NCBI GenBank assembly: GCA_022749995.1
Contig: JAKIWO010000001.1
Span: forward strand, 154,330 to 218,329
Origin: Thermoplasmata archaeon
GTDB taxonomy: Archaea > Thermoplasmatota > Thermoplasmata > Lutacidiplasmatales > UBA184
DNA: 64,000 nt
Reading direction: 5' to 3'
This document shows positions 1 to 64,000 of the stretch, piece by piece. Below the pieces are notes generated by a model. That model had not been told where the DNA came from. It saw only the letters and a program-made list of their open reading frames with translations, and ran no database searches. Within the stretch, counting starts at the first letter, position 1. Each line of letters opens with the position of its first letter. Both the position numbers and the translations under genes were made by a program.

Positions 1-821
1 CGCAAGGGCTCGCGCTCCTGCGCAAAGGACGGTCGGCGAGCGAGGTGGTCAAGCAGCTGACCGAGGCCGACCCCCAGCGGGACCACCGGCAGCTCGGGGT
101 CGTCGACCGGAAGGGGGAGAGCGCGTCCTTCACGGGCGCGAGCTGCGTCAACTGGGCCGGCCACGTCGTGGGCCACCGGTTCGCCTGTCAGGGAAACATC
201 CTGTTCGGTCCGGCGGTCGCCGAGTCGATGGCCCGCAGCTTCGAGCGCACGCCCGGGGACCTGCCCGAGCGGCTGCTGGCCGCCCTCTCCGCCGGCCAGC
301 GCGAAGGCGGGGACCGGCGCGGCATGCAGTCGGCCGCGCTCCTCGTCGTGCGGGCCCAGGGGGGCTACGACCAGGGGAGCGACCGGTGGGTGGACATCCG
401 CGTCGACGAGCACCCGTCGCCCATCGAAGAGCTCGCGCGCGTCTTCCGCATCTACGACCTCACCCTGCTCGAGCGGGAGGACATTGCCACCCGAGAGCCG
501 ATCGCCGGCGAGATGGCGCTGCGCGTGCAGCGCGCGCTCGGCGTGCTCGGCTACTACATCGGCCCGATGGGCGGCAGCTGGGATGCGAAGTCCAAGGCCG
601 CCTACCTCCGGTTCATCGAGGAGAACAACTTCGAGAACAAGGCCAAGGACGCCGGAGCGATCTGGCCGAGCGTTCTCGGCTACCTGGAGGAGCGTGCGCA
701 GGCCGAGCTCACCCGTCGGCAGGGCACGGCCCCGGTCCAGTCCGGCGCCCTCGACCGGGGGCCGGGCGCGGCCACCGGTCCGGCGCCGGTCTCCGGTCGC
801 GGCAGCAAGGGTAAGCACTGA
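1..821 (+). CDS. DUF1028-family (Ntn-hydrolase-like) protein with C-terminal peptidoglycan-binding-like tail; 5-prime end outside window
   Basis: The frame stays open to the window start. It contains QSAALLVVRA and VDIRVDEHPSPIEEL segments. The tail ALRVQRALGVLGYYIGPMGGSWDAKSKAAYLRFIEENNFE is typical of DUF1028 proteins (from memory). Confidence 0.6.
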   Translation, partial: QGLALLRKGRSASEVVKQLTEADPQRDHRQLGVVDRKGESASFTGASCVNWAGHVVGHRFACQGNILFGPAVAESMARSFERTPGDLPERLLAALSAGQREGGDRRGMQSAALLVVRAQGGYDQGSDRWVDIRVDEHPSPIEELARVFRIYDLTLLEREDIATREPIAGEMALRVQRALGVLGYYIGPMGGSWDAKSKAAYLRFIEENNFENKAKDAGAIWPSVLGYLEERAQAELTRRQGTAPVQSGALDRGPGAATGPAPVSGRGSKGKH

Positions 822-840
822 CCATCCGCTCGGCGGCGCG

Positions 841-1158
841 ATGGGCGGCTCCACAACTTCGGCGCACCCCCCGCGCAGGGTCGAGGCGCGGCTCGAGCGG
901 ACCTACTCCACCGCGCGCGAGGCCGAAGAGCTCCGCCTCGCGCTCGAGGCGGACCGGCCCGAGCACCTCGCGACCGAGCGCTCCGGTCCCACCCTGACCT
1001 TCACCGTCCGGGCCGCGAGCGCTACGAGCGTGCGCGCGACCCTGGACGACCTGCTCGCGGCACTCGCCGTCGCCGAGCGGACCCGCGGGATTGGCTCGAG
1101 CGCCGTACGGGCGGTGGCGGGACGGACACAGGAGGACCGGGCGGGGCCGGTCCACTGA
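841..1158 (+). CDS. Pcc1-like KEOPS subunit (putative)
   Basis: ATG at 841 is in frame with track ORF 484..1158. The ~105 aa pattern ARLERTYSTAREAEELRLALEAD...TLTFTVRAASATSVRATLDDLLAALAV resembles the Pcc1 consensus. Confidence 0.45.
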   Translation: MGGSTTSAHPPRRVEARLERTYSTAREAEELRLALEADRPEHLATERSGPTLTFTVRAASATSVRATLDDLLAALAVAERTRGIGSSAVRAVAGRTQEDRAGPVH

Positions 1159-1178
1159 GCCCCGGAGCCCCCGGTCCC

Positions 1179-2075
1179 ATGTACTCGGATGCTCCCTCCG
1201 CCACGCTCCCTGGAACCGCCTCCTCCCCTCCCGCGCCGACGGCCGTCGCCGGTGGTGCCTCCTTGGGAGCGTACGCGCTGGCCACCGTGATCACGGTCTT
1301 CGCCGTGATCAGCCAGTACTTCCTGCCCTCGTGGCTGCCCGGCACGCGGTGGGTGTACGGCAACCTTCCGGGCGACCTTGCCATCGTCTACGGGGTGCCG
1401 ATACTCTCCTTCCTGCTGCTCGTGGGGACCGCGCCGCTCCGCCACTGGCAGGAGCGGATGGGACACGCGAGCGTCGAGGGGCTGCGTTGGTTCGGCCTCT
1501 ACTCGCTGCTCGCGCTGTTGCTGTCGTTCATCGCCCTCATCCTCTACCAGGCGCTCGACCCTGCGGCGGTCCGCCAGCTCTCCCGGAGCGTGCCGGTGGT
1601 GCAGGGAGCCGCCGGGAACCCGTGGTTCTGGATCGCCCTCTCCTTCGCGGTCGGTGCGATCGAGGAGACGATCTTTCGGGGCTGGATCTTTGGCTACTGG
1701 CTCAGCCGGTTCCCGGGCCAGTGGCAGCGCGCGGCGATCGGTTCGAGTCTGCTCTTCGCCGGAGTCCACCTGTACTACTGGGGTACGTACGGCGTGATCG
1801 CGCCGGTGCCGCTCATCACGCTCACGATGCTCGGGCTCGCGTTCTCCTGGGCCATGGCGCTCTCGGGCGGGAACCTCGTGATCGTGGCGTTGCTCCACGG
1901 AGCGTTCGATGCGACCTCCTTCTACTCCCTGGTGAACCTCGACGTGGCGCTCGCGCTCCACTACGGGCTGGTGCTCCTCGGGCTCGGGGTCGCGGCGGCG
2001 GTCGCGATCCGGCAGCGGACCCGGCCACGGGCTCCTCGCTACGCGCCCGTGCCCTTGCCACCTCCCGGATTCTAG
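1179..2075 (+). CDS. CPBP-family (CAAX/Abi) intramembrane metalloprotease
   Basis: Multi-TM protein with EETIFRGW, FAGVHL and HGAFD motifs. Confidence 0.75.
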   Translation: MYSDAPSATLPGTASSPPAPTAVAGGASLGAYALATVITVFAVISQYFLPSWLPGTRWVYGNLPGDLAIVYGVPILSFLLLVGTAPLRHWQERMGHASVEGLRWFGLYSLLALLLSFIALILYQALDPAAVRQLSRSVPVVQGAAGNPWFWIALSFAVGAIEETIFRGWIFGYWLSRFPGQWQRAAIGSSLLFAGVHLYYWGTYGVIAPVPLITLTMLGLAFSWAMALSGGNLVIVALLHGAFDATSFYSLVNLDVALALHYGLVLLGLGVAAAVAIRQRTRPRAPRYAPVPLPPPGF

Positions 2076-2152
2076 GGCACGGCGGGAGGCCCGCCGGCTC
2101 CCCGGAGGGGTCGCCGGTGAACAGTTATGGCCGGGTGTCCCTTGGCCCGCAC

Positions 2153-2593
2153 ATGAGCGACGCACCCTCGGACCAAGCGCTGCGGGAGCTGCTCGAGCGG
2201 ACACGTACGATCGCCGTGGTCGGACTCTCCGACAAGGCGGACCGGGAGTCGAACCGAGTGGCCCGGTACATGCAGGAACACGGCTACCGAGTGGTCCCGG
2301 TAAACCCGATGATCACCGAGGCGCTGGGCGAGAAGGCGTACCCCTCCCTCGGCGATATTCCCCCCGAGCTGCGGATCGACCTCGTCGACATCTTCCGCCG
2401 CCCGGAGGATGTACCCCCCGTGGTGGAGGCCGCGATCGCCCGCCAGGTGGGCACAGTCTGGATGCAACTGGGGATCGCGCATCCCGCGGCCGCGGCGAGC
2501 GCGCGGGCCGCCGGGATGACGGTGCTCGAGGATCGGTGCATCATGCTGACCCACAAGCGACTTCGGATCCCGGACCGACCCGCGAGCCGTTAA
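2153..2593 (+). CDS. CoA-binding domain protein (YccU/YneT-like)
   Basis: ATG at 2153 in frame with track ORF 1091..2593. IAVVGLSDKADRESNRVARYMQEHGYRVVPVNP is a typical CoA_binding_2 N-terminus. Confidence 0.75.
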   Translation: MSDAPSDQALRELLERTRTIAVVGLSDKADRESNRVARYMQEHGYRVVPVNPMITEALGEKAYPSLGDIPPELRIDLVDIFRRPEDVPPVVEAAIARQVGTVWMQLGIAHPAAAASARAAGMTVLEDRCIMLTHKRLRIPDRPASR

Positions 2594-2617
2594 GCCCCGG
2601 CCTCGCTGCCCCGCCGA

Positions 2618-3442
2618 ATGTCCGCGCCCGAGGCGGCCGCTCCGGCCGCGCTGCCTCACTCACGGCCGGCTCCTCCCCGTCCGGCTGCGCCTGCCCCGGC
2701 CGCCCCCGCACCCGAGCCGCCGCTGGCGGGGGAGGTGAGCGAGCACGGGTCGAGCCAACGGGCCTCGGTGCGCCTGCTCACCTGGCGAGTCCTCGGCGCG
2801 GCCAAGGTGCTCGGCAAGGTCGAGGTGGGCTCGCTGGATGTGAACGGGCTGCTCTCCATCGGGGGCGATTTGATCGGGGGCGACGCGCGTGTGCGCGGCT
2901 CGTTCAGTACCGTAGGGCAAACCCGGCTGACGGGCCGCTTGTCCGTGACCGGCCAGGCCCGATGCGCCGCCTCGATCGAGGCGGGGGAGGCTGAGTTCGA
3001 GGGCCGCGCGGAACTCTCCGCATCGTTGAAGGTCCACGGCCCGCTGGAGATCCGCGGGCAACTCTCCGTGGCCGGTGCACTCGACGCGCAGCTGCTCCGA
3101 TTCAATGGCGCCCTCGCGGTAACCGGCGCCGTCCGCGCTCGAGAGGTGGACGGCACGCTCGAGGGCGTGACGCACCTGGCGTCGCTCACGGCCGACCGGG
3201 TGCAACTGCGCCGCCCGTCGTTCCCCCCGTGGAAGCGCGGCGGGAGTTTCCGCGCCGAGCGGATCGATGCGAAGGAAGTACGGCTCGAGGCCGCCCACGT
3301 CGAGTACCTTTGCGCGCAGGAGATCCGCCTGGGACCGGACTGCCACGTGAGCCGTGCGGAGGGCACCATCGTCGAGCGCCACCGGAGCTCGGTCGTCGGA
3401 TACGAGTCCTCGAGCCCGCCGCCTCCCGGCCACTTCCGCTAG
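2618..3442 (+). CDS. Bactofilin-like / polymer-forming beta-helix protein with Pro/Ala-rich N-terminus
   Basis: Repetitive G-x-hydrophobic beta-helix pattern (VLGKVEVGSLDVNGLLSIGGDLIGGDARVRGSF...LSVTGQA...LEIRGQLSVAGAL...) resembling the CcmA/bactofilin family. Confidence 0.45.
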   Translation: MSAPEAAAPAALPHSRPAPPRPAAPAPAAPAPEPPLAGEVSEHGSSQRASVRLLTWRVLGAAKVLGKVEVGSLDVNGLLSIGGDLIGGDARVRGSFSTVGQTRLTGRLSVTGQARCAASIEAGEAEFEGRAELSASLKVHGPLEIRGQLSVAGALDAQLLRFNGALAVTGAVRAREVDGTLEGVTHLASLTADRVQLRRPSFPPWKRGGSFRAERIDAKEVRLEAAHVEYLCAQEIRLGPDCHVSRAEGTIVERHRSSVVGYESSSPPPPGHFR

Positions 3443-3516
3443 CGAGGCTCGGCACCGCCCCAGGCGCCGCGCGCGCGCCGGCACCCATATAACCCACACC
3501 ACCGCTCGCGCGCCCG

Positions 3517-6480
3517 ATGGCCGAGGAGGCGGTCCCGACGGGGGAAGGCAGCCAGCCCCGGCTGGAGGCGCAAGTCCGCGCCTACTGGGAGCGGGAGGGC
3601 ATTCCGGCCCGGCTCGCCGCCGGGACCTCTACCGGTCCAGTGTTCCGCTTCACGGAGGGACCCCCGACCGCCAACGGAGTTCCGCACCTCGGGCACCTGG
3701 TGGCCCGCACGCTCAAGGACGTAGAGCTGCGGTATCGCCGGATGCGAGGGTACGCGATCGTGAGCCCGATGGCCGGCTGGGATTGCCACGGGCTTCCGGT
3801 CGAGCTCGAAGTGGAGAAGCGGCTCGGCCTCAAGTCGAAGGCCGAGATCGAGAGCTACGGGGTCGCGAAGTTCTGCGAAGCCTGCCGCACCGGCGCGCTC
3901 GAGGTTGCCCGGGAGTGGGAGGCGATGAGCGGCGAGCTCGGGTACTGGCTGGACTACGCGCACCCGTACTACACCATGGCGCCCGAATACATCGAGAGCG
4001 TCTGGTGGTCGCTGCGCCAGCTGTTCGACCGAGGCCTGCTCACCCCCGGCTACTACAGCCTGCCGTATTGTCCGCGGTGCGAGACCCCTCTGAGCTCCCA
4101 CGAAGTGGCCCAGGGGTACCGCGAGACGACCGACCCGTCGGTCACCGTCCGGTTTCCGCTCACCTCCGCCCCCGGCGCTCCCCGCCGCGTCCTGCTCGCG
4201 TGGACCACCACGCCGTGGACGCTGCCGGCGAACCTGCTCGTCGCTGCCCACGGGCGGCTCCCGTACGTGGGGGTACTCGAAGAGGACGGCACCGAGCTCC
4301 TCCTTGCCGAGGCCGCCCTGCCTCGCTACTTCCCCCACGGGCCAACACCGGTCCACCGCTACACTGCCCAGGAATTGGACGGGCTCACCTACGAGCCGCC
4401 GTTCGAGTTTGCCGGGCCCGGCCCCCGCCGCTACCGGGTCGTCCTCGACGACTCGGTGGAGGCGAAAGAGGGAACGGGATTCGTCCACATCGCCCCGAGC
4501 TTCGGTCCGGAGGATTACCGGATAGGGCAGAGGGAGGGGGTGGGGATGTTCGACCCGCTCGATGGACGGGGACGATTCACGCACGAGGTACCCGCGGTGG
4601 AGGGACGCTCGTTCAAGGCCGCCGACGCCGTGTTGCTCGAACTCCTCGCCGCGAACCACCGGGTGTACCTCTCCGAGACGGTCCGCCACACCTACCCGTT
4701 CTGCTGGCGCTGCCAGACACCGCTCATCTACCGGGCCCTCGACGCCTGGTTCGTCCGGACCTCGACGGCGACGGCGCGACTGCTCGCCCACAACGCCGTC
4801 GTCGACTGGCAGCCCTCGCACCTGCGCGACGGCCGGTTCGGCAACTTCCTCACCGAGGCCAAGGACTGGGCCCTCTCGCGCAACCGGTACTGGGGCACAC
4901 CCCTCCCGATCTGGAAGTGCCCGGCCGGGCACACCGTGTGCCTCGGGAGCTTCGCTGAGCTCGCCGAACGGAGCGGTGCGCCACTCCCCGTGGGATTCGA
5001 CCCCCACCGCGTGGGCGTGGACCCGATCCGGTTCCCCTGCCCGACCTGCCGCGAGGAGATGCGGCGGGAGCCGTACACCATCGACGGATGGTACGACAGC
5101 GGCGCAGCGCCGTTCGCGCAGTACCACTACCCGTTCGAGCCCGGACCGTTCGAGCCGGCGGCCCCGCTGGACTTCATCGCCGAGGGCCTCGACCAGACCC
5201 GCGGCTGGTTCTACTCGCTCCTCGTGATCTCGACGCTCCTGTTCGACCGCCCGGCCTACCGCGCGAGCCTGACCAACGGGCTGGTGCTCGACGAGCGGGG
5301 CCTCAAGATGTCGAAGTCCCGAGGCAACGTGCTCGAGCCCCGCTCGCTGCTCCAGCGGCTCGGCGCCGACTCGCTGCGGTGGTCGATTCTCCTGCACGAC
5401 TACACCGAGCCGATCCGGCTCGGCGAGGCGCGCGTGCGATCCGACGCGCAGCGCGGGATCGCCACGCTGCTCAACGTGCTCTCGTTCTACCGGGAGAACG
5501 CCGCCGCGGACCGCTTGCGACCGCCGAAGGGCCCACCGGCTCACGGCACGTTGCTCGACCGGTGGCTCGGCTCGCGCCTCGCCGACACCGGCCGCCGGGT
5601 AGGAGCCGGATTGGAGCGGCTCGACGATCGCGAGGCCGCGCTGGCCCTCCAGGAGCTGATCGGGGACCTCTCCACGTGGTACCTGCGGCGTTCCCGACCC
5701 CGATTCTGGTCGGAGGTGGACCCGGCCGACCGGCAGGCCGCGCACGAGAACCTCGCGTACGCACTGCGGCAGATCGCCCTCCTGATCGCCCCGCTCGCTC
5801 CGTTCACGGCCGAGGCAGTGTACCAGGAGGTGACCGGCGGGCGATTCGGCGATGGGTCCCCCTCGGTACACGGGGAGCCGTACCCGACGGAGCTCCTCGG
5901 GCACGACCCCGGGCTGGATCGGGCCATGGTTTCGCTGCGTGGCTGGGTCGAGGTGGGCCGGGAAATGCGCGAGCGAGCCGGGGTCAAGTCCCGCATGCCG
6001 TTGCCGGTCTGGGTCATCGAGCTCCCTTCGGAGGACCCGCTCCGCGCGCTCGGGGAAGAGGGGGAGGAGTTGCTCCGCGAGGAGCTCAACGTCCGGGAGC
6101 TGCGGTACGACCTGCCGGGCTCGGGGCCCGCGACCGCCGAAGCAGAGTGGGTCGTCCGGAGCCTACCCGGCGGGCTCACCTCCCGACTCTCCCGCACCCC
6201 CACGCCGGAGCTGCGTCGGGAGGGGTTGCTTCGGGAGGCGCTGCGTCGGCTGCAGAGCGCCCGGAAGGAGGCCCGGTTGAGGTACACGGACCGCATCCAC
6301 CTTCGGGTCTGGGCCGATGCGGGGCTGTTCGCCGTGCTCGAACCGGAGCGAGCGAGGTTGAGCGAGGAGTTGCTCGCCGACCAGCTCGAGCTGCGCGAGG
6401 GCGCTCCGCCCGAAGGGGCGCCAGGCTTGCGCTGGTCGATCGAAGGCATGGCCCTCGCGGCCCAGCTCGAGCCGGTCTAG
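3517..6480 (+). CDS. ileS: Isoleucine--tRNA ligase
   Basis: HLGH and KMSKS class I motifs, GWDCHGLPVE, FCWRCQTPLIYRA; 987 aa. Confidence 0.9.
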   Translation: MAEEAVPTGEGSQPRLEAQVRAYWEREGIPARLAAGTSTGPVFRFTEGPPTANGVPHLGHLVARTLKDVELRYRRMRGYAIVSPMAGWDCHGLPVELEVEKRLGLKSKAEIESYGVAKFCEACRTGALEVAREWEAMSGELGYWLDYAHPYYTMAPEYIESVWWSLRQLFDRGLLTPGYYSLPYCPRCETPLSSHEVAQGYRETTDPSVTVRFPLTSAPGAPRRVLLAWTTTPWTLPANLLVAAHGRLPYVGVLEEDGTELLLAEAALPRYFPHGPTPVHRYTAQELDGLTYEPPFEFAGPGPRRYRVVLDDSVEAKEGTGFVHIAPSFGPEDYRIGQREGVGMFDPLDGRGRFTHEVPAVEGRSFKAADAVLLELLAANHRVYLSETVRHTYPFCWRCQTPLIYRALDAWFVRTSTATARLLAHNAVVDWQPSHLRDGRFGNFLTEAKDWALSRNRYWGTPLPIWKCPAGHTVCLGSFAELAERSGAPLPVGFDPHRVGVDPIRFPCPTCREEMRREPYTIDGWYDSGAAPFAQYHYPFEPGPFEPAAPLDFIAEGLDQTRGWFYSLLVISTLLFDRPAYRASLTNGLVLDERGLKMSKSRGNVLEPRSLLQRLGADSLRWSILLHDYTEPIRLGEARVRSDAQRGIATLLNVLSFYRENAAADRLRPPKGPPAHGTLLDRWLGSRLADTGRRVGAGLERLDDREAALALQELIGDLSTWYLRRSRPRFWSEVDPADRQAAHENLAYALRQIALLIAPLAPFTAEAVYQEVTGGRFGDGSPSVHGEPYPTELLGHDPGLDRAMVSLRGWVEVGREMRERAGVKSRMPLPVWVIELPSEDPLRALGEEGEELLREELNVRELRYDLPGSGPATAEAEWVVRSLPGGLTSRLSRTPTPELRREGLLREALRRLQSARKEARLRYTDRIHLRVWADAGLFAVLEPERARLSEELLADQLELREGAPPEGAPGLRWSIEGMALAAQLEPV

Positions 6481-7121
6481 CCGAGGACCCGCCGGACCGG
6501 CCCGCCCGGGCGCTCCTCCGCGAAGACCGCGGACTGGAATCGGTAGATCGTGGCCTCCGGACTTCGCCATCGGTCGGTGCGGAGCCCTGCCTTGGTGCAA
6601 GTGGCCTCGAGGAACTCGCGGGCTCCCCAGCGCTGCTCCACGGCCACCTGGGGCAGGAGCAGCCCGCTCGTGCCGTCCGCCTCCACGATGAGCCCATCGA
6701 CTCCCACCCGAACTTCCTTCAACCGGTCCTCGGGGGTGCGACCGCCGAGGCGCTCTGGCGCGCTGAGGAGCGAGACTTCGATCGTCAGCTCCGGGAGTTC
6801 GCCGGCTCCCACGGGCGGAAACCGGGGATCCTCGGTGGCCGCCGCGAGGGCTGCGTCTCCCAGGCCGACCCGCACTGGCAGCGCGGCGCGCGGGAAGCCG
6901 ACGCAGCCGCGCAGCTCGCCGTCCTCCGCGGTCCGGAGCGTGACGAACACACCGCCGCGTGATTCGAAAGACGCCGGCAGAGCCTCGGGTGCCGGGGAAT
7001 CGGCGGCCCCCGGGCGGGGGGCCAGTGCGCTCTCGAGCCGCTGCCGCACGTGACGGACCGCCGCGGCGCCCTCGGCATCGGAGGCGCCGGAACCGAGTCC
7101 GCTCGAGGAGCGGTTCGTCAT
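6477..7121 (-). CDS. AMMECR1-domain protein
   Basis: LRGCVGFPRA core motif; ~214 aa. Its end overlaps the ileS end convergently by 4 nt. Confidence 0.8.
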   Translation of the reverse strand: MTNRSSSGLGSGASDAEGAAAVRHVRQRLESALAPRPGAADSPAPEALPASFESRGGVFVTLRTAEDGELRGCVGFPRAALPVRVGLGDAALAAATEDPRFPPVGAGELPELTIEVSLLSAPERLGGRTPEDRLKEVRVGVDGLIVEADGTSGLLLPQVAVEQRWGAREFLEATCTKAGLRTDRWRSPEATIYRFQSAVFAEERPGGPVRRVLG

Positions 7122-7143
7122 CGCTGCGGCCGATGGCGTAGCG

Positions 7144-7151
7144 CTTTTATC
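7144..7151 (+). promoter_or_regulatory. TATA-like box upstream of rpl40e (probably leaderless mRNA)
   Basis: cttttatc is centred about 30 nt upstream of the ATG at 7178 in otherwise G+C-rich DNA. Confidence 0.35.
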
Positions 7152-7177
7152 CTGCTCCCTGGCTGGCGCGCGGCCGC

Positions 7178-7330
7178 ATGCCGTTTCCCGAGGCGACGAA
7201 CCGCCTGCTGATCAAGAAGATCTGCATGAACTGCTCCGCGCGCAACCCGCCGCGGGCGGTCCAGTGCCGGAAGTGCGGCTACCACGGTCTTCGGGTCAAA
7301 TCCAAGGAACGATCGGGTAAAACCCAGTAG
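7178..7330 (+). CDS. rpl40e: 50S ribosomal protein L40e
   Basis: Hand translation gives [50 protein letters not shown], 50 aa with a C4 zinc ribbon. It is below the ORF-track length cut-off. Confidence 0.85.
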
Positions 7331-7402
7331 CCCGACCCCCCTCGGGGGCATCGGCGGGCTTTATGTCCTCGCCGCACGCCTTTTCATTGCGCGAGGCGTT
7401 TT

Positions 7403-10060
7403 GTGAATCGCGCAGCGGCGCCTCCCGCCGCATCATTCTTGGCACTTTGCTCGACCGCCCGGGCGAGGGCTAGTCGTCGGCGGGTTTGGCTGGCGTTGCT
7501 GCCCGTGCTGCTGCTCCTACTGCCCACGGCGGCAATCGCCACCGCGCACGGAGCCGCGACGCTAGGGGCCCCGACCGGAGGGGTGCTCCGGGCGGCCCCC
7601 GCGAGCCCCTCGCCCGTCGGGCGGATGCTCCAAGCCCCCCTCGGCGGCGAGTTCCCGGTTCCCGCCATCGGGCACCCGCTTCGCACTCTCGCACCGTTCT
7701 CGGGCCGCGCCGGTCCGGCCCTGCGACCGGCCGGCACGTCGGTCCTACCGAGCGTGTCGGCACTGCTCCGGGACGGCGCCCACCTCCGGCCGGCGCCCAG
7801 GGCCGGCTCGAATGTCGTCGTGAACGGCACCCAGCTCCTGGTGATCGGTTCGAACACCTCGATCGGCAGCCTGACGATCGAGCAGCACGGCATCGTCCTC
7901 GTGCAGAACGGCGGCCTTCCGGTCACCCTCGAGGTGAACGGGAACGTCCTCCTCGAGCAGCAGGCGTCGCTCCTGCTCAACATCTCGTCGACCTTGTTCG
8001 TGAACGAGAGCTACGACAACGAGTGGGCGTTCGAGGCGATCAACACGACCCAGTTCGTGGCCCTCGGTGCCAACCTCTCGGCCAACGGCCACCAGTGGGT
8101 GGCCCTGCTCCTGGGCAACGCGAACCTGACGGTGCTTTACAGCAACTTCTGCTATCCGAACTCCTGGTTCCCCATCGACGTCGGGGGCGCCTCGAACCTG
8201 ACGGTCCAGGGCTCGTTCTTCCTTTCGGACGTGGTGATGTACGACACCCCGACCTACCCGTCGACCGCCCAGGCTCGGTTCAACGGCTCGATCGGAATGA
8301 ACCTGTGGACCGACTTCCGCAACGGTACCTCGGCCAACGTGAGTTTCCCGGCGCCGATGGCGTACGAGAATTGGAGCTTCCCCGGCGCCTTCAACGTGAG
8401 CGGCGTGGGCTACTCGATGAAGATCGTGCAGAGCTACGTCGGGGTGCACGCGCTCTACCTGCTCGCGGGCAGCCGGGTCGTCGTCCACGACACCCAGCAG
8501 CTCGCGGTGGCGTTCGGACCGCTCTCGGAGTCGCTCAGTTTCACCGGGCTGCGCGAGCAGCTTTACCCCTCGCTCCTCCTCCACCCCGCCGATTTCTACC
8601 TCCAGCTGCTCAACACGTCAGTGCTGACCTGGAACTTCTATCCGGACCAGGTCGCCTCCCTCCAGTTCCGGAGCTGCCAGGTCGGCGAGATCATCGCGAC
8701 CGGTAACGCGCGGGTCGTCGTGCTGAACTCGAACCTGACCGGCGACGGGGGCTACTACAGCGTGCTCGGCTCCGCCCGGCTCGTCGTCTACAACACCCGC
8801 ATCTCCGACGAACTGATCGCGGGCGGGAACGGGGCGATCCGGCTGGTGAACTCCTCCGACACCAGCCCTACCCCCCGCGAGTTGCTCGCCACCGGCACCG
8901 CGACGCTGACCTCGGTGAACGTCCAGCTGACCCCCACGCTCAGCTACGCGGCCGAGTACGGCGGCACGGTGTATGTCGAATGGAACCTGAGCGTGTCCGT
9001 GACCGAGTTGGGAGCGCCCGTCGGCGGCGCCGTGGTGAGTGCCGCGTGGACCGGCAACTCCACGCTCGCCGGCACGGGGACGACCAACCCGAACGGGAGC
9101 GTCGCGCTCTCGCTGCTGCACCGGGTGATCCGTGCCACCGGATCGACCGTGGAGGACCAGTACGAGGTGAGCGCCACCTCCGGCTGGGAGGCGGCGCAGA
9201 ACGCGGTCACGATGCAGTACCGCACCAGCCTGCTCCTGCCGCTCGACCCGTTGATCGACACCACCAGCCCCGCCAACGGTGCGACGGGGGTGGACCTCCG
9301 TAACCCGGTGACCGTCGCGTTCGGATTCTCGATGGCCCCGGGACCCACCGGCGCCGCCGTCGGGATCGTCCCGAGGGTCCTGTTCGCGGAGAACTGGTCC
9401 GCCGGCAACTCCACGCTGACGATCCAGCCGCTCTCCCCGCTCGCCCCGAACTCGAGCTACCTCGTGACCCTCGGCGTCGGCTCGGTGACGGCCGGGGGGA
9501 TTCCGTTCCCCTCGGACTACTTCCTGCAGTTCGCCACTGGCGCGCTCTCGCCCCAGCCGCGTGTCGTCAGCTCGAACCCCCTCAACGGTAGCACGGGGTT
9601 GGCCCGGTCGACCAACCTGACGATCGGGTTCTCGATCTCCATGAACGCCCAGAGCACCGCGTCGGCCTTCTCGGTGCTCCCGGCGGTGCCCAGCGGCAAC
9701 GTGAGCGTGGGCGGCAGCGAGCTCACCTGGAGCCACAGCGCGCCGTTGTCCTACAACACGAGCTACGCGTTCACCGTGAACGGTTCGGCCACCAGTACCG
9801 CGGGCACCGGGCTCGGCCATGCGTTCACGGTAATCTTCCGCACGATGGCCGCCCCGTCCAACGGATCCTCGCACGGGCCGCCCGCAGCCAGCGGCTCGAG
9901 CAACACGAGCCCGCTCCCCCTCGTGGGGGCCCTCGTCGGGGTGATCCTCGTCGCCGCCGTCGCCCTGCTCTTATTGCGGCGCAAAGGCGGAACTCCCCCG
10001 GCCCCCTCGACCGTTCCGGCGCCGTCGCCCCCGATGCCGCCCCCGGCCTGGAAGGAGTGA
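7403..10060 (+). CDS. Large secreted surface (S-layer/adhesin-like) glycoprotein with SbsA-type Ig-like domains and C-terminal TM anchor
   Basis: N-terminal signal (LALLPVLLLLLPTAAIATAHG) and dozens of N-x-S/T sequons. Two segments resemble SbsA Ig-like domains (TSPANGATGVDLRNPVTVAFGFSM..., SNPLNGSTGLARSTNLTIGFSISM...). C-terminal LVGALVGVILVAAVALLLLRRK. Confidence 0.6.
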   Translation: MNRAAAPPAASFLALCSTARARASRRRVWLALLPVLLLLLPTAAIATAHGAATLGAPTGGVLRAAPASPSPVGRMLQAPLGGEFPVPAIGHPLRTLAPFSGRAGPALRPAGTSVLPSVSALLRDGAHLRPAPRAGSNVVVNGTQLLVIGSNTSIGSLTIEQHGIVLVQNGGLPVTLEVNGNVLLEQQASLLLNISSTLFVNESYDNEWAFEAINTTQFVALGANLSANGHQWVALLLGNANLTVLYSNFCYPNSWFPIDVGGASNLTVQGSFFLSDVVMYDTPTYPSTAQARFNGSIGMNLWTDFRNGTSANVSFPAPMAYENWSFPGAFNVSGVGYSMKIVQSYVGVHALYLLAGSRVVVHDTQQLAVAFGPLSESLSFTGLREQLYPSLLLHPADFYLQLLNTSVLTWNFYPDQVASLQFRSCQVGEIIATGNARVVVLNSNLTGDGGYYSVLGSARLVVYNTRISDELIAGGNGAIRLVNSSDTSPTPRELLATGTATLTSVNVQLTPTLSYAAEYGGTVYVEWNLSVSVTELGAPVGGAVVSAAWTGNSTLAGTGTTNPNGSVALSLLHRVIRATGSTVEDQYEVSATSGWEAAQNAVTMQYRTSLLLPLDPLIDTTSPANGATGVDLRNPVTVAFGFSMAPGPTGAAVGIVPRVLFAENWSAGNSTLTIQPLSPLAPNSSYLVTLGVGSVTAGGIPFPSDYFLQFATGALSPQPRVVSSNPLNGSTGLARSTNLTIGFSISMNAQSTASAFSVLPAVPSGNVSVGGSELTWSHSAPLSYNTSYAFTVNGSATSTAGTGLGHAFTVIFRTMAAPSNGSSHGPPAASGSSNTSPLPLVGALVGVILVAAVALLLLRRKGGTPPAPSTVPAPSPPMPPPAWKE

Positions 10061-10067
10061 GACCGGC

Positions 10068-10853
10068 TCAGGGCGCCGACGGGTGCGCCCGAGCGGCCTC
10101 CCGGCGCGCCCGGGCCCGCAGCTCCTTCTCGAGCGCGAGCCGCTTGGTGAGCAGGTAGGAGAAGTTCCGGCGGCCGTCGCGCCAGGTGGAGAGCTTCGGC
10201 CGACCCCACCGCTCGGCGTACCGGACCGGCACCTCCTCGAACCGGAATCCGCGGATGACCACCTCGAGCTTCAGTTCCTCGCTGAAGGCCATCCCCTCCT
10301 GCGTGAGCTCGAGCCGCTCGAGCAGTCGTCGACGGAACACCCACATGCCGCTCTGGCTGTCGCGGATCGAGTGGCCGGCCACGGGGCGCAGGAACCGGTG
10401 GAAGGCGACCCGCAGCAGCAGGTTGAGCAGCCCGTTGCCGATCCGGTGCTCCATCGTCATCGCCTTCGGGTCGAGCTCCGCGAGCCGGTCGCCGCTGAGG
10501 AAGTCGAGCTCCTGGTCGATCAGGTAGTGCAGGAGCTGCGGTACCCGTTCGGCCGGGTACGTGGCGTCGCCGTCCAGCGTCGCCAGATACTCCCCGGTCG
10601 AACGTGCGAAGCCGGTGAGGTAGGCCCGTCCGTAGCCCTTGCGCGGTTCGACGATCGCCTGCGCCCCCTCCGCCCGAGCGCGCGCGACGGTCTCGTCGGT
10701 GGAGGCCCCGTCGATGACGATCACCTCCCAGTGCACGGGGTCGGAGGCGAAGATCCCGGTGTTGGCCCGCTCGCTGGCCTCGCGGAAGGTACGGAGGACG
10801 TGGGCGATCGATTCTCCCTCGTTGAGGGTCGGGATGAGCAGGGACGCGCGCAC
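10068..10853 (-). CDS. Family 2 glycosyltransferase (dolichyl-phosphate sugar synthase-like)
   Basis: LLIPTLNEGESI...VIVIDGASTDET is a GT-A N-terminus; 261 aa. Confidence 0.75.
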   Translation of the reverse strand: MRASLLIPTLNEGESIAHVLRTFREASERANTGIFASDPVHWEVIVIDGASTDETVARARAEGAQAIVEPRKGYGRAYLTGFARSTGEYLATLDGDATYPAERVPQLLHYLIDQELDFLSGDRLAELDPKAMTMEHRIGNGLLNLLLRVAFHRFLRPVAGHSIRDSQSGMWVFRRRLLERLELTQEGMAFSEELKLEVVIRGFRFEEVPVRYAERWGRPKLSTWRDGRRNFSYLLTKRLALEKELRARARREAARAHPSAP

Positions 10854-10879
10854 GATAGGACCGCGAGAGGGACCGAGCC

Positions 10880-10897
10880 TTTTTACTCGCTTTAAGG
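10880..10897. promoter_or_regulatory. Shared A/T-rich TATA region of the divergent GT2 / archease genes
   Basis: tttttactcgctttaagg lies in the 56-nt divergent spacer, about 28-30 nt from both start codons. Confidence 0.3.
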
Positions 10898-10909
10898 CGT
10901 TCGGAGCCG

Positions 10910-11359
10910 ATGCATCGGCGAGCCACCGCTCGGACCGGCCCTCGTCGCCGATGGGGATCGTTCCCGACCACCGCCGACGTCGGGATCTGGGGGAGGGCCG
11001 GGACGCCGGAGGGGGTGTTCGAATCGCTCGGGGTGGCGCTCTCCTCGCTCTCCGTCGACCTGCGCGGGGTGCGGCCGCTCGAGGAGCGGCGGGTGCAGGC
11101 CCACGGCTTCGACCCCACGAGCCTGTTGGTCGACTATCTGGGCCGCCTGCTCCTCCTCGAACAGCAGGAGGGGTTCCTCCTGCGCTCCGTCGCGGTGCAC
11201 TTGGAGGGACGGCCGCCCACCGCGCTCGAGGGGCGGGTCCGCGGCGAGCGCTACGACCCGGCGCGCCATCGACGCAAGAAGGAGGTCAAGGCCATCACGC
11301 TCCACGATCTGCAGCTCGACCTGTCCTCCGGCCGCGGCCGGGTGATCGTGGATATCTAG
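10910..11359 (+). CDS. Archease (tRNA-ligase RtcB activator family)
   Basis: TTADVGIWG near the N-terminus, KAITLHDL near the C-terminus, ~149 aa. Confidence 0.8.
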   Translation: MHRRATARTGPRRRWGSFPTTADVGIWGRAGTPEGVFESLGVALSSLSVDLRGVRPLEERRVQAHGFDPTSLLVDYLGRLLLLEQQEGFLLRSVAVHLEGRPPTALEGRVRGERYDPARHRRKKEVKAITLHDLQLDLSSGRGRVIVDI

Positions 11360-12501
11360 CCGGCGCTCGGCATGCCGGCGGAGATGGCCCCGAGCCCGGC
11401 ACCGGGGGAGGGGAGCCGGCCGGCGTGGGCCAGGATCCGCTCGAGGCCGGCGAAGGTGACGAGCAGGTCCGCCCAGTTGGCGATCCCCATGTGCCCGATC
11501 CGGAAGATCTTCCCCTTGAGCGCGCCTTGGCCGCCTTGCAGCAGCACCTGGTACCGCTCGGCAAGCACCTTGCGGAGCCTCGCGTCGTCGAGACCCGGCG
11601 GGTTGCGCACGGCGGTGACGGTGTCGGAGGCGTGCGCCGGGTCCGGGAACAGTTCGAGGCCGAGGGCCGCCACCGCGGCCCGGCTCGCCAGCGCCATCGC
11701 TCGGGTGCGCTCCAGGCGCGTCGCCAGCCCCTCCTCCTGGAGGAGCCGCAGCGCCTCCAGGAGGGCGAGGAAGAGCGGGACCGCCGGGGTCCAGGGCGTG
11801 TCGTTGTTGGCGAGGCTCTTCAGATGTTCGGCGAGGTCGAGGTAGAAGGTGGCCGGCCGCAGCTCGCCGACCGCCCGCTCGGACAGGTGCACCATCGCCA
11901 AGCCCGCCGGCGCCGCGAGCCCCTTCTGGCTCCCGGCCACCAGCGCGTCGATTCCCCACTCACCGATGGGGCAGGGGATGCCGGCGACGGCGGAGATCCC
12001 GTCGACGAGGAAGAGCGCCCCGGCCTTGCGGACGTCCGGTGCGATCGCGGCCAGGTCGTTGCGTAGCCCCACGCTCGTCTCGTTGTAGACGACGCAGAGC
12101 GCGCGCACATCGCCCCGGGCGAGCTCCTCTCGAATCCGCTCGACCGGCAGCGGTTGGCCCCACGGGGCGCTCACCGTCGTCACCTGCTCGCAGTAGCGGC
12201 GGCAGATCGCATCGGTCCGCTCGCCGAAGTTGCCGTTGCTCACGGTGATCGTCCGCTCTCCCCGGCGCAGCAGGGAGGAGTAGACCGCCTCGAGCCCCGA
12301 GGTGCCGCTGCCGGAAAGGACCACCTGGGCGCCCTGGGTGCCGAACAGTACCGGCAGCAGTTCGCGGATCTCGGCGACGATCCCGTGGAAGTACTCCCCG
12401 CGGTGGTTGAGCGAGGGGGTGCTCATCGCGCGCAGCACCCGGGGATGGATCCGGACCGGTCCGGCGATCAGGAAGGTCGCGGTCTCGGGGTCGTAGGGCA
12501 T
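11356..12501 (-). CDS. Class V pyridoxal-phosphate aminotransferase (AGXT / archaeal phosphoserine aminotransferase-type)
   Basis: SGSGTSGLEAV and GSQKGLAAPAGLAMV (PLP lysine region). Start codon directly abuts the serA stop. Confidence 0.75.
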   Translation of the reverse strand: MPYDPETATFLIAGPVRIHPRVLRAMSTPSLNHRGEYFHGIVAEIRELLPVLFGTQGAQVVLSGSGTSGLEAVYSSLLRRGERTITVSNGNFGERTDAICRRYCEQVTTVSAPWGQPLPVERIREELARGDVRALCVVYNETSVGLRNDLAAIAPDVRKAGALFLVDGISAVAGIPCPIGEWGIDALVAGSQKGLAAPAGLAMVHLSERAVGELRPATFYLDLAEHLKSLANNDTPWTPAVPLFLALLEALRLLQEEGLATRLERTRAMALASRAAVAALGLELFPDPAHASDTVTAVRNPPGLDDARLRKVLAERYQVLLQGGQGALKGKIFRIGHMGIANWADLLVTFAGLERILAHAGRLPSPGAGLGAISAGMPSAG

Positions 12502-13452
12502 CTAGGCGCTCACCTCGGGGTTCACCTGGTACAACAACGGCTCCTGGCGGAGCGCGCGCAAGAGCTCTTCGGCGACGTGCACGCCGGCCCGGGCCTGCGC
12601 CTCGACGGTGGAGGCGCCCAGGTGCGGCGTGGGGATCACACGGGGATGCTGCAGGAGCGCCGTACGTGTCGGCGGTTCCACCTCGAAGACATCGAGGGCC
12701 GCGCCGCCCAGGTGGCCGGAGTCGAGGGCCGCCAGCAGCGCCTCCTCGTCCACGAGCGCTCCCCGCGCGACGTTGAGGAGGTAGCTGCCGCGGGGCATCC
12801 GGCCGATCCGGTCGGCGTTCATCAGGTGCCGGTTCTGCTCGGTCAGCGCCGCGTGCAGGCTCACGATCTCCGAGCGCGCGAGCAGCTCGGGCAGCGGGAG
12901 CAGGACGGTGCCGTCCGGCGAGCTCGCTAGGAACGGGTCGTGCGCGAGCACCGTGACGCCGAAGTTGCGCAGGCGGCTGCGGGTCTCCCGCGCAATCCGA
13001 CCGTACCCCACGAACCCGACGGTCCGTCCGGCGAGCTCGTGCCCATGGGTGCCCCGGTTCCAGCTACCGCCCTTGGTCGCGGCGATCGAGGGGTACAGGC
13101 CGCGCACGAGCAGCAGCATCAGCGCCACCGTGAGCTCGGCCACGCTCTGCGTGGCGGCGGTGGGGGCGTTGACGACCCGGATGCGCCGACGGCTCGCTTC
13201 GGCTAGGTCGACGTTGTCCACGCCCACGCCGGCCCGGGCGATAATCCGGAGCTGGGGAGCCCGGGCGAGCAACTCGGAGGTCACCTTCGTCCGGCTCCGG
13301 ACCACGAGCGCCCACGCCTCGCCGAGATACGGCTCGAGCGCGGGCCCACCGGCGCTCGCATCGACCACCCGGCAGCTGCCGCCCGCGAGTTGCTGGGCGG
13401 CCGCCGGGTCGATCGGGTCGGCGATCAGGACGAGCGGCAGGGACGCCGGCAC
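12502..13452 (-). CDS. serA: D-3-phosphoglycerate dehydrogenase / 2-hydroxyacid dehydrogenase
   Basis: VGFVGYGRIARE NAD-binding motif and a HLGAST catalytic region. In-frame GTG at 13452 is preferred; the track start is TTG at 13515. Confidence 0.75.
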   Translation of the reverse strand: MPASLPLVLIADPIDPAAAQQLAGGSCRVVDASAGGPALEPYLGEAWALVVRSRTKVTSELLARAPQLRIIARAGVGVDNVDLAEASRRRIRVVNAPTAATQSVAELTVALMLLLVRGLYPSIAATKGGSWNRGTHGHELAGRTVGFVGYGRIARETRSRLRNFGVTVLAHDPFLASSPDGTVLLPLPELLARSEIVSLHAALTEQNRHLMNADRIGRMPRGSYLLNVARGALVDEEALLAALDSGHLGGAALDVFEVEPPTRTALLQHPRVIPTPHLGASTVEAQARAGVHVAEELLRALRQEPLLYQVNPEVSA

Positions 13453-13538
13453 GGCGCGGCGACCCGGACGGCCCAGATTAAGCTTGACCGCGCGGCGGCC
13501 CGTCGCGACGCTCAAGTGGTCGCCCGGGTCCCCCCGGC

Positions 13539-14348
13539 GTGGCGTTCGCGCGGCTCGAGCAAGAGGCCTGGACCGCGGCGCCGGTCGCCGCGGCCTACGC
13601 GAACGGATTCCCCTCGATGGTCGGGTTCACGGTCGAGCCGCTCCTCGAGGCGGTCGGGGCCGGAGCCGGCCGTCGGATGCTCGACCTGGCCTGCGGCCCG
13701 GGAACCGTCGCTCGGATGGCCCACCGACGAGGTGCCCGGGTGACGGCGCTCGACTTCTCCCGCAGCATGCTCCGCGCGGCAGGTGCGGCGCTGCCTGAGA
13801 TGCACGCCTGGGTCCTCGGGCGCTCCGAGCAGCTTCCGTTCCGGAACCGTTCGTTCGACGCGATCGCGTGCAACTTCGGGCTCCTGCATTTCGCGGACCC
13901 GGAGCGAGCGATCCACGAGGCCGGCCGACTGCTCGCCCCGGGCGGGCGGCTCGCCTTCACGGTCTGGGGGCAGGACGCGGTGGGGCTCCGGCTGATTCCG
14001 GAAGCACTCGAGCGGCTCGGACTGACGCCCTCCTTGCCGACGGGGCCGGGGTTCTTCGCCTACGGCGCGCCCCGAGCGTTCTCCCAGAGTTTCGAGCGGG
14101 CGGGCCTCGTCGCGCTGGCCGAACAGCCGCTCGCTGCACGCGCGCCCGTGGCGTCGGTCGACGCCTACTGGCGGATGTTTCTCGAAGGGTCGGCACGTAC
14201 CCGAGCCAGCTTGCTCGCCCTGTCGGAGGCCGATCGGGAGCGCGTGCGCGCGGAGGTGGCCGAGGGTCTCGGGCCGTATGCGAGCCCCGCCGGCCTCTCG
14301 GTGCCGGTCACGGCGGTGCTCGGCGTGGCCGGTCGACCGGCCCGGTAG
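13539..14348 (+). CDS. Class I SAM-dependent methyltransferase
   Basis: MLDLACGPGTVA motif I and a Methyltransf_11-like layout. Confidence 0.7.
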   Translation: MAFARLEQEAWTAAPVAAAYANGFPSMVGFTVEPLLEAVGAGAGRRMLDLACGPGTVARMAHRRGARVTALDFSRSMLRAAGAALPEMHAWVLGRSEQLPFRNRSFDAIACNFGLLHFADPERAIHEAGRLLAPGGRLAFTVWGQDAVGLRLIPEALERLGLTPSLPTGPGFFAYGAPRAFSQSFERAGLVALAEQPLAARAPVASVDAYWRMFLEGSARTRASLLALSEADRERVRAEVAEGLGPYASPAGLSVPVTAVLGVAGRPAR

Positions 14349-15612
14349 TCGGCGCCTCCGGGGGCGTTGCCGCCCCTTGGGTGCCTCGTCGAGCGGAGCT
14401 CGCGGCGTCCGCGAGCGACGTGCGGAGGTCCCGGTAGATCGACTCCCCTCGGCCGGTGAATCGGTATACCCGCAACCGGCGGGGCCGTCCTTGGACGTGC
14501 CGAACTTCCTGGGAGAGCACGCCGGCGGCGACCAATCGCCGCAGCACGTTGGTGACCGTGTTCTGGCTCGCCCGGAGGTGCTCGACCATGCCGCCCTGCG
14601 TGAGCTCGAACGGGGCCACGTCGTCCGGGCCGAGGAGGCCTTGGGCGCCGATGTGGAGGATCACCCGCTGCGTGAGCTGGAGCCGGTCGCTCCGGGGCGG
14701 TACCGGTAGGGCCGGGACGCCGGGTCCTGGCGGCTCCGTGCGTCGGCTCGGCCCCACCCCCATCGGCGGGGGCGGAGGAAGCCCAGGTCCGGAGATCTCC
14801 GGGACCACACCAGCTGCGGCCGATGTGGGGTGAGGCGGCGCTGAACTGTCTCCGGCGCGTTCCCCCCGCACCCGACGGTAGACCAGCAGCGCGACGGCGA
14901 TGGCTGCGGCCGCAGCCACGACCAGATACGCCGCCACCGGAAGGGATCGCAGTCCGCCGGCCGTCCCCGAGTCGGGACCTACGGACAGATTGGCGGAGGC
15001 GACACCCCAGTGGCCGGAGGAGTCGGTGACGTTCAGCACCGCCGTGAACGCACCGGTCCGGCTGTACGTGTACTCCACGTTGAGACCGCTGCCCACGCCG
15101 CCGTCGCCGAACCGCCAGGTGGCGCTCGTGTAGGTGCCGCTGCCGCCGGCGACGGTGGCGTTGAAGGTCACGGTGAGCGGCGCGCCCCCCTGGAGCGGGT
15201 GGGCGAGGAGCACCACGGTGAGCGGGCCGGCCACGGCCCCGATCGAGATGGAGCTCCCCGCCGAGCACGCTCCTTCGGAAACACCGACGTGCGCCAGGAA
15301 CAGTCCGATCGCGGCGTACCGATGCAGCGGTGTGGCCGCTCCGGCGAAACTCGAGTTCCAGTAGCTACCGTCGCCGAAGCTCCAGTTGTAGCCGGTCGGG
15401 ACTCCCGAGGAGACACTCGCATTGAAGTGCACGACGAGCGGCGTCGCTCCGGTCGAGGGCTGCGCCGAGACCGCTACGGTGAAGCCGCAGGCGCTCGGGC
15501 GGGAGATCGCGAAGGGCGCTGCCAACAGACCGGCGAGAAGCAGGAGCGAGGAGGTGGTGAGTGCGGCCAGCGGGAGCGACGCCGCGGACCGAAGGTCGTC
15601 GCCGCGGCTCAC
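14308..15612 (-). CDS. Membrane-tethered winged-helix protein with two extracellular PKD domains
   Basis: In-frame GTG at 15612 forms a GTGA overlap with the upstream stop. Signal anchor, two PKD-like units (WSFGDGS, WRFGDGG), TM LPVAAYLVVAAAAAIAVALLVY, Pro-rich linker, then wHTH LTQGGMVEHLRASQNTVTNVLRRLVAAGVLS...RLRVYRFT. Confidence 0.6.
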   Translation of the reverse strand: MSRGDDLRSAASLPLAALTTSSLLLLAGLLAAPFAISRPSACGFTVAVSAQPSTGATPLVVHFNASVSSGVPTGYNWSFGDGSYWNSSFAGAATPLHRYAAIGLFLAHVGVSEGACSAGSSISIGAVAGPLTVVLLAHPLQGGAPLTVTFNATVAGGSGTYTSATWRFGDGGVGSGLNVEYTYSRTGAFTAVLNVTDSSGHWGVASANLSVGPDSGTAGGLRSLPVAAYLVVAAAAAIAVALLVYRRVRGERAGDSSAPPHPTSAAAGVVPEISGPGLPPPPPMGVGPSRRTEPPGPGVPALPVPPRSDRLQLTQRVILHIGAQGLLGPDDVAPFELTQGGMVEHLRASQNTVTNVLRRLVAAGVLSQEVRHVQGRPRRLRVYRFTGRGESIYRDLRTSLADAASSARRGTQGAATPPEAPTTGPVDRPRRAPP

Positions 15613-16469
15613 GGCACCGGGCGCAGGGACTGGGCGGGTTCGGGCGCTCGGATCCGGTCGATGAGCTCGTTCCCCTCCCGACGCCAGCGCCGGCGCAACC
15701 CCCCGCGCACGAGGACGACCGTGACGACGGCGGCCAGGACGAACAGCCCCGCCTCGAGCAGAATCGCCCCCCAGGGATTCCCACCGCCCAGCCCGAGCAG
15801 CCCCCCCGTCGGTGCCGAGACGGCCACCGTGGGCAGCGCGCGGACGGTGCGATGCCCCGCGCCGTCGGCCACGACCAGCGAGGGCCAGTAGTTGCCGGGG
15901 GAGGAGTAGACGTGCGTCACCGGTAGCCCCGGGAGGCTCGAGCCGGTGCTGCCGTCCCCGTACAGCCACTGGATCGACAGAGGCGGGGTCTCGCCCGCGA
16001 CCGTCTCGGTGAACTGGACGGAGAACGGGGCCACGCCGGCCGTTCCGGATTCGGTGGCCCGGGCCTGGAGCGCGCTCCCGTTGGTCACGACGATGAGGAC
16101 GGTAGAGCCGACGCCGGCTCCCCGCGCGTCGGTGAGAATGCCGGTGACGCTGTAGTTGCCGGGGTTCGCGTAGAGGTGCGGGAACCGCAACGGGGTCGCG
16201 CCGTTCCAGCCGCTCACCGTGCCGTTGCAGCTCGAGGGGGGGCTGCTGTGGTCGGAGGTCGCAAAGCAGACCGAGACGGTGAACGGGGCGACGCCGGAGC
16301 TCACCGAGGCGCTGACATTCACCGGAAGCGGCGCGCCGCCGGTCTGCGGTGTGGGGATGAGCGAGAGCACGGGCGTGTCGACAGCGAACCGGCCGGCGCC
16401 GCTAACGCCCGAGTGCCCGGCCGAGGCGACGGCGGGCGCCGCGAGCGCCAGGAGCAGGAATACTCCCAC
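15609..16469 (-). CDS. PKD-domain surface protein with signal peptide and C-terminal TM anchor
   Basis: MGVFLLLALAAPAVASA signal, PKD-like units (WLYGDGS...THVYSSPGNY) and TM AILLEAGLFVLAAVVTVVLV. Confidence 0.65.
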   Translation of the reverse strand: MGVFLLLALAAPAVASAGHSGVSGAGRFAVDTPVLSLIPTPQTGGAPLPVNVSASVSSGVAPFTVSVCFATSDHSSPPSSCNGTVSGWNGATPLRFPHLYANPGNYSVTGILTDARGAGVGSTVLIVVTNGSALQARATESGTAGVAPFSVQFTETVAGETPPLSIQWLYGDGSTGSSLPGLPVTHVYSSPGNYWPSLVVADGAGHRTVRALPTVAVSAPTGGLLGLGGGNPWGAILLEAGLFVLAAVVTVVLVRGGLRRRWRREGNELIDRIRAPEPAQSLRPVP

Positions 16470-16499
16470 GCAACGGAGCGCCCGGTGCTGCGCCGTGAA

Positions 16500-18623
16500 T
16501 CACCCCGGCGGGGACTCCGACGGTGGCGTGCGGGGCGGTCGTCCCCCCCGGCCGAACGCAAAGCCGAGGATGGCTCCCACCAGACCACCGAAGGCGAGCG
16601 CGAGCAGCAGGGCGACGAAGGTGGTGCCGGCCAGCAGGCCCCCGAGCATGCCGCCTTGCCCGCCGGGAGTCGCCCCGGCGCTGCCGGGTCGGATCGACTG
16701 GTTCGAGGAGCCGTTCGGGCTGCCGTTGCCGCCGCTCCCGCCGGTCACGTAGACCCAGACGCTCCCGTACCCGACCAGCACGGTCCCGTACGCGTTGGTC
16801 GTGTTGTAGACGAACGCCGTCGCTGGATACCAGCCCGCGACCGAGTAGAACGCCGAGGCCATCAGCCCGGTGGCGCTCCCGGTGCCGTTGCCGGAGCCGT
16901 TCGGCAAGCTCCAGTGCACGGCGAACGGCGGGGAGCCGCCGTCGATGTACGCCGAGAAGACCACGGCGAGCGGGCTGCTGCCGGTGACCGGGCTCGCGGC
17001 GACCACGACTGAGACCGGCGCCGGGTGCCGGGCGCTCGAGTTGTTCCCGCCGCCGGAGCCGGCCGGACCGACCGTGAGCGGCAGCTGGACGATCACACCG
17101 GTCCCGTTCGCATCCCGGAAGCCGAGCGACCAGTTGTAGCTGCCGGCGAAGGCGTAGGAGTGCTGCGTCCCGAACACGCCGGGGGTCGAGTTGAGGCTCC
17201 AGTTGGCCGCGTACCCGTCGCCGAACTGCATCAGCAGGCCGATCGGCGGCACGCCACCGCTGAAGCTGCCGTTCACGGCCATGGGGAACGGTCCCGAGGA
17301 GTTATTCAGGCGGAAGTCAATCGCGTACTGGATCGGACCCAAACTGTTGCGGACGTAGAGGCAGGTCGCGTTCGCGCACGGGAAGCTGCCCACCGTGTAG
17401 CCGCTCGAGTTCCGGCTCCCGTTCGAGCCGATCGGCAGGGTCGCGGAGGCGGAGACCACGGCCCCTGTGGACGCGACGGCCGCGATCGACCAGTTCACCT
17501 GCTGTCCCGGCGAGCCCATGGCGTAGGTGTGGGCGAAGGTGAGCGTCCGAGCGCTCCCGATGTTGGCGAAGGAGGCTCCGCCGCCGTCACCGAAATTGAT
17601 CGTGTAGTTGACCGTCCCGTTGACTCCGGTGACGTTCACCTGCCCCCAGAACGGGATTCCCGAGGGCTGGCTCTGGTTCAGGATCACCACGGCATGGATC
17701 CCGAAGCCGCCGTTGTACGCGTAGGGGTGCGCGCAGAAGACCGCCTGAGCACAGGCCGCGGCCGGCCCGCCCGACCCACCGGACCGGGAACCGTTGCCGA
17801 GGTAGCTCGGGTTGACCGACAGGCTAGAGTTCCCCCACATCCCGGCCGCGTCGTGCAGGAGCACCTGGACGGCGTAGCTGCCACCAGTGGCCGCCGAGTA
17901 CGTGTGGTCGACGCTTCCGCTCGACCCGAGCCCGAGGGTCGTGTTGAACGTGCCGCCGTCGCCGAAATCGAGCACGAGGGTGTAGTTCGGCGTGCCGCCG
18001 TAGGTGGGGCCGTACCAGAAGGTGCTCGTCCAGCTCGAATTCAGGTCCTGGTCGGTCTCGGTGACGGGGATGCCCGGCATCGAGTTCGGGACGACGGCCC
18101 GGATGGTGCCCGTGACCTGCGAGCCGTTGCCGAGGCTGTCGCTCACGAACGCCTCGAACGGGTAGAGGGCCGAGGCGTTGTAGCTCGTGGAGAGGGTGGT
18201 CGAACTGTTCGCCGTGGCGTTCCGGTTCCCGTACGACCAGCTCGAGGTATCGCCCCAGCCGACCAGGAGAGTGTAGGGGCCCGTGCCGCCCGAAAAGACC
18301 ACCGTGGCGTTCACGGCGAAGGAGTACGCGCTGGGGACGTACCAGAGTTTGGCACTGATCGTCATCGACCCGTTCGTGTGCGAAAGGGAGAGGTTGGGCG
18401 CAGGGCTACCGTCGGCGTGGACGGCCAGCCGACCGTTCCCGCCCGCGGGGGTGGCGCCGTTCGGCCGGAGCTCGTGGCCGCCCGTGAAGCTCACCGGGAG
18501 AAGTAGGAGGAGCGCCAGCACGCCGATCACCGCCCACCGTGATCCTCGGGTTCGGCGGAGAAGATCGAGGGACGGGAATCGGGAGGGTCGATAGTTCGCG
18601 TTCGAGTGGTCCGGGGCGGTCAT
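16500..18623 (-). CDS. Large PKD-repeat, sequon-rich surface protein with N- and C-terminal TM segments
   Basis: At least five F/WGDG-type repeat units (LDFGDGG, INFGDGG, MQFGDGY, VGWGDTS...), very many N-x-S/T sequons, C-terminal Gly-rich TM. Confidence 0.65.
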   Translation of the reverse strand: MTAPDHSNANYRPSRFPSLDLLRRTRGSRWAVIGVLALLLLLPVSFTGGHELRPNGATPAGGNGRLAVHADGSPAPNLSLSHTNGSMTISAKLWYVPSAYSFAVNATVVFSGGTGPYTLLVGWGDTSSWSYGNRNATANSSTTLSTSYNASALYPFEAFVSDSLGNGSQVTGTIRAVVPNSMPGIPVTETDQDLNSSWTSTFWYGPTYGGTPNYTLVLDFGDGGTFNTTLGLGSSGSVDHTYSAATGGSYAVQVLLHDAAGMWGNSSLSVNPSYLGNGSRSGGSGGPAAACAQAVFCAHPYAYNGGFGIHAVVILNQSQPSGIPFWGQVNVTGVNGTVNYTINFGDGGGASFANIGSARTLTFAHTYAMGSPGQQVNWSIAAVASTGAVVSASATLPIGSNGSRNSSGYTVGSFPCANATCLYVRNSLGPIQYAIDFRLNNSSGPFPMAVNGSFSGGVPPIGLLMQFGDGYAANWSLNSTPGVFGTQHSYAFAGSYNWSLGFRDANGTGVIVQLPLTVGPAGSGGGNNSSARHPAPVSVVVAASPVTGSSPLAVVFSAYIDGGSPPFAVHWSLPNGSGNGTGSATGLMASAFYSVAGWYPATAFVYNTTNAYGTVLVGYGSVWVYVTGGSGGNGSPNGSSNQSIRPGSAGATPGGQGGMLGGLLAGTTFVALLLALAFGGLVGAILGFAFGRGGRPPRTPPSESPPG

Positions 18624-18721
18624 CGGTCCCTTGGGCGCTCCCGGCCGCTATAAGCCTCGGCCGCACAAACGACGAACAAACGTCGGCGGCGACGTCGGCC
18701 GGTCGTTTCCGGCTCGCCCCG

Positions 18722-19903
18722 TCACGTTCCCGGAGGTCGGCTCGGGGGTGCCGGCGGGGGGACGCCACCGGTCTTGGGGACCGGCACCCTCTCGAGCGCG
18801 GCCCGCACCACCTGCTCGCCCCGCACGCCACGGATCCAGGGCTCGGGCTTGACCACGATGCGGTGGGCGAGCGCCGGTGCGGCGATGCTCTTGAGGTCGT
18901 CCGGGATCACGAAGTCCCGACCCTCGAGCAGCGCGCGGGCCCGCGAGAGCTTGAGCAGCGCCAACGAGCCCCGGGGGGAGGCGCCCACCTCGACGCGGGC
19001 GTCGACCCGGGTGGCGCCCACGAGCGCGACCGCGTACTCCTCGAGCGAGGGGTCGATCTCCACCTCCTCGACGGAGCGTTGCATCGCGCGCACCTCCTCC
19101 AGCTGGAGCACCTGGGGAACGGTCGCGACGTCCTCCTTTCGCTCCCGCCGTCGCACGAGGATCTGGCGCTCCTCCTCGGCGGTAGGATAGCCGATGGACA
19201 GACGCATCAGGAACCGGTCGACCTGCGCCTCGGGGAGCGGGTACGTGCCTTCGAGCTCGATCGGGTTCTGGGTGGCGAGCACGAGGAACGGCCGCTCGAG
19301 CGGGTGGGTGCCGCCCTCGCTCGTCACCTGGAACTCCTGCATCGCCTCGAGCAGGGCCGACTGGACCTTCGGTGGGGCACGGTTGATCTCGTCGGCCAGG
19401 ACTACGTGGGCAAACAGGGGACCCGGCCGGAAGGTGAACGACTGGGTGCGGGCATCGAACACCTCCCCACCAGTGATGTCGTGGGGCAGCAGGTCGGCGG
19501 TGAACTGGACGCGGGAGAAGCTGAGGCCGAGCGCCTGGGCGAACGACTTGGCGAGCAGCGTCTTGCCGAGCCCGGGCAGGTCCTCGAGGAGCAGGTGCCC
19601 GTCCGCGAGCACTCCCGTCGTGATGAGGTCGATCGCCCGCTCCCGGCCGACGACGGCCCGATGCACGGCGGCCCGGACGTCCGCCATGCGGGCGCGCACC
19701 TGCTCCCCGTTCAACGGTCCGGCCCGTCGCGCCGAGGCGAGCGCCCGTATTTGGCCCGAACGCCCCCCGAGGCTCCCATATGCCCCGTCCGTAACGGATC
19801 GCGTCCCAGGAGGCCATCCGGCCCTCTCGGCGTCCTGACCCCGGCCGGGGGTGTCGGGCCCCGGGGTTGTCCTCTCTTCATCCCGTGTGGGCGACACGCC
19901 CAC
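18722..19903 (-). CDS. MoxR-family AAA+ ATPase (module 1)
   Basis: LLLEDLPGLGKTLLAKS Walker A, VLADEINRAPPKVQSALLEAMQE Walker B/sensor. Start is uncertain; an internal ATG at 19687 gives 321 aa. Confidence 0.85.
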   Translation of the reverse strand: MGVSPTRDEERTTPGPDTPGRGQDAERAGWPPGTRSVTDGAYGSLGGRSGQIRALASARRAGPLNGEQVRARMADVRAAVHRAVVGRERAIDLITTGVLADGHLLLEDLPGLGKTLLAKSFAQALGLSFSRVQFTADLLPHDITGGEVFDARTQSFTFRPGPLFAHVVLADEINRAPPKVQSALLEAMQEFQVTSEGGTHPLERPFLVLATQNPIELEGTYPLPEAQVDRFLMRLSIGYPTAEEERQILVRRRERKEDVATVPQVLQLEEVRAMQRSVEEVEIDPSLEEYAVALVGATRVDARVEVGASPRGSLALLKLSRARALLEGRDFVIPDDLKSIAAPALAHRIVVKPEPWIRGVRGEQVVRAALERVPVPKTGGVPPPAPPSRPPGT

Positions 19904-19976
19904 GGAGGTCAGGAGGGACCCTTCGTCGGGGACCGGGTGCCGCTTGCGCGGCCCGGGGGAGCCAGACCGGTGGGCC

Positions 19977-20525
19977 CTAAATCACTGCCGCGGGGCTCCG
20001 ACCGGCGTCGGCGAGCTCGGCCGGGTGCCCGTACAGCCAGGCAGCGAACAGGATCTCGGTGACCAGCAGCGCTGCGGCCGCACCGAAGGCGTTCGGCGCA
20101 CCGGGGAGCGCGACGCTCGCGAGGATCCCGAGCAGGACCGCGAGCGACGGCAGCAGCAGCGCTCCGGCGGCGTCCCGCCAGCGGCCGCGCGGGAACGGCT
20201 CGCTGGCCAGCCACAGGAGCAGCGCGAGCCCGGCGCCTCCGGCGAGCAGTTCTCCGGGGGCGCTGATCGGGTCGAGCGCGGCCACCGCCCCGAGCCCGGC
20301 GACGATCGGGATCGCGGACAAGGTGCGGCCGACGCCCGGCAGGAACCGGCGGCACAGCAGGCCGCCCACGATCCCGGCCGAGGGGATCGCCACCCCTTCG
20401 AGCGCTCCCACCGAGGCGCTCAGTCCGAGCAACACTCCGGTCGCGACCAGCAGCAACAACGCGACCGACTCCGGGCGCAGCCCGGACACCCGGGCCCGCT
20501 CGGGACCTCCGGCCGCGCCGCTCAC
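19977..20525 (-). CDS. Gly/Ala/Leu-rich polytopic membrane protein (module 1)
   Basis: In-frame GTG at 20525 overlaps the DUF58 stop (GTGA). It is the C-terminal 182 aa of track ORF 19977..21869; only this part is hydrophobic and protein-like. Confidence 0.5.
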   Translation of the reverse strand: MSGAAGGPERARVSGLRPESVALLLLVATGVLLGLSASVGALEGVAIPSAGIVGGLLCRRFLPGVGRTLSAIPIVAGLGAVAALDPISAPGELLAGGAGLALLLWLASEPFPRGRWRDAAGALLLPSLAVLLGILASVALPGAPNAFGAAAALLVTEILFAAWLYGHPAELADAGRSPAAVI

Positions 20526-21733
20526 GTGCCACCGCCCCGGCGGGCCGGTCGACGGAGCAGCACGACGAGTTGTCCCAGGCTCCAGTAGTCGGTCCAGTCG
20601 ACCACGGGTGCCTCGCGCCATACCTCGGCCAACTGCCGGCGCCGCTCGAGGTTGAGCAGCCGGCGGGCCAGTCGGTCCGCCCGGGACGTGCGCCACTCCG
20701 GCACGAGCAAGGGCACGGGCGAGGGGCTGACGACGATCGCCGGGTAGCCGCGGCGACGCAGGTGGGGGAGCAGCAGCAGCTGTTCCTCCTCCGACATCGG
20801 GCTCAGCAGGACGGTCAGCACCCCGGGAGGAAAGTACTGCCGGAGCGACACCGCGAGCCGCTCGGCCGGCCCGGGGCTCTCCGGCGCACGGGCCGAGCGG
20901 AGCAGTCGCCGAATGCGGAACTTCTGCCGACGACCGGTGCCGAGCGGCACCGCCTCGAGGAACTCGCCGAAGACGCCGACCCCGACGCGGCTCTTGGCAT
21001 CGAGGAATCCGGCGGCCAGCCCGGACGCGGCCGCCCGGGCGAGGGACAGGAGCACGGCATCCCGCGCCGGTCCGGCCGAGGTGGGCCGCACGTCGATCAG
21101 GATGAGGAGGTCGCCGGTCCGCTCGAGCCGGAAGTCGTTGGCGATGAGTCGGCCGGCGCGGGCGCTCGCCCGCCAGTTGATCCGACGGACGGTATCGGAA
21201 GGGCCGGCAGGACGGGCAGTGAAGAACTCCCCCGCGGCGCCGATCGCGTGCGACCGGATCTCTCCCGGAAGTGTCGTGGTGCGCCGCAGGTGAACGGTCC
21301 CGAGCCGATGGAGTTCCGGTGGATACCGCTCGACCGCCAGCGAGCTCCCCTCCACGTGCACCGGCAGTTCGACGAGGCCGAGCGGGTCGCGCCACAGGAG
21401 CTGCGGCGGTGGCACTTCCACGACGCACGGGAACGGCAGCTCGAGCTCGGCGTTGAACCGGAGCTCGGCTCCGACCGGCTCGAGCGTGGGGGGCTGGGGC
21501 GCGGAGAGCGGATCGGGGAACTGGAATCGCGGATACAGCTGGGCGGCCGAGACGGCCGGCTCCACCGTGATCCGCCCCAGGAGTCGGACGCGATCGCCGG
21601 TCCCGGTCTCGGCCCAGTCGAGTCGGGCCCGAAGGTCGGTGCGGGGGAGGAACAGCCCGGAACTGATGGGGGCCAGGAGGAGGGGGACGCCGAGGAACAG
21701 CGGCACCGGAGAGCGCAGCGCCACGGCCAGCAT
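20522..21733 (-). CDS. DUF58-family protein (divergent VWA-like), module 1
   Basis: N-terminal TM pair and the hallmark RRINWRASARAGRLIANDF followed by DLLILIDV. Confidence 0.8.
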   Translation of the reverse strand: MLAVALRSPVPLFLGVPLLLAPISSGLFLPRTDLRARLDWAETGTGDRVRLLGRITVEPAVSAAQLYPRFQFPDPLSAPQPPTLEPVGAELRFNAELELPFPCVVEVPPPQLLWRDPLGLVELPVHVEGSSLAVERYPPELHRLGTVHLRRTTTLPGEIRSHAIGAAGEFFTARPAGPSDTVRRINWRASARAGRLIANDFRLERTGDLLILIDVRPTSAGPARDAVLLSLARAAASGLAAGFLDAKSRVGVGVFGEFLEAVPLGTGRRQKFRIRRLLRSARAPESPGPAERLAVSLRQYFPPGVLTVLLSPMSEEEQLLLLPHLRRRGYPAIVVSPSPVPLLVPEWRTSRADRLARRLLNLERRRQLAEVWREAPVVDWTDYWSLGQLVVLLRRPARRGGGT

Positions 21734-21813
21734 GCCGAGCGCTGCACCGCAGGCGACGAGGAGGAACCCGCGTCCCGTCCAGGAGACCCGCGGCGGGGGC
21801 TCGTTGGCTGCGC

Positions 21814-22221
21814 TCAGGTGCTCGCCTCCAGTCGGTCGAGTTCGGCCTCGACCCAGCCGAGGAACTCATTCGGCGGGGCCGCGAGCAGCCGCTCCTCCTC
21901 CGTCACGGAGAGCGAGCCGCGGTGCTCATCGAACGCCCGGTCCAGTCGTCGCAGCGCGCCGATCAGCGTGACCCGGCCGAGCCTGCCACTCCGAAACGCG
22001 TCGAGGAGCTCCACCGGTGCGTCCTGGAGGCGGGGTGGATCGGGCGGGGCGCGGAAACGTGTGCTGCCGGCCAGGACCACCGCCGCCGCCCCCGAGGCGG
22101 CCGCCATGGCCAGCACCGCCGCCGGCACTGCCGCGGAGAGCTCCGAGCTGGTCAGGAAGGCCACGACGGCTCCGAGCACCGCGAGGGCGGCTAGGAGCAC
22201 CGCGAGTCCGCGAGCGGCCAC
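21814..22221 (-). CDS. Small N-anchored helical protein, module 1 (paralog of 36605..37120)
   Basis: GTG at 22221 overlaps the upstream TAG by 1 nt. Two TM segments precede RRLDRAFDEHRG, which matches DRLDASLRRHRG in module 2. Confidence 0.45.
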   Translation of the reverse strand: MAARGLAVLLAALAVLGAVVAFLTSSELSAAVPAAVLAMAAASGAAAVVLAGSTRFRAPPDPPRLQDAPVELLDAFRSGRLGRVTLIGALRRLDRAFDEHRGSLSVTEEERLLAAPPNEFLGWVEAELDRLEAST

Positions 22222-23261
22222 TACCGCTCCGCGAACCAGCGCAGTTCGTGCAGCAGCTTCTGGAGCGCCGCGCGCGCCGGGGCGATGGCCTCGGGTCGGA
22301 TCGGGTGCGAAGAGTAGCGCGCTTCCTCGAACAGCTGCGTGAGCCACCCCGCGGACTCAGCGCTGACCCCGAGGTACCGCACGGCGAGCCACAGGACCTC
22401 GCGCGGGGTTCGGGGTCCGAGCTCCCCCAGTGCGGGGGCGACGGCCTGCAGCAGCGCGCCGTACAACGCGAAGATGTACGCCCGCAGTTCCTCCTTCGGC
22501 AGCGGGGACGAGCTGCCTAGCGCAGCCTCCAATGCTCGGGCGGCCGATCCTACGGCCGCCCGCGGATCCTCCGCCGAGCCCGTCGGGCGCGATGGCCGGC
22601 GCTCGGACTGCCACGGGTCCGCGGGAGCGGGCGGCGGGGGGCGCACCGAGTCCAGCGTGACCAGCGCGAGGAGCGACCCGATGGCGGTGAATGCGGAGAT
22701 CGCGAGCAGGAGTTGCGGTTGCCACGGGAACCACGGCAGATGATCCACTGCCACCTTCTTCGGTGGCCGGACGGGCGTCGCGCGGGTACCGTTCGTCGAG
22801 TTGGAACTGGTGTTTCCCTTGCCGGGGGTCGAGTGGCAATTGGGCGGGCAGCCTCCGGTCGAGTTGTTCGAGCCGGGGGCGGTGGAGTTGTTGGAACTCT
22901 GCGTGGTCGAGTTCTCGTGGCCGCCCGGAGGGACCGTCGAGTTGTTGTTCGGCTCGGGCAGACGGCTCCCGTTCGGATCGTGTGTTCCTTGCGGGTTGCT
23001 GCTGTTGAGCGGCAGGGGAGCGGTGGAGTTGTTGGTGCCGAGTGAGGTACTAGGGGCCCACGGGTCGAACGGCAGTCCGGTGATCCCCGGGGCGAGGTAG
23101 CTCGCCGCCACTCCGACGCCCAAGGTGAACGTCAACAGCAGTACCAGCGCCGAGGAGGAGGCACGGATTCGTCGAGGGGCCGGTGGGGCGGGCCGGTGGG
23201 CCGGTAGCTCGTCGGTCGCCCACTCCTCTGGATCGCCGGCTGGATTCGGGAAAGGGGCCAT
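22221..23261 (-). CDS. DUF4129-type membrane protein with Asn/Ser/Thr-rich ectodomain (module 1, copy b)
   Basis: ATG at 23261 (MAPFPNPAG). TM, then a sequon-dense NNST/NSS linker, a second TM, and a C-terminal LTQLFEEARYSSHPIRP motif. Confidence 0.65.
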   Translation of the reverse strand: MAPFPNPAGDPEEWATDELPAHRPAPPAPRRIRASSSALVLLLTFTLGVGVAASYLAPGITGLPFDPWAPSTSLGTNNSTAPLPLNSSNPQGTHDPNGSRLPEPNNNSTVPPGGHENSTTQSSNNSTAPGSNNSTGGCPPNCHSTPGKGNTSSNSTNGTRATPVRPPKKVAVDHLPWFPWQPQLLLAISAFTAIGSLLALVTLDSVRPPPPAPADPWQSERRPSRPTGSAEDPRAAVGSAARALEAALGSSSPLPKEELRAYIFALYGALLQAVAPALGELGPRTPREVLWLAVRYLGVSAESAGWLTQLFEEARYSSHPIRPEAIAPARAALQKLLHELRWFAER

Positions 23262-23331
23262 GCTCAGCTCCCGCGCCGATCGAGGACACCGGGCCCAGTG
23301 GGATGGCGCTTGCGCTGCGGGGCGACGCACC

Positions 23332-24264
23332 CTAGGCGGCCTTGGCTGGTAGCGGCTCGGGGATCGTTCCCCCCAGATCCTCCAGCACCAGCTCGAGCGC
23401 ACGGCGGGTATCGGCCACCGCGTTCGGGCGCAGGGGGCGAGAGGAGTAACGGGCTTCCTCGAACAGGCGGGTGAGCTGCCCCGCCGGACCCGAGTGGACG
23501 CCCAGGTCGTGCACCAGCGTGCGCTCGATCTCGCGGGCGGTGAGCACTTCGGTGGAGGAGATTCGAAGCTGGAGCCTCAGTAGCAGCCGGGCGTAGAGTG
23601 CTCGGATCACCTCTCGCGGATCCTCCGGGTCGCTCTCGGCCAGACGACGGAGCGCCCGAGTAAACTCCTCGCGGATCGCCCGCCGGGCCTCGTCGGGGTC
23701 GGAGGACGGGTGAGCCCGCGCCGACAGGACATACAGGAGCGCGATCAGCGCGGTGAGCGCGACCCCAAACCCGGCGATCGCATACCAGACCCAGGAGGGC
23801 AGGCTGAGCGATGCCCGGGGCAACGCGCCGCTCCCCGAACTGTTGAGCCCCGTCGTGTTGCCCCCGCCCCCTCCGGGGGAGGTGCCGTTGGTCGGCTGGG
23901 CCGGGCCGGCTTGGCCGGGCCAAGCCGACTGGTGCAGCAGCCCGCCGAGGGAGAGAAGGCCCACCACGATGAACACCACGATCAGGAAGGTCAGCAGCCC
24001 GTACTGGACCGAGTTGCTCGGTCCTTGCCGTTGCCGGACGTGGATGGTGAAGACCAGCCAGATCAGGAACGCGGTGGGGACGCCGGCGGCGAGCAGGTCG
24101 ACGAAGATCACGGCCGGTACCGGTTGGTACTGGCCCGGGCCGGAAGGCGCGGGGGCGTGCGTGGGCGACGCGATCAGCGCGGCGACCGCTCCGAAGCCCA
24201 GGCTCAACAGGAGGAGCAGGAGAAGCGTCCGGCCTCGCCGCGAGCTCCCGGGGTTCCGGGCCAT
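23332..24264 (-). CDS. DUF4129-type membrane protein (module 1, copy a)
   Basis: Several TM segments and C-terminal LTRLFEEARYSSRPLRP. Paralog of the downstream gene. Confidence 0.65.
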   Translation of the reverse strand: MARNPGSSRRGRTLLLLLLLSLGFGAVAALIASPTHAPAPSGPGQYQPVPAVIFVDLLAAGVPTAFLIWLVFTIHVRQRQGPSNSVQYGLLTFLIVVFIVVGLLSLGGLLHQSAWPGQAGPAQPTNGTSPGGGGGNTTGLNSSGSGALPRASLSLPSWVWYAIAGFGVALTALIALLYVLSARAHPSSDPDEARRAIREEFTRALRRLAESDPEDPREVIRALYARLLLRLQLRISSTEVLTAREIERTLVHDLGVHSGPAGQLTRLFEEARYSSRPLRPNAVADTRRALELVLEDLGGTIPEPLPAKAA

Positions 24265-24284
24265 GCTCGGCGAGCGCGCGACCC

Positions 24285-25226
24285 CTACTTAGGGGGTGAC
24301 GGGGCGGCCGGCCCACCACCGCTCGCGGGCGGTGTCGGTCGGAGCAGGTAGAACGCGCGGCGCTCATGCTCGAGGGGAAGCACGAGAAAATCGACCGGCG
24401 CGTAGCCCAGGTCCGTGCAGGCTCGGAAGGCATCGCGCACCGCGTACCTCCAGCGCCGGGCCGACGGCAGGTCGTGCTCCCGGACCGCGCTCAGGTCGAA
24501 GGGGATCTCGAGATGGGCGAGCGGTCCGGCCGGTTCGCCGACCTCCGTGGGCACGCGCAGACCCTGGTCGTTCTCCTCGGTGCGCACGACGGAACGGGCC
24601 GACTGGTACGCGGCCAGGTCCTCGGCACCGGTAGGGACGGTTCCGGCGAGTCGGGCCTCCACTTCCGGCTCGTTCAATCCCCACCGCATCCGGAGTCGGT
24701 CGGAGTCCATCTCTTCCTCCTCCTTCCAGCCCAGACGTCCCAGGTGATGCGGGAGGTACTTCTCGCACCGAGCCCCCAGCCGGCGCAAGGAGAGCCGCGC
24801 CGCGCGGCTGCGCAACGGGTCGAAGTTCCACCGCATCGCCGGGATGCCTTGCTGGAGCGCCGCCTCCCGACGGTAGGCCATCAGCCGGTACGCGACCTGG
24901 TGGTGCTGGTACTCCGGCCGGACCGCCGTCAACAGCGCGAACCGGTACAGCTCGCTGCCGTTCCAGCCCAGCAGGTCGGCCCCCACACCGGCCAGGTAGA
25001 TGTCGGCGAAGGCGCCGACGACGAGTCCGCCGTGGTCCAGGGCGCCCCGGAGCACGCTCACATTGACGGGCACCTCCGTGCCGCCGCCCATGGCCTGCCG
25101 CTCGAGCTCCTCGGCGGCGCGCAGTTCCTCGGGCTTATCGAGCGGCCGGAACCGGAATTCCCGGACCCGTTCGAGCCCGCTGGCGCCGGCCATCGACCGC
25201 GGACCGGGGCGAAGTACTTGAGGCAC
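24285..25226 (-). CDS. GNAT-superfamily protein (COG3375-like)
   Basis: WNFDPLRSRAARLSLRRLGA and DSDRLRMRW resemble the COG3375 consensus (from memory). Confidence 0.45.
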   Translation of the reverse strand: MPQVLRPGPRSMAGASGLERVREFRFRPLDKPEELRAAEELERQAMGGGTEVPVNVSVLRGALDHGGLVVGAFADIYLAGVGADLLGWNGSELYRFALLTAVRPEYQHHQVAYRLMAYRREAALQQGIPAMRWNFDPLRSRAARLSLRRLGARCEKYLPHHLGRLGWKEEEEMDSDRLRMRWGLNEPEVEARLAGTVPTGAEDLAAYQSARSVVRTEENDQGLRVPTEVGEPAGPLAHLEIPFDLSAVREHDLPSARRWRYAVRDAFRACTDLGYAPVDFLVLPLEHERRAFYLLRPTPPASGGGPAAPSPPK

Positions 25227-25263
25227 CGGAACTGCCCGCGCCTTCGGCGCGGAGCCGAGCCAG

Positions 25264-25689
25264 CTACCGGCGAACCCGCAACTCGATCCGCTTGTCGAAG
25301 TACCGCTGCTCGTCGTGGGGCGTGAGCTCCCAGAGCAGCTGCTCGAGCTCCGGTATGTGGCGCAGGAACTCCGCCTTGCTGCGAGTCTGCATCAAGTGCT
25401 CGAACTTCCGGCGGGCCACGAGGTAGGCGCCGACGAAGTACGCTCCGACGATGGCCACGATGGGGCCGGCGATGACGAACAGCAGGTTGTAGTTCGCCCC
25501 GTTCGGCTGGTTCGTTATCCCGTTGATGGTGTTGAACGGCGGGTCGCTCGAGATCGGCAGGAAGTAGCCGAGGGCGAGCGTGCTCAGCAGGAGGCCGGCG
25601 CCGAAGATCACTACCGCCACCAGGAACCGGTGCGTGCGCAGCAGTACGCGCAGCTTGCGTCCACCGGTGTCGGAGCCTTCCCCCGCCAT
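25264..25689 (-). CDS. Small membrane protein, unknown function
   Basis: ATG at 25689 (MAGEGSDTGG), two hydrophobic helices. The rest of track ORF 25264..26805 is antisense to the kinase gene. Confidence 0.45.
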   Translation of the reverse strand: MAGEGSDTGGRKLRVLLRTHRFLVAVVIFGAGLLLSTLALGYFLPISSDPPFNTINGITNQPNGANYNLLFVIAGPIVAIVGAYFVGAYLVARRKFEHLMQTRSKAEFLRHIPELEQLLWELTPHDEQRYFDKRIELRVRR

Positions 25690-25743
25690 CGGCGTCCGGA
25701 AAGCGGCATTCTTATCAAGATATGTATCGCTGGCGCGCCCTCG

Positions 25744-26781
25744 ATGGAGATCCTGCGGGCCAAGGCGCCGCTCCGGATCTCCTTCGCGGGGGGCGGGACC
25801 GACGTGAGCCCGTACCCCGAGGAGCGCGGGGGGGCCGTCCTCAACGCCACCATCGACAAGTTCGCCTACGCCACGCTCCGCGCCCAGACCGGAGGGGGCA
25901 CCGCGCGGGTGCGCTCCCTCGACTTCGACCTGGACGCCACCTTCCGCACACCGCAGGAGCTGGTCTACAACGGCGAGCTGGACCTCGTCAAGGCGGTGCT
26001 CAAGCACTTCCACCGCACCGACCACGAGGTGGAGGTGTTCCTCCACTCCGACGCGCCCCCGAGGACGGGGCTCGGCAGTTCCTCCACCCTGACCGTGGCG
26101 CTGGTCGCCCTGTTCGGCCGCTACCTCAAGCAGCCGATGACCACCTACGAGCTCGCCGAGCTCGCCTACCAGATCGAGCGGGTAGAGCTCGGCGATCCCG
26201 GCGGCCGACAGGACCAGTACGCGGCCGCCTTCGGCGGCTTCAACTTCATGGAGTTCACCAAGGACGCGACGGTGGTGAACCCGCTGCGGATCGACCCCGA
26301 GGTGCGCAACGAGCTCGCCTACCGATTGATGCTCTGCTTCACCGGAGCCACTCGGTACTCCGGGACCCTCATCGAGACCCAGACCCAGGCCTATCGGGAC
26401 CGCAACGTCGACACGGTGGAAGGACTCGACGAGGCCAAGCGGCTCGCCTCCGACATGAAGAAGGCGCTGCTCACCGGGGACTTGGACGCGATGGGCGGGC
26501 TGCTGCATCGGGGCTGGGAAGCCAAGAAGCGGTTCACCGCAGGGGTGACCAACCCCGAGATCGACGCGCTGTACGAGCACGCCCGGGCCGCCGGCGCGTT
26601 GGGTGGCAAGCTGACGGGTGCCGGCGGCGGTGGGTATCTGCTGCTCTTCTGCGACTTCCAACGTCGGCAGGAGGTCGCCAAGGCGGTGACGAAGTCCGGC
26701 GGCCGCCCGGTCGACTTCGCCTTCGCCCCGGAGGGCGTCGAGTCCTGGGTCGTTCGCTCCGCTCCCGCGCCCCGCAGCTAG
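25744..26781 (+). CDS. GHMP-family sugar kinase (COG2605 / HddA-fucokinase-like)
   Basis: APLRISFAGGGTDV, PPRTGLGSSSTLTVALV (motif II) and KLTGAGGGGYLL (motif III). Confidence 0.75.
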   Translation: MEILRAKAPLRISFAGGGTDVSPYPEERGGAVLNATIDKFAYATLRAQTGGGTARVRSLDFDLDATFRTPQELVYNGELDLVKAVLKHFHRTDHEVEVFLHSDAPPRTGLGSSSTLTVALVALFGRYLKQPMTTYELAELAYQIERVELGDPGGRQDQYAAAFGGFNFMEFTKDATVVNPLRIDPEVRNELAYRLMLCFTGATRYSGTLIETQTQAYRDRNVDTVEGLDEAKRLASDMKKALLTGDLDAMGGLLHRGWEAKKRFTAGVTNPEIDALYEHARAAGALGGKLTGAGGGGYLLLFCDFQRRQEVAKAVTKSGGRPVDFAFAPEGVESWVVRSAPAPRS

Positions 26782-26826
26782 TCCCCAGGGCTCGATGGCG
26801 GACATTCGACGTCACCGACAGGTTTA

Positions 26827-27432
26827 ATGCCCCGCTCCCCGGGTGCGGGTCCCATGGGCGCAACGCCTCCCCCCGCAGCCCCTCCGGGCTGGGGACAGAA
26901 CCCGCCACCACCGCCGAACTGGGGCCCTGCACCTCCCGCGCCGGCCTGGGGTCCGCCCGGCGGGCAACCCATGCAGCAGCAGATGCAGAACCCGATGGCG
27001 TCGATGCAGCAGAGGATGGAGAAGATGGAGCACTCCGCGAGCAGCTTTGTCACCGTCTTCCGAGCACTGGGCTTTGTGTTGATCTTCGTCGCCGCGCTCG
27101 TGGTGGTCATCGGCACGAACCCCCCCTCGAACTGCTTCAGCACCTCACCGCCCACCAACTGTGGACTCAACTACGCCAACGGCGCCGCGACCGCGACGTT
27201 GGTCGGAAGGATCCTCGCCGTGATCGGCTTCTCGGCCATCCTGCTGGGCTCGGCCCTGCGGATGCAGTTCAGTCTCAAGCCGACCGCCGATACGAAGCCC
27301 GAAGAGTACGCCTACATCGCGTCGGAGCGCCGGTTCAACGGGTGGATCGTCATCATCTCGTTGCTCCTGCTGACCTTGGTGATGCTGGCCGTCCCCGTGA
27401 TCTCGGCGGCCGGAGTCAGCGTCGGCCTGTAG
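26827..27432 (+). CDS. Membrane protein with Pro/Trp/Gly-rich N-terminus; possible distant member of the 60273/61117 family
   Basis: PPGWGQNPPPPPNWGPAPPAPAWGPPGG, then 4 TM with a loop Cys pair (SNCFSTSPPTNC) and an ERRF motif. Confidence 0.5.
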   Translation: MPRSPGAGPMGATPPPAAPPGWGQNPPPPPNWGPAPPAPAWGPPGGQPMQQQMQNPMASMQQRMEKMEHSASSFVTVFRALGFVLIFVAALVVVIGTNPPSNCFSTSPPTNCGLNYANGAATATLVGRILAVIGFSAILLGSALRMQFSLKPTADTKPEEYAYIASERRFNGWIVIISLLLLTLVMLAVPVISAAGVSVGL

Positions 27433-27496
27433 CCTAGCGCCGGACGGCGGGGCAGCCCCCCGCCGTCCCTACCCTTTCCCACGAACTTTCCACGAG

Positions 27497-28675
27497 TCAG
27501 CGCAACTCTTCGAGCGCCCGGTCGCGCAGGTCCGTGAGCGCGTTCATGTAGTTCGCGTAGGCGTCGTAGGGGCTGCCGTAGGAGCTGAAGTACTGGTGGA
27601 CCCCGAGGTCCGCGCCGTGCCCTCCGAGGTACATGTAGTAGAAGTGGTCGGAGGTCAGCAGCTTGCGCCATCGCTCGAGCAGCTGGGTGTCACCGGTCCG
27701 GCGCACGAGCAGTCCGGCCTTCTTCGCCGCCTCGAAGGCGGACCGCTGCAGGTCGTTCCCTAGCCAAGCTCCGAGGTCACGGTTCTGGTCGGCCCAGGAG
27801 AGCGTCACCGGGGCGGAGAACGGCCCGGCGCTGGGGCTCGTGAGCGCGTCCTCCACCGTCGCCCAGCCGAGATTCGACTCCCGTGCGGCGGCCGCCGGGA
27901 GCGCGGAGAGGAACTCGAGGATGCCGGTGGAGGCCGGATGGTGCTCGCCGAAGGTCTCGAAGTCCAGGAAGATTCCTACGAGGTCCCCCGGCGTCGAGGC
28001 GATCCACCGGGCGTACTTCTCGCTCGTGAGAGGGTACTCGCTCCAGGCTTTGGAGGAGAAGCGGAACCCGACATCGTCGCTCAACCGGTAGTGCCGCAGC
28101 AGCACCGAGAGCTCGGTCGCCACGCTCGAAGTGTACCGATGGGTGGGGGAGCGGCCGCCCAGCACGCCCTCCCACCCCTCGGCCAGCATCCCCCGGTAAC
28201 CGTGCGACGCTCCGAACCGGGCGAGCTCATCGGAGTAGGCGAGCTCGGTCATCCGCAGCACCGCCGGCTTGACGCCGAAGGTGTCCTGCAGGAGCCGCCC
28301 GTGCAGCGCGACCTCCTCCTCGAGCTCGGGAGGCGGGACGAGGAAGGCGAGCGAGTGGTAGTACGTCTCCGCGAGCAGCGCGACCCGTCCCGTGCCCACC
28401 AGCTTGCGCAGCTGCTCGATCAGGTCCGGCGCGGCCTCCCGCGCCTGCTCGATCCACGTCCCCGTGATCGAAAGGGAGAACCGGAACTCCGGGTGACGCT
28501 CGAGCGACTCGTACAGCCGTCCCATCGCCGGACGGTAGCACTGCTCGGCGATGCGCCGGAAGATGGCGAGGTTCCGCTCGACGTCGAAGTAGGAGCGTCC
28601 GCTGCCGAGGTCCAGGTACCGGAACCGGGCCAGCCGCCAGGGCTGGTGCAGGTGGGCGTAGAAGACGATCTTCAC
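27497..28675 (-). CDS. Glycoside hydrolase family 57 protein
   Basis: KIVFYAHLHQPWRL N-terminus typical of GH57. GTG start overlaps the upstream stop (GTGA). Confidence 0.7.
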   Translation of the reverse strand: MKIVFYAHLHQPWRLARFRYLDLGSGRSYFDVERNLAIFRRIAEQCYRPAMGRLYESLERHPEFRFSLSITGTWIEQAREAAPDLIEQLRKLVGTGRVALLAETYYHSLAFLVPPPELEEEVALHGRLLQDTFGVKPAVLRMTELAYSDELARFGASHGYRGMLAEGWEGVLGGRSPTHRYTSSVATELSVLLRHYRLSDDVGFRFSSKAWSEYPLTSEKYARWIASTPGDLVGIFLDFETFGEHHPASTGILEFLSALPAAAARESNLGWATVEDALTSPSAGPFSAPVTLSWADQNRDLGAWLGNDLQRSAFEAAKKAGLLVRRTGDTQLLERWRKLLTSDHFYYMYLGGHGADLGVHQYFSSYGSPYDAYANYMNALTDLRDRALEELR

Positions 28676-30048
28676 CGGCCGCTCCCCGCGCGGTGCCCGG
28701 CGATGGCATCGAAATAGACGGTCACCGTCTCGAACGCCCGCTCGGCCCAGCCGGTGGTGAGCGCCTGGATGCGGCCCAGATCCCCCATCGTGTGCCGGAG
28801 CGCCGGGTAGCTGAGCAGCTCGGCCATACGGCTAGCGTACTCGTCGATGTCCCAGAAGTCCACGGCGAAGGCGTGGCCCGCCACCTCCGCCACGCCGCTC
28901 GTCTTGGACAGGATCGTCGGCACGCCCGAGGCCATCGCCTCGAGCGCGGCGATCCCGAACGGTTCCACGACGCTCGGGAGCACGAACACGTCGGCGCGGG
29001 CGAGCAGCGAGGTGCGCTCCTCGTCGGTCACCCGGCCCAGGAACAAGGTCCGGTCCGCGATCCCGAGGTGCGCAGCGAGGGCGAGCAACCTCGGGTACTC
29101 CGGCCCCTCGCCAGCGACCACGAACAGCACGTCCGGGAGCTGCGGCGCCACCTGCGCCGCGGCCCGCAGGAACGTGTCCACACCCTTCATCGCGGCGAGC
29201 CGTCCGAGGTAGAGCACCGTCGGGCGCTCCGGGGAGATCCGCGCGACCCGCTCGGGGGCGCGGACCGCGTTGTAGATGACCTTGATCCGGTCGGCCCGGG
29301 CGCCGTACCGCTCGACCAACTGCTGCTTGAGATGCTTGCTGACCGCGATCACCCGGTCGGCCTGCCGTAGTCCGAGCTGCTCCCGTTCGAGGATCTCCTG
29401 CCACGGATGGCCCAGGCTCCGGTCGTACTCCGTCGAGTGGACGGTGAACACCAGGGGGCGGCGCAGCCGTCGCGCGAGACGCGAACCCCCTTCGGTCCCG
29501 AACCAGTCGTGCACGTGCACGACATCCACCGGCACCTCCGACTCGAACCGTGCGACCCACTCGGTGAACGATCCGACGCTCTCGAGGAACCCATCGCTCG
29601 GCGAGAGCGGTCGGTCGTACGCGCCGAGCCGACGCCCGGGGGCCGCGGCGCCGGCGCGCCGCGGTCGAACCGCGCCCGGCCAGAGTATCTCGACCCCCGG
29701 TACCTGCGTGTACTCGCCGGCGTACGGCAGGAGGAAGCTCACCCGGTGGCCCATCCGAGAGAGCTCCCGGACGAGCTCGTACGAGTGGACCCCGAGTCCC
29801 CCCGAGTGCGAGGGCGGAAACTCCCAGCCGACCATCAGGACGTGGAGTCGGCGGGGCGGCGCGCGCGTAGGCGCCGGGGCCGCCGCTTCCGCCGGGCGGA
29901 CCCACTGCAGCGGTTCCGACAGCTCCGCGAGCCGCGTTCGTCGTGACTTGCGCCGGTCCCGTTCGACCCGGGCCAGCTTGGCCGGCCGCCGCCCCCGGTG
30001 CGCCGGGCGCTTCCGGGCGGGTGCAGGGGTGCGTGCGCGTTCGGGCAT
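28672..30048 (-). CDS. GT-B glycosyltransferase, glycogen/alpha-glucan synthase-like, with basic N-terminal extension
   Basis: LHVLMVGWEFPPSHSGGLGVHSYEL and EPFGIAALEAMASGVP. The first ~65 aa are Arg/Lys/Pro-rich, so the start is uncertain. Confidence 0.65.
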   Translation of the reverse strand: MPERARTPAPARKRPAHRGRRPAKLARVERDRRKSRRTRLAELSEPLQWVRPAEAAAPAPTRAPPRRLHVLMVGWEFPPSHSGGLGVHSYELVRELSRMGHRVSFLLPYAGEYTQVPGVEILWPGAVRPRRAGAAAPGRRLGAYDRPLSPSDGFLESVGSFTEWVARFESEVPVDVVHVHDWFGTEGGSRLARRLRRPLVFTVHSTEYDRSLGHPWQEILEREQLGLRQADRVIAVSKHLKQQLVERYGARADRIKVIYNAVRAPERVARISPERPTVLYLGRLAAMKGVDTFLRAAAQVAPQLPDVLFVVAGEGPEYPRLLALAAHLGIADRTLFLGRVTDEERTSLLARADVFVLPSVVEPFGIAALEAMASGVPTILSKTSGVAEVAGHAFAVDFWDIDEYASRMAELLSYPALRHTMGDLGRIQALTTGWAERAFETVTVYFDAIAGHRAGSGR

Positions 30049-30167
30049 GAGCCCATCCTCCCGGCGGGTGCGCGCCGCCGGAGGAGGCGCCTTCGGCAGG
30101 AGCGTAGCCCGGTCGGGCTTGCCATCGTGGCACAGGGGCTAGGGTCAAACCGCTTTGGGTGCGGCGC

Positions 30168-30929
30168 TCACCGAAGGGTGCTGTCCGCCGACCGGTCCTT
30201 TCGCCCGAAGCTCGAGCGTCCCGAAGGCGCCGGGACAGGACCGGACGGCGGCGGGATCCGACCGAGGACCGGCTCGCGCAGACGGAAGACCACCCACGTG
30301 CTGCCGGTGACCGCCAGGGCGGCCGCGAACAGGCCGGTCAGCGGGTCGAGCAGTTCGGCGCCGCCGATGAGGACGTACCCGAACAGCGCGAACAGCGCCG
30401 CACCGAACGGCGAGCCGCCGAGCAGTCCGCGTCGGTCCGGAAGCCGCACCGCGAGGTACCCGGCAGCGGTCGATACGGCGACGATCGCAACGGCCTGCAC
30501 GGCGGTCACCGGGAGGGTGGCGAGCGCTGGGGAGCCGGCAGCGAAGGCGGCCGTCACGAGGGCGATGGTGAGAATGCCGGAGGCGCCCGCTCTCAATGCC
30601 AGCGCGTAGAACGGTCCGGCCGCATCCTGGCCGAAGTAACGGAGACGTCGGACCATCCACGCCGCAAGTTCGGTACCGGCGAGCAGGATCAGCAGGTCGA
30701 CGAGTGCGATGTCCGGCGCGTCGTTGCGCAGCGCGGCGAGGTAGAACAGGAACGGGAACACGAGCGGTGCCCCGACGAACAGGCCGGCGGCGTAGGCGAT
30801 GAACACCCGCCGCTCGTCGAACAGCGTCTCTGGGACCTGGGGCGCCGCGTACCGCCCGATCTGCCAGTAGACGAACCCGCCGGAGAGCAGCACACCGGCC
30901 AGGCCCCCGAGGGAGAGCGCGGTGTTCAC
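30168..30929 (-). CDS. Polytopic membrane protein, unknown function
   Basis: In-frame GTG at 30929 overlaps the trmI stop (GTGA). About 7 hydrophobic segments. Confidence 0.5.
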   Translation of the reverse strand: MNTALSLGGLAGVLLSGGFVYWQIGRYAAPQVPETLFDERRVFIAYAAGLFVGAPLVFPFLFYLAALRNDAPDIALVDLLILLAGTELAAWMVRRLRYFGQDAAGPFYALALRAGASGILTIALVTAAFAAGSPALATLPVTAVQAVAIVAVSTAAGYLAVRLPDRRGLLGGSPFGAALFALFGYVLIGGAELLDPLTGLFAAALAVTGSTWVVFRLREPVLGRIPPPSGPVPAPSGRSSFGRKDRSADSTLR

Positions 30930-31702
30930 CACGGCGGTCCCATCCAGCGGGCGACGAGGAGGAAGCCCGTGTGGCCGAGCATCTCGAAGGACGGGCGGGT
31001 GCCGCCCTCGCCTACTTCGATCGGACGGAGCAGGAGCTCCTCCGCCTGCGCGCCCTCGAACCCGGCTTCCCGCAAGCTCCGGACCGTGTGTTCGAGCTGG
31101 TTGTACGTGGGCGTGTACGCCGCGAGGCGACCTCCCGGCGCGAGCGACTCGCTCGCGGCCGAAAGACCGGTCCACGGCTCCGGCAGGTCGAGGATCACGG
31201 CATCGAGGTCGCGTGCGGCGAAACCGCGCTCGGCCACATCGGCTTCCACGAACTCCACCCGTTCGCCGAGTTGCACCCGTCGCACGTTGGCCTTCGCGAA
31301 CTCGAGGAACTCCGGCCGGCGGTCGTGCGAGTAGACGTGCCCCGAGGGCCCCACCGCGAACGCAAGGGCGACCGTGAGCCAGCCGCTCCCGCTGCCGGCC
31401 TCGGCGACGCGGCTCCCGGGACCCACCCCCGCCAGTTGGATCAGTCGCGCCGCATCCTTGGCGGTGACCACTTGGGCGCGGCGCTGGAGCGAACCGAGCA
31501 GGTCACCGAGTGCCGGTCGCAGCAGCCGGTACTTCCGACCCGCCCAATCCACCGTCGTGCCCGGTAGCTCGCCGATCTGGCCGGAGAGGTCGAGCACTCC
31601 ACGCCCCTCGACCGACTGGCTGCCCCGTTGGAGCACGAGGAGCACCTGGTCCCGCGCCGAGCCCCAGAGCAGGGCGAGCTCTCCCTCCTTCCAACGATCC
31701 AT
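30926..31702 (-). CDS. trmI: tRNA (adenine-N1)-methyltransferase TrmI/Gcd14 family
   Basis: ATG at 31702 (MDRWKEGE), VAEAGSGSGWLTVALA SAM motif, DAVILDLPEPW. Confidence 0.75.
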   Translation of the reverse strand: MDRWKEGELALLWGSARDQVLLVLQRGSQSVEGRGVLDLSGQIGELPGTTVDWAGRKYRLLRPALGDLLGSLQRRAQVVTAKDAARLIQLAGVGPGSRVAEAGSGSGWLTVALAFAVGPSGHVYSHDRRPEFLEFAKANVRRVQLGERVEFVEADVAERGFAARDLDAVILDLPEPWTGLSAASESLAPGGRLAAYTPTYNQLEHTVRSLREAGFEGAQAEELLLRPIEVGEGGTRPSFEMLGHTGFLLVARWMGPPW

Positions 31703-31941
31703 GACCGGTCCGTGCGGTGGCGCCCGGCGGGGAGCGACAGCCACGGATAAACTCCGAGGCGCGCCGCTCCCACGGTTACGCTCGACCCGAGTCCGATGGC
31801 TCGGGCCTCGCGCGCGCCGGACCCATCCCGCAGCGGCGTGGTGGCGTGGCCGGTCCAGACCCGCGCCGGGAGGCGGGAGTTTTATTGGGGAGAGGGTCGA
31901 GGGGGCCCGCGGTTGACGGAGTGGGCGTCTCCTCCGACAGT

Positions 31942-32015
31942 GCGGGCATAGTGTAGTCTGGTTATCACATAGGCTTGCCAAGCCTATAACTCGGGTTCAA
32001 ATCCCGGTGCCCGCA
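31942..32015 (+). tRNA. tRNA-Gly (anticodon GCC)
   Basis: Hand-folded cloverleaf: acceptor GCGGGCA/TGCCCGC, anticodon stem TAGGC/GCCTA, loop TTGCCAA, T-loop TTCAAAT. No encoded CCA. Confidence 0.85.
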
Positions 32016-32098
32016 TCCCGCCCCGCGCCCCCGATCGGCAGGCTCCCGGAGCCTGGCTGCCTCCAACCCTCCGGTTCGGTTCCCACGGCGCCGCGCCG

Positions 32099-33328
32099 CT
32101 ACTCTCGCGGTTCCTGCACGGGTGCGGGCGACGGGATCAGCGGAGAACTTTCTCCCAGCAGGTAGGGGAACAGGTACCCGCTGACGAGGGTCGTGACCAG
32201 CGCCATGACCACGATCGCGCCGAAGAGGGTCGTGTTGAAGAGCCCGAGCGAAACGCCGATGGCGCCGACGATGAGTCCGATCTCTCCCCGCGGGATCGCA
32301 CCGACCGCCACCGGGAGCGCCGCCCGAACGCTCCCAAACTTGGCGTAGGCGAACGGCAGGATGCCCAGCAACTTGCCGAGAATCGCGATCGCGGTGAGGA
32401 GGCCGGCGAGCAGGAGCAGGCGGGGCTGTAGCAGGAGACCCACGTCGAACTGGACTCCGATCACCACGAAGAACAGCGGGCCGAACACCGCCAACAACGC
32501 GTCGGCGAGCTGTCGCGCACCGGAGTTCTTGAGGGCGTCGGCGAGGGCGAGGCCGGCGATGAACGCGCCGACGACGACGGAGAATCCGAGCGAGGCCACG
32601 ATGGCGACAAGGACGAACAGGATGAGGAACGGCATCTCGCGGGACTGCCGGAACGCCGGGAGCCGGAAGAGCCGCGGCACGACGAAGAGCGACGCGAGCA
32701 GGATCACCAGCCAGGCGACGACGGCGAAGGCGATGCCGCCGGTCACGGCGATCGGGTTGAAGCTCCCTCCGATCGAGGTGAGAACTACCGAGAGCAGGAT
32801 GAGGCCGGCCACATCATCGAGCGCCGAGACGGCGAGCAGGAACTGGCCGCCGGCCCCACCGGCCACCTCCTGGGCTCGGATCAGATAGGCCACGACCGCG
32901 GTACTGGTCGGGCCGACCGCGACCCCCACGAGGAGCGCCGTTTCGAACGGGTAAAAACGGCTGATCGCGACGACGGTCAGCGCGAAGGAGAGCAGTCCAC
33001 CGGCGAGCGCCGCGGCGATCCCGTGCCATCCGGCCGTCCGCAGGGAGGCGAATCCGCCCTCGACGCCGGCGGCGAAGATGACGAGGATCACCGAGAAGTC
33101 GGCGAACAAGAGCACGTACGGCGTGACGTTGAACAGGCTCGTGTGGAGCAGCCCGTCGACGATCCCGCCGACCGCGAAGGAGCTCAGAATGATCCCCGCG
33201 ATCACCTCGGCGACGACGGGGGGGAACCGGTAGCGGAGCGCGATCGAACGGAACAGCTCGGCGAATGCGAGCAGGATGAAGATGAACAGCAGCGACTGGA
33301 ACGCTTCGGTCGAAACGAAGGCGGTCAT
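32099..33328 (-). CDS. Cation:proton antiporter (CPA2, Kef/NapA-like)
   Basis: 409 aa with ~12 TM and typical Na_H_Exchanger-like Gly/Ala-rich helices. Confidence 0.7.
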   Translation of the reverse strand: MTAFVSTEAFQSLLFIFILLAFAELFRSIALRYRFPPVVAEVIAGIILSSFAVGGIVDGLLHTSLFNVTPYVLLFADFSVILVIFAAGVEGGFASLRTAGWHGIAAALAGGLLSFALTVVAISRFYPFETALLVGVAVGPTSTAVVAYLIRAQEVAGGAGGQFLLAVSALDDVAGLILLSVVLTSIGGSFNPIAVTGGIAFAVVAWLVILLASLFVVPRLFRLPAFRQSREMPFLILFVLVAIVASLGFSVVVGAFIAGLALADALKNSGARQLADALLAVFGPLFFVVIGVQFDVGLLLQPRLLLLAGLLTAIAILGKLLGILPFAYAKFGSVRAALPVAVGAIPRGEIGLIVGAIGVSLGLFNTTLFGAIVVMALVTTLVSGYLFPYLLGESSPLIPSPAPVQEPRE

Positions 33329-33455
33329 GCGCTCCGAGCCGGCAAGGACCGGGTCCGGTATTTAGTCGGGGAAGCTGCAGCGGTCGCCGGGCGAGCCCCC
33401 TCCGCTCCCGCGCCTCGCAGGCCGGAGGGAGCCCCTCGCGGGCCGAATCTGCGGG

Positions 33456-34253
33456 CTACCGGCGGAACGCACGGGAGAGGAAGCCCGGCCAGGAAACGCC
33501 GCGGGGAACCAGGACCAGCCAGAGCGTGCAGACCACGACCCCCAACCCCAGGATCAGGAGGGCGTAGATGGGCTCGCCCAGCGCGAGCGCCTCGAAAAGC
33601 CCCCCTGCGCCCAGGGAGATGGTCACGACCCAGAGGTCGAACTCCCGGCCGCTGCGCGGCGGCGCGCCTTCGCCGGGAGAGCTCAGGAGTCCCAGGATGG
33701 CACCGCCCAATCCGAGCAGCGCAAGCCCGAGGAAGAGCGGGTCGTTCGCCGAGGTCAACGGCAGCACTGGGTTGCCGATGCCGTGCGCCCACGCTCCGAG
33801 TCCGCCGAGCTGGGCGGATTGCACGCCGAGGAAGTTGCGGGCGATCGTCGGCGGAGATCCGCCGGCCGAGGCGCGCAATCCGAGTCCCTCCCCGAGCGCC
33901 ACCACGAGGATCAAGAATCGGTTCGGCGCGCTCACCGGGGCGCCGAGCAGCGTGGCCAGCAACGCGAGCGGCACACCCAACACGGCCCCGGCCAGCACCG
34001 AGTCCCAGGGAGCCCGCAGGTTGAAGCCGGAGGTGAGGACAGCGATGCCTACCGCGCCGAAGGCGAGCGCCGGCAGGCACCACCAGCCGACCCAACGATC
34101 GGGAAGCAGTAGCCCCCCGAGCGGGGCGGCCGCGAGCAGGAAGCCGAGCAGGAAACCGGCGTCGGGGTTCGTCAGTCCGAGCCCGCCGGCGACCGGCAGG
34201 TAGAGCAACACCGGCACGGTCAGGAGCATCTCGGGAGTGGGGCGCAGCTTCAT
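33456..34253 (-). CDS. Gly/Ala/Leu-rich polytopic membrane protein (module 2)
   Basis: The ATG overlaps the DUF58 stop (ATGA). Same position relative to DUF58 as 19977..20525. Confidence 0.55.
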   Translation of the reverse strand: MKLRPTPEMLLTVPVLLYLPVAGGLGLTNPDAGFLLGFLLAAAPLGGLLLPDRWVGWWCLPALAFGAVGIAVLTSGFNLRAPWDSVLAGAVLGVPLALLATLLGAPVSAPNRFLILVVALGEGLGLRASAGGSPPTIARNFLGVQSAQLGGLGAWAHGIGNPVLPLTSANDPLFLGLALLGLGGAILGLLSSPGEGAPPRSGREFDLWVVTISLGAGGLFEALALGEPIYALLILGLGVVVCTLWLVLVPRGVSWPGFLSRAFRR

Positions 34254-35560
34254 GCGAATCCCCAGGCGCGCAGCTGCGTGTAGGTCTCGAGCACCCGGCC
34301 CGATGCCCCCCGGCGGTCGTACGGGAACACCGGGATCCCCTCGGCCCGGAGTTCCGACTGCAGCCGGGCGGCCCGGTCCTGCTCCTCGGCACGTGCCCAG
34401 GCGAGTGCCTTGGCACCGGCCGAGGGTGCGACGTCGGGGTAGAACGCGGCCTCCTGCGGCAGGAATGCGTACAGGTGGTGGCCCCGGTGCCGGAACCGGG
34501 CGTGCGCGAGATGCAGCCCGTCGAGCGACCCGCGCAGCGAGGAGAACAGCAGCACATGGGAGTTGGTGCGGAGCCGTCGGGTCAACCCCTCGAGCAGCGC
34601 CGGCAGCTCGAAGCTACCCTCCTCGCTCCGGAGGTAGGCCAGGTTCTCCGCGAGCAGCCGGAAATGCCGGGAGCCACGGGAGGGGCGCAGGAACTGTCGG
34701 AGCTGCTCGGTGCCGGTGGCGAGCCCCACCCGGTCCTCCCCGCTGCGGGCCACGACGGCGGTGACGAGCGAGGCGGCCTCGACCGCCCGGTCGAGCGCGT
34801 TGGTGCCCGGCACACCGACGAGCATCGCCGGGGTCACGTCGATCGCCAGCACGAAGTCCTGCCGGCTCTCCTGCTCGAACTCCCGTACGTACCACTGGCC
34901 GGGTCGCGAACGTCGCCAGGCGACGTGGCGCAGGTCGTCGTCGGACTGGTAGAGCCGGAGCGACCGGAACTCGCTACCAAACCCACGATGGCGGAGCGCG
35001 AGCCGGCCTTGGACGCGGGTGAACAGTGCCGGTCCGATACGGTGGGCACGACTGATCGGCGCCGGCGGAATCACCTGGACCGGTTGGCGCGTGTCGGAGA
35101 ACATCCGCTGCTCCCACGCGAGCCGGCGCGGGCTCCACAGCGTGACCGCCACCGGGCCGAGCACATGGCTGCCGCGCGCCCCCGAGCGCAGCCGGGACCG
35201 GAGCCGGCGGCGCGTGCCCGGCGTCCACCACCGGGGCGGGAGCACCGGCGCCCCCTCCCGCGCGAGCGCATCGGGCAGCAGGTCCTGGACCGAGGCGAGC
35301 ACCGGCGCCGGGCCGGAGAACAGGACCGAGGATTCGGTGAACGAGTCGGTCCCCGGCGAGAGCGCGCTCGGCCACTCCTCGCGGACCGCGGCGAAGGAGG
35401 CCGCGTCCGGCAGGGTGCGGTGGAAGAGCAGGATCTCCCCCGCCACGAGGGCAAAGGCGATGGTGCTCGCCAAGAGGAGGAGCAGCTCCAGGGTGTAGGC
35501 GCTCACGAGCAGCGCCGCGGTCGTGGCGGCGACGGCCAGATAGCCTCGGGGCGCGATCAC
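34250..35560 (-). CDS. DUF58-family protein (module 2)
   Basis: N-terminal TM pair, DDLRHVAWRRSRPGQWYVREFEQE hallmark, then FVLAIDV. Confidence 0.8.
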   Translation of the reverse strand: MIAPRGYLAVAATTAALLVSAYTLELLLLLASTIAFALVAGEILLFHRTLPDAASFAAVREEWPSALSPGTDSFTESSVLFSGPAPVLASVQDLLPDALAREGAPVLPPRWWTPGTRRRLRSRLRSGARGSHVLGPVAVTLWSPRRLAWEQRMFSDTRQPVQVIPPAPISRAHRIGPALFTRVQGRLALRHRGFGSEFRSLRLYQSDDDLRHVAWRRSRPGQWYVREFEQESRQDFVLAIDVTPAMLVGVPGTNALDRAVEAASLVTAVVARSGEDRVGLATGTEQLRQFLRPSRGSRHFRLLAENLAYLRSEEGSFELPALLEGLTRRLRTNSHVLLFSSLRGSLDGLHLAHARFRHRGHHLYAFLPQEAAFYPDVAPSAGAKALAWARAEEQDRAARLQSELRAEGIPVFPYDRRGASGRVLETYTQLRAWGFA

Positions 35561-35576
35561 GGGCCGGACGATTCCC

Positions 35577-36608
35577 CTAGCGGGGGACCTCGATCCGGTC
35601 CATCCGGTCCTTGAGGACCTCGCGCAGCAACGGCTCGAGCCCGTTGCGGCCGGTGACGAACCGCTGGGCCACGATATCCGGATGGAGCAGGATGCGGTGG
35701 TTCAGTACGTCGAACGCCGCGCTCTTGATGTCGTCGGGGGTGACGTATCCTCGGCCCGCGAGCAGCGCCGAGGCCTTGGCCGCCCGGACGAATTGAACGC
35801 CGGCCCGGGGCGAGCCGCCCATCAGGATCCGGGGGTCCTCGCGCGTGCTCCGTAGCAGGGTGACCACGTAGGAGAGCAGCTCGGGGGAGAGCGTGGTGCG
35901 CAGCGCCCGAGCGTGCAGCCGCAGCAGCGCCTCGGCCGAGACCGACGGGGTCGGCCCCTCGGGGGGTGGCTCGCCGCCGTGCCGCTCCAGCACCGCGATC
36001 TCGTCCTCCCGTCCCGGGTAGCCGAGCAGCAGCCGGAAGAGGAACCGGTCGATCTGCGCCTCGGGCAGTGGGTACGTGCCTTCCTGCTCGATCGGATTCT
36101 GGGTGGCGATCACGAGGAACGGACGGGGCAGCGGGTGGGTCACCCCGTCGACGGTCACCTGCCGCTCCTGCATTGCCTCGAGGAGCGCCGACTGCACCTT
36201 CGGCGGGGCGCGGTTGATCTCGTCGGCCAGCACGACGTTGGCGAAGACCGGTCCCGGCCGGTACTCGAAGGAGGAGTTCGCCGGGTTCAGGATGACGTTG
36301 CCCGCGATGTCGGAGGGGAGCATGTCGGGCGCGAACTGGATCCGCTTGAAGGAGAGCGAGAGCGCCGAGGCAAATCGGTGCGCGAGCATCGTCTTTGCGA
36401 TCCCGGGAACCCCCTCGAGCAGGACGTGCCCCTCGGCCAGCAGTGCGACGAGTAGCTGGCGGACGGTCGCCTGGTACCCGATCACCTCGAGACCGACGTA
36501 CTGCTGGAGGGCGGCGAGCAGCCGGGCGGCCTCGGGGTCGCCGGCCGGTCCGCTCCGGTCAGGGGCGGTGGTCGGGACGGCGGCGCTGGAGTCGGTTCCC
36601 GGTGTCAT
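35577..36608 (-). CDS. MoxR-family AAA+ ATPase (module 2)
   Basis: VLLEGVPGIAKTMLAHR Walker A, VVLADEINRAPPKVQSALLEAMQE. Confidence 0.85.
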   Translation of the reverse strand: MTPGTDSSAAVPTTAPDRSGPAGDPEAARLLAALQQYVGLEVIGYQATVRQLLVALLAEGHVLLEGVPGIAKTMLAHRFASALSLSFKRIQFAPDMLPSDIAGNVILNPANSSFEYRPGPVFANVVLADEINRAPPKVQSALLEAMQERQVTVDGVTHPLPRPFLVIATQNPIEQEGTYPLPEAQIDRFLFRLLLGYPGREDEIAVLERHGGEPPPEGPTPSVSAEALLRLHARALRTTLSPELLSYVVTLLRSTREDPRILMGGSPRAGVQFVRAAKASALLAGRGYVTPDDIKSAAFDVLNHRILLHPDIVAQRFVTGRNGLEPLLREVLKDRMDRIEVPR

Positions 36609-37120
36609 GGTGCTCTCCCTAGAAGTGTGAGCCGGCGGTCGACCTGCCCCAAGAGGGCATCGAGCCGGCGGAAGAACCAGCGGCGGGAGCTCTCGAGGCT
36701 GCGCCAGAAGTCCCAGCGCAGCCGGCTGCCGGTCTCGAGGCGCAGGGCATGGAGCTGCAGCTGGGTGAGGTCGGAGGCGAGGCGGCGCAGCTCGCGCCGC
36801 TCCGGTCGGGGTAGTCCGGCCCCTGTGGGTGTGGGGCGGTCGACCTCCTCGAGAGCGATGCCCCGGTGGCGCCGCAGGGAGGCATCGAGCCGGTCGTACG
36901 CTTCGAGCAGGATCTGCGAGTACGCCTCCTCGTGGAGCGCGACGACGGTCCGGCTCACCGGGTCCCGGTCCGGCACCGGTACGGGAGGGTCGAACCCCGT
37001 GGTCCTCGGACGGCCACGGGGGGCGAAGAGGAGCCAGAGCGCCCCGGCACTGGCCAGGCAGAGGATCGGCAGGCCCACCCGCGGATCGAAGAGCAGGCGG
37101 AGGAAGAGCGCTGGGTCCAC
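36605..37120 (-). CDS. Small N-anchored helical protein, module 2 (paralog of 21814..22221)
   Basis: One N-terminal TM and the DRLDASLRRHRG motif. Its stop overlaps the MoxR start (ATGA). Confidence 0.5.
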   Translation of the reverse strand: MDPALFLRLLFDPRVGLPILCLASAGALWLLFAPRGRPRTTGFDPPVPVPDRDPVSRTVVALHEEAYSQILLEAYDRLDASLRRHRGIALEEVDRPTPTGAGLPRPERRELRRLASDLTQLQLHALRLETGSRLRWDFWRSLESSRRWFFRRLDALLGQVDRRLTLLGRAP

Positions 37121-37127
37121 CGCCGGC

Positions 37128-37595
37128 TCACCCCACCGTTTCGGTCTCGGTCGGCGGCTCCGCGAGCGGGGAGCTGGGTTCCGTCTCCGTGCCGGGCCGG
37201 GCCGGCTCGACGTAGAGTCGCCACATCGGCGCGGCGGCGTACAGGCTCACGAGCAGCTCGAGGACGGCGCGCCCCTCGGGGGGTGGTGCCCGGTCGCCGA
37301 ACCGGAACGGCTCGTACAGCCGCCACAGCTCCTCGAAGAAGTCGAGCAGTGGCTCCATCTCGGGCTGGAAACCGTATCGGATGATCTCCTCGTGCGTCCA
37401 GCCGACCGCGAACGGCCGGTGGTAGGCGCGCTGCAGGTCCGTGATCACCTGCGGGTAGGCGAGCCGGAGCGCCTCGCCGACCTGGCCCTTGGCGAGCCTC
37501 CGCTTGGTCTCGGTGAGCACCGGCACCTCGACCGGCCGGAACTTCTCGATCACTCGGGGGCCGGTCGGCGGCACTAAAGGGGCGCGCGGCGTCAC
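37128..37595 (-). CDS. Short DUF4129-like protein (module 2)
   Basis: In-frame GTG at 37595 overlaps the upstream stop (GTGA). FFEELWRLYEPFRFGDRAPP resembles the DUF4129 C-terminal motif. Confidence 0.4.
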   Translation of the reverse strand: MTPRAPLVPPTGPRVIEKFRPVEVPVLTETKRRLAKGQVGEALRLAYPQVITDLQRAYHRPFAVGWTHEEIIRYGFQPEMEPLLDFFEELWRLYEPFRFGDRAPPPEGRAVLELLVSLYAAAPMWRLYVEPARPGTETEPSSPLAEPPTETETVG

Positions 37596-40075
37596 GGCCG
37601 CGCTCCGGGTCGCGGGCCGGGCTCGGGGCGCCGCCGCGCGGGGGCCAGCAGGAGGTAGACCAGCGCCAGCGCGAGGATGGCGACCGGGGTGAGGACAAGC
37701 AGCAGCCGCCCCGCGAGCGGTCCGCCCGGCAGGAACGCGAACGGGCTGGGACCCAGCCCGTGCGCGGCCGCCGGGGCGCAGCCGACGCCGAAACAGGCGT
37801 TGGACGGCGTGAGCAGGACGAGGTACTTCGGGAGCACGGTGTAGTAACTGAGCGCGACGTAGGAGCGGTTCGCCAGGAATCCAGGGGCGGTCGCGAAGAC
37901 CAGCGTGAGCGCGGGTGGCAGCACGTCGGTGAAGTTCGCCCACCCGTTCGCGTCGGTGGTGAGGGTTCGGTTCCCCCCGACGCTCACCGAGCCACCGGCG
38001 ATCGGCGCCCCGGTCAGCGAGTTCTCGAGCTGGACGCTCAGATTGGCCCCGTACCGCGCCGAGAGCGTGAGGACGAGGACCGTGGGAGAGGCCCACGGGT
38101 GGTACTCGGGGGCCGAAGTTCCGCCCGGCAGATAGCCGGCCGCGAGCGCCGTGATCGAGTAGTTCCCTCCGGCCAGCACGGCGTCAACGTAGCTCCCGTC
38201 GGTCCCGGTGGTGTACCGGGTGGTGAACGGGTTGGCCGGGTCGAGCCCCACCATGACGCCAGTGGCGCCGGCGATGCCCCGTCCCGTGGCGGTGTCGATG
38301 ACGTCAATGGTCATCGGCCCCGGATCCTCGAGGCTGAGGTTCGCGTAGGCGTAGCCTGTGTACGGTACGCTGACGTTCGCGGTCGCGGAGGAGTGGTTGG
38401 CCAGCGAGCCTGTCAGGTGGATATTGCCCGTCGGGACGGTCAGGTTGCTCACGTTGAGGTAGCCGAGCGAGTTCGAGCGGCCGAGGACCAAGGTGGAGTT
38501 CTCGCTCACGGTGACGTTGTAGAGCGACGACGGCACTCCGCCCGGGCCGAGGCCGTAGGTGCGCACCCGGAGCGCGGGCAGCGGGTCGAGTGCGAGGGAC
38601 ACGCGGTTCGTGATGTTCGGGGCGATGACCACCGAGGACTTGCCCGGATGGAACCCGGGAGGCGAGCTCGTCAGGTTCAGCTGGTCGGGCGACGGTACGC
38701 TCACGTTGGCGTACCCGGCGGCATTGGTGACCACGGTCCGCACGATGCACTGCCCTGAGAGCTTGACGCTCGCGTTGGCAATTCCCGCGCCCGTGAGCCG
38801 GTCGATGAGGTGGAGATCTAGGGCGGTGCCGTTGATGGCGCAGGGAGGTGGCGGCGGGCCACCGAGCCCAGTGTAGAGGTCAGGGAAGCAGTTGGTGTTC
38901 GGTGCTGTGATCGGCTCGAGGACCGAGGCGTTCGTCGGGGGCGCGAGCAACGAGGGGCTGCCGCCGACGACGTTGAGCCCGGTGCAGCCCGGATACTGGG
39001 CCCACGTGGAGGGAGCGTCGAAGCGCGGTCCGGGGTTGTTGGAGAGGTCGAGCGCCGTCCAGCGCCCGGCAACTGGGTCGAACGCGAAGGTGTCGCCATA
39101 GGCCTCGGGTACGCCTCCGGACCAGGCGAACCCTCCGAACACCAGATCGAGGGCGTCCTCCCCGTCCCAGGCGTAGGTCGCGCTGGCGCGGGGGCTAGGG
39201 ACCTGTCCAGCCTGCGGAAGCACCGACCAGCTCCCGGGCTGACCGGAAAAACTCCAGAGGGCGCTCGAGCACCGGATGGCGCAACCGCCGAATAGGTCGA
39301 AGCGGGACTCCTTGGTGTCGTAGATCATGCCACTTCCCATCATGGGCGGTGGGGCGGCGGGAAGGGCGAGCTGGGTCCAGACGAACGTGGTGAGATTGAG
39401 CTGCCAGGTGTCGTTCCAGAAGACCGTCGCCGAGGAGTTGCCGACGGCGGTGTGGGGGCTCCATCCCCCCTGGAGCAGGGCGACTCCACCGGAGTCGTTG
39501 ACGGCAAAGGCGGCGCTCTCCCGGGCGGGCGGCGCGTGCGCGCGGCTGACGTTCTCCCACGTCTGGTTCCCGAACCAGTACAGCCAGGTCTCGTTGCTGG
39601 TGCGCTGGCTCGAGAGGTTCGTGAGCCCGCCGAAGAGCACCGCGAATCCACCGGCAGGCACGGTAGCGAAACTGAAGTTGGCGCGAGCGGAAGGGCTCGG
39701 ATTGTAGAATTCCCACGTGAACTCTCCCGTCGTGGAGTTGTAGTTGGAGGTGGCGTTGGTCAGTCCGCCGCTGCCCTCCCCTCCGAACAGGGTGATGTTC
39801 CAGCCAGGGTCGTACGCGACCATCCCGGCGCCTTCTCCGAACACGTGCGATGTGTCGTCGCCGGGACCGTAGAGGATGAATGCCTCTCCCCAGCCCAACA
39901 GCGGCAAACTGGCCGGGGGCGCGAGTCGCACCTGCGCTGCGGCCGTCGTTCCCGCGATCGGGGCGCCCACGCTCGCCCTGGGAACGGGAGCACTGGGGGC
40001 GCTCGGGAGGAGGAATCCCACCACCACGAGGAGTGCAAGGAGACCCGGAACGGCTCGGGCCGGCCGGGGCGACAT
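37592..40075 (-). CDS. Large secreted Kelch-repeat plus Ig/CarboxypepD_reg-like surface protein with C-terminal TM anchor
   Basis: Signal MSPRPARAVPGLLALLVVVGFLL (ATG 40075; alternative GTG 40147). Repeated FGG...W Kelch-like units, sequon-rich beta-sandwich repeats, C-terminal LLLVLTPVAILALALVYLLL. Confidence 0.6.
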   Translation of the reverse strand: MSPRPARAVPGLLALLVVVGFLLPSAPSAPVPRASVGAPIAGTTAAAQVRLAPPASLPLLGWGEAFILYGPGDDTSHVFGEGAGMVAYDPGWNITLFGGEGSGGLTNATSNYNSTTGEFTWEFYNPSPSARANFSFATVPAGGFAVLFGGLTNLSSQRTSNETWLYWFGNQTWENVSRAHAPPARESAAFAVNDSGGVALLQGGWSPHTAVGNSSATVFWNDTWQLNLTTFVWTQLALPAAPPPMMGSGMIYDTKESRFDLFGGCAIRCSSALWSFSGQPGSWSVLPQAGQVPSPRASATYAWDGEDALDLVFGGFAWSGGVPEAYGDTFAFDPVAGRWTALDLSNNPGPRFDAPSTWAQYPGCTGLNVVGGSPSLLAPPTNASVLEPITAPNTNCFPDLYTGLGGPPPPPCAINGTALDLHLIDRLTGAGIANASVKLSGQCIVRTVVTNAAGYANVSVPSPDQLNLTSSPPGFHPGKSSVVIAPNITNRVSLALDPLPALRVRTYGLGPGGVPSSLYNVTVSENSTLVLGRSNSLGYLNVSNLTVPTGNIHLTGSLANHSSATANVSVPYTGYAYANLSLEDPGPMTIDVIDTATGRGIAGATGVMVGLDPANPFTTRYTTGTDGSYVDAVLAGGNYSITALAAGYLPGGTSAPEYHPWASPTVLVLTLSARYGANLSVQLENSLTGAPIAGGSVSVGGNRTLTTDANGWANFTDVLPPALTLVFATAPGFLANRSYVALSYYTVLPKYLVLLTPSNACFGVGCAPAAAHGLGPSPFAFLPGGPLAGRLLLVLTPVAILALALVYLLLAPARRRPEPGPRPGARP

Positions 40076-40915
40076 GGGCGACGGCGAAAGCCGTGCCCGA
40101 GATAACGGCGCCGACAAGCGCGGCGGCGTGAGGAGGAACTCGCCCACCGACCTTGTTCCGCGTGGAACCGTGCTGGTGTTCTTGGGGGACTCCCCTCAGC
40201 CTAACATGTCGCGATGGTATGTATGTCAAAGCGCTAGTTGTAGTGTGTCAGGACATGTGGCCGGTCGACGTGTCAAGAGATTTTCCCCTCGGAAGGAGGA
40301 GAGGCGCTTCACCGGAATGTACTATCGTTCGCACTGCTATGGCCCAGCGAGGGACCGGAGAGGTGAGTGACTACTCCTTCGAACAAGGAAGTCCTGGCCG
40401 ACCTCCGCGATGCTGCAGAGATTCTTCGGACACTCGCGTCGAAACCCGATCGACGCTCCAGGCTTCGGGAGGGGGAATATCGACACTCCAAATTCGGCTC
40501 ACCCTAATCGAGCTGCGACGGGACCCCCCTGCGCTGATGCATCCCGCTAAGACCTGCGGGTTTTCCAAGACGATCACTTTGGCCAGCGGGTTCGGTTATC
40601 TCGATCGGGCCACGCGGTGCCCGAGCACGTCCTCGGGAAGCGGCGGAAGGTCCGGGTCCTCGAGTACGACAGGGCAACCGCGTTCAACGCGCTCTAGGGC
40701 CGCAAGCAGCGCTGCTGGGTCCACCTCCTCCGACACGCGCGTGGGGGCTCGAGCGGTGGGAGAGGCCGAGCGATGCTACGGACTGGCGGGGACTGAGGGT
40801 GCTCGAGAAGATCGCACGGGGAGTGCTGGCCACCGCTCGCCTCCTGGCGGGGACGGTCTCAGCACTCACTGTTTGCGGGGAGACTCGCACACTAAGAAAA
40901 TTGGGGGGTCCGCTG

Positions 40916-41125
40916 CTACGTCGTGTCCTCGCTATCTTGCTCTAGCCCTCGCTCAATGTAGACGAAAACCTGCATAGAAAGCGAACGGCGTTGGCGCTCG
41001 GCACGCGCCCTAAGTTCGCGATACTTAGATTTCGGCACGTAGGTACTGACCGGGACTAGCGTCTCGGGACGGAGGCTGCTTCGTCTCGCCATTGAATCGG
41101 GCCGATCTCGGCGTCCATTGCCCAT
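40916..41125 (-). CDS. Ribbon-helix-helix (CopG-like) protein, orphan
   Basis: VSTYVPKSKYRELRARAERQRRSLSMQVFVYIERGL fits a beta-strand plus two helices RHH pattern. No partner toxin ORF was recognised. Confidence 0.45.
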   Translation of the reverse strand: MGNGRRDRPDSMARRSSLRPETLVPVSTYVPKSKYRELRARAERQRRSLSMQVFVYIERGLEQDSEDTT

Positions 41126-41160
41126 GGCACCCGGTGCCTCAGGCGGCGCCTACTCCACCG

Positions 41161-41889
41161 TCATAGTGGTCGGCAAACGGTGATATAAGCATTCCACCGG
41201 ACGCGGTTGTGAGAATACATCCCCCGCTGGGAAAGAGTCCCCCCATCATCGAGGGTCGCCGAGGGAACGAGGGTGACCTTGTGGGCCTTCGCCCACTCTC
41301 TCACCTCAGGGGTCCAGTGGGCGTTGAGCCCGTCCCGGATGAGGTACACCCGCTCGTCCGGCGGATACTTCGAGCGCTGGTAATTCGCGAACCGAAGCCA
41401 GATCCGCCCGCCCTTGTGCTCCTCCTGCTTCACGCTCAGCGTCTTGTGGAAGACGTTCAAACAGGCGTACTCGTAGCGCGTCCCTCTGTCCTGCTTGTAC
41501 GTCGCGGGGATGCGCCCCGGCAGCCCCTTCGGGAACCACCCCTTGCCCCCGTGCGGCTTCAGCGAGATCGGACCGATCTCGTCCATGCTGAAGACGATCG
41601 GGGGGTTGTGCCGCTGCACCGTGAGGCGGTCGATCCGCCTCCGCCGCTCGTCGAACCTGGGGTCTTGCTATCGGTTCCCAGGAGACCCCCTCGGGCCGTC
41701 CGCGTAGGTCCGGCCCGGGGCGACCGACTTAGGGCTGATGACTCCACCCCCGAGGCTTCGGCATCTCAGGGAGGATCTCCTCGAGGAGCCGAACGACGAT
41801 CTCGAGCTCGTGGCGGCGAACCAGGTCGTACGCGCGATAGTCGGTGCGACGGTCGGCGGGCATCTCGAGGAGAGATTCTGGTCATTTAG
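41161..41889 (-). pseudogene. IS630-family (DDE_3) transposase remnant
   Basis: QDPRFDERRRRIDRL...IVFSMDEIGPISLKPHGGKGW...VYLIRDGLNAHWTPEVREW matches the IS630 core. An in-frame TAG at 41668-41670, upstream frame changes and an aberrant C-terminus disrupt it. Confidence 0.55.
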
Positions 41890-42147
41890 ACCCGACCCCG
41901 CTCGAGTGGAAGCGGCCCACGTCGAGAACGAGTTCAGGGTCCGGATTTATGGGACGCAGCCACCGGACGCGTGATTGCGCGAGAGGGAGCTACCGCGCCG
42001 GGTCTCTCAGCCAGAAGAGCCCCTGCGGGTCGGCGACGAGTTTACTCGCTGGGCCGAGGGGCTGGGTCGGACTACGTCGGGACGTGAGTTAGGAATTGGT
42101 TGGACCCTCCCGCTCTCACGGGAGGGTCGGTGGCGGTTGAGCTCGAC

Positions 42148-42882
42148 TTATGGCGGTATGGTCACGTCAATGGTGTTCGTCGCTTGGTGGCTGTGGGTGT
42201 CGATTGCAGTCTCGCCCACGCTGAAGCTCCCCGTCCCCCCGTAGCTGTATGCAATCGGCATGCCGTTCTCCACATGGTTCCCTGGGTCCCCCATCGCAAA
42301 CTGATAGCTGATGGACCCCACAAATGACGTACCAGTCCACGTCGAGTCGTACAGGCTGACACCATACTGGATCGCGAAGATGTTGCACGCCACGACGAAG
42401 ACCAAGCAGCCGATGATGAAGTTCGCACAGGCACCCGAACCGCACTCGATAGCCAGCGTGCAGGTGTTATCGTTGCATGCGTTTCCGACTACGAGATTGA
42501 TCGTGGTGTACGAGCAGCCCGAACCATTGCATGCCGTGAGAGTGTAGTTTGCCGATGCCGTGATGGTGTCGGAGAGTAGGTGCGTCCCCGAACTCGCTCC
42601 ATCGGTTCCTGCCAAGCTAAAGGATGTCGCACCCGAGGCGGAACCCGAGAGTGAGAATGACCAACCAGGACTGCTACTGCGCGGCCCGAATGCTGTAGCT
42701 GTGATCTTCAGGTTCGTCGGCGACGTCAGTGTCCTTGCATGTCCATTCTGACTGCTTGGCGCTTGGACTAGCGCTGCCCCCGTCCAGGCCACCAGCGCCG
42801 CGGCCAAGAGACTGACTGCGGCCACCATCCAAAGTGTTCGGCGTTTTGAGCTCAGACGCACGGATCGCCTGTTGGCTTCCAT
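42148..42882 (-). CDS. Secreted/anchored Cys-rich orphan protein
   Basis: Signal anchor LWMVAAVSLLAAALVAW and 8 Cys within a 52-residue stretch (TACNGSGC...VVACN). No family recognised. Confidence 0.45.
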   Translation of the reverse strand: MEANRRSVRLSSKRRTLWMVAAVSLLAAALVAWTGAALVQAPSSQNGHARTLTSPTNLKITATAFGPRSSSPGWSFSLSGSASGATSFSLAGTDGASSGTHLLSDTITASANYTLTACNGSGCSYTTINLVVGNACNDNTCTLAIECGSGACANFIIGCLVFVVACNIFAIQYGVSLYDSTWTGTSFVGSISYQFAMGDPGNHVENGMPIAYSYGGTGSFSVGETAIDTHSHQATNTIDVTIPP

Positions 42883-43078
42883 AAGGGGGGTGAGGAACTT
42901 CTAGGCTTAATACTGTGCTACGATATATTACGATGTACGGTAATGTATGTCATGGGCTCCTGTCGAAGAGCGTCAGTCAGAGCGGTCAGGCCCGAGAGCG
43001 AGCGCCTCGGAACTTAGATAAGGTGCGACACCTTAGCACGTACTGGCGTAGCAGGCCTATCACGCAAGAAACAGAACT

Positions 43079-43393
43079 ATGCGTGCAAGCTTCCTCGACC
43101 GACTGAGAGAAAACCGACGTCGGATTGATTTCATGGGCCCGAGCGACCCTTGGGACGGGCGTTCCTTTCATCGACTTCGCCGAGCAGTATCGCGCATTGC
43201 GCCCCCGTGGGATCTGGCCATGATCACCATGATTGCCCTGAGCTTGTACGTAGCAGCCCTAGCCGGCGGCTACTTGGTGACGATTTCTGAGACCTCAATT
43301 GAGGGGATGTTCGGGGGATTCCTATTGGTCGGAGTCGCTGCGGCAATTTCGTCGAGACTGGCCAACGTTCGCCCGATTATTCGGCTCGGGTAG
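43079..43393 (+). CDS. Small two-TM hypothetical protein
   Basis: ORF with two hydrophobic helices. No homology recognised. Confidence 0.25.
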   Translation: MRASFLDRLRENRRRIDFMGPSDPWDGRSFHRLRRAVSRIAPPWDLAMITMIALSLYVAALAGGYLVTISETSIEGMFGGFLLVGVAAAISSRLANVRPIIRLG

Positions 43394-43480
43394 ACTATTC
43401 ATGTGGCCTGGGTTTTCTCGAGTCTGCGGCGCAAACGCCTGATTCAAAACAGAGGAAGCGCGTCCTCGTCTACGTTCTAG

Positions 43481-44743
43481 TGCCTAGACGAGGTTCCGTC
43501 CCAGAGCGGTATCGGGGTCTACCTCGTCTCCAACCAGGGTGCCGTCTGGAGGTGCATCTGTCCGGACTACCTGGCCCACAACCTTCGTTGCAAGCACATT
43601 GTTGCGGTCGGGTTCTTGCTCAAAGGGGTCACGCGGCAACAGGCGGATGAGGAGGAAGCCAGGCGACCTCGTCCAACCTATCCACAAAACTGGCCCACCT
43701 ACAATGCCGCTCAGCGGGCGGAGGCTGTGGATTTCGGCCCCGTCCTCCAAGACCTGGTAGCCGACCTGGAGGACCCCTGCCCGCTAAAGACGAACGGTAG
43801 GCCGCGACTTCCGTACCGCGACCTAGTCTACTGCGCAGTCGAGAGGGAGTTCACGCGCCTTTCTCTTCGGAAGGCCCAAGGGACCTATGCTGGCTCTCAA
43901 CGGGCTGGGCGCATTTCGTGCGTCCCCTCCGACAAGATGCCTTCGATACTGCTTCGGCGCCCGGAGACCACCGAGGTTCTCAACGAGCTGATCTCGAAGT
44001 CAGCGGCGGCGCTCAAGTCCATCGAGACCACTTTTGCGGTAGACTCAGCGGGGTTCCGCACGACTTCCTTTGGTGACTACTGCCGGGAGAAGTACGGGGC
44101 ACGCGTCCACAACATCTGGAAGAAACTCCACATCATCGTTGGGACCCAGACCGGTATCATTCCGGCCGTTGTGGTGACGGACGGCCACGCGGCCGGCTGC
44201 CGCCAGTTTCCCGCTCTGATCAAGGCGGTCGAGGCGGCGGGCTTCACTGTCGCCGAAGTCTATGCGGACAAGGGCTACCTCTCCGGGGAGAACTTCACGG
44301 TCGTTGCCAAGGCCGGTGGTGTGCCCTACATCATGTTTAAGGAGAACAGCCGAGGACGCGCGAAGCACCGGAACGACCACGCCCCCTGATGGAAGAAGAT
44401 GTGGCACTTGCTCCAGTCCAACCCGACTGAATTCTTGGCCCAGTACTACAAGCGAGAGCACGTCGAGTCGACCTTCGCCGCGATCAAAAAAAAGCTCGGC
44501 GAGACGCTTAGCTCGCGAGACCCCAACGCACAGGTCAACGAACTCCTATGCAAGGTGCTCGTCCACAACATCCAGATCCTGATCCAGGCGTCATTCGAGC
44601 GGGGGATTCCGCTTCCGGCACACGGATCGCCGGACGATGAGCCGGTGGCCCCCCAGGGTCTCCCGCCAGTCCAAGCGACGCGAGTCAGCCAGATGAACCG
44701 AGACGCCACGCACTCTGCGAACTGGCCGTCGGAGAACAACTGA
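43481..44743 (+). pseudogene. SWIM zinc-finger + DDE (IS4/IS5-like) transposase interrupted by an in-frame TGA and lacking a canonical start
   Basis: The frame is open from 43481 and encodes WRCICPDYLAHNLRCKH (SWIM CxCxnCxH). TGA at 44387-44389 separates ...RNDHAP from WKKMWHLL...YYKREHVESTFAAIKKKLG in the same frame. Confidence 0.6.
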
Positions 44744-45318
44744 TGTTGATTGAAGATGGGGGCGATCGTAGGCGGACCTCCCGCAGCGGCCCGGCACCAG
44801 CACAGGGGTGGGGCTTGAGAAGAGCGTAGGCGGGCCGCATCGGACCTCGGGGGTGATGCTCACTTCGTGCCGGGGGATGCGGTGTCCCGCTTCGATTCCT
44901 TAAATGCACGTGTGTTGAGAAGACGGCGGCATTAGAGGCCAGAGAGGGACCTCGGGTTGCTGAGCCCCTACTTCGTCGCGGATCCAACTCCGATCTTCTC
45001 AATGAGCGTGCGCGCCCTTTCTGTCGCCGCGTTAAGTCTCGCCATCACCTCTCGCAGTGAGTTCTGTTTCTCGCGGCTAGACGCCGGGCAAAGAGAAAGA
45101 GGGAGAATGATTGGCTCGGGGCCTGTCGCTCCCCCCACCGAAGAGTGCTGTCTCTGTCCTGACTCTCTAAGGCGTTCCCAGCTCGACCCTGAACCCCCCC
45201 AAACCCTGGCTGCGGGGGCTGATCGGTTCAGTTCCGCCTCACATCGGCTACAGGAGGGACTCTATCTTGCCTGAGGGCCAGATAGATGTATCAACGCGCG
45301 CGGCGGTTGTGACGTGTC

Positions 45319-46476
45319 GTGTCGCGAAGGATCGTAAGACCGTTTGTCGTCTCGGCTCTGGCTGTGATAGTGCTACTGGTCGTTACTGAGGGTATGCTCG
45401 GTGCCTCATTCTACTCGAATGCGGAAAGTGGTCAAGCTCGATTCTCCACCCTGTCGGGCGGCTGTAACATGACGAACCTCATCGTACCGATCACAACTTA
45501 CACCCCGTCGATTAGCGAAATCGCGGCCTCAGCAGCATCCAACAGCTCAACCGACTATACCTGGGGCACGAGGGGTTACGCACCTGGATACGACCTCAAT
45601 TGGACGGGTGTCGGTCTAAACGGCAACGTCAACACAGCCACTTGCACCTACGCCTACTACAACTACTCCGTAGCCTACACGATGCAGAACAAGTCGACGA
45701 GCGACACAGGGCAGCTCTCGATATTCGTAAGTCAGAACACGGGCGCTGTGCTCGGGAACCTCACGATGTGGGGGGTGGATGGAAATCACGCCTCTAGCGG
45801 CAAGTGGACGGGTTACACGACATCATCTTTCGGGAGGTACACTCCAACCGGGGAGGACGATGCTTGGAACGGGCTGGGCGTGTCGGCGAATTCCGGTCAT
45901 TGCGGTTCGCTTGGGATCATAATCGGAATTTGCGGTATCAGCGTTTGGGGGGGCCTCTCCCAGGCCGCCGGCGGGGGAAGCACAATCGTCCAATCCGGGA
46001 TGGATGCCTACGCCACATGCCAGTATCTGTTGTTCGTGGGGTGGAGCTGTCCGACGACCTACACTCCCTGGTGGGAAACCTATCCTAATCAGGCGATTTA
46101 CTGCACGTTTCAGTCACTGAACAAGGTAAACCAGTTCGTCTCCGAAGTTTACTACGTTCAAGGGACGGGGAACTACTGGATTGTAATGGCGGATTTGACC
46201 AGTGGCAATTTTTGCGCCGGATACTACCATGGCCCCGCGTTGTCCCTACCTTGGGCGCAATATCAGGTCGAAGCAATCCCGAACGGGATTGGCGGCGTGC
46301 TCCAAACGCCCAACTTCAACTTCCAAAACGAGTTCGTCTGGGCCTCAGGCTATCCAAACAACCTCGTTCCTTGGGTCGCCGGGCAGCAGACCGTCGCGAA
46401 CACCGCTCTCGGATCCATGTACTATTCGACTCCGAACTGTCATATGGGCCCCTTCAGTTGCTTCTCGGTCACGTAG
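45319..46476 (+). CDS. Secreted protein with putative G1 (eqolisin-like) glutamic peptidase domain
   Basis: Signal anchor. SVWGGLSQAAGGGSTIVQSG (candidate catalytic Gln), YTPWWETYP, and WAQYQVEAIP (candidate catalytic Glu) follow the G1 peptidase pattern from memory. Confidence 0.4.
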   Translation: MSRRIVRPFVVSALAVIVLLVVTEGMLGASFYSNAESGQARFSTLSGGCNMTNLIVPITTYTPSISEIAASAASNSSTDYTWGTRGYAPGYDLNWTGVGLNGNVNTATCTYAYYNYSVAYTMQNKSTSDTGQLSIFVSQNTGAVLGNLTMWGVDGNHASSGKWTGYTTSSFGRYTPTGEDDAWNGLGVSANSGHCGSLGIIIGICGISVWGGLSQAAGGGSTIVQSGMDAYATCQYLLFVGWSCPTTYTPWWETYPNQAIYCTFQSLNKVNQFVSEVYYVQGTGNYWIVMADLTSGNFCAGYYHGPALSLPWAQYQVEAIPNGIGGVLQTPNFNFQNEFVWASGYPNNLVPWVAGQQTVANTALGSMYYSTPNCHMGPFSCFSVT

Positions 46477-46488
46477 TCTCGTGCGAAA

Positions 46489-47085
46489 ATGGGCGGCCTC
46501 AACCTCGACGAGCAATCTCATCAGCCGATCAGCCGCAGCGGGCGGTCGTTTCGCTCGAGTGGAGGAACGAAGTGGGCGATTGTCACTGCTTCGGCGGTTG
46601 TCGTGTTCGCGATAGTCTTCGTCGTCGTTCTGAGTCCGTTGGCGACCCAGCCTTCAACGGGGCCCTCGAGCTTTGCGCCGGTGTGGGGGCCAGTTCAGGT
46701 CACCCCCGGCAACGTCGGCTGCCCCGCGTCGCAAGGCGGACTGTGCTACTCGGTTGGAGTGACTACCCTCTACCGATCGGTGCAGGCCTCAAGCCTGGCA
46801 TTCGCAGTTTCTAACTCTACTACGCTTCAGTACCCGATGCCGAACAACGTTCCTATGGGGGCGAATGCGACGGTCTCAATCATTGGAGGTTCGTCGGCCG
46901 TCGCGACGTGGGATTGGTCGACAGGGTCTTGGAGCAGTGGCATAAGCTACGTCCTGCCTTACAACACCAATGTGACGCTCGTCCTCGACACGGGTCTGAC
47001 ATCGAACTCGACGTTGCTTGGCAACGTGTTCTGCGTGGAGCTAGCAACGAACGGCGGCGGCGTTCTGGGGTTTTACTTCCATTGA
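46489..47085 (+). CDS. Membrane-anchored extracellular orphan protein, 12 nt downstream of the peptidase-like gene
   Basis: TM WAIVTASAVVVFAIVFVVVL followed by a beta-rich, sequon-bearing ectodomain. Confidence 0.4.
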   Translation: MGGLNLDEQSHQPISRSGRSFRSSGGTKWAIVTASAVVVFAIVFVVVLSPLATQPSTGPSSFAPVWGPVQVTPGNVGCPASQGGLCYSVGVTTLYRSVQASSLAFAVSNSTTLQYPMPNNVPMGANATVSIIGGSSAVATWDWSTGSWSSGISYVLPYNTNVTLVLDTGLTSNSTLLGNVFCVELATNGGGVLGFYFH

Positions 47086-47401
47086 CTGGGTTACGGCGGG
47101 CTAGCTATCGAGTGCCCCTCTATCCGCTCAAGAGCGGAGGGAGGCCGGGTCCTGAATCAACGACGGACCTAGAATTCTGAACTCGGAACTCTTTCAGCAT
47201 CATGGGGGAGGGCCTGTAGTCCACTTCCCCGATACAGAGGCTACCGTGCATCCTAGAAAGCATGTGGTCACCTAGTCGCCGTCCCTCTGGAAATCGAACC
47301 GAGTGGGCTGGCTTCAGTACGGAACGATGCCATGACTAGGGCGAACGGGCCGGAAATCCAATGGGTTGAGGGATTCCCTCAGAAGTGCCTCCCAGTCTCA
47401 G

Positions 47402-47459
47402 CCGCACAGAAACCCCCCCGACCGCACAGAAACTTGCGCACGGAAACTGGTTTTCGTGC
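47402..47459 (+). repeat. Three direct copies of C/GCGCAC(A/G)GAAAC, the last forming a hairpin, upstream of rpoK
   Basis: ccgcacagaaac at 47402-47413 and 47422-47433, gcgcacggaaac at 47436-47447, with an inverted partner gttttcgtgc at 47450-47459. Confidence 0.6.
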
Positions 47460-47553
47460 AGAGCCAAAGCCTTCGCAAAGCGTAAATAGCGCTCCCTGGC
47501 TGGCGCCGGCCTTGTCGGCGGCACTTCCCGTGCTCGCCCCTAGGGATCTCACG

Positions 47554-47781
47554 GTGAGTGGCGGGGCCTCGGGCACGCACGGGCAACCAGCGGAGCACTC
47601 TCGCTTTGAACGCGCCCGCATCCTCGGGGCCCGGGCGTTGCAGATCTCCCTCGGCGCGCCGATGCTGATCGATATCCCGACCGGACTCTACGACCCGGTC
47701 GAGGTCGCGGAGAAGGAGTACGAGGCCAACGTGCTCCCGATCACCGTGCGACGCGGGCCGGCCCGCGGCGCGGTCACCTAG
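47554..47781 (+). CDS. rpoK: DNA-directed RNA polymerase subunit K (Rpo6/omega-like)
   Basis: SRFERARILGARALQISLGAPMLI...DPVEVAEKEYEANVLPITVRR. In-frame GTG at 47554 is preferred over the track ATG at 47332. Confidence 0.7.
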   Translation: MSGGASGTHGQPAEHSRFERARILGARALQISLGAPMLIDIPTGLYDPVEVAEKEYEANVLPITVRRGPARGAVT

Positions 47782-47785
47782 CCCT

Positions 47786-48571
47786 TCAGATCTGCGCCTG
47801 TTCGAGGGCGCTCGCGCAGCTGCAGCCCCTGGGTGCGTCGAGCTTGGGCAGCAATTTTTCCAGTACGCGGATCATCCGGTGCTGGTTCTCCTTCATCGTG
47901 CGGACGACGTCGGCCGCCTCCACGGGCTTAGGTTGCCATACGTCAAAGTCGGTCACCGTCGCCAGACAGCTGTAGCAGATTGCCATCTCCCGGGCCAACG
48001 TGACCTCGGGGACCAGCGTCATCCCGATGATGTCCGCGAAGCTGCGGAAGTAGCGCGACTCCGCGCGGGTGGAGAACCGGGGGCCCTCGACGCAGACGTA
48101 GGTGCCTCCGGGCCGGAACAGTGAGCCCGCCTCGGCGCCGGCTGCGGTGGCCCAGGCGGTGAGCTCGGGGCAGAACGGGTCGGCGGTCGATACGTGGTAG
48201 ACGCGACCGCCATCGAAGAAGGTGGTCGGCCGCGCCTTCGTCAAGTCCACGAACTGATCCGGCAGCACGAAGGTTCCGGGCGGTAGTTCCTCCCGGAGCG
48301 AGCCGACACTGCTGACGGTGAGGATCCGCTCTGCTCCCAGCTGCGCGAGCGCGGCGATGTTCGCTCGGTAATTGAGACGGTGCGGCGGGATGACGTGCCC
48401 CACCCCGTGCCGGGCCAAGAACAGCACTCGCAGCGACCCGATCCGACGCTCCTCGATCGGACCAGAGGGAGCTCCCCACGCGGTGGAGACCCGATGGGAG
48501 GCGATCGGTGCGCCCCCCCATGCGCTGAGACCCGAACCGCCGATCAGCGCGACGGTCCTCGGCGCGCTCAC
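47786..48571 (-). CDS. mtnP: S-methyl-5-prime-thioadenosine phosphorylase / purine nucleoside phosphorylase
   Basis: VALIGGSGLS N-terminus, RHGVGHVIPPHRLNYRANI, IGMTLVPEVTLAREM. Confidence 0.8.
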   Translation of the reverse strand: MSAPRTVALIGGSGLSAWGGAPIASHRVSTAWGAPSGPIEERRIGSLRVLFLARHGVGHVIPPHRLNYRANIAALAQLGAERILTVSSVGSLREELPPGTFVLPDQFVDLTKARPTTFFDGGRVYHVSTADPFCPELTAWATAAGAEAGSLFRPGGTYVCVEGPRFSTRAESRYFRSFADIIGMTLVPEVTLAREMAICYSCLATVTDFDVWQPKPVEAADVVRTMKENQHRMIRVLEKLLPKLDAPRGCSCASALEQAQI

Positions 48572-49224
48572 GATCCGGCCTTCCGTCGCGGAGCGCCGGC
48601 GACCCGTGCGAGCATCCGCGCTAGCGTCACATCGCCGCGAGTCCGCTCGACGATGCCCCGCGCCGCGTCCTGCTTGGGTTTGAGCGACACGATACTGCGG
48701 GGTGCGTCGAAGCGCAGGAGCGTGAGCACCAGCTCGTCGAGGAACCGCAGGTATCGGTCCGCCGCATCGACCTCACCCCTTGCCAAGGAGCGCAGGGCGA
48801 GCCGGCGAACCTCGCCCGCCAGATCACCGAGACCGAGCAGGTACACCTCCGGCTCGACGCCCACCTCCGTCGGGCCGGGAAGCTCCGTACCGGCCAGTAC
48901 CGCCGACAGCAGGATCGCCTCCGTGGCCTCCTGCAGTCCGTCGAGGACCACTCCGGGTTCACTCGGCGCCCGCCGCGCGGCAATCGCGAGAGCTGCGCAT
49001 TCCTGCCGGATCTCCGCGAGGGCCGGGGGCGGAGTGGTGCCGGCATGCAGGGCCGTCATCGCGACCTGCGAGCGCCGTCGGAGCCGGCGCGAGCGGTCGG
49101 CGAGCTGGTCCCGCCGTTCCTCGCGGGTCCGAAGGTGCTCCTCGATGTCGTGGAGCACCCGCTCTGGCAGCAGGCCCGGAGCCGGGAGGCGTGCTCTACC
49201 GGAACGGCGTGAACCGGACATCAT
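48568..49224 (-). CDS. Translin-family protein (COG2178-like)
   Basis: VYLLGLGDLAGEVRRLAL and SLKPKQDAARGIVE motifs. Start uncertain (ATG 49224 or GTG 49158). Confidence 0.55.
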   Translation of the reverse strand: MMSGSRRSGRARLPAPGLLPERVLHDIEEHLRTREERRDQLADRSRRLRRRSQVAMTALHAGTTPPPALAEIRQECAALAIAARRAPSEPGVVLDGLQEATEAILLSAVLAGTELPGPTEVGVEPEVYLLGLGDLAGEVRRLALRSLARGEVDAADRYLRFLDELVLTLLRFDAPRSIVSLKPKQDAARGIVERTRGDVTLARMLARVAGAPRRKAGS

Positions 49225-49513
49225 CCTCCCCGCCGTCCAAGATACCGAGCCGGACACCGGCGTCGATCCAGCCGTGGGCGTAGCTGACGGCGGCGAGTGC
49301 GCGGGCGGCATCCCCCCGCTCCCGGAAATGGCGGGCGTCGGAAAGGTAGGCGCGCGCCATGCCGAGAAAGTCGTCGGCGGCCCCGGCCAGGAACGAGCGC
49401 TTCGGGCTCCCCGTGCGGACCCGCTCGAGCGCATCGGTCGTGAGGAGGAGATACCGCTCGAGGAGGGCGGCCTGCCCGGCGACCCCAGATGGCTCGACGG
49501 ACTCCGCCGGCAT
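49196..49513 (-). CDS. DUF357-family archaeal protein
   Basis: ARAYLSDARHFRERGDAARALAAVSYAHGWIDAGVRLG matches the DUF357 pattern (from memory). Confidence 0.55.
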   Translation of the reverse strand: MPAESVEPSGVAGQAALLERYLLLTTDALERVRTGSPKRSFLAGAADDFLGMARAYLSDARHFRERGDAARALAAVSYAHGWIDAGVRLGILDGGEDDVRFTPFR

Positions 49514-49526
49514 GCGTCGGAGCGAC

Positions 49527-50189
49527 TCAGGCGCCGCCGCTCTTCTCGTGCGGCACCTTTTGCCAATCTTTGAGGAACTTGGCGAGGCCCAGGTCCGTGA
49601 GCGGATGCTGGACCAGCTTCTCCATCACCGCCATCGGCATCGTGGCGATGTCCGCCCCCAGCTTGGCTGCCTCGAGGACGTGCACGGGGTGCCGGACGCT
49701 CGCGACGAGGATCTCCGTCTTGAATCCGTACTGGCCGTAGATGGTCCGGATGTCCCGGACCAGCTCGATGCCGTCCTGGCTCTGGTCGTCGAGCCGCCCG
49801 ATGAATGGGCTCACGTAGCTCGCGCCCACCTTTGCGGCGAGCAGGGCTTGGTTGGCGGAGAAGACGAGCGTCATGTTCACACGGATCCCCTCCGAGCTCA
49901 GCCGCTTCGTCGCCTCGAGCCCGGCGACCGTCATCGGGATCTTGACGTAGATCGCGGGGTGGAACTTCGCGAGCCGGTGCCCCTCGGCGAGCATGCCGTC
50001 GACCTCGGTGGCGGTCACCTCGGCGGAGACGGAGGGGATGCCCACCTCGCAGATCTCGCGCAGCACCGTCTCGAACGGGCGGCCTTCCTTGGCGACGAGG
50101 GAGGGGTTCGTGGTGACGCCGTCCAGAATGCCGGTCGCCCACATCTGCCGGATCTCCGAGACGCTCGCGGTATCCAGGAACAGCTTCAC
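49527..50189 (-). CDS. tal: Transaldolase / fructose-6-phosphate aldolase (TalC-Fsa subfamily)
   Basis: [13 protein letters not shown]...[14 protein letters not shown]; 220 aa. Confidence 0.85.
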
Positions 50190-50267
50190 GCCCGCGCGAA
50201 ACCGGCCCCCAGTATTAGGCTGCGCCGCCGAACCCTCGGCGGGCAGCGGCGAGGCCGGCCGGGAAAG

Positions 50268-51116
50268 CTACGCCAGGAGGCCCTTCAGCGCGCGCAGGTC
50301 CTCGATGTAGGCCGCGTACCCGTCGTCGGTGAGCGGCGTCTCGAGGTACCCGGGCACCTTCGCCCAGCTCCGGTCGTTGAGCCAGGGACGGAACCCCTCG
50401 AGCCCGATCTGTCCCTTGCCGACGTTCTGGTGCCGGTCGAGGTGGGAACCGAGCTCCCCCTTGGAGTCGTTCAGGTGGAAGGCCCCGACGGCCTTCAGCC
50501 CGACCGAGCCGCGCAGGAGATCCTTGGCCGCCCCGTACGTCTCCTCGGTCCGGAAGTCGACGCCCGAGGCGAAGAGGTGGCAGAGGTCGACCGCGATCCC
50601 GAGCCGGCCGGGGGCGTTGACCTTCTCGATCACCTGCGCCAGCTCCTCGAACTGCGAGCCGATCGTCGAGCCCTGGCCGGCGGCGTTCTCGAGCAGGATG
50701 CGCACCGTGCCTTGGGGGGTCTGGTCGACGGCCCAGCGGAGCGCCTCCGCAATGCGGTCGATGCCGGCCTCCACGCCGGAACCGGTGTGGGCGCCGGGGT
50801 GGAAGATGACCGCGTCGACCCCGAGCAGCTCGGCGCGCCCGAGCTCATCGAGGAAGGTGCGCTTGGAGATCGCGTAGTTGACGGGCTTGGGCGAGGCCAG
50901 GTTCGTCAGGTAGCAGTGGTGGATCGCCGTCGCCCCCAGCTTCTCGCGCTGGACCGCCTCACGGAAGGAGGCGGCCAGCTCCAGAGGGATCGGCGGGCCC
51001 CGCCAGCTGTGCGGACTCTTGGAGAAGATCTGTGCGGCCTCGCCGCCGATCGAGCGCGCGATGGAGGGCACCTTGTCGAGCCCGTCGGAGGTGCCGATAT
51101 GGGCGCCGAGTCGCAT
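50268..51116 (-). CDS. nfo: Endonuclease IV
   Basis: MRLGAHIG...AAQIFSKSPHSW, HCYLTNLASP, FHLNDSK, ETP motifs. Confidence 0.85.
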   Translation of the reverse strand: MRLGAHIGTSDGLDKVPSIARSIGGEAAQIFSKSPHSWRGPPIPLELAASFREAVQREKLGATAIHHCYLTNLASPKPVNYAISKRTFLDELGRAELLGVDAVIFHPGAHTGSGVEAGIDRIAEALRWAVDQTPQGTVRILLENAAGQGSTIGSQFEELAQVIEKVNAPGRLGIAVDLCHLFASGVDFRTEETYGAAKDLLRGSVGLKAVGAFHLNDSKGELGSHLDRHQNVGKGQIGLEGFRPWLNDRSWAKVPGYLETPLTDDGYAAYIEDLRALKGLLA

Positions 51117-51277
51117 CGACCGTTGGAACCGCGGGCACTCTTAATGTCGTGGAGGCCGCCGCCGCGGGACGGCTCCGGCGACCCGAGTTTCCGGAAATCG
51201 CTCCGCGACCCGAGCGAGTCGGAGAGCGCCGACATCCGCTCCCGGGAAGGTCGTCCGTACCTCCGCCCGACCCGAGG

Positions 51278-51784
51278 TCAGGCCGCAGGGGCGGCTGGGC
51301 TCGGCGACAATCGATAGTTCCGGTCGATCTCCTCGCAGAGCGCGCGCTCGTCCGCTGCGGGTCGCACGGGGGAGCGCAGGGACATGGCGAGGGCAAGGCG
51401 CGCTCGCAGCCCGACGGCGCAGCGCAAGACGCTGACCGCGAGTCGCGTGAAAGATCCCTCCCGCGTGAATCGGTACGTTTCGCGGTTCCACAGAATCGTG
51501 CGGCCTCCTTCCTCGAGCCGCTTGGTGATCTGTATCTCCTCCGGTGAACCGAACTCCCAGTCATCGGTTCTCATTCGGCCATCGTCGAACTGGAGCCGTA
51601 CCCGGGCGCTCGTGGGACCGGTGCGCTCGGAACTCTGACGAACGTGTGCGGCGATAGGGGTGGGCAGCGGTCCGATGCCACGGTCGAGGAACCATCGACG
51701 AGCGAACTCCACGGGAGCGCGCAGATCGTAGGTCCGAGTGTAGACGTGCTTCCAGCGCGCCTCGGGCGGCGGGGGCTCGGTCAC
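51278..51784 (-). CDS. Hypothetical protein (possibly SRPBCC-like)
   Basis: ORF with protein-like composition. No confident family assignment. Confidence 0.3.
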   Translation of the reverse strand: MTEPPPPEARWKHVYTRTYDLRAPVEFARRWFLDRGIGPLPTPIAAHVRQSSERTGPTSARVRLQFDDGRMRTDDWEFGSPEEIQITKRLEEGGRTILWNRETYRFTREGSFTRLAVSVLRCAVGLRARLALAMSLRSPVRPAADERALCEEIDRNYRLSPSPAAPAA

Positions 51785-51861
51785 CGACTCCCGCCGACGT
51801 CCGCAGGATGGGACACGGGCGCGCGACGAAGCGGCTGGGAATTCCCTAGTGAATAGTCCGG

Positions 51862-51986
51862 GTGCTGACAGCTTTCCGCGGTTCCCGTAGGCTCGCGCAC
51901 TTCAGTACCGCGCGGAACGCCAGTGGGCTTAACTTCCGGGTTCGGAATGGGACCGGGTGTTTCCCCACCGCTTTGGCCGTCAGCGG
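51862..51986 (-). rRNA. rrf: 5S ribosomal RNA, not linked to 16S/23S in this window
   Basis: The reverse complement contains CCCATTCCGAACCCGGAAGTTAAGCC. Helix I pairs GCTGACGGC with GCTGTCAGC. Confidence 0.85.
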
Positions 51987-52005
51987 GGCGGGGACCGGGG
52001 TCCGG

Positions 52006-52012
52006 TATTTAA
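52006..52012 (-). promoter_or_regulatory. TATA box of the 5S rRNA gene
   Basis: TTAAATA on the minus strand, centred about 23-26 nt upstream of the predicted 5S 5-prime end. Confidence 0.5.
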
Positions 52013-52030
52013 CCCTCGCTAACTGGGGTT

Positions 52031-52219
52031 CTATCGGATCTCTTCGAGGACGTCGTTGGCGGCCTTCTCGGTCGCCTTGAGCGCGGCCCGCCCGACGCGG
52101 CTCGCGATCTTGTACCCGGTGTAGGCGGTGTGGACGATGTCCCGAGTCAGGTCTCGGGCGAGCTGCTCGGCCTCGTCGCGCGCGCTGGGCCGCTGCCCGT
52201 CTCCCTTCGCTCGTTGCAT
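52031..52219 (-). CDS. Small hypothetical helical protein
   Basis: 62-aa ORF with normal, not Arg/Pro-skewed, composition. No family recognised. Confidence 0.25.
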   Translation of the reverse strand: MQRAKGDGQRPSARDEAEQLARDLTRDIVHTAYTGYKIASRVGRAALKATEKAANDVLEEIR

Positions 52220-52246
52220 GCGGAGTAGATGCCGCCTGGGCGTATC

Positions 52247-52777
52247 TTACTTCCGGGGCGGACGGGTCGGTGCTGCTGCGGGCGCGGCATCCCCCGCGCG
52301 GCGGCGCCGGGTCGTCCACGTGCCATCGGAGGCGGCCCAGATGTACCAGGTGCCGTGGGCCTGGCTCAGGCGCCGGCCCTCCCCATCTTCGAGCTTCCCC
52401 TCGGCGAACGCGAGGTGCCGGCCCCGCCGGACCACTTCGCCTCGGGCGCTCAGCCGCTCGCCGCTGCCGGCCGGTCGCAGGAACTCGATGTAGAGCGAGG
52501 TGGTGGCGGTGACCTCCCCCTCACGGAGCAGGCTCACGACCGCACCGCCCATCGCCGTGTCTAGGATCGTGGCGTAGACCCCACCGTGCACCACCCCGTT
52601 GATGTTCAGGTGCCGTGGCTCGACGACGCCGTCCACCGCGCAGAACCCGGGTCCGGAATGGGCCAGGTCTACCGAGAAGCCGACCTCGGAATGGAAACCG
52701 CCGAGGCTCTTGCGGTCGGTCCAGTCCTTCGGCGGACGGATCGGCCGGGGCTCCGGCATCGACGGGCGGGTCGCCAT
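52247..52777 (-). CDS. PaaI/hot-dog fold acyl-CoA thioesterase
   Basis: HLNINGVVHGGVYATILDTAMG motif. ATG at 52777, or at 52759. Confidence 0.7.
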   Translation of the reverse strand: MATRPSMPEPRPIRPPKDWTDRKSLGGFHSEVGFSVDLAHSGPGFCAVDGVVEPRHLNINGVVHGGVYATILDTAMGGAVVSLLREGEVTATTSLYIEFLRPAGSGERLSARGEVVRRGRHLAFAEGKLEDGEGRRLSQAHGTWYIWAASDGTWTTRRRRAGDAAPAAAPTRPPRK

Positions 52778-53866
52778 CGGTCCGTCGAGGCTCCCACGGG
52801 GATAAGTACTCGGTCCGATGCACTCGCCACTGGAGGTTGCCGTCTGGCCCGGAAGAAGATTCCAGGGGCGGCCACCTACGAGGCGAGCCCGAACATCGCC
52901 CTGGTGAAGTACTGGGGGCTGCGCGATCCGGCCCGGATGCTGCCGTACAACAGCAGCGTCTCGATGACCCTCTCGGGGCTTCGCACTCGCACGTCCGTGG
53001 AGTTCGACCCGGAGCTCACCGCCGACCAGCTGCGGCTCAACGGCAAGATCGCCACGGGCGGACCGCTCGAATCCGCGAGCCGCTTCCTCGAGCGGGTCCG
53101 ACAGCGGGCGCAGCTCCTCGGTTTCGCACGGATCGAGAGCCGCAACAACTTCCCCACCGCGAGCGGGCTCGCGAGCAGCGCGAGCGGCTTTGCCGCGCTG
53201 GCCGGCGCGGCCTCGCGCGCGGCGGGACTGCCCGAGAGCCCCTCGGCGCTCTCCGAACTCGCACGATTCGGGAGCGGCAGCGCCTGTCGCTCCGTCTACG
53301 CAGGCTACGTCGAGTGGCAGGCCGGGCACCGTCCGGACGGCGGGGACTGCTACGCCAAGCCGCTGTTCGGTGCCCGGCACTGGCCGGAGCTCGTCGACCT
53401 GGTCGTGATCGTCCGCGACGCGCCGGAAAAGGTGGTACGTTCGCAGGAGTCGATGCAGCTCAGCGTCGAGAGCGCGCTCGAGTACCGCGCGCGGCAACGT
53501 GCGCTGCCCCGGCGCATCGGACTCTTGCGGCGCGCGCTGCGTCTGCGCGAATCGCGTGCGCTCTTCCCGCTCGTCATGGAGGAGTGCGATGAGTTCCGCC
53601 ACATCTGCGAGAGCACCGACCCTCCGCTCGACTACCTCACCCGGACCTCCCGCGACGTGATCGCGGCGGTTGAGGAGCTGAACCGCGAGGCCGGCCGGCC
53701 CATCGCCGGGTACACCCACGACGCCGGCGCGCACCTCCACCTGTTCACGTTGCGCGGCGACCTGCGATCGGTGCGCGCGGCGCTCCGCCCCGTGCAGGGG
53801 ATCGCGCGGAGCTACCTCACGAGCGCCGGGCCCGGCGGCCGCTACCTCGGTCGGCGGCGCGGCTAG
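52691..53866 (+). CDS. Diphosphomevalonate decarboxylase-family protein (MVD/PMD/M3K clade undetermined)
   Basis: SPNIALVKYWG, NFPTASGLASSASGFAAL, GSGSACRS. The start is uncertain; the first canonical in-frame start upstream of the conserved N-terminus is ATG 52691. Confidence 0.7.
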   Translation: METAEALAVGPVLRRTDRPGLRHRRAGRHRSVEAPTGISTRSDALATGGCRLARKKIPGAATYEASPNIALVKYWGLRDPARMLPYNSSVSMTLSGLRTRTSVEFDPELTADQLRLNGKIATGGPLESASRFLERVRQRAQLLGFARIESRNNFPTASGLASSASGFAALAGAASRAAGLPESPSALSELARFGSGSACRSVYAGYVEWQAGHRPDGGDCYAKPLFGARHWPELVDLVVIVRDAPEKVVRSQESMQLSVESALEYRARQRALPRRIGLLRRALRLRESRALFPLVMEECDEFRHICESTDPPLDYLTRTSRDVIAAVEELNREAGRPIAGYTHDAGAHLHLFTLRGDLRSVRAALRPVQGIARSYLTSAGPGGRYLGRRRG

Positions 53867-54398
53867 CCTGGCGTCGGCGGCGCGCCGGCGCGGGCGGGCT
53901 GGTGCGGAGAGCGAACAGTTCGAGTGCGAAGCCGTCCGGGTCGAGCCAGGTCGTGGAGACGGATCCGGGCCGGGGCTCGGGTCGCTCCTCCCCGAGGAAG
54001 AGCGGGTAGACTCCCTCCCGCTCGAGCGCCTGCTCGATGCGGTGCAGCCGCTGGGGGCTCTCGACCCGGAAGGCGAGGTGCTCCGCGAGCACCGGCTCCC
54101 GTCCGGTCGGAGGGTGGCGCGAGACACGGGGCGGCGCACCGCGCAGCAGCCACAGCGCGAACGCCGGGCTCTGGTAGACGGCGTGCTCTGGTGCGCGCGA
54201 GGCGCGGCGGAACCCGAGCCGTCCCAAGAGGAGGTCGTAGAACGGGACGCTCCGGTCGAGGTCGGAGACCTCGAGGGACAGATGCCCAATCTCGGCGGCG
54301 TGGCGCGGGCGCGCGCCCTGGCTCCAGGCCCCCGACCGGGGCGCTAGACGGCTAGAGGATGTGCCGATCGTACTCGGGAGCCGGGAGCTCGAGCCCAA
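53817..54398 (-). CDS. VOC (glyoxalase/bleomycin-resistance) family protein
   Basis: EIGHLSLEVSDLDRSVPFYDLLLGRLGF and HLAFRV motifs. The only in-frame start is TTG 54398, overlapping the upstream gene end. Confidence 0.55.
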   Translation of the reverse strand: MGSSSRLPSTIGTSSSRLAPRSGAWSQGARPRHAAEIGHLSLEVSDLDRSVPFYDLLLGRLGFRRASRAPEHAVYQSPAFALWLLRGAPPRVSRHPPTGREPVLAEHLAFRVESPQRLHRIEQALEREGVYPLFLGEERPEPRPGSVSTTWLDPDGFALELFALRTSPPAPARRRRQASRAADRGSGRRARRS

Positions 54399-55200
54399 TA
54401 GCGGAGATGAGGGGAGCGATCTCCTTGAGGTAGCGAGCCCGGGCCTCCTCGTTGGTCCAGCGCTTGAGGCCGAGCTCGATCGCCTTGCGGCTCGTGTCGG
54501 AGTTGGAGTGCCCGAACATGTCGAGCGCGCGGGGGAACCACTTCTGCACGGCCTCCTGCGCCTCCTCCTTGGACCCGGCGTACTTCGGTCCTTGCTGCAC
54601 CATGCGGCGCAGCACGTTGAGCCCGAAGTTCAAGTGCAACTGCTCCTCCGACAGCATGAGCGGCATTGCTCGAGCGAGCGGGCCGTAGGCGCACTCTTGG
54701 AAGGCGCGGAGCTGGTAGACGCCGACCCGGTCGACGAAGCAGGTGAACGCGCCGACGTCGCTCCACCGTTCGAACTTCATGTTGAACGCGTCGAGCTTGT
54801 GCTCCCCCTCCTTCTTGGTGAGCAGCTCGTCAATGTACTTCTGTCCCTCCTCGCCAAAGTCCCGGAGGATGCGGCAGGCCTGCAGCCCGTGGCGGGCCTC
54901 GTCGGCGACGATCCGCGCCTCGATCCACCGGTCCTCGAGCGACGGCGCGCTGTCGAGCCAGGGCCGGTGCTGCTGGATGGAGGCGAACTCGGTGTCCGCC
55001 TGCACGACCATGAGCCGGATGATGAGGCGGCGCATCTCGGCGGGGATCTCCTCCGCCGACTCATACTTCCGAACGCCGGCCATCTCGCCCCAGAGGATCT
55101 CCCGGACCGGCTCGATCGTCCCGCCCTCCTTGAGGATCTGAGAGGTGGGGGCGGAGACGGCGCCGGTCGACGGCGCACTGGGCAGCGACTCCGACGGCAT
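54352..55200 (-). CDS. PaaA/PaaC-family ferritin-like diiron oxygenase subunit
   Basis: Two E-x-x-H diiron motifs (VADEARHG, LSEEQLH) plus VVQADTEF. Layout resembles phenylacetyl-CoA epoxidase subunit A. Confidence 0.55.
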   Translation of the reverse strand: MPSESLPSAPSTGAVSAPTSQILKEGGTIEPVREILWGEMAGVRKYESAEEIPAEMRRLIIRLMVVQADTEFASIQQHRPWLDSAPSLEDRWIEARIVADEARHGLQACRILRDFGEEGQKYIDELLTKKEGEHKLDAFNMKFERWSDVGAFTCFVDRVGVYQLRAFQECAYGPLARAMPLMLSEEQLHLNFGLNVLRRMVQQGPKYAGSKEEAQEAVQKWFPRALDMFGHSNSDTSRKAIELGLKRWTNEEARARYLKEIAPLISAIGLELPAPEYDRHIL

Positions 55201-55218
55201 GGGAGCCCTTTCTATGGC

Positions 55219-56001
55219 CTAACGGCCCTTAAAGGTAGGCTTGCGCTTCTCGGTGAAGGCACCGATTCCTTCCTTCGCGTCCTCGGTGACGAACAGCCGG
55301 TTCTGCAGTTCCCGCTCAAGCGCAAGCCCCCCGGAGAGCGGTAGCTCGATCCCTTCGAGCACCGCGCGCTTGATCAGGCTCACCGCGCGGGAGGGCCCGT
55401 GGGCCAACGCCCCGGCGTACGCCTGGACGTCGGCGCGGAAGCTCTCCTTCGGGTAGAGATGATTCACCAAGCCGATGGCGTGCGCCTCGTCCGGAGAGAG
55501 CAGCCGGCCCGTGACCATGAGGTCGAGCGCCCGCGCCGCACCGATGAGCCGCGGCAACCGCTGAGTGCCGCCCGTGCCGGGGAGCACGCCGAGGGTGACC
55601 TCCGGCAGGCCGATCTTCCCGGACTCCTTGGCCATGAGCCGCAGGTCGCAGGAGAGCGCGATCTCGAGCCCACCGCCGACACAGTGTCCGTTGATGGCGG
55701 CGATGACGAGCTTAGGGGTGGCGGCGAACTTGTTGAGCGTCTCCTGGCAGTGCAGGCAGAACATCGCCTTGAAGTCCGGCTGGCTGGTCTTCAGCATCTC
55801 GATGTCCGCGCCGGCGCTGAAGAAGCCCGGCAAGCCGCTCGTCAGGACGATCACCTTCGCGGCGTCGTCAAAGCGCATCTCCTCGATGGCGAGGTCGAGC
55901 TCCTGCATCATCGCGAGGTCGTAGGTGTTCGCCTTGCCCTTGGCGATCTCGATCCAGCCGACGCCGTCCTCGACCTTAGTCGTGATGAATTTGCCCTGCA
56001 T
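55219..56001 (-). CDS. Enoyl-CoA hydratase/isomerase (crotonase) family
   Basis: ATG at 56001 (MQGKFITT), FFSAGADI, NGHCVGGGLEIALSCD. Confidence 0.8.
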   Translation of the reverse strand: MQGKFITTKVEDGVGWIEIAKGKANTYDLAMMQELDLAIEEMRFDDAAKVIVLTSGLPGFFSAGADIEMLKTSQPDFKAMFCLHCQETLNKFAATPKLVIAAINGHCVGGGLEIALSCDLRLMAKESGKIGLPEVTLGVLPGTGGTQRLPRLIGAARALDLMVTGRLLSPDEAHAIGLVNHLYPKESFRADVQAYAGALAHGPSRAVSLIKRAVLEGIELPLSGGLALERELQNRLFVTEDAKEGIGAFTEKRKPTFKGR

Positions 56002-56074
56002 CGATCCCGTCTCCGCTGTGGAAGGAGCGCGCCGAACGGCGTCTCGGGAATAAGGCTGACGGCGCGCACTCCGG

Positions 56075-56791
56075 CTACGCCGGCCGGGGGTGCGCCGCCG
56101 GCGGTAGCCGCTCCTGGACGCTGCCGTCCGGGAAGCCGACGAGCACCCGCTGCACCAGGCCGATGAACAGACCGCACTCCACGGCACCGGGAAGCCCGTG
56201 CAGCAGGGCTTCGAGGCCAGCGGCGTCCTCCACCATCGACTTCGGCGTCAGGTCGAGCACCTCGTTGCCGTTGTCGGTCAGGAACGGCTGGCCCTGGTTG
56301 TCGGCGCGCAGCGCCGGTCCCAGCCCGAGCCCCCGCAATTCACGCAGCAGGGCCGGGCGGGCGAACGGGACCACTTCGACCGGGATCGGCACCCGGGTCC
56401 CGACGCGAGGGACGAGCTTCGACGGATCCACCAGGATCACCACCTCGCGGCTGAGGCGCGCGAGGAACTTCTCCCGGAACAGCGCGCCGCCGCCGCCCTT
56501 GGTGAGCTCGAGGGAGGGCGTCACCTCATCGGCGCCGTCCAGCATCAGGTCGAACCGATCGCTTTCCTCTAGCGAGCGAACCGGTAGTCCGAGGTCGCGC
56601 GCGAGCTTCTCCGAGGCGAGCGAGCTCGCGACGCACGTCAGGTCACCCCCGTCGGTGAACCGTTCCGCCAGGGCACGGATGGCCATCGTCGCGGTCGATC
56701 CCGTACCGAGCGCGATCGTGGCCCCGCGGTGAACCCGCGCGGCGCCCGCGAGTGCCGCGGCGCTCTTGGCTCGGGTCAGGTCGCCGGCCAT
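56075..56791 (-). CDS. rpiA: Ribose-5-phosphate isomerase A
   Basis: IALGTGSTA, LDGADEV, KGGGGALFREK. Confidence 0.85.
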   Translation of the reverse strand: MAGDLTRAKSAAALAGAARVHRGATIALGTGSTATMAIRALAERFTDGGDLTCVASSLASEKLARDLGLPVRSLEESDRFDLMLDGADEVTPSLELTKGGGGALFREKFLARLSREVVILVDPSKLVPRVGTRVPIPVEVVPFARPALLRELRGLGLGPALRADNQGQPFLTDNGNEVLDLTPKSMVEDAAGLEALLHGLPGAVECGLFIGLVQRVLVGFPDGSVQERLPPAAHPRPA

Positions 56792-56897
56792 GGTTCGCGG
56801 GGCGTCCGCGCGCTCATAAACTCGCCGCCGGGGCCGCAGCCTCTACGAGTGCTCCAACCCCAAGGTACATGGGGCGGGCACACCTGCGCGCGCCCGG

Positions 56898-57599
56898 ATG
56901 CCGAAGGCCCGTGCCATCCCCCTGGTCGTACTCTCGCTGGGAGGGTCGGTATTCCGAACCGGGGAGGGGGATGCGGCGTATCTTCGCAAGCTAGCGAGCC
57001 TGCTGCACGAAGTGGCCACAAGCCATCGACTCGTCGTGACCACCGGCGGCGGTCGCACCGCTCGCGAGTACATCGAGCTCGCCCGGGAGCTCGGGCTCAC
57101 GCCGATCGAGCTCGATGAGCTCGGCATCGAGGTGACCCGCCTGCATGCCCGTCTTCTGGCCGGACTGTTAGGCCCTCCCGTCTCCCCCACTCCGCCCACG
57201 ACGTTGGGCGAGGCGGTTCGCGAGGCGCATCGCGGCGGGATCGTGGTGCTCGGCGGCACCGAACCCGGCCACACCACCGATGGCGTGGCGGCCCTCCTCG
57301 CTGCCCGGCTCCGCGCCGACCGCCTCGTGAATGCCACGAGCGTGAGCGGCCTGTTCGACAAGGACCCCCGTCGAGACCGATCCGCCCAGCGGATCGAGCG
57401 CTGCGGCTGGGATCAGTTCCGGGACCAGGTCGCGAGCGTCGGCCGTGGCGATCCCGGCCAACAGTTCGTTTTCGACGCCTTGGGCGCCGAGCTGCTCGCC
57501 CGTTCCCGCATCCCGCTCTGGATCGTGGACGGCCGGGACCTCGACCAGCTCGAGGGCGCCCTGCTCGGTCGGCCGTTCATCGGCACCCGGGTCGAGTGA
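56898..57599 (+). CDS. pyrH: UMP kinase (archaeal type)
   Basis: VVLSLGGSV, VVTTGGGRTAREYI, GGTEPGHTTDGVAALLA. Confidence 0.8.
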   Translation: MPKARAIPLVVLSLGGSVFRTGEGDAAYLRKLASLLHEVATSHRLVVTTGGGRTAREYIELARELGLTPIELDELGIEVTRLHARLLAGLLGPPVSPTPPTTLGEAVREAHRGGIVVLGGTEPGHTTDGVAALLAARLRADRLVNATSVSGLFDKDPRRDRSAQRIERCGWDQFRDQVASVGRGDPGQQFVFDALGAELLARSRIPLWIVDGRDLDQLEGALLGRPFIGTRVE

Positions 57600-57641
57600 G
57601 AGTCCGGGAACCGTTTTCCGCCGGAGCCACTCGTCCCGGCG

Positions 57642-58283
57642 ATGCCACGGGTCGTGCTGCTGGGGCCGCCCGGCGCCGGCAAAGGGACGCAGGCCGGCCC
57701 GCTCGCGGCGGAGCTAGGCGTCCCTCATCTTTCGACGGGCGATCTGCTGCGCGCCGCCGTCGCGAAGGCCACGAGCCTCGGAGCCGAGGCGGACGGCTAC
57801 ATGCGCGCCGGCCACCTCGTGCCCGATGAGCTCGTGCTGCGCATCCTGCGCGCCCGGCTCTCCGAGCCGGACGCCCGGGCCGGTTTCGTGCTCGACGGGT
57901 ACCCGCGCAACCGCGCGCAGGCGGAGACGCTCGCCGCGCTGGTGGCCGTGGACGACGTGCTCTACTTCGAGCTGCCCGAGGAGGTGCTCCTTGGGCGGCT
58001 GACCCAGCGGCGGAGCTGCCCGAGGTGCGGGCGGGTCTACAACCTCTCCACGCGGCCGCCCCGCTCCCCCGGCCGCTGCGATGTGGAGGGGGCCGAGCTC
58101 CTCCAGCGCAGCGACGACCGGCCCGAGGCGGTGCGGGTGCGGCTCGCCACGTACCGCGAACAGACCGAGCCGTTGTTGCAGTACTACGCCGGAGCCGGCC
58201 TCCTCCGCCGGCTCGACGCCCTCGGCTCGACGGAAGAGGTCGGGCGCCGGCTCCGCGCCGCGCTCCGTCTTCCAAATGTTTAA
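57642..58283 (+). CDS. adk: Adenylate kinase (long, zinc-lid type)
   Basis: LLGPPGAGKGTQ P-loop. LID has CPRCGRVYN...PGRCDVEG. Confidence 0.85.
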   Translation: MPRVVLLGPPGAGKGTQAGPLAAELGVPHLSTGDLLRAAVAKATSLGAEADGYMRAGHLVPDELVLRILRARLSEPDARAGFVLDGYPRNRAQAETLAALVAVDDVLYFELPEEVLLGRLTQRRSCPRCGRVYNLSTRPPRSPGRCDVEGAELLQRSDDRPEAVRVRLATYREQTEPLLQYYAGAGLLRRLDALGSTEEVGRRLRAALRLPNV

Positions 58284-58311
58284 GCCGCGCCCTCCCGTGG
58301 CCGCGCCGGGT

Positions 58312-58417
58312 CCCGGCTTAGCTCAGTGGTAGAGCGGGGGACTGTAGTCGCGACCGCCGGACACCGGCGGCCCCCGCAGATATCCTCAGGTCGCCTGTTC
58401 GAGTCAGGCAGCCGGGA
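58312..58417 (+). tRNA. tRNA-Tyr (anticodon GTA) with a 34-nt intron after position 37
   Basis: Acceptor CCCGGCT/AGCCGGG with the C1:G72 pair, anticodon stem GGGGA/TCCTC, loop CTGTAG^A, T-loop TTCGAGT. The spliced length is 72 nt. Confidence 0.8.
58348..58381 (+). other. tRNA-Tyr intron (canonical 37/38 position)
   Basis: tcgcgaccgccggacaccggcggcccccgcagat contains a 7-bp CCGCCGG/CCGGCGG hairpin. Exact BHB borders may be off by 1-2 nt. Confidence 0.6.
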
Positions 58418-58471
58418 CTTCCCGGGGGCCGGTCCGTGACCTTATCCTCACCGGAGCGCCAGAACTCGCCG

Positions 58472-58816
58472 ATGGAGCAGCTCCACCTCGCGGACTTCGA
58501 GGGCGCTACCCTGCGGCGGCCCGGCCGGGTCGTGGTCTGCTTCCACGCGAGCTGGTGCGGATTCTGCCGGCGGTTCGTCCCCAGCTTCCGCGCGCGCGAC
58601 GGGACGGTGCCGGCGACGCTCGCGCTCGCCGACATCTCCGACGAGGAGAATCCGCTGTGGGACCGACTCGGGATCGAGGTGGTCCCGGCGCTCTTCGCGT
58701 TCGAGGAAGGAAAGCTCGCCTGGCGCATCGACTCGCCGATGGGTGTGGGGCTCGATGACCGGGCCCTCGCCACCATGACCCAGCGGCTCGGACGGTCCCC
58801 CGGTCAGATCAAGTAG
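58472..58816 (+). CDS. Thioredoxin-fold protein
   Basis: VVCFHASWCGFCRRF (WCGFC active site). ATG at 58472, alternative GTG at 58436. Confidence 0.7.
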   Translation: MEQLHLADFEGATLRRPGRVVVCFHASWCGFCRRFVPSFRARDGTVPATLALADISDEENPLWDRLGIEVVPALFAFEEGKLAWRIDSPMGVGLDDRALATMTQRLGRSPGQIK

Positions 58817-59391
58817 GGCACGAGCCGCCAGGTGCGCTCCCGGTACGCCGCGTAGGCCGGGGCGAGCTCGTCGAGGAGCAGCCGCTCTTCCGATCGGATT
58901 CGGTAGCCGAAGATGAGGGCAGCGACCACGAGCACGAGCGGTACCGCCTCCCACGCCCCGCTCGCCAGACCAGCCCCTACCATCGAGACCACTATCCCGG
59001 TGTAGGAGGGATGGCGCACCCAACGGTACGGTCCGGCCTCGACCAGTTCGTGGTGGTCCACGATCCGGAGGCTGGTGCTGAAGAACCGGCCTAGGACCGC
59101 GATCGACCACTGGCGGATCGCAATCCCGGTCAGCATCAGGAGCACCCCCGCATCGACGTAGACGACCGGGAGCGTGGCCCAGCCGAGTGGCCGGAACAGC
59201 CCGAGCAGCACGAACGACGCGAGCAGGCCGGCGAGGATGACCACGCCGGAGGCACCACCCGAGCGGCGGCGCGCCGGAGCCATCCCACCGCGGATCGCCG
59301 GTACGAGGAGGCTGCCGACGATCTCGCTCAACAGCCAGATGCCGTACGCGAGGCTCACGAGGAGCGTCGAACTGACGCCGAGGAGCGGCAC
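58804..59391 (-). CDS. Isoprenylcysteine carboxyl methyltransferase (ICMT/PEMT) family membrane protein
   Basis: GPYRWVRHPSYTGIVV and EERLL motifs; ~5 TM. Confidence 0.75.
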   Translation of the reverse strand: MPLLGVSSTLLVSLAYGIWLLSEIVGSLLVPAIRGGMAPARRRSGGASGVVILAGLLASFVLLGLFRPLGWATLPVVYVDAGVLLMLTGIAIRQWSIAVLGRFFSTSLRIVDHHELVEAGPYRWVRHPSYTGIVVSMVGAGLASGAWEAVPLVLVVAALIFGYRIRSEERLLLDELAPAYAAYRERTWRLVPYLI

Positions 59392-59537
59392 GGACCACTC
59401 AGTCTACTCCCCGTGCATGAGGACTTGCCTTGGAGGGAGCAGGGATGCTAGATCCGACGACCGATGCGGTGCACGCCGAGTGCGGGGCGAACCCACGGCA
59501 AGGTCCGGCGGGTCCCGCCCCGCCCTCCAAGATCAAA

Positions 59538-59609
59538 TGCGGTTGCCGGGATTCGAACCCGGGTAGGTAGCTTGGGAAGCTACCGTCCTAACCACTAGAC
59601 CACAACCGC
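59538..59609 (-). tRNA. tRNA-Gly (anticodon CCC)
   Basis: The reverse complement folds as GCGGTTG..GTCT AGTGGTTA GGAC..GTAGC TTCCCAA GCTAC..CCGGG TTCGAAT CCCGG CAACCGC A. Confidence 0.85.
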
Positions 59610-59655
59610 GCGCCTAGCGGGGAAGGGGCCCCGTTCTTGAGGCTTGTGCGAACGG

Positions 59656-60144
59656 CTAGAGCAGCAGCCCGACCGACTCGGACGGTATTGACGGGGCGGC
59701 CGCGACCAGGTCCGAGTTCGACACCAGTCCCTCGGCGCCGCTCGAGTAGTACCCCGCCTTGCGGAGCGCCGCGAGCGCCTTCTTTGGGCTGCTCACTCCG
59801 AGCGCGACCAGCACTCGAGCGCCGTCCCGTTGTACTAGTAGGGTGACGTACCGAACATTGATGCGAGCGGCGGCCAGGCAATCCAGCACCTGCAGCAGGC
59901 TGCCCGTTCGCTCTTCCAGATGGACCGGAAGCAACTCGCCGGTGCTCGGCTTGAGCCCGGACTCCTCGAGCAACCGCACGGCGCGCGCCGGGTCGCTCAC
60001 GACGAGCCGGACGGTTCCTCGGTTGGACGTGGCTTCCACCGAGATGGCCGCGACATTGATCCGATTCTCGGCGAGGCTGCGGGCGACCCCGGCGAGCGCC
60101 CCGGGTCGGTTCGGCAGACGCAGAGAGATTTCTACGAGGGCCAT
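59656..60144 (-). CDS. Tandem ACT-domain protein
   Basis: ATG at 60144 (MALVEISLRLPNRPGALAGVARSLAENRINV). A second ACT-like unit is ERTGSLLQVLDCLAAARINV. Confidence 0.65.
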   Translation of the reverse strand: MALVEISLRLPNRPGALAGVARSLAENRINVAAISVEATSNRGTVRLVVSDPARAVRLLEESGLKPSTGELLPVHLEERTGSLLQVLDCLAAARINVRYVTLLVQRDGARVLVALGVSSPKKALAALRKAGYYSSGAEGLVSNSDLVAAAPSIPSESVGLLL

Positions 60145-60272
60145 GTGCAACCCTCCCAGAGGGCGTACCTCCAAAACGCTAGCCCTTCCGCCTGGATTCT
60201 AGACGGATGGGCCGCCCGCGATAGGGGCGAGTAGCACCGCCCCGCCCGTGGTCGACAGGTGTCGGGCTTCGC

Positions 60273-61103
60273 TCAGAGCCGATACCGCCGCACGGCATCG
60301 GCCTTGCCCACCCGGGTGGCCGCCCACCACAGGAGGCCGGCTCCGATGACAGAGAATAGCGGAATGATCAGCAAGATCGCGGCTCGCCGGAACCGTTGCT
60401 CATCAAAGTACTCCCCCGCCCGCCAGATCCCCAGGAGGTCGCCGGCCCACCCGATCAAGGCGACCACCGCTGCCGCGGCCACGACGAGCCCCGCCGTGCC
60501 GACCGCGGTGATCGGGTCAGCGCAGGCGGTCTGCCAGTCTTGGTTCGAGGGCACGGTGGCGAGGCAATCGCTCAGGCCCAGTACACTGTTGAGCAGGAGC
60601 GCAGTACTGAGCAGGAGCAAGGGAATCCCCACGACCGCGAGCCAGGTGAGCCGGGCAGGGAGCTCGAATTCCGGATTGTTCTCCCGCAGCTCCCGGAACG
60701 CCGAGAGGAGCGCGATTGTGGCGATGAACTGTAAGATCCCACCGATGATGGCGATGAGGATGAGCAGTTCCACGGTGCCAGCGGTGATCGACAGTTGAGG
60801 TACGCCCGCAGCGTTTGCCGGGCCGGTGGCGGAGGTCGTGCCGCTCAGCGCCGTGTACGCCGCGTAACTCCAGCCGAAGAGCTGCGCGGCCAGACCCACC
60901 CCGCCCGCCACCTGCAGGTTTTGGACCGCCCCTCGGTCCTCGTGCCTTCGGCCTCGGGCGCCCCAGGTGTCGCCCACCGTGGGCGGTGGGACCTCCGGCA
61001 GCATGGTGGAAGTGGGCGTGTACGGCCCGGCGGCCACTTTCCCGGCAACCGCCCCGGGACCTAAAGGCCGTTCTCCACCCTCGAGCGCCCCGCTCTCCCG
61101 CAC
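60273..61103 (-). CDS. Polytopic membrane protein, Cys-pair loop family (paralog A; DUF973-like from memory)
   Basis: AFRELRE..., loop SDCLATVPSNQDWQTAC, WRAGEYFDEQRFRRA. Clear paralog of 61117..61878. Confidence 0.55.
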   Translation of the reverse strand: MRESGALEGGERPLGPGAVAGKVAAGPYTPTSTMLPEVPPPTVGDTWGARGRRHEDRGAVQNLQVAGGVGLAAQLFGWSYAAYTALSGTTSATGPANAAGVPQLSITAGTVELLILIAIIGGILQFIATIALLSAFRELRENNPEFELPARLTWLAVVGIPLLLLSTALLLNSVLGLSDCLATVPSNQDWQTACADPITAVGTAGLVVAAAAVVALIGWAGDLLGIWRAGEYFDEQRFRRAAILLIIPLFSVIGAGLLWWAATRVGKADAVRRYRL

Positions 61104-61116
61104 AACGGACGGAGCG

Positions 61117-61878
61117 CTACCGAACGAACGTGGGCGCGGGCCGAGAGGCCCTCAGACCACGGGCCTCGGCCCAGAGGAGCACGGAGCCGATGACCGCAAG
61201 GAAAGGGACGAGGAGCAGCACCGTGGCGACTCGGAACCGGGACGCCGAAAAGTGCGCGCCGCAGCGCCAGACTCCGATGAGCAGCCCGAGCCAACCGATG
61301 AACGCAAGTATCCCCGTCAGCAGCACCGCGAGCGCGGTACCCCCGGTCGCAGCGGCCTGACTCTGGCAGGAGGCCGTCCAGGAAGCGCCTACGGGGACGG
61401 CGTTGATGCAGTTCGCCAGATTGACGAGGGTGCCCAGCAACGCACCCAACGAGAGGAGGAGCAGGGGCGTCGCGAGCAGCGCGAGCCAGACCAGCTTGGA
61501 CGGGGTCTCGAAGGTGTCGTCGGCCTGCCGCAGGGCGCGGAACGCCCCCAAGTAGTACCACAAGCCGATCATCTGGAGCAGCCCACCGATCGCCGCGAGC
61601 ACAAGGATCGCTGCGACCGTGCCGGTCGACAACGCAAGGTGAGGGGCTCCCGACGCCGTCATCGAGACCGAGGCACTGGTCGCGCCGCTCCACTCGATGT
61701 AGGCCAGTACTCCCCACCCGACCACTCCCGCAATCACGCCGACGAGTCCGGCACGTTCCAGGCTGGCGAGCGCCGGCGCGTCCATGCTCCGAGGCGTCGG
61801 TACCTGCCCCGCGGTCCAGGTCGGCTGGATGCGAGGAGGACTCGAGGGGTAGGAGGAAGGAAGGGCCCCTCCGCTCAC
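61117..61878 (-). CDS. Polytopic membrane protein, Cys-pair loop family (paralog B)
   Basis: AFRALRQ..., loop ANCINAVPVGASWTASC, WRCGAHFSASRFRVA. Confidence 0.55.
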   Translation of the reverse strand: MSGGALPSSYPSSPPRIQPTWTAGQVPTPRSMDAPALASLERAGLVGVIAGVVGWGVLAYIEWSGATSASVSMTASGAPHLALSTGTVAAILVLAAIGGLLQMIGLWYYLGAFRALRQADDTFETPSKLVWLALLATPLLLLSLGALLGTLVNLANCINAVPVGASWTASCQSQAAATGGTALAVLLTGILAFIGWLGLLIGVWRCGAHFSASRFRVATVLLLVPFLAVIGSVLLWAEARGLRASRPAPTFVR

Positions 61879-62071
61879 AATCCCGGGCAGTCACCCCGGG
61901 GATGTAAACTCCCGCATCGAGGTGGCCCGTTCCGCGACCCGAACCGGCGCCCACCGAGCTCTGGCGGGTTTTCCTGCGGGTTGCCGGCCCCGCCGCTTCC
62001 GCACGTATTTATACCGGAACTCGGCTAAATTCCGCTGCTCTAGGTGGTTCGCTACTAGGGCGAGCTTTGCG

Positions 62072-63016
62072 ATGGGGGGTTTCAGGCGCCCAGACGGGGG
62101 ACGGCGGTATCGCCGTCACCGACGGCTCTCTCGGGAATCCCGGGGGGTGGTCTCGGTGGTCGGGGCGCTCCTGGCCCTGCTCGTGTTCTTCGCCCTCTTC
62201 GGGATCTTCGTGACGCAGTACGTTCCGCTCTGGATGAACGACAACGAGGCACAGTTCACGGGCCAGGTGCAGGCCTCCTTTGCCGAGCTCAAGCAGAACA
62301 TTGACCTCCAGACCACGCTCGGCGGCCCCCAGGTGCTCTCCGTGCCGTTCCCGCTCGCCTCCCAGGGTATCCCGCTCTTCGCGGCCCCGACGACGGCGAC
62401 GCTGAACTACATCCCGCACACGCAGGGCGTCTACGCCAGTGTCACGATGCAGTACGGCCCCGGCGGCCAGCGCAACTTTGTCTACAACCAGAGCCTCGGC
62501 ACGCTGCAGGTCACCGTCCCCAACCGGTACTTCCCCCCGCAGCAGTTCATCTACGAGGACGACGCGGTCATCCAGTCGCAGGGGGACCGGCAGCAGGTCA
62601 TCGAGTACCCTCCGCTCATTTCGATCAACTCCTCCGGCAACTACCAGAGCGTCTCGCTGACGATCGTCCAGCTGTTCGGCAACGCTACGCAGGTGGTCTC
62701 GACCGGTACCGACGAAGTGTACACTCACTTCGGCAGCCTGACGAGCTTCCCGAGCAACGGGAGCCTGAGCGCCCCCGGCGCGCCGTTCACGGTCACCATC
62801 GTGATCGGGACCAACCAGCCCTGCGCCTGGGCGACGTTCCTCAACGCGACCCTCGGCGAGGCCGGGCTGCCCTCGGGTGCTTACACGCTCGCGCCGAGCA
62901 CCTGCGTGGCCGGGCTCGGCGCGTCGGTGCCGGTCAAGCTCGTGTTCACCGAGCTCACCAGCTTTGACCTGTTCGTGGCGACGAGCACGATCGTCACCGG
63001 CATCGGGGAGATCTGA
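62072..63016 (+). CDS. Archaeal type IV pilin-like protein with class III signal peptide
   Basis: ATG at 62072. Basic leader ...RESRG followed by VVSVVGALLALLVFFALFGIF (prepilin peptidase-type site), then a sequon-bearing beta-rich domain. Its stop overlaps the ATPase start. Confidence 0.6.
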   Translation: MGGFRRPDGGRRYRRHRRLSRESRGVVSVVGALLALLVFFALFGIFVTQYVPLWMNDNEAQFTGQVQASFAELKQNIDLQTTLGGPQVLSVPFPLASQGIPLFAAPTTATLNYIPHTQGVYASVTMQYGPGGQRNFVYNQSLGTLQVTVPNRYFPPQQFIYEDDAVIQSQGDRQQVIEYPPLISINSSGNYQSVSLTIVQLFGNATQVVSTGTDEVYTHFGSLTSFPSNGSLSAPGAPFTVTIVIGTNQPCAWATFLNATLGEAGLPSGAYTLAPSTCVAGLGASVPVKLVFTELTSFDLFVATSTIVTGIGEI

Positions 63017-64000
63017 TGAGCACCACCTTCCGCGTCCGGATCCCGCACAAGGTCGGCCCGGAGGGAACCGGGGCCCCCGCCCGGATCCGCCGCCCGGCGA
63101 CGGAGGAGCAGGACGAGGAGGAGGCGCCGGTCGTGGACCTGCCCGGGACGTTCATCACCGCGATGCCCCCGCTGCCCGACGTGGACTGCGAGCAGCTCGA
63201 GGTCAACGCGGTCACGCCCCCGTACTCCTACTCCCGGGTCACCTACAACGACCGGACCAAGGAGTACCTCTACGAAGCGATCGAACCCCAGCTCTCCGGC
63301 CACGAGCGGGAGCTGCTCGACCACCTCAAGTCGACGCTCACCCAGATCATCGGCTCGGAGGTGGCCTCCCTCTCCGCCCCCGAGAAGCGCAGCTTCCTGC
63401 GCGGCGAGGTGGAGACCTACCTTGCGACCCGGGGGATCACCCTCTCCCCGCTCTCCACCGAGCGGATGATCTACTACATCCAGCGCGACTTCGTCGGCTT
63501 CGGCCCCGTCGACGTGTTGATCGCCGACCCGCTGATCGAGGACATCAGCTGCGACGGCGTCGAGGTGCCGCTGTTCGTCTTCCACTCGAAGTACGAGTCG
63601 GTGAGGACCGACGTCGCCTTCCCCACCGAGGAATCGCTCAACAGCTTCGTCATCATGCTCGGCCAGCGCTGCGGCAAGGCCGTCAGCGTCTCCTCGCCGA
63701 TCCTGGACGGTACGACGGTAGAGGGCCACCGGGTCCAGGCGACCTACGGGCGGGAGGTGACCACCCGCGGTGGCAGCTTCACCATCCGGCGATTCAAGGA
63801 GAAGCCGTTCACGCCGGTCGACTTGATCCTGAACGGCAGCGCGAGCGAGGAGATGATCGCCTATTTCTGGCTCGCGGCCGAGCAGGGCGAGTCGCTCATC
63901 ATCTGCGGCGGTCCGGCCGCAGGGAAGACCAGCACCCTCAACGCTATCGCCCTGTTCATCCCGCCCACCTCCAAGATCGTCTCGATCGAGGACACCCGCG
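63016..64000 (+). CDS. ArlI/FlaI/PilB-type secretion ATPase (type IV filament assembly), 3-prime end outside window
   Basis: Hand-translated from ATG 63016: ...IEDISCDG..., TIRRFKEKPFTPVDLI, Walker A ICGGPAAGKTSTLNA. Open to the window end. Confidence 0.75.
   Translation, partial: MSTTFRVRIPHKVGPEGTGAPARIRRPATEEQDEEEAPVVDLPGTFITAMPPLPDVDCEQLEVNAVTPPYSYSRVTYNDRTKEYLYEAIEPQLSGHERELLDHLKSTLTQIIGSEVASLSAPEKRSFLRGEVETYLATRGITLSPLSTERMIYYIQRDFVGFGPVDVLIADPLIEDISCDGVEVPLFVFHSKYESVRTDVAFPTEESLNSFVIMLGQRCGKAVSVSSPILDGTTVEGHRVQATYGREVTTRGGSFTIRRFKEKPFTPVDLILNGSASEEMIAYFWLAAEQGESLIICGGPAAGKTSTLNAIALFIPPTSKIVSIEDTR

Follow-up and report, generated by a model that had tools for sequence, protein, structure and literature searches.

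A predicted membrane-tethered PKD-winged-helix regulator encoded with PKD surface proteins in Thermoplasmata

To our knowledge, little is understood of how archaea perceive their surroundings, and hardly any of their membrane-bound regulators have been studied (ArnR and ArnR1). Transmembrane transcription regulators (TTRs) are common in archaea, with about 4 per genome on average, and the single-pass form is the commonest (Demey et al. 2023, PMC10269533); that census counted DNA-binding domains recognised by Pfam. In Sulfolobus acidocaldarius, ArnR and ArnR1 are membrane-bound one-component regulators that control surface-structure genes via two promoter boxes (PMC6396743). EarA, a euryarchaeal archaellum regulator, is reported to activate a surface-structure operon at the BRE region of the fla promoter (PMC5512572, PMC10665913).

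The DNA analyzed here is a stretch of 64,000 nucleotides (the window, 64 kb) from a soil archaeon of the Thermoplasmata, in which spurious long open reading frames are plentiful in all six frames. One of its genes had been predicted to encode a protein with extracellular PKD domains joined through a transmembrane (TM) helix to a cytoplasmic winged helix (wHTH). We propose, with a probability of roughly 0.6, that this protein is a one-component regulator with type-I, single-pass membrane topology, which acts through tandem promoter boxes on the surface-protein operon to which its own gene belongs; the DNA binding and the signal are what we infer in this proposal. The gene and the parts of its product are as follows.

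14308-15612, minus strand: gene for the PKD-PKD-TM-linker-wHTH protein, 434 aa (open reading frame, GTGA overlap, 43 homologue clusters of the same architecture)
15490-15612, minus strand: signal peptide or anchor, residues 1-41, with the hydrophobic core LPLAALTTSSLLLLAGLLAAPFA (hydropathy, AF2, homologues)
15229-15483, minus strand: PKD domain 1, residues 44-128, extracellular (Pfam PKD and PKD_4; AF2 pLDDT >95)
14974-15228, minus strand: PKD domain 2, residues 129-213, extracellular (best Pfam stretch 144-205; AF2)
14878-14943, minus strand: single TM helix LPVAAYLVVAAAAAIAVALLVY, residues 224-245, followed by RRVRGER (hydropathy 2.73; AF2; charge bias)
14698-14877, minus strand: cytoplasmic Pro-rich disordered linker, residues 246-305, about 60 aa (AF2, alignment)
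14377-14697, minus strand: PadR/MarR-like wHTH, residues 306-412, cytoplasmic (profile, AF2, Foldseek, Pfam)

The 434-aa product is read from the minus strand, as had been proposed, and the opposite (plus) strand of the same interval is riddled with stops. The letters GTGA hold both its GTG start (15612-15610) and the TGA stop (15611-15609) of the 286-aa PKD gene upstream, so that the two overlap; the coordinates bear out the overlap described in the original prediction, and all strings quoted there were found in the translation. A longer frame of 553 aa is present, the extra part of which lies inside the upstream gene. In the alignment, the N-termini of the homologues fall at the GTG position and the sequences align from the signal peptide onward, which argues against a start downstream of the PKD region. 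With long spurious frames so abundant in the window, two genes or one such frame in DNA of 72% G+C might have been misread as a single fusion. The chance of such an annotation artefact is, however, close to nil: the same unbroken architecture occurs in 43 clusters from many assemblies and, uninterrupted, in 25 species-representative genomes, both ends of the protein are conserved among homologues, and AF2 is confident for the PKD and wHTH parts alike. Judged by recurrence, conserved ends and the structure model, the artefact is effectively refuted already.

The predicted signal anchor, two PKD units, single TM helix and Pro-rich linker were all confirmed by Pfam, hydropathy and AF2. The full-length AF2 model consists of two beta-sandwiches, the TM helix, a disordered stretch at 254-305 and the wHTH at 307-412 with a pLDDT of 93-97. 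In the signal region it has a low-confidence helix at 17-28, and an n-region and h-region are common to the homologues. PKD domain 1 contains WSFGDGS (residues 77-83) and PKD domain 2 contains WRFGDGG (residues 166-172). Assignment to the PKD family follows from Pfam scores above the curated cut-offs (PKD_4, 72.4 bits against 27; PKD, 65 bits against 23.5; two stretches each) together with two all-beta sandwiches of pLDDT >95. The AF2 helix over the TM segment spans residues 226-250, and the position of the segment is conserved across 42 homologues, so that the protein has the TM region, at least one, by which a TTR is defined. The linker has a pLDDT of <50 over most of 254-305 and varies in length and sequence among homologues. 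PKD domain 1 carries N-glycosylation sequons and a co-varying pair of cysteines, Cys42 and Cys116. We considered the N-terminal Cys as part of a lipobox and rejected this, and a disulfide is the better reading because the residue co-varies with the second Cys in PKD domain 1 and the positions -3 to -1 fit a lipobox poorly.

By four independent lines of evidence, the PKD domains lie outside the cell and the wHTH lies in the cytoplasm. Among 42 homologues, N-x-S/T sequons occurred at 2.35 per 100 aa in the N-terminal part versus 0.11 in the C-terminal part, and the net charge was -0.43 before the TM helix and +2.88 after it. Both cysteines of the Cys42/Cys116 pair were kept in 26 sequences and both were lost in 9, with a single Cys left in 3. 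Finally, short family members consist only of an N-terminal TM helix, then Arg/Lys, the linker and the wHTH. Sequon density, charge and the Cys pair thus put the DNA-binding domain, by indirect evidence, on the cytoplasmic side, as in TTRs, and with the short forms they speak against a wHTH outside the cell. We regard the architecture and topology (PKD domains out, wHTH in) as almost certain. Insertion via the N-terminal signal sequence, with the two PKD domains, predicted to be glycosylated, facing outward, is strongly supported, and there is equally strong support for a TM helix and flexible Pro-rich linker that hold the PadR/MarR-like winged helix in the cytoplasm. The predicted placement of a DNA-binding-type domain at the membrane together with exposed PKD domains accordingly finds support both in the topology statistics and in the profile and fold of the wHTH.

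The wHTH comprises H1 (307-323), H2 (339-346), a recognition helix (350-362) within the string SQNTVTNVLRRLVAAGVL (349-366), a beta-wing (366-385) with the string RHVQGRPRRLRVYRFT (371-386) and a C-terminal helix (387-412), and has a net charge of +8. Modeled alone, it was confidently folded by AF2 (pLDDT 95.4, pTM 0.86), in accord with the winged helix predicted at the C-terminus. Pfam searches with the single protein gave HTH matches below cut-off (HTH_Crp_2, E 0.011; PadR, 0.038; MarR_2, 0.044), as did NCBIfam, and the PadR gathering cut-off of 27 (PF03551) was reached neither by the full protein (14.4 bits) nor by the isolated domain (18.4 bits). With single-sequence profiles being sub-threshold, the assignment was settled by the family profile and the structure model. 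Against the PDB, the family profile matched the PadR-like protein Rv3488 (E 6e-6) and then AdcR, SlyA and MarR proteins, and Pfam PadR was matched by 35 of 40 family members (best E, 8e-8). The HMM assignment of this region thus stands for the family profile and for most members, whereas this sequence alone stays below the Pfam cut-offs; a C-terminal region failing all HTH profiles was not what we found.

The best Foldseek matches were 5h20 and Rv3488 (E 5e-4), and all the leading ones were PadR/MarR regulators; a MepR-DNA complex was matched with a TM of 0.70. Short PadR proteins were the best fold matches (TM 0.54-0.62), the model consisting of three helices, a beta-wing and one long C-terminal helix. 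The MarR-like wHTH of the original prediction is supported in that its nearest relatives by profile and fold are PadR/MarR regulators. The protein does not belong to the MarR family proper (PF01047 or PF12802), whose members have about 140 aa and a dimer interface formed around the wHTH by N- and C-terminal helices: here the conserved domain measures about 95-105 aa, its flanks are disordered and the matches lie below cut-off. The predicted DNA-binding domain of a TTR is nevertheless found here by the family profile, by Foldseek and by the PadR matches of the members.

From these relationships and the structure model, the wHTH domain probably binds DNA and regulates transcription. Winged helices may also mediate protein-protein contacts, and RTP, a replication terminator protein, and a centromere-binding protein of a plasmid are among the Foldseek matches. 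The domain might then be a non-specific DNA-membrane anchor, or an adaptor coupling surface proteins to a cytoplasmic partner, and the short forms without a sensor would fit a structural tether of this kind. We consider such a role improbable: by sequence and by fold, the domain's nearest relatives all recognise specific DNA sequences, most of them as transcription regulators; in the homologue alignment, no part of the protein is better conserved than the wHTH, with the invariant residues mostly in the recognition helix and wing (Q350, N355, R359, H372, R378 and R379); the same domain is joined to classic regulator partners, e.g. STAND ATPase-TPR proteins; and a private promoter motif, described below, travels with the gene.

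A search for the same domain architecture, as the original prediction had suggested, found it to recur in 43 homologue clusters at 90% identity, well beyond what chance would produce. The wHTH domain itself has 604 representatives at 50% identity and was found in 206 of 401 genomes of the phylum; it is also fused to AAA_16/TPR STAND proteins, TerB-like repeats and Kelch-PKD-TM ectodomains. By its varied fusions and its spread, the domain is best described as an output module. Representatives of 120-170 aa with linker and wHTH only exist in databases, many of which may be gene-call fragments, and the carrier genomes hold further wHTH-family proteins, e.g. a STAND/TPR-wHTH protein (G000:C89) and others beside the cassettes L002 and L016. 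In the literature searched, no description of the PKD-TM-wHTH family was found, and the term PKD was not found in the text and supplements of the TTR census (PMC10269533), two of the supplements being covered in part. Because the wHTH scores below the Pfam cut-offs, the family was probably missed by that Pfam-based census, and the number of archaeal transmembrane regulators is therefore likely to be underestimated. What is new here is the PKD-TM-wHTH architecture, the family and the candidate operator; membrane-tethered regulation itself is already known.

The gene lies downstream of two genes for surface proteins, with promoter elements ahead of the first, as follows.

15609-16469, minus strand: upstream cassette gene for a 286-aa type-I membrane protein that carries two PKD domains and is anchored by a C-terminal TM segment (Pfam, C-terminal anchor)
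16500-18623, minus strand: first cassette gene, 707-aa surface protein with PKD-like repeats and a C-terminal TM anchor (Pfam PKD_4, anchor)
18648-18654, minus strand: TATA-like box CTTATAG (same distance in the related loci L001, L003, L015, L023 and L041)
18665-18682, minus strand: candidate operator CGTTTGT-tcgt-CGTTTGT, a tandem direct repeat with an 11-bp period (comparison with related cassettes)

The regulator ectodomain had been thought to be related to its neighbours, and the 286-aa product is indeed a paralogue of it (33% identity, E 1e-10). The 707-aa protein contains 35 N-x-S/T sequons, and orthologues of its gene occupy the same cassette position at L001, L003 and L015. Among the Thermoplasmata loci examined, the gene for the PKD-TM-wHTH form is nearly always the last in the cassette, and it is directly preceded by a same-strand gene for a PKD-rich, membrane-anchored surface protein at 35 of 36 loci; the one short form examined likewise follows a gene for an anchored PKD surface protein. 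There is thus strong support for the regulator gene as the last, translationally coupled gene of a three-gene cassette, and for the other two products as membrane-anchored PKD surface proteins, which are predicted glycoproteins. An adjoining MoxR/DUF58/DUF4129 module was considered as part of the conserved unit and rejected, because its synteny is confined to L001 and it is missing from the surroundings of the cassette in L002, L003, L015, L016, L017 and L018.

A surface signal could also act by regulated proteolysis, with cleavage in or near the TM helix or linker freeing the wHTH to act and the tethered form being inactive. Notch-like or RIP-type signalling and CadC processing are parallels. 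CadC is reported to be activated by cleavage (PMC11484849), and apart from this precedent, the long, disordered and poorly conserved linker would be an accessible protease substrate, and representatives with linker and wHTH only do occur, even if many are perhaps gene-call fragments. We nevertheless judge regulated proteolysis to be quite unlikely, given that no protease gene is conserved in the cassette among the loci compared and that a linker of about 60-100 aa is long enough for tethered DNA binding, as in ToxR, CadC and ArnR. Furthermore, the ectodomain-less short forms keep the tether, which suggests that the tether itself matters.

The 707-aa gene has its ATG 24 nt downstream of the TATA-like box, so its transcript has either a very short leader or none at all. 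The candidate operator ends 10 nt upstream of the TATA box, and the promoters of related cassettes have equivalent tandem boxes of the general form CGT(A/T)T(C/G)T, with an 11-bp period, at a constant spacing from the TATA box. The motif patterns were originally derived by visual inspection of a small number of promoters; only the subsequent genome-wide counts are free of bias. In 21 carrier genomes, the strict 19-mer GCGTATCY-N3-GCGTATCT gave 10 matches, 7 of them exact, versus 1 control match; nine of the ten lay at a cassette promoter and the tenth at the promoter of another secreted propeller glycoprotein gene. In the related carrier genomes, the strict motif thus occurs essentially once per genome, at the cassette promoter. 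Among 401 other Thermoplasmata-phylum (Thermoplasmatota) genomes, we found no exact and 16 one-mismatch matches versus 11 control matches, which is background; most genomes of this sample are without the PKD-type form and many have soluble wHTH forms.

The window's own family (f1) lacks the strict majority motif and has boxes of a variant form; the case for the site in the window is accordingly made by its position, its tandem geometry and the orthologue in L001. Its boxes, CGTTTGT, are a variant of the majority CGTATCT with a close match in L001 only. CGTTTGT occurs three times in the 64 kb, which equals the chance expectation, and two of the three form the tandem pair at 18.67 kb. A relaxed tandem pattern gave 3 matches in the 1.6-Mb genome, of which only the cassette match has a TATA box. 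The single 10-mer CGTCGTWTST occurs once in the genome, and as about 4 occurrences are expected by chance, the uniqueness of this short word alone proves nothing. The target promoters originally suggested lay near 18.65 kb and 24.3 kb; the candidate operator is found near the former, whereas no such site was found near 24.3 kb when the box was sought there and elsewhere in the window. A co-variation of recognition helix and box (QNTV with CGTTTGT or CGTTTCC; QNS/AL with CGTATCT) was also considered and is not counted as evidence because only two lineages differ.

It is about an even chance that the tandem boxes are the operator of this regulator; the claim rests on co-localisation and co-occurrence, and another factor could bind them. 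In the latter case, the protein would be a genuine tethered regulator whose own targets lie elsewhere or at another site in the promoter. About seven cassettes are without recognisable boxes (L002, L011, L018, L026, L032, L042 and L043), the carrier genomes encode other wHTH-family proteins that might bind, and PadR/MarR proteins usually bind palindromes as symmetric dimers, direct repeats being unusual for them. Binding by a different factor is still unlikely in our view, since the strict motif is essentially unique per genome and sits at the promoter of the regulator's own operon, and since it is at background in the 401 genomes. In addition, lineages in which the rest of the protein is only about 40% identical show hardly any variation in either the recognition helix (QN[SAT][LV]TNVLRRL) or the box.

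Under the preferred reading of a tethered, autoregulating protein, the winged helix would bind the 11-bp-spaced boxes just upstream of BRE/TATA (window 18682-18665), and the bound regulator would control transcription of the cassette, its own gene included. A site just upstream of BRE/TATA is typical of archaeal activators, and we tentatively suggest that the regulator acts as one. The input would be the state of the cell surface, read by PKD-PKD contacts with the co-encoded surface proteins, or alternatively a ligand or contact bound by those proteins. A more speculative, rather doubtful extension is a private outside-in circuit in Lutacidiplasmatales-like Thermoplasmata, in which a surface protein family would report on itself. 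The PKD domains of the regulator would contact the surface glycoproteins of its own cassette, either on the same cell or on an adjacent one, and the occupancy of these contacts would set the head-to-tail seating of two tethered winged helices on the boxes. Synthesis of the surface coat could then be tuned directly from the membrane, without a kinase or second messenger, and in the Kelch-PKD or ectodomain-less variants, the same device would be connected to different surface proteins.

[quoted passage not shown] Through it, the expression of surface-protein genes would respond to the state of a glycoprotein cell surface. The predicted operator opens this hypothesis to direct tests in vitro that need no culture of the organism, only a 60-bp probe and the soluble domain of about 130 aa.

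Like the TTRs, this protein is a one-component regulator that combines a TM region with a DNA-binding domain, and an influence on transcription from the membrane is predicted here. It differs from the TTRs surveyed in the census (PMC10269533) by an N-terminal sensor that a signal peptide exports and by a C-terminal DNA-binding domain. Nor does it have the architecture of ArnR, in which an N-terminal HTH is followed by a HAMP-like domain, a cytoplasmic sensor and two C-terminal TM helices, without an extracellular domain (PMC6396743); ArnR also belongs to another phylum and has an HTH of another family.

ToxR/ToxS, TcpP/TcpH and CadC of Vibrio and E. coli are likewise bitopic, with an extracytoplasmic sensor and a flexible linker to a cytoplasmic winged helix. 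ToxR-like receptors bind direct-repeat-type sites near the promoter while tethered. Each of them works with a co-transcribed single-pass partner protein (see also PMC7496328, PMC5430869). The original likening to ToxR did not hold at the level of family: Pfam gave no match to Trans_reg_C in the full protein or in any of 40 domain sequences, and the wHTH is C-terminal and PadR/MarR-like. ToxR has its N-terminus inside, with an OmpR/PhoB-type Trans_reg_C, whereas this protein has its C-terminus inside. Because its wHTH is C-terminal, the topology is reversed relative to the N-in/C-out arrangement of ToxR, the signal peptide and PKD sensor being N-terminal and outside. The promoter is an archaeal BRE/TATA promoter rather than the sigma-70 promoter of ToxR-like receptors, and there is no sequence relationship.

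The best profile and fold matches are the short PadR proteins (Rv3488 of M. tuberculosis, 5zhc/5zi8; LmrR) and the MarR proteins MepR, SlyA and AdcR, which share with this protein the wHTH, the long beta-wing and the single C-terminal helix. These relatives are small soluble proteins that stand alone as dimers and have palindromes and small ligands as their binding targets, whereas the wHTH described here is the C-terminal module of a membrane protein, is 15-33% identical to them and has a direct repeat as its candidate site. EarA, which binds repeated short boxes upstream of BRE, is soluble and unrelated to this protein in sequence, and its likeness lies in promoter geometry only.

The regulator gene of the original prediction was confirmed and lies on the minus strand, with the frame, the GTGA overlap and every quoted peptide string recovered at the expected place. 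In the overlap, the GTG start shares bases with the TGA that ends the preceding gene (286 aa); the plus-strand frame over the same interval was riddled with stops. A longer frame of 553 aa was rejected as the start of the regulator, because its additional stretch falls within the upstream gene and the homologues begin at the GTG position. In the window, three minus-strand genes packed closely together form the cassette, and the regulator gene comes last.

Cassette gene 1, minus strand: protein of 707 aa, C-terminally anchored, with PKD-like repeats and 35 sequons
Cassette gene 2, minus strand: protein of 286 aa, likewise C-terminally anchored, with two PKD domains
Cassette gene 3, 14308–15612, minus strand: regulator, 434 codons

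The regulator ectodomain has a paralogue in the 286-aa protein (33% identity, E 1e-10). A class-I SAM methyltransferase gene (13539–14348, plus strand) is convergent with the regulator gene, the 3′ ends overlapping by about 40 nt, and this neighbour is also retained in the homologous locus L001.

In Pfam, the regulator contained two PKD domains well above the cut-off, and its C-terminal part gave sub-threshold matches only among winged-helix families (HTH_Crp_2, PadR and MarR_2); NCBIfam gave a weak match to the PadR-like Rv3488 family. The full-length protein was modeled by AlphaFold2 with a 42-sequence alignment, which yielded two confident beta-sandwich domains (residues 44–213), a TM helix (226–250), a disordered stretch (254–305) and a confident C-terminal domain (307–412, pLDDT 93–97) with the order helix, helix, recognition helix, beta-hairpin wing and long final helix. 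The isolated 95-residue domain was modeled with a pLDDT of 95.4 and a pTM of 0.86. A profile built from 40 family domains and run against the PDB matched Rv3488 (E 6e-6), followed by AdcR, SlyA and further MarR proteins, and Pfam PadR was matched by 35 of the 40 members (best E 8e-8). Foldseek ranked the PadR-like proteins 5h20 and Rv3488 at the top (E 5e-4), followed by DNA-bound MarR-family proteins (MepR, TM 0.70). The domain contains 17 Arg/Lys against 9 Asp/Glu; it is the best-conserved region of the full-length alignment, in which nearly all invariant residues fall in the recognition helix and the wing. On the strength of the models, the profile and Foldseek matches, the charge and this conservation, the C-terminal domain, originally called MarR/TrmB-like, is a PadR/MarR-like winged helix (wHTH) of the DNA-binding kind, although the single sequence stays below Pfam cut-offs.

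The topology was judged from four independent indicators over 42 homologues. Per 100 residues, N-x-S/T sequons numbered 2.35 ahead of the TM helix and 0.11 beyond it (210 versus 8 in all), and the mean net charge was −0.43 in the 15 residues before the helix and +2.88 in the 15 after it. Cys42 and Cys116 of the first PKD domain were both present in 26 sequences, both absent in 9 and found singly in only 3, a pattern such as a disulfide in an exported domain would be expected to leave. Furthermore, many family members are just 180–260 aa long and consist of an extreme N-terminal TM helix, immediate Arg/Lys residues, a Pro-rich linker and the wHTH, a layout in which the wHTH can only be inside. 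These indicators bear out the proposed surface-exposed sensor, and the PKD domains are predicted to lie outside and the wHTH in the cytoplasm.

A search with the C-terminal 140 residues of the regulator returned 43 clusters of 350–450 aa, all but one with precomputed PKD domains; the named clusters were all from Thermoplasmata metagenome-assembled genomes, and a JGI automatic name was already present ('PKD repeat protein/DNA-binding MarR family transcriptional regulator'). When the domain by itself was searched exhaustively, 604 representatives at 50% identity were obtained, and 358 of these had E values below 1e-10. The wHTH domain is modular: its commonest architecture is PKD-PKD-TM-wHTH, a short form (TM-linker-wHTH) is without the ectodomain, and soluble AAA_16/TPR(MalT-like)-wHTH proteins likewise exist. 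One 886-aa Kelch-PKD-TM-wHTH protein was found (P0181, locus L065, 5001–7661), a Rosetta-stone variant in which a Kelch beta-propeller and PKD ectodomain is joined through the TM helix to the wHTH; in L017 a separate Kelch-PKD gene stands ahead of a PKD-TM-wHTH gene. In other parts of the phylum, soluble proteins begin with the wHTH and continue with TerB-like repeats or a P-loop ATPase. Such proteins, one to twelve copies per genome, were seen in lower-GC Thermoplasmatota with TerB-like parts (L007 and L013, about 330–355 aa, repeated 'DG.IT.DE' units) or an Orc/Arch_ATPase-like P-loop domain (L008, L009 and L014).

Among 401 sampled Thermoplasmatota genomes, 206 contained the wHTH domain at E 1e-8 or better, and PKD-type matches (below about E 1e-24) were limited to the window's own family. 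Carriers of the PKD form among species-representative genomes include 'Candidatus Lutacidiplasma silvani', and the lineage is thus the soil Lutacidiplasmatales/TMEG group or close to it (PMC9287336). The window's genome has one further wHTH copy (contig 89, 31497–31757, minus strand, E 2e-11), which forms the C-terminal end of a soluble protein, at least 600 aa long, with helical repeats of TPR/MalT-like type (L006, 1459–3261, minus strand). Proteins related to it elsewhere, about 990 aa long, are of the AAA_16-TPR-wHTH STAND type; an AAA_16/TPR STAND gene adjoins the PKD-TM-wHTH gene in L002 and L016, with a wHTH detected in the former. Genome G398, of the same family, carries three paralogous PKD-TM-wHTH genes (L010, L011 and L012), each after its own PKD-rich gene and with diverging wHTH domains (E 1e-25 to 5e-46), a hint that a single cell may run several such circuits in parallel.

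The gene order of the cassette was scanned in 36 loci with HMMs from the family alignment. A PKD gene with one to seven repeats lay immediately upstream of the regulator gene in 35 of the 36, on the same strand and often overlapping it. In one short form examined, the preceding gene encoded an anchored, PKD-containing surface protein of 829 aa. The MoxR/DUF58/DUF4129 module upstream in the window was discarded as part of the conserved unit, because L001, the closest relative, was the only locus to share it in synteny. The protein's architecture and topology, its DNA-binding-type fold and its conserved association with anchored PKD surface-protein genes are shown or have strong support.

Ahead of the 707-aa gene lies a 98-nt gap that holds CTTATAG 24 nt before the ATG, probably a TATA box positioned for a leaderless or short-leader transcript.

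18682–18665: candidate operator CGTTTGT-tcgt-CGTTTGT, a direct repeat with an 11-bp period, 10 nt upstream of the TATA box
18648–18654: TATA box CTTATAG

Related cassettes share this arrangement. The L001 promoter has CGTTTTA-N4-CGTTTCC, 10 nt and CTTATAA, and L003, L023 and L041 have a degenerate first box (CGTTTTC, CGTGTCT or CGTCTCT)-N4-CGTATCT, then CTTATA. More distant two-gene cassettes (L016, L027, L028, L031, L033–L036, L038 and L039, some with one mismatch) carry a TATA-like box preceded by the sharper GCGTATCY-N3-GCGTATCT, and variants occur in L015, L017, L024, L025, L029, L037 and L040; about seven cassettes are without a recognizable box. In L016 and L040 a second motif copy precedes another PKD-rich gene adjoining the regulator. 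Further inverted copies lie upstream of the tandem pair in L040 (about 4960–5030, e.g. GGATACGCCGGCGATACGCC) and L039 (about 4800), and another single box at position 111 of L040 precedes an 866-aa gene with six PKD repeats. The long upstream frame of the first cassette gene is closed by TAA/TAG within the TATA box in the window, L001, L015, L024 and L041, so that in this lineage of 72% G+C the start of a stop-to-stop frame can mark a promoter.

Support for the element came from an unbiased count: with one mismatch allowed, the 21 carrier genomes (about 2 Mb each) gave 10 matches to the strict 19-mer, 7 of them exact, whereas the reversed control matched once. Nine matches lay at the promoter of a regulator-encoding cassette, and in eight of those genomes this was the sole match. 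The tenth belonged to the promoter of a secreted glycoprotein gene (NHL/YNCE-type beta-propeller), suggesting that the regulon can include other surface proteins. This box, the only extra strict one in G405, is at L053 1501–1519, ahead of a TTCAATAG box and the gene (1560–3017), whose product is sequon-rich. Across the 401 genomes of the phylum, 16 matches, all mismatched and none exact, were at background (11 for the control). Between lineages, the rest of the protein is about 40% identical, yet the recognition helix QN[SAT][LV]TNVLRRL hardly varies, and nor does the box. Following the reasoning customary in comparative regulon inference, the tandem element would be the operator of the regulator encoded at the same locus. 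The existence of a private promoter element that repeats after one helical turn, immediately upstream of the necessary BRE position, is itself shown or has strong support.

We propose that two tethered winged helices would bind the two boxes in parallel on one DNA face, an arrangement that would suit proteins suspended from a shared membrane and is reminiscent of the direct repeats bound by ToxR-type regulators. Archaeal activators usually bind upstream of the BRE/TATA; the candidate site has this position, and positive autoregulation of the cassette would therefore be the likelier sign. Input would come via the PKD ectodomain; since this is a copy of the neighboring surface protein, contact with the co-encoded proteins or their ligands is suggested. 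In forms without the ectodomain, contact would need the TM helices. Proteolytic release of the wHTH is a possible variant of the tethered mechanism.

The interpretation as a membrane-tethered PKD-wHTH regulator was thus supported, with two corrections. The comparison with ToxR holds for the way of working and not for kinship, because the regulator lacks a Trans_reg_C domain and has the opposite orientation. Second, the PKD-wHTH form was indeed not described in the literature searched, but membrane-tethered regulators as such are already known in archaea: the regulator, having a TM region and a DNA-binding domain, satisfies the operational definition of a transmembrane transcription regulator (TTR), and TTRs are reported to be widespread there (PMC10269533). 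'PKD' is absent from the text of that TTR census and from the searched part of its supplements (PMC10269533), and a literature search on PKD, Thermoplasmata and regulator gave nothing relevant. ArnR/ArnR1, the only archaeal membrane-bound regulators characterized biochemically (PMC6396743), differ from it in architecture, and its kinship with PadR/MarR proteins is at the superfamily level only. What is new, as far as the literature searched goes, is a large, lineage-specific type-I 'receptor-wHTH' family, together with a concrete candidate operator at the regulator's own surface-protein operon.

Follow-up and report, generated by a model that had tools for sequence, protein, structure and literature searches.

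Operons that combine MoxR with DUF58, often together with DUF4129, are to our knowledge very common and uncharacterised in both bacteria and archaea, and most of them lack a known client. We know of no function for the MoxR-DUF58-DUF4129 cluster of the Streptomyces type. MoxR/VWA pairs are maturation chaperones in the cases of NorQ/NorD (PMC9976466) and RavA/ViaA (PMC3893208). For archaeal MoxR, Ig-vWA and S-layer-like proteins, a joint complex that acts in secretion or membrane remodelling was predicted (Makarova et al. 2015, PMC5898192). This arCOG01314 complex comprises MoxR (COG0714), a protein with Ig and vWA domains that is regarded as secreted, membrane proteins with 2–5 transmembrane segments, and S-layer-like proteins that carry Ig domains (PMC5898192). 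In the PFNA cluster of Bifidobacterium (pkb2-fn3-MoxR-duf58-tgm), MoxR, DUF58 and a membrane transglutaminase accompany a surface protein with FN3 domains (PMC8430577). Finally, ternary conflict systems bring together MoxR, vWA and beta-propeller proteins (Kaur et al. 2020, PMC7159879).

Gene content of the locus and comparison with described systems

The locus described here, module 2, lies in a window of 64,000 nucleotides (the whole stretch of DNA that was analysed) from a soil archaeon with high GC content that belongs to the Thermoplasmata, group Lutacidiplasmatales. As the preliminary description had reported, six co-directional genes occupy positions 33456-40147 on the minus strand. They encode, in order, a Kelch surface glycoprotein (37592..40147; 851 aa from GTG, 827 aa from ATG at 40075), a DUF4129-like protein (37128..37595; 155 aa), a small N-anchored helical protein (36605..37120; 171 aa), MoxR (35577..36608; 343 aa), DUF58 (34250..35560; 436 aa) and a polytopic membrane protein (33456..34253; 265 aa). 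The junctions, read directly, are a GTGA overlap, a 7-nt gap (GCCGGCG), an ATGA overlap, a 16-nt gap and an ATGA overlap. The domain content first proposed for the six genes agrees with a Pfam search, in which the DUF4129 match is sub-threshold. Independent transcription of the Kelch gene, with a terminator before 37595, had been named as grounds for rejecting the linkage; T-run and AT-run scans found no terminator-like site or T-run there, and the two genes overlap by 4 nt. Scans for sigma-70 promoters and intrinsic terminators inside module 2 found nothing, these models being uninformative for an archaeon. An NCBIfam search returned no specific names for the module 2 proteins. A haloarchaeal origin was ruled out, as these proteins are not acidic. 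A defence-system reading was dropped, as PADLOC models matched none of the six proteins.

The Streptomyces cluster (membrane protein-DUF4129-DUF4350-MoxR-DUF58; L067) shares with module 2 the order DUF4129 (DUF4129-like in module 2) - X - MoxR - DUF58, a polytopic membrane protein, an AAA_3-type MoxR (MRP) and a DUF58 protein of the same length and architecture; Streptomyces DUF58 was also the only named match outside Thermoplasmata in the DUF58 search. Position X is filled by the 171-aa N-anchored helical protein in module 2 and by DUF4350 in Streptomyces. The membrane protein, which leads the Streptomyces cluster, comes after DUF58 in module 2 and belongs to no described family, and module 2 adds the Kelch surface protein.

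With the arCOG01314 complex, module 2 has in common MoxR, a protein with Ig and vWA domains, small or polytopic membrane proteins and large surface proteins with Ig domains. However, DUF4350/arCOG01314, which is membrane-anchored and has a flavodoxin-like extracellular domain, had no match in the six module 2 proteins or in 39 orthologs of the small protein, and the Kelch propeller that serves as surface protein is not among the S-layer arCOGs listed for the complex. The vWA protein is held to be secreted in the arCOG01314 complex (PMC5898192), whereas its composition suggests a cytoplasmic location in module 2.

The PFNA cluster resembles module 2 in its co-directional arrangement of a beta-sandwich surface gene followed by MoxR, DUF58 and a polytopic membrane protein. 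Of the PFNA core genes, only MoxR and DUF58 are common to both, as module 2 has no kinase, FN3 or transglutaminase domain. It carries Kelch and CarboxypepD_reg instead of FN3, has two extra small genes before MoxR, and belongs to an archaeal host.

NorQ/NorD, RavA/ViaA and CbbQ/CbbO, like module 2, consist of a MoxR protein and a VWA adaptor encoded beside the client (in module 2, a candidate client), and the DUF58 VWA domain resembles NorD (Foldseek). The client of MxaR/MxaS is methanol dehydrogenase, a periplasmic beta-propeller; the Kelch protein, as a candidate client, would likewise be an extracytoplasmic beta-propeller. Module 2 differs from these chaperones in that its candidate client is no known metalloenzyme, its adaptor is membrane-tethered and three further subunits are present. 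The ternary conflict systems also share MoxR, vWA and beta-propeller proteins with module 2, but their bpMoxR model matched the module 2 MoxR weakly (32.7 bits, compared with 216 bits for AAA_3), which identifies it as an ordinary MoxR and not a bpMoxR. Unlike in those systems, the module 2 propeller is of the Kelch type and predicted to be extracellular, and PADLOC gave no match.

The Kelch surface protein

The product of the Kelch gene matches Kelch and CarboxypepD_reg in Pfam. Its start is probably the ATG at 40075, which opens a signal-peptide-like segment and gives 827 aa. After this N-terminal signal or anchor helix come a six-bladed Kelch propeller (residues ~60-390), and four CarboxypepD_reg-like, Ig-like beta-sandwich domains that form a stalk (residues ~414-757). 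The C-terminal part consists of a transmembrane helix (788-810), preceded by the juxtamembrane motif PFxFLP and followed by a basic tail. The PFxxLP motif, helix and basic tail are kept among Kelch orthologs. An AlphaFold model (pLDDT 84) matched the six-bladed Kelch domains of ESP, LZTR1 and KLHDC2 in Foldseek with a target TM-score of ~0.8.

The propeller is the best-conserved part of the protein, with a column identity of 0.6-0.68. The ortholog alignment contained no invariant His or Tyr in the propeller and no conserved metal-ligand set; the Kelch protein is therefore not a known metalloenzyme, and a galactose-oxidase-like enzyme was ruled out, its invariant His/Tyr ligands being absent. 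The cysteines are invariant and placed where pairing is possible.

The sequence holds 30 N-x-S/T sequons, compared with 6.7 ± 2.3 in shuffles (3.28 versus 0.77 per 100 aa), and ~5% charged residues. Sequon density was 0.05-0.13 per 100 aa in all proteins of the core (the five other genes), and the soluble core proteins have 9-19% of each charge class, as MoxR does. By this compositional measure, the Kelch protein is predicted to lie outside the cell and the core inside. Together with the structural model, this describes the Kelch protein as a single-pass, probably heavily N-glycosylated protein and the sole predicted extracellular component of the unit.

The core proteins

The fourth gene product matches AAA_3 (PF07726) with 216.1 bits, where the cutoff is 27, as well as AAA_lid_2 with 68 bits (Pfam), and aligns with PDB 2R44 at 268 bits. 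Walker A, Walker B, sensor 1, the arginine and sensor 2 are intact, and the motifs GxPGxAKT, LADEINR, ATxNP, DR and SPR are kept in 44 orthologs. From this conservation of the catalytic motifs, the module 2 MoxR is predicted to be an active ATPase.

The fifth gene product matches DUF58 (PF01882) with 65.4 bits (cutoff 23.4; E 5e-18; Pfam). It opens with a transmembrane helical hairpin (4-48), after which comes a beta-sandwich (56-163) predicted to be cytoplasmic; a disordered linker then leads to the VWA domain (197-436). The AlphaFold model has pLDDT 85. In Foldseek, the model matched complement MG domains, and its VWA domain matched TFIIH p44, ANTXR, the MIDAS of MDN1/Rea1 and NorD, the VWA/MIDAS matches having a probability of 1.0; a PDB sequence search with the DUF58 profile gave no matches. 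The MIDAS columns read D(28/29)-V-[S16 T10]-P-[A12 P6 S4 G3]. The second serine of DxSxS is not kept and a complete motif was not found in DUF58, which makes metal-dependent ligand capture uncertain. The composition of DUF58 is cytoplasm-like, whereas exported proteins of the lineage are densely sequon-rich; this composition and the predicted helical hairpin suggest that DUF58 is cytoplasmic.

The 155-aa protein scored 19 bits (E 0.0014) against DUF4129 (PF13559), below the cutoff of 24.8, and 34 of its 41 orthologs match PF13559 at E ≤ 0.1 (best 3.5e-9). Hydropathy analysis found no transmembrane segment in this protein. With 0.12 sequons per 100 aa, its composition is that of a soluble, cytoplasmic protein. 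Its invariant residues are E23, P25, D53, Y94, P96, R98 and Y119.

The 171-aa protein, found between DUF4129 and MoxR in every locus with room for it, has one N-terminal hydrophobic helix and a pI of 11.1 (hydropathy analysis), with a predicted basic helical cytoplasmic domain. No Pfam or NCBIfam family matched this protein or its 38-39 orthologs.

The 265-aa protein has ~7-8 hydrophobic segments (hydropathy analysis), and no family matched its 40-41 orthologs. Searching a large protein database with its alignment profile recovered only 3 close relatives, the word index being poor on hydrophobic sequence. The invariant positions are limited to Q148 and P165, and these do not make up a residue set that looks catalytic. 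An archaeosortase had been considered for this position because the Kelch protein bears a motif-helix-basic-tail signal; it was ruled out, there being no conserved Cys/Arg/His set and the Kelch tail being long.

Conservation of the Kelch-core pairing

The genomes sampled were those of uncultivated organisms (MAGs), and all recovered loci come from one archaeal class. The gene order of module 2 was found again in 45 loci of other genomes with unrelated flanks, and because of this recurrence the arrangement is far beyond chance adjacency, as the preliminary description had argued. The flanking genes of the unit were different in every sampled genome.

Among 38 informative loci, the Kelch gene adjoins the core in 35 (32 co-directional, 3 convergent) and is absent or degenerate in 3, which indicates that the core can persist without it. 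The Kelch gene also adjoins the core in all four distant homologs (28-34% identity), where it is flipped to a convergent position. The pairing is still present where identity has dropped to 36% for DUF58 and 28% for the Kelch protein. We conclude that the claimed tie between the Kelch protein and the MoxR machine is a specific and ancient linkage.

Genes within the core are closely packed: the DUF58 stop overlaps the polytopic gene start in 42/42 loci, and the DUF4129 and small genes overlap in 26/41 and lie ≤20 nt apart in 38/41. The Kelch gene overlaps the next gene by 4 nt in 11 of 30 loci and is separated from it by 44-177 nt in the other 19. It is thus attached less tightly than the core genes are. 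Collectively, these findings support the six genes as a conserved functional unit of Thermoplasmata archaea.

Module 2 is not a copy of module 1

A second set of genes in the window, module 1 (~18722-24264, minus strand), was used as a comparison outside the main finding; it was delimited by Pfam, reading-frame analysis and two orthologous loci (L055 and L056). Pfam identified two DUF4129 membrane proteins (23332-24264 and 22221-23261), DUF58 (20522-21733) and MoxR (18722-19903), and reading-frame analysis added a small helical protein with a membrane anchor (21814-22224) and, at 19977-20525, a polytopic membrane protein, all on the minus strand. All five parts shared by the two modules are therefore present in module 1, including the polytopic and small anchored genes that had been overlooked. 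The order also differs as described, with DUF4129 occurring twice and DUF58 preceding MoxR.

The proposal that module 2 is a second copy of module 1 was not borne out, as the paralog pairs are not each other's closest relatives, an outcome named beforehand as grounds for rejecting it. The two MoxR proteins share 46% identity, the family baseline; their score of 289 bits ranks ~33 among 50%-identity cluster representatives, and they are not sisters in a neighbour-joining tree. The DUF58 pair can be aligned over 76 residues only (30%) and gave no phmmer match, and Streptomyces DUF58 scores better. Neither the DUF4129 nor the polytopic pair is alignable; profile comparison was not significant for either, with the DUF4129 profiles aligning the correct region. 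The two small proteins gave a weak profile match (probability 44%, E 2.4e-4).

Each module had also been described as wired to its own class of surface protein, which holds for the Kelch protein of module 2 and fails for the PKD genes beside module 1. In two related contigs with downstream context, MoxR of module 1 is followed directly by 2-hydroxyacid dehydrogenase and aminotransferase genes. Since these same neighbours sit just past the PKD genes in the window, the PKD genes are a lineage-specific insertion and not a conserved cargo. Neither module had the other nearby in the related contigs checked, with ≤10 kb of flank on each side, and the neighbouring of the two modules is thus not supported in those contigs.

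A possible role for the unit

The reading that we tentatively prefer, close to but short of an even chance, casts the Kelch protein as a client or partner dedicated to a membrane-bound MoxR/VWA machine, which would contact it at its membrane anchor. The five core genes would encode a membrane-bound, cytoplasm-facing machine in which MoxR would form a hexamer, as expected from other MoxR proteins, and DUF58 would be its VWA adaptor, held by the helical hairpin and translationally coupled to the polytopic protein. As in other MoxR/VWA pairs, the DUF58 VWA would recruit the target and the MoxR ATPase would supply force. With the core predicted to be cytoplasmic and the Kelch protein outside, any contact would have to be at the membrane anchor, so that the two would meet only in or at the membrane, through the juxtamembrane motif, transmembrane helix and basic tail. 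The ATP-driven step may integrate the Kelch protein into the membrane, assemble it or display it, or else remove it. We infer the contact with the core, the client relation and the kind of ATP-driven step. The incomplete DUF58 MIDAS speaks against such a client model, as do the loose attachment of the Kelch gene and its loss in 3/38 loci. Module 1, with no conserved surface partner, implies that cores of this class do not generally need one.

A rather unlikely alternative is a receptor module, in which the propeller would bind an external ligand (a glycan or a neighbouring cell) and a signal would pass to DUF58 and MoxR to remodel a cytoplasmic target, with the Kelch protein as sensor. A propeller on an Ig-like stalk that ends in one transmembrane helix with a short tail is receptor-like, the propeller's high conservation without invariant galactose-oxidase-type His or Tyr fits this alternative, and published work reads the PFNA cluster as a system for sensing (PMC8430577). 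Yet the unit contains no conserved kinase, DNA-binding or nucleotide cyclase output domain, its flanking genes change from genome to genome, and MoxR/VWA pairs of known function are maturation factors and not signal transducers (PMC9976466, PMC3893208).

The complex predicted by Makarova et al. (PMC5898192) suggests another interpretation, since module 2 has all of its protein classes: a secretion or membrane-remodelling apparatus with an extracellular DUF58 and the Kelch protein as a structural surface-layer component that it exports or anchors. We consider this improbable, as neither module 2 nor its orthologs contain DUF4350/arCOG01314, the protein that defines the complex, the soluble domains of DUF58 are of the cytoplasmic type and nearly sequon-free, MoxR lacks an export signal, and the Kelch protein's own signal-like N-terminus would suffice for Sec export.

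It is decidedly improbable, though conceivable, that the unit is an integrin-like, ATP-powered adhesion or display device, in which the AAA+ motor would switch the conformation or clustering of a Kelch receptor from the inside out. This would be a device of wall-less archaea, with control passing through the Kelch transmembrane helix, and if true it would, for the first time, assign a client and a mode of action to the MoxR-DUF58-DUF4129 class.

In transglutaminase-like membrane proteins encoded beside MoxR and DUF58, the C-terminal domain is typically DUF4129, which would suit a membrane-proximal degradation or extraction system, like the MoxR-vWA-YebA operons, that clears damaged Kelch or other membrane proteins. 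For such operons, Zhang and Aravind suggested a role of MoxR in unfolding the substrates of a peptidase (PMC3495828). The YebA/TGL-type transglutaminase-like peptidase domain they describe (PMC3495828), however, had no match in the polytopic protein or 40 orthologs, no transglutaminase-like or other peptidase domain occurs in the six proteins or their orthologs, and a conserved Cys/His/Asp set is missing from the polytopic protein; this role is very improbable. Finally, a Kelch-core adjacency merely inherited as gene order within one clade, without a functional link, would agree with the origin of all loci in one archaeal class and the three losses of Kelch, but is strongly disfavoured and extremely improbable, since the pairing is kept at 36% DUF58 and 28% Kelch identity while flanks differ, outlived a move of the Kelch gene to the other side and other strand, and includes a 4-nt overlap in 11/30 loci.

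Our analysis corrects two inferences about this region, as the two modules are not duplicates and the PKD genes are not a cargo of module 1. In one lineage of the MoxR-DUF58 class, the machine is locked to a single surface glycoprotein across deep divergence and rearrangement. This pairing makes the Kelch protein a concrete candidate client for the widespread MoxR-DUF58-DUF4129 machine.

Gene organization of module 2

All six minus-strand open reading frames of module 2 (33456-40147) were recovered at the coordinates of the preliminary description, and the junctions between them read exactly as it had claimed: GTGA, a 7-nt gap, ATGA, a 16-nt gap and ATGA. Pfam assigns Kelch and CarboxypepD_reg domains to gene 1, AAA_3 and AAA_lid_2 to gene 4 (MoxR) and DUF58 to gene 5, with a sub-threshold DUF4129 match for gene 2 and no domain for genes 3 and 6. 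Judged at family level, the 155-aa product of gene 2 is a predicted member of DUF4129; the 171-aa and polytopic proteins matched no Pfam or NCBIfam family. For the Kelch gene, the ATG at 40075 is the more probable start; it opens a signal-peptide-like segment. A terminator scan found no terminator-like hairpin inside the module, and the sole minus-strand T5 run falls midway along the Kelch gene. A TAAATA box ~36 nt upstream of the next gene, which encodes a Na+/H+ exchanger, marks where the unit ends.

A Kelch gene accompanies the core across Thermoplasmata

A search with DUF58 returned ~80 ortholog clusters (35-82% identity), exclusively from Thermoplasmata, and on the long contigs all six genes recur in module-2 order between entirely different flanks. 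We then scanned one genome per species and examined the resulting 45 loci by tblastn and ORF calling. The five-gene core (DUF4129, a ~170-aa gene, MoxR, DUF58 and a 270-360-aa membrane gene) was present in every locus with room for it, and the DUF58 and membrane genes overlap in 42/42 loci.

Kelch adjacency was counted in the 38 loci that were informative on both sides. A Kelch/CarboxypepD_reg gene lies directly upstream on the same strand in 32 of them, and in three others a convergent 1245-1308-aa gene of this kind lies just downstream (the one checked by Pfam, at L046, has both domains). The remaining three have no Kelch gene: one keeps a 324-aa CarboxypepD_reg remnant, another has an unannotated convergent gene of 1376 aa, and in the third an integrase gene of an insertion sequence (rve-type transposase) lies ~1 kb downstream of the core. 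Searching with the Kelch protein gave a clear orthologous group followed by ~300 more distant Thermoplasmata homologs; the four distant homologs examined (28-34% identity) all stand in convergent orientation to this five-gene core. In a neighbour-joining tree, the MoxR proteins of two convergent-type loci group within the MoxR clade of module 2. Because the pairing persists in distant homologs with side and strand changed, we consider it old, and its survival through such changes argues strongly that the Kelch gene and the core are functionally linked. Since convergent Kelch genes keep the pairing, co-transcription is not required. Gene spacing fits this picture: the Kelch gene and its neighbour overlap by 4 nt in 11/30 loci and are 44-177 nt apart in the others.

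In one long-read MAG (L006/L018, 8951-9983) the MoxR gene is split and only a 149-aa lid fragment was called, reflecting either a sequencing-error frameshift or a pseudogene.

Predicted structure and topology

In the Kelch-protein model (pLDDT 84), the six-bladed propeller is accompanied by four beta-sandwich domains, a linker of low confidence and a transmembrane helix. Foldseek aligned the propeller to six-bladed Kelch domains with a target TM-score of about 0.8, and invariant cysteines are placed for possible disulfide pairs. From its sequence the propeller resembles a binding module; a galactose-oxidase-type enzyme is disfavoured because no invariant His/Tyr set was found among the orthologs. 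Next to the C-terminal transmembrane helix, on its outer side (residues ~770-827; 37592-37700, minus strand), the orthologs conserve a P-F-x-[FYL]-L-[PN]-x-G-G motif; beyond the helix comes a basic cluster. The motif looks like a sorting or docking signal, and it is missing from the window's PKD proteins. The best whole-model Foldseek matches of the Kelch model (m3098a9b26bee) were outer-arm dynein heavy chains, in their N-terminal Kelch-plus-Ig regions. Among prokaryotic relatives of the dynein AAA domains, MoxR counts as the closest (PMC3495828); the likeness of the Kelch protein to dynein is probably merely a common domain combination.

Module-2 MoxR conserves all catalytic motifs. The DUF58 model (pLDDT 85) predicts a helical hairpin (4-48), a beta-sandwich (56-163) that appears similar to complement macroglobulin domains, a disordered linker and a VWA domain (197-436). 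This last domain, as modelled, resembles those of TFIIH p44, the anthrax-toxin receptor, NorD and the MIDAS domains of MDN1/Rea1; its MIDAS motif lacks the second serine.

Kelch orthologs contain 3.28 N-x-S/T sequons per 100 residues, against 0.77 in shuffles, with 5% Asn and ~5% of each charge class, whereas MoxR, both soluble DUF58 parts, the DUF4129 protein and the small-protein tail have 0.05-0.12 sequons per 100 residues, 0.5-2% Asn and 9-19% of each charge class. Exported proteins of the host lineage are sequon-rich. This contrast in sequon density and composition suggests that the core as a whole is cytoplasm-facing, with the Kelch protein alone outside.

Module 2 is not a copy of module 1

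Module 1 (18722-24264, minus strand) contains, by Pfam, two DUF4129 membrane proteins, DUF58 and MoxR. Reading-frame analysis added a small membrane-anchored helical protein (21814-22224) and a ~182-aa polytopic membrane protein (19977-20525), both on the minus strand; longer overlapping ORFs mask these two genes in the high-GC sequence. Related contigs carry the same set with one DUF4129 gene instead of two, so the two modules share a five-part list and differ chiefly in the position of MoxR.

The preliminary description had called module 2 a second, permuted copy of module 1, a claim that sequence comparison does not support. The two MoxR proteins are 46% identical, and with module-2 MoxR as query the module-1 protein scored 289 bits and would rank ~33rd among 50%-identity cluster representatives. 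In a neighbour-joining tree of 169 sequences, built without bootstrap support, the module-2 MoxR proteins form a monophyletic group; module-1 MoxR has other database clusters as its nearest neighbours, and the smallest grouping that contains both covers the entire tree. The DUF58 proteins are barely alignable (76 residues, 30% identity), phmmer found no match between them, and a Streptomyces DUF58 is closer to the module-2 protein than module-1 DUF58 is. In profile comparisons the small proteins matched weakly (probability 44%, E 2.4e-4), and neither the membrane-protein pair nor the DUF4129 pair showed significant similarity. Within the flanks of up to 10 kb fetched per side, the other module was absent for both modules in the related contigs checked.

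Nor did we find support for the idea that each module is wired to a different surface-protein class. In two contigs carrying module-1 orthologs (L055 and L056), MoxR is followed directly by 2-hydroxyacid dehydrogenase and aminotransferase genes, which in the window (12535-13434 and 11368-12501) lie beyond the three PKD genes (14308-18623, minus strand); a GNAT-like gene upstream and a tRNA synthetase gene downstream are also syntenic with the window. This synteny indicates that the PKD genes are an insertion in the source lineage, not a conserved module-1 partner. A Big_5 Ig-like protein gene (7403-10060, plus strand) is likewise an insertion relative to L055, and surface-protein genes seem to have been gained at this locus in the source lineage.

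The third PKD protein (14308-15500, minus strand) has a transmembrane segment and then a long cytoplasmic C-terminal region, which by eye resembles a winged-helix DNA-binding domain that Pfam did not detect; it may be a membrane-bound regulator. The gene immediately upstream of module 1 encodes a 313-aa cytoplasmic protein (24285-25226, minus strand), keeps its position in six related contigs and may belong to the module; in L055 the orthologous protein matches GNAT acetyltransferase weakly.

Source lineage and genome setting

The window has ~71% G+C, and Lutacidiplasmatales is an acidic-soil order of ~69% G+C with no cultured member, described in a paper that mentions neither MoxR nor Kelch proteins (PMC9287336). 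The module-2 DUF58 protein is also present in assembly GCA_022750475.1; its close homologs are all named Thermoplasmata archaeon, and among the related genomes are Candidatus Lutacidiplasma silvani and Lutacidiplasmatales MAGs. Over 40150-48000, adjoining the Kelch gene on its upstream side, G+C drops from about 0.70 to 0.59-0.64 in an insertion-sequence-rich island with transposase fragments DDE_3 (41161-41619, minus strand) and DDE_Tnp_1 (43616-44389, plus strand). The window also holds an intron-containing tRNA gene (58312-58417, plus strand) found by Rfam and missed by ARAGORN, and a lone 5S rRNA gene (51863-51984, minus strand) to which no other rRNA genes are linked within the window.

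Relation to known systems

The Streptomyces DUF58 relative sits in a cluster ordered membrane protein-DUF4129-DUF4350-MoxR-DUF58, a resemblance that makes module 2 an archaeal version of a widespread, functionally uncharacterised cluster. Makarova et al. described archaeal neighbourhoods with DUF4350, MoxR, Ig-vWA, membrane proteins and Ig-domain S-layer-like proteins as a predicted secretion or membrane-remodelling complex (PMC5898192). Unlike that complex and the Streptomyces cluster, module 2 lacks DUF4350, and its vWA protein (DUF58) is predicted to face the cytoplasm, whereas the archaeal Ig-vWA proteins were considered "likely secreted" (PMC5898192). MoxR-vWA-transglutaminase operons were proposed by Zhang and Aravind to be membrane-proximal degradation systems (PMC3495828), and in the Bifidobacterium PFNA cluster an FN3 surface protein adjoins MoxR, DUF58 and a membrane transglutaminase (PMC8430577). 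Module 2 differs from both in having no transglutaminase domain, and from the PFNA cluster in having no kinase. It matched no known defence system, and our literature search found no paper in which a MoxR core of this kind has a surface protein with a Kelch propeller as its fixed partner.

MoxR/VWA pairs with known clients are maturation factors (PMC9976466, PMC3893208). By analogy, and from the predicted topology, a cytoplasmic, membrane-tethered MoxR/VWA complex would act on a dedicated surface glycoprotein, here the Kelch protein, at its membrane anchor. The proposed "MoxR machine plus cargo" arrangement is supported for module 2, where the Kelch pairing is conserved, and not for the PKD genes beside module 1. 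Such systems are known in kind but experimentally uncharacterised, and the Kelch-core "machine plus cargo" of module 2 is the most useful outcome of this analysis.
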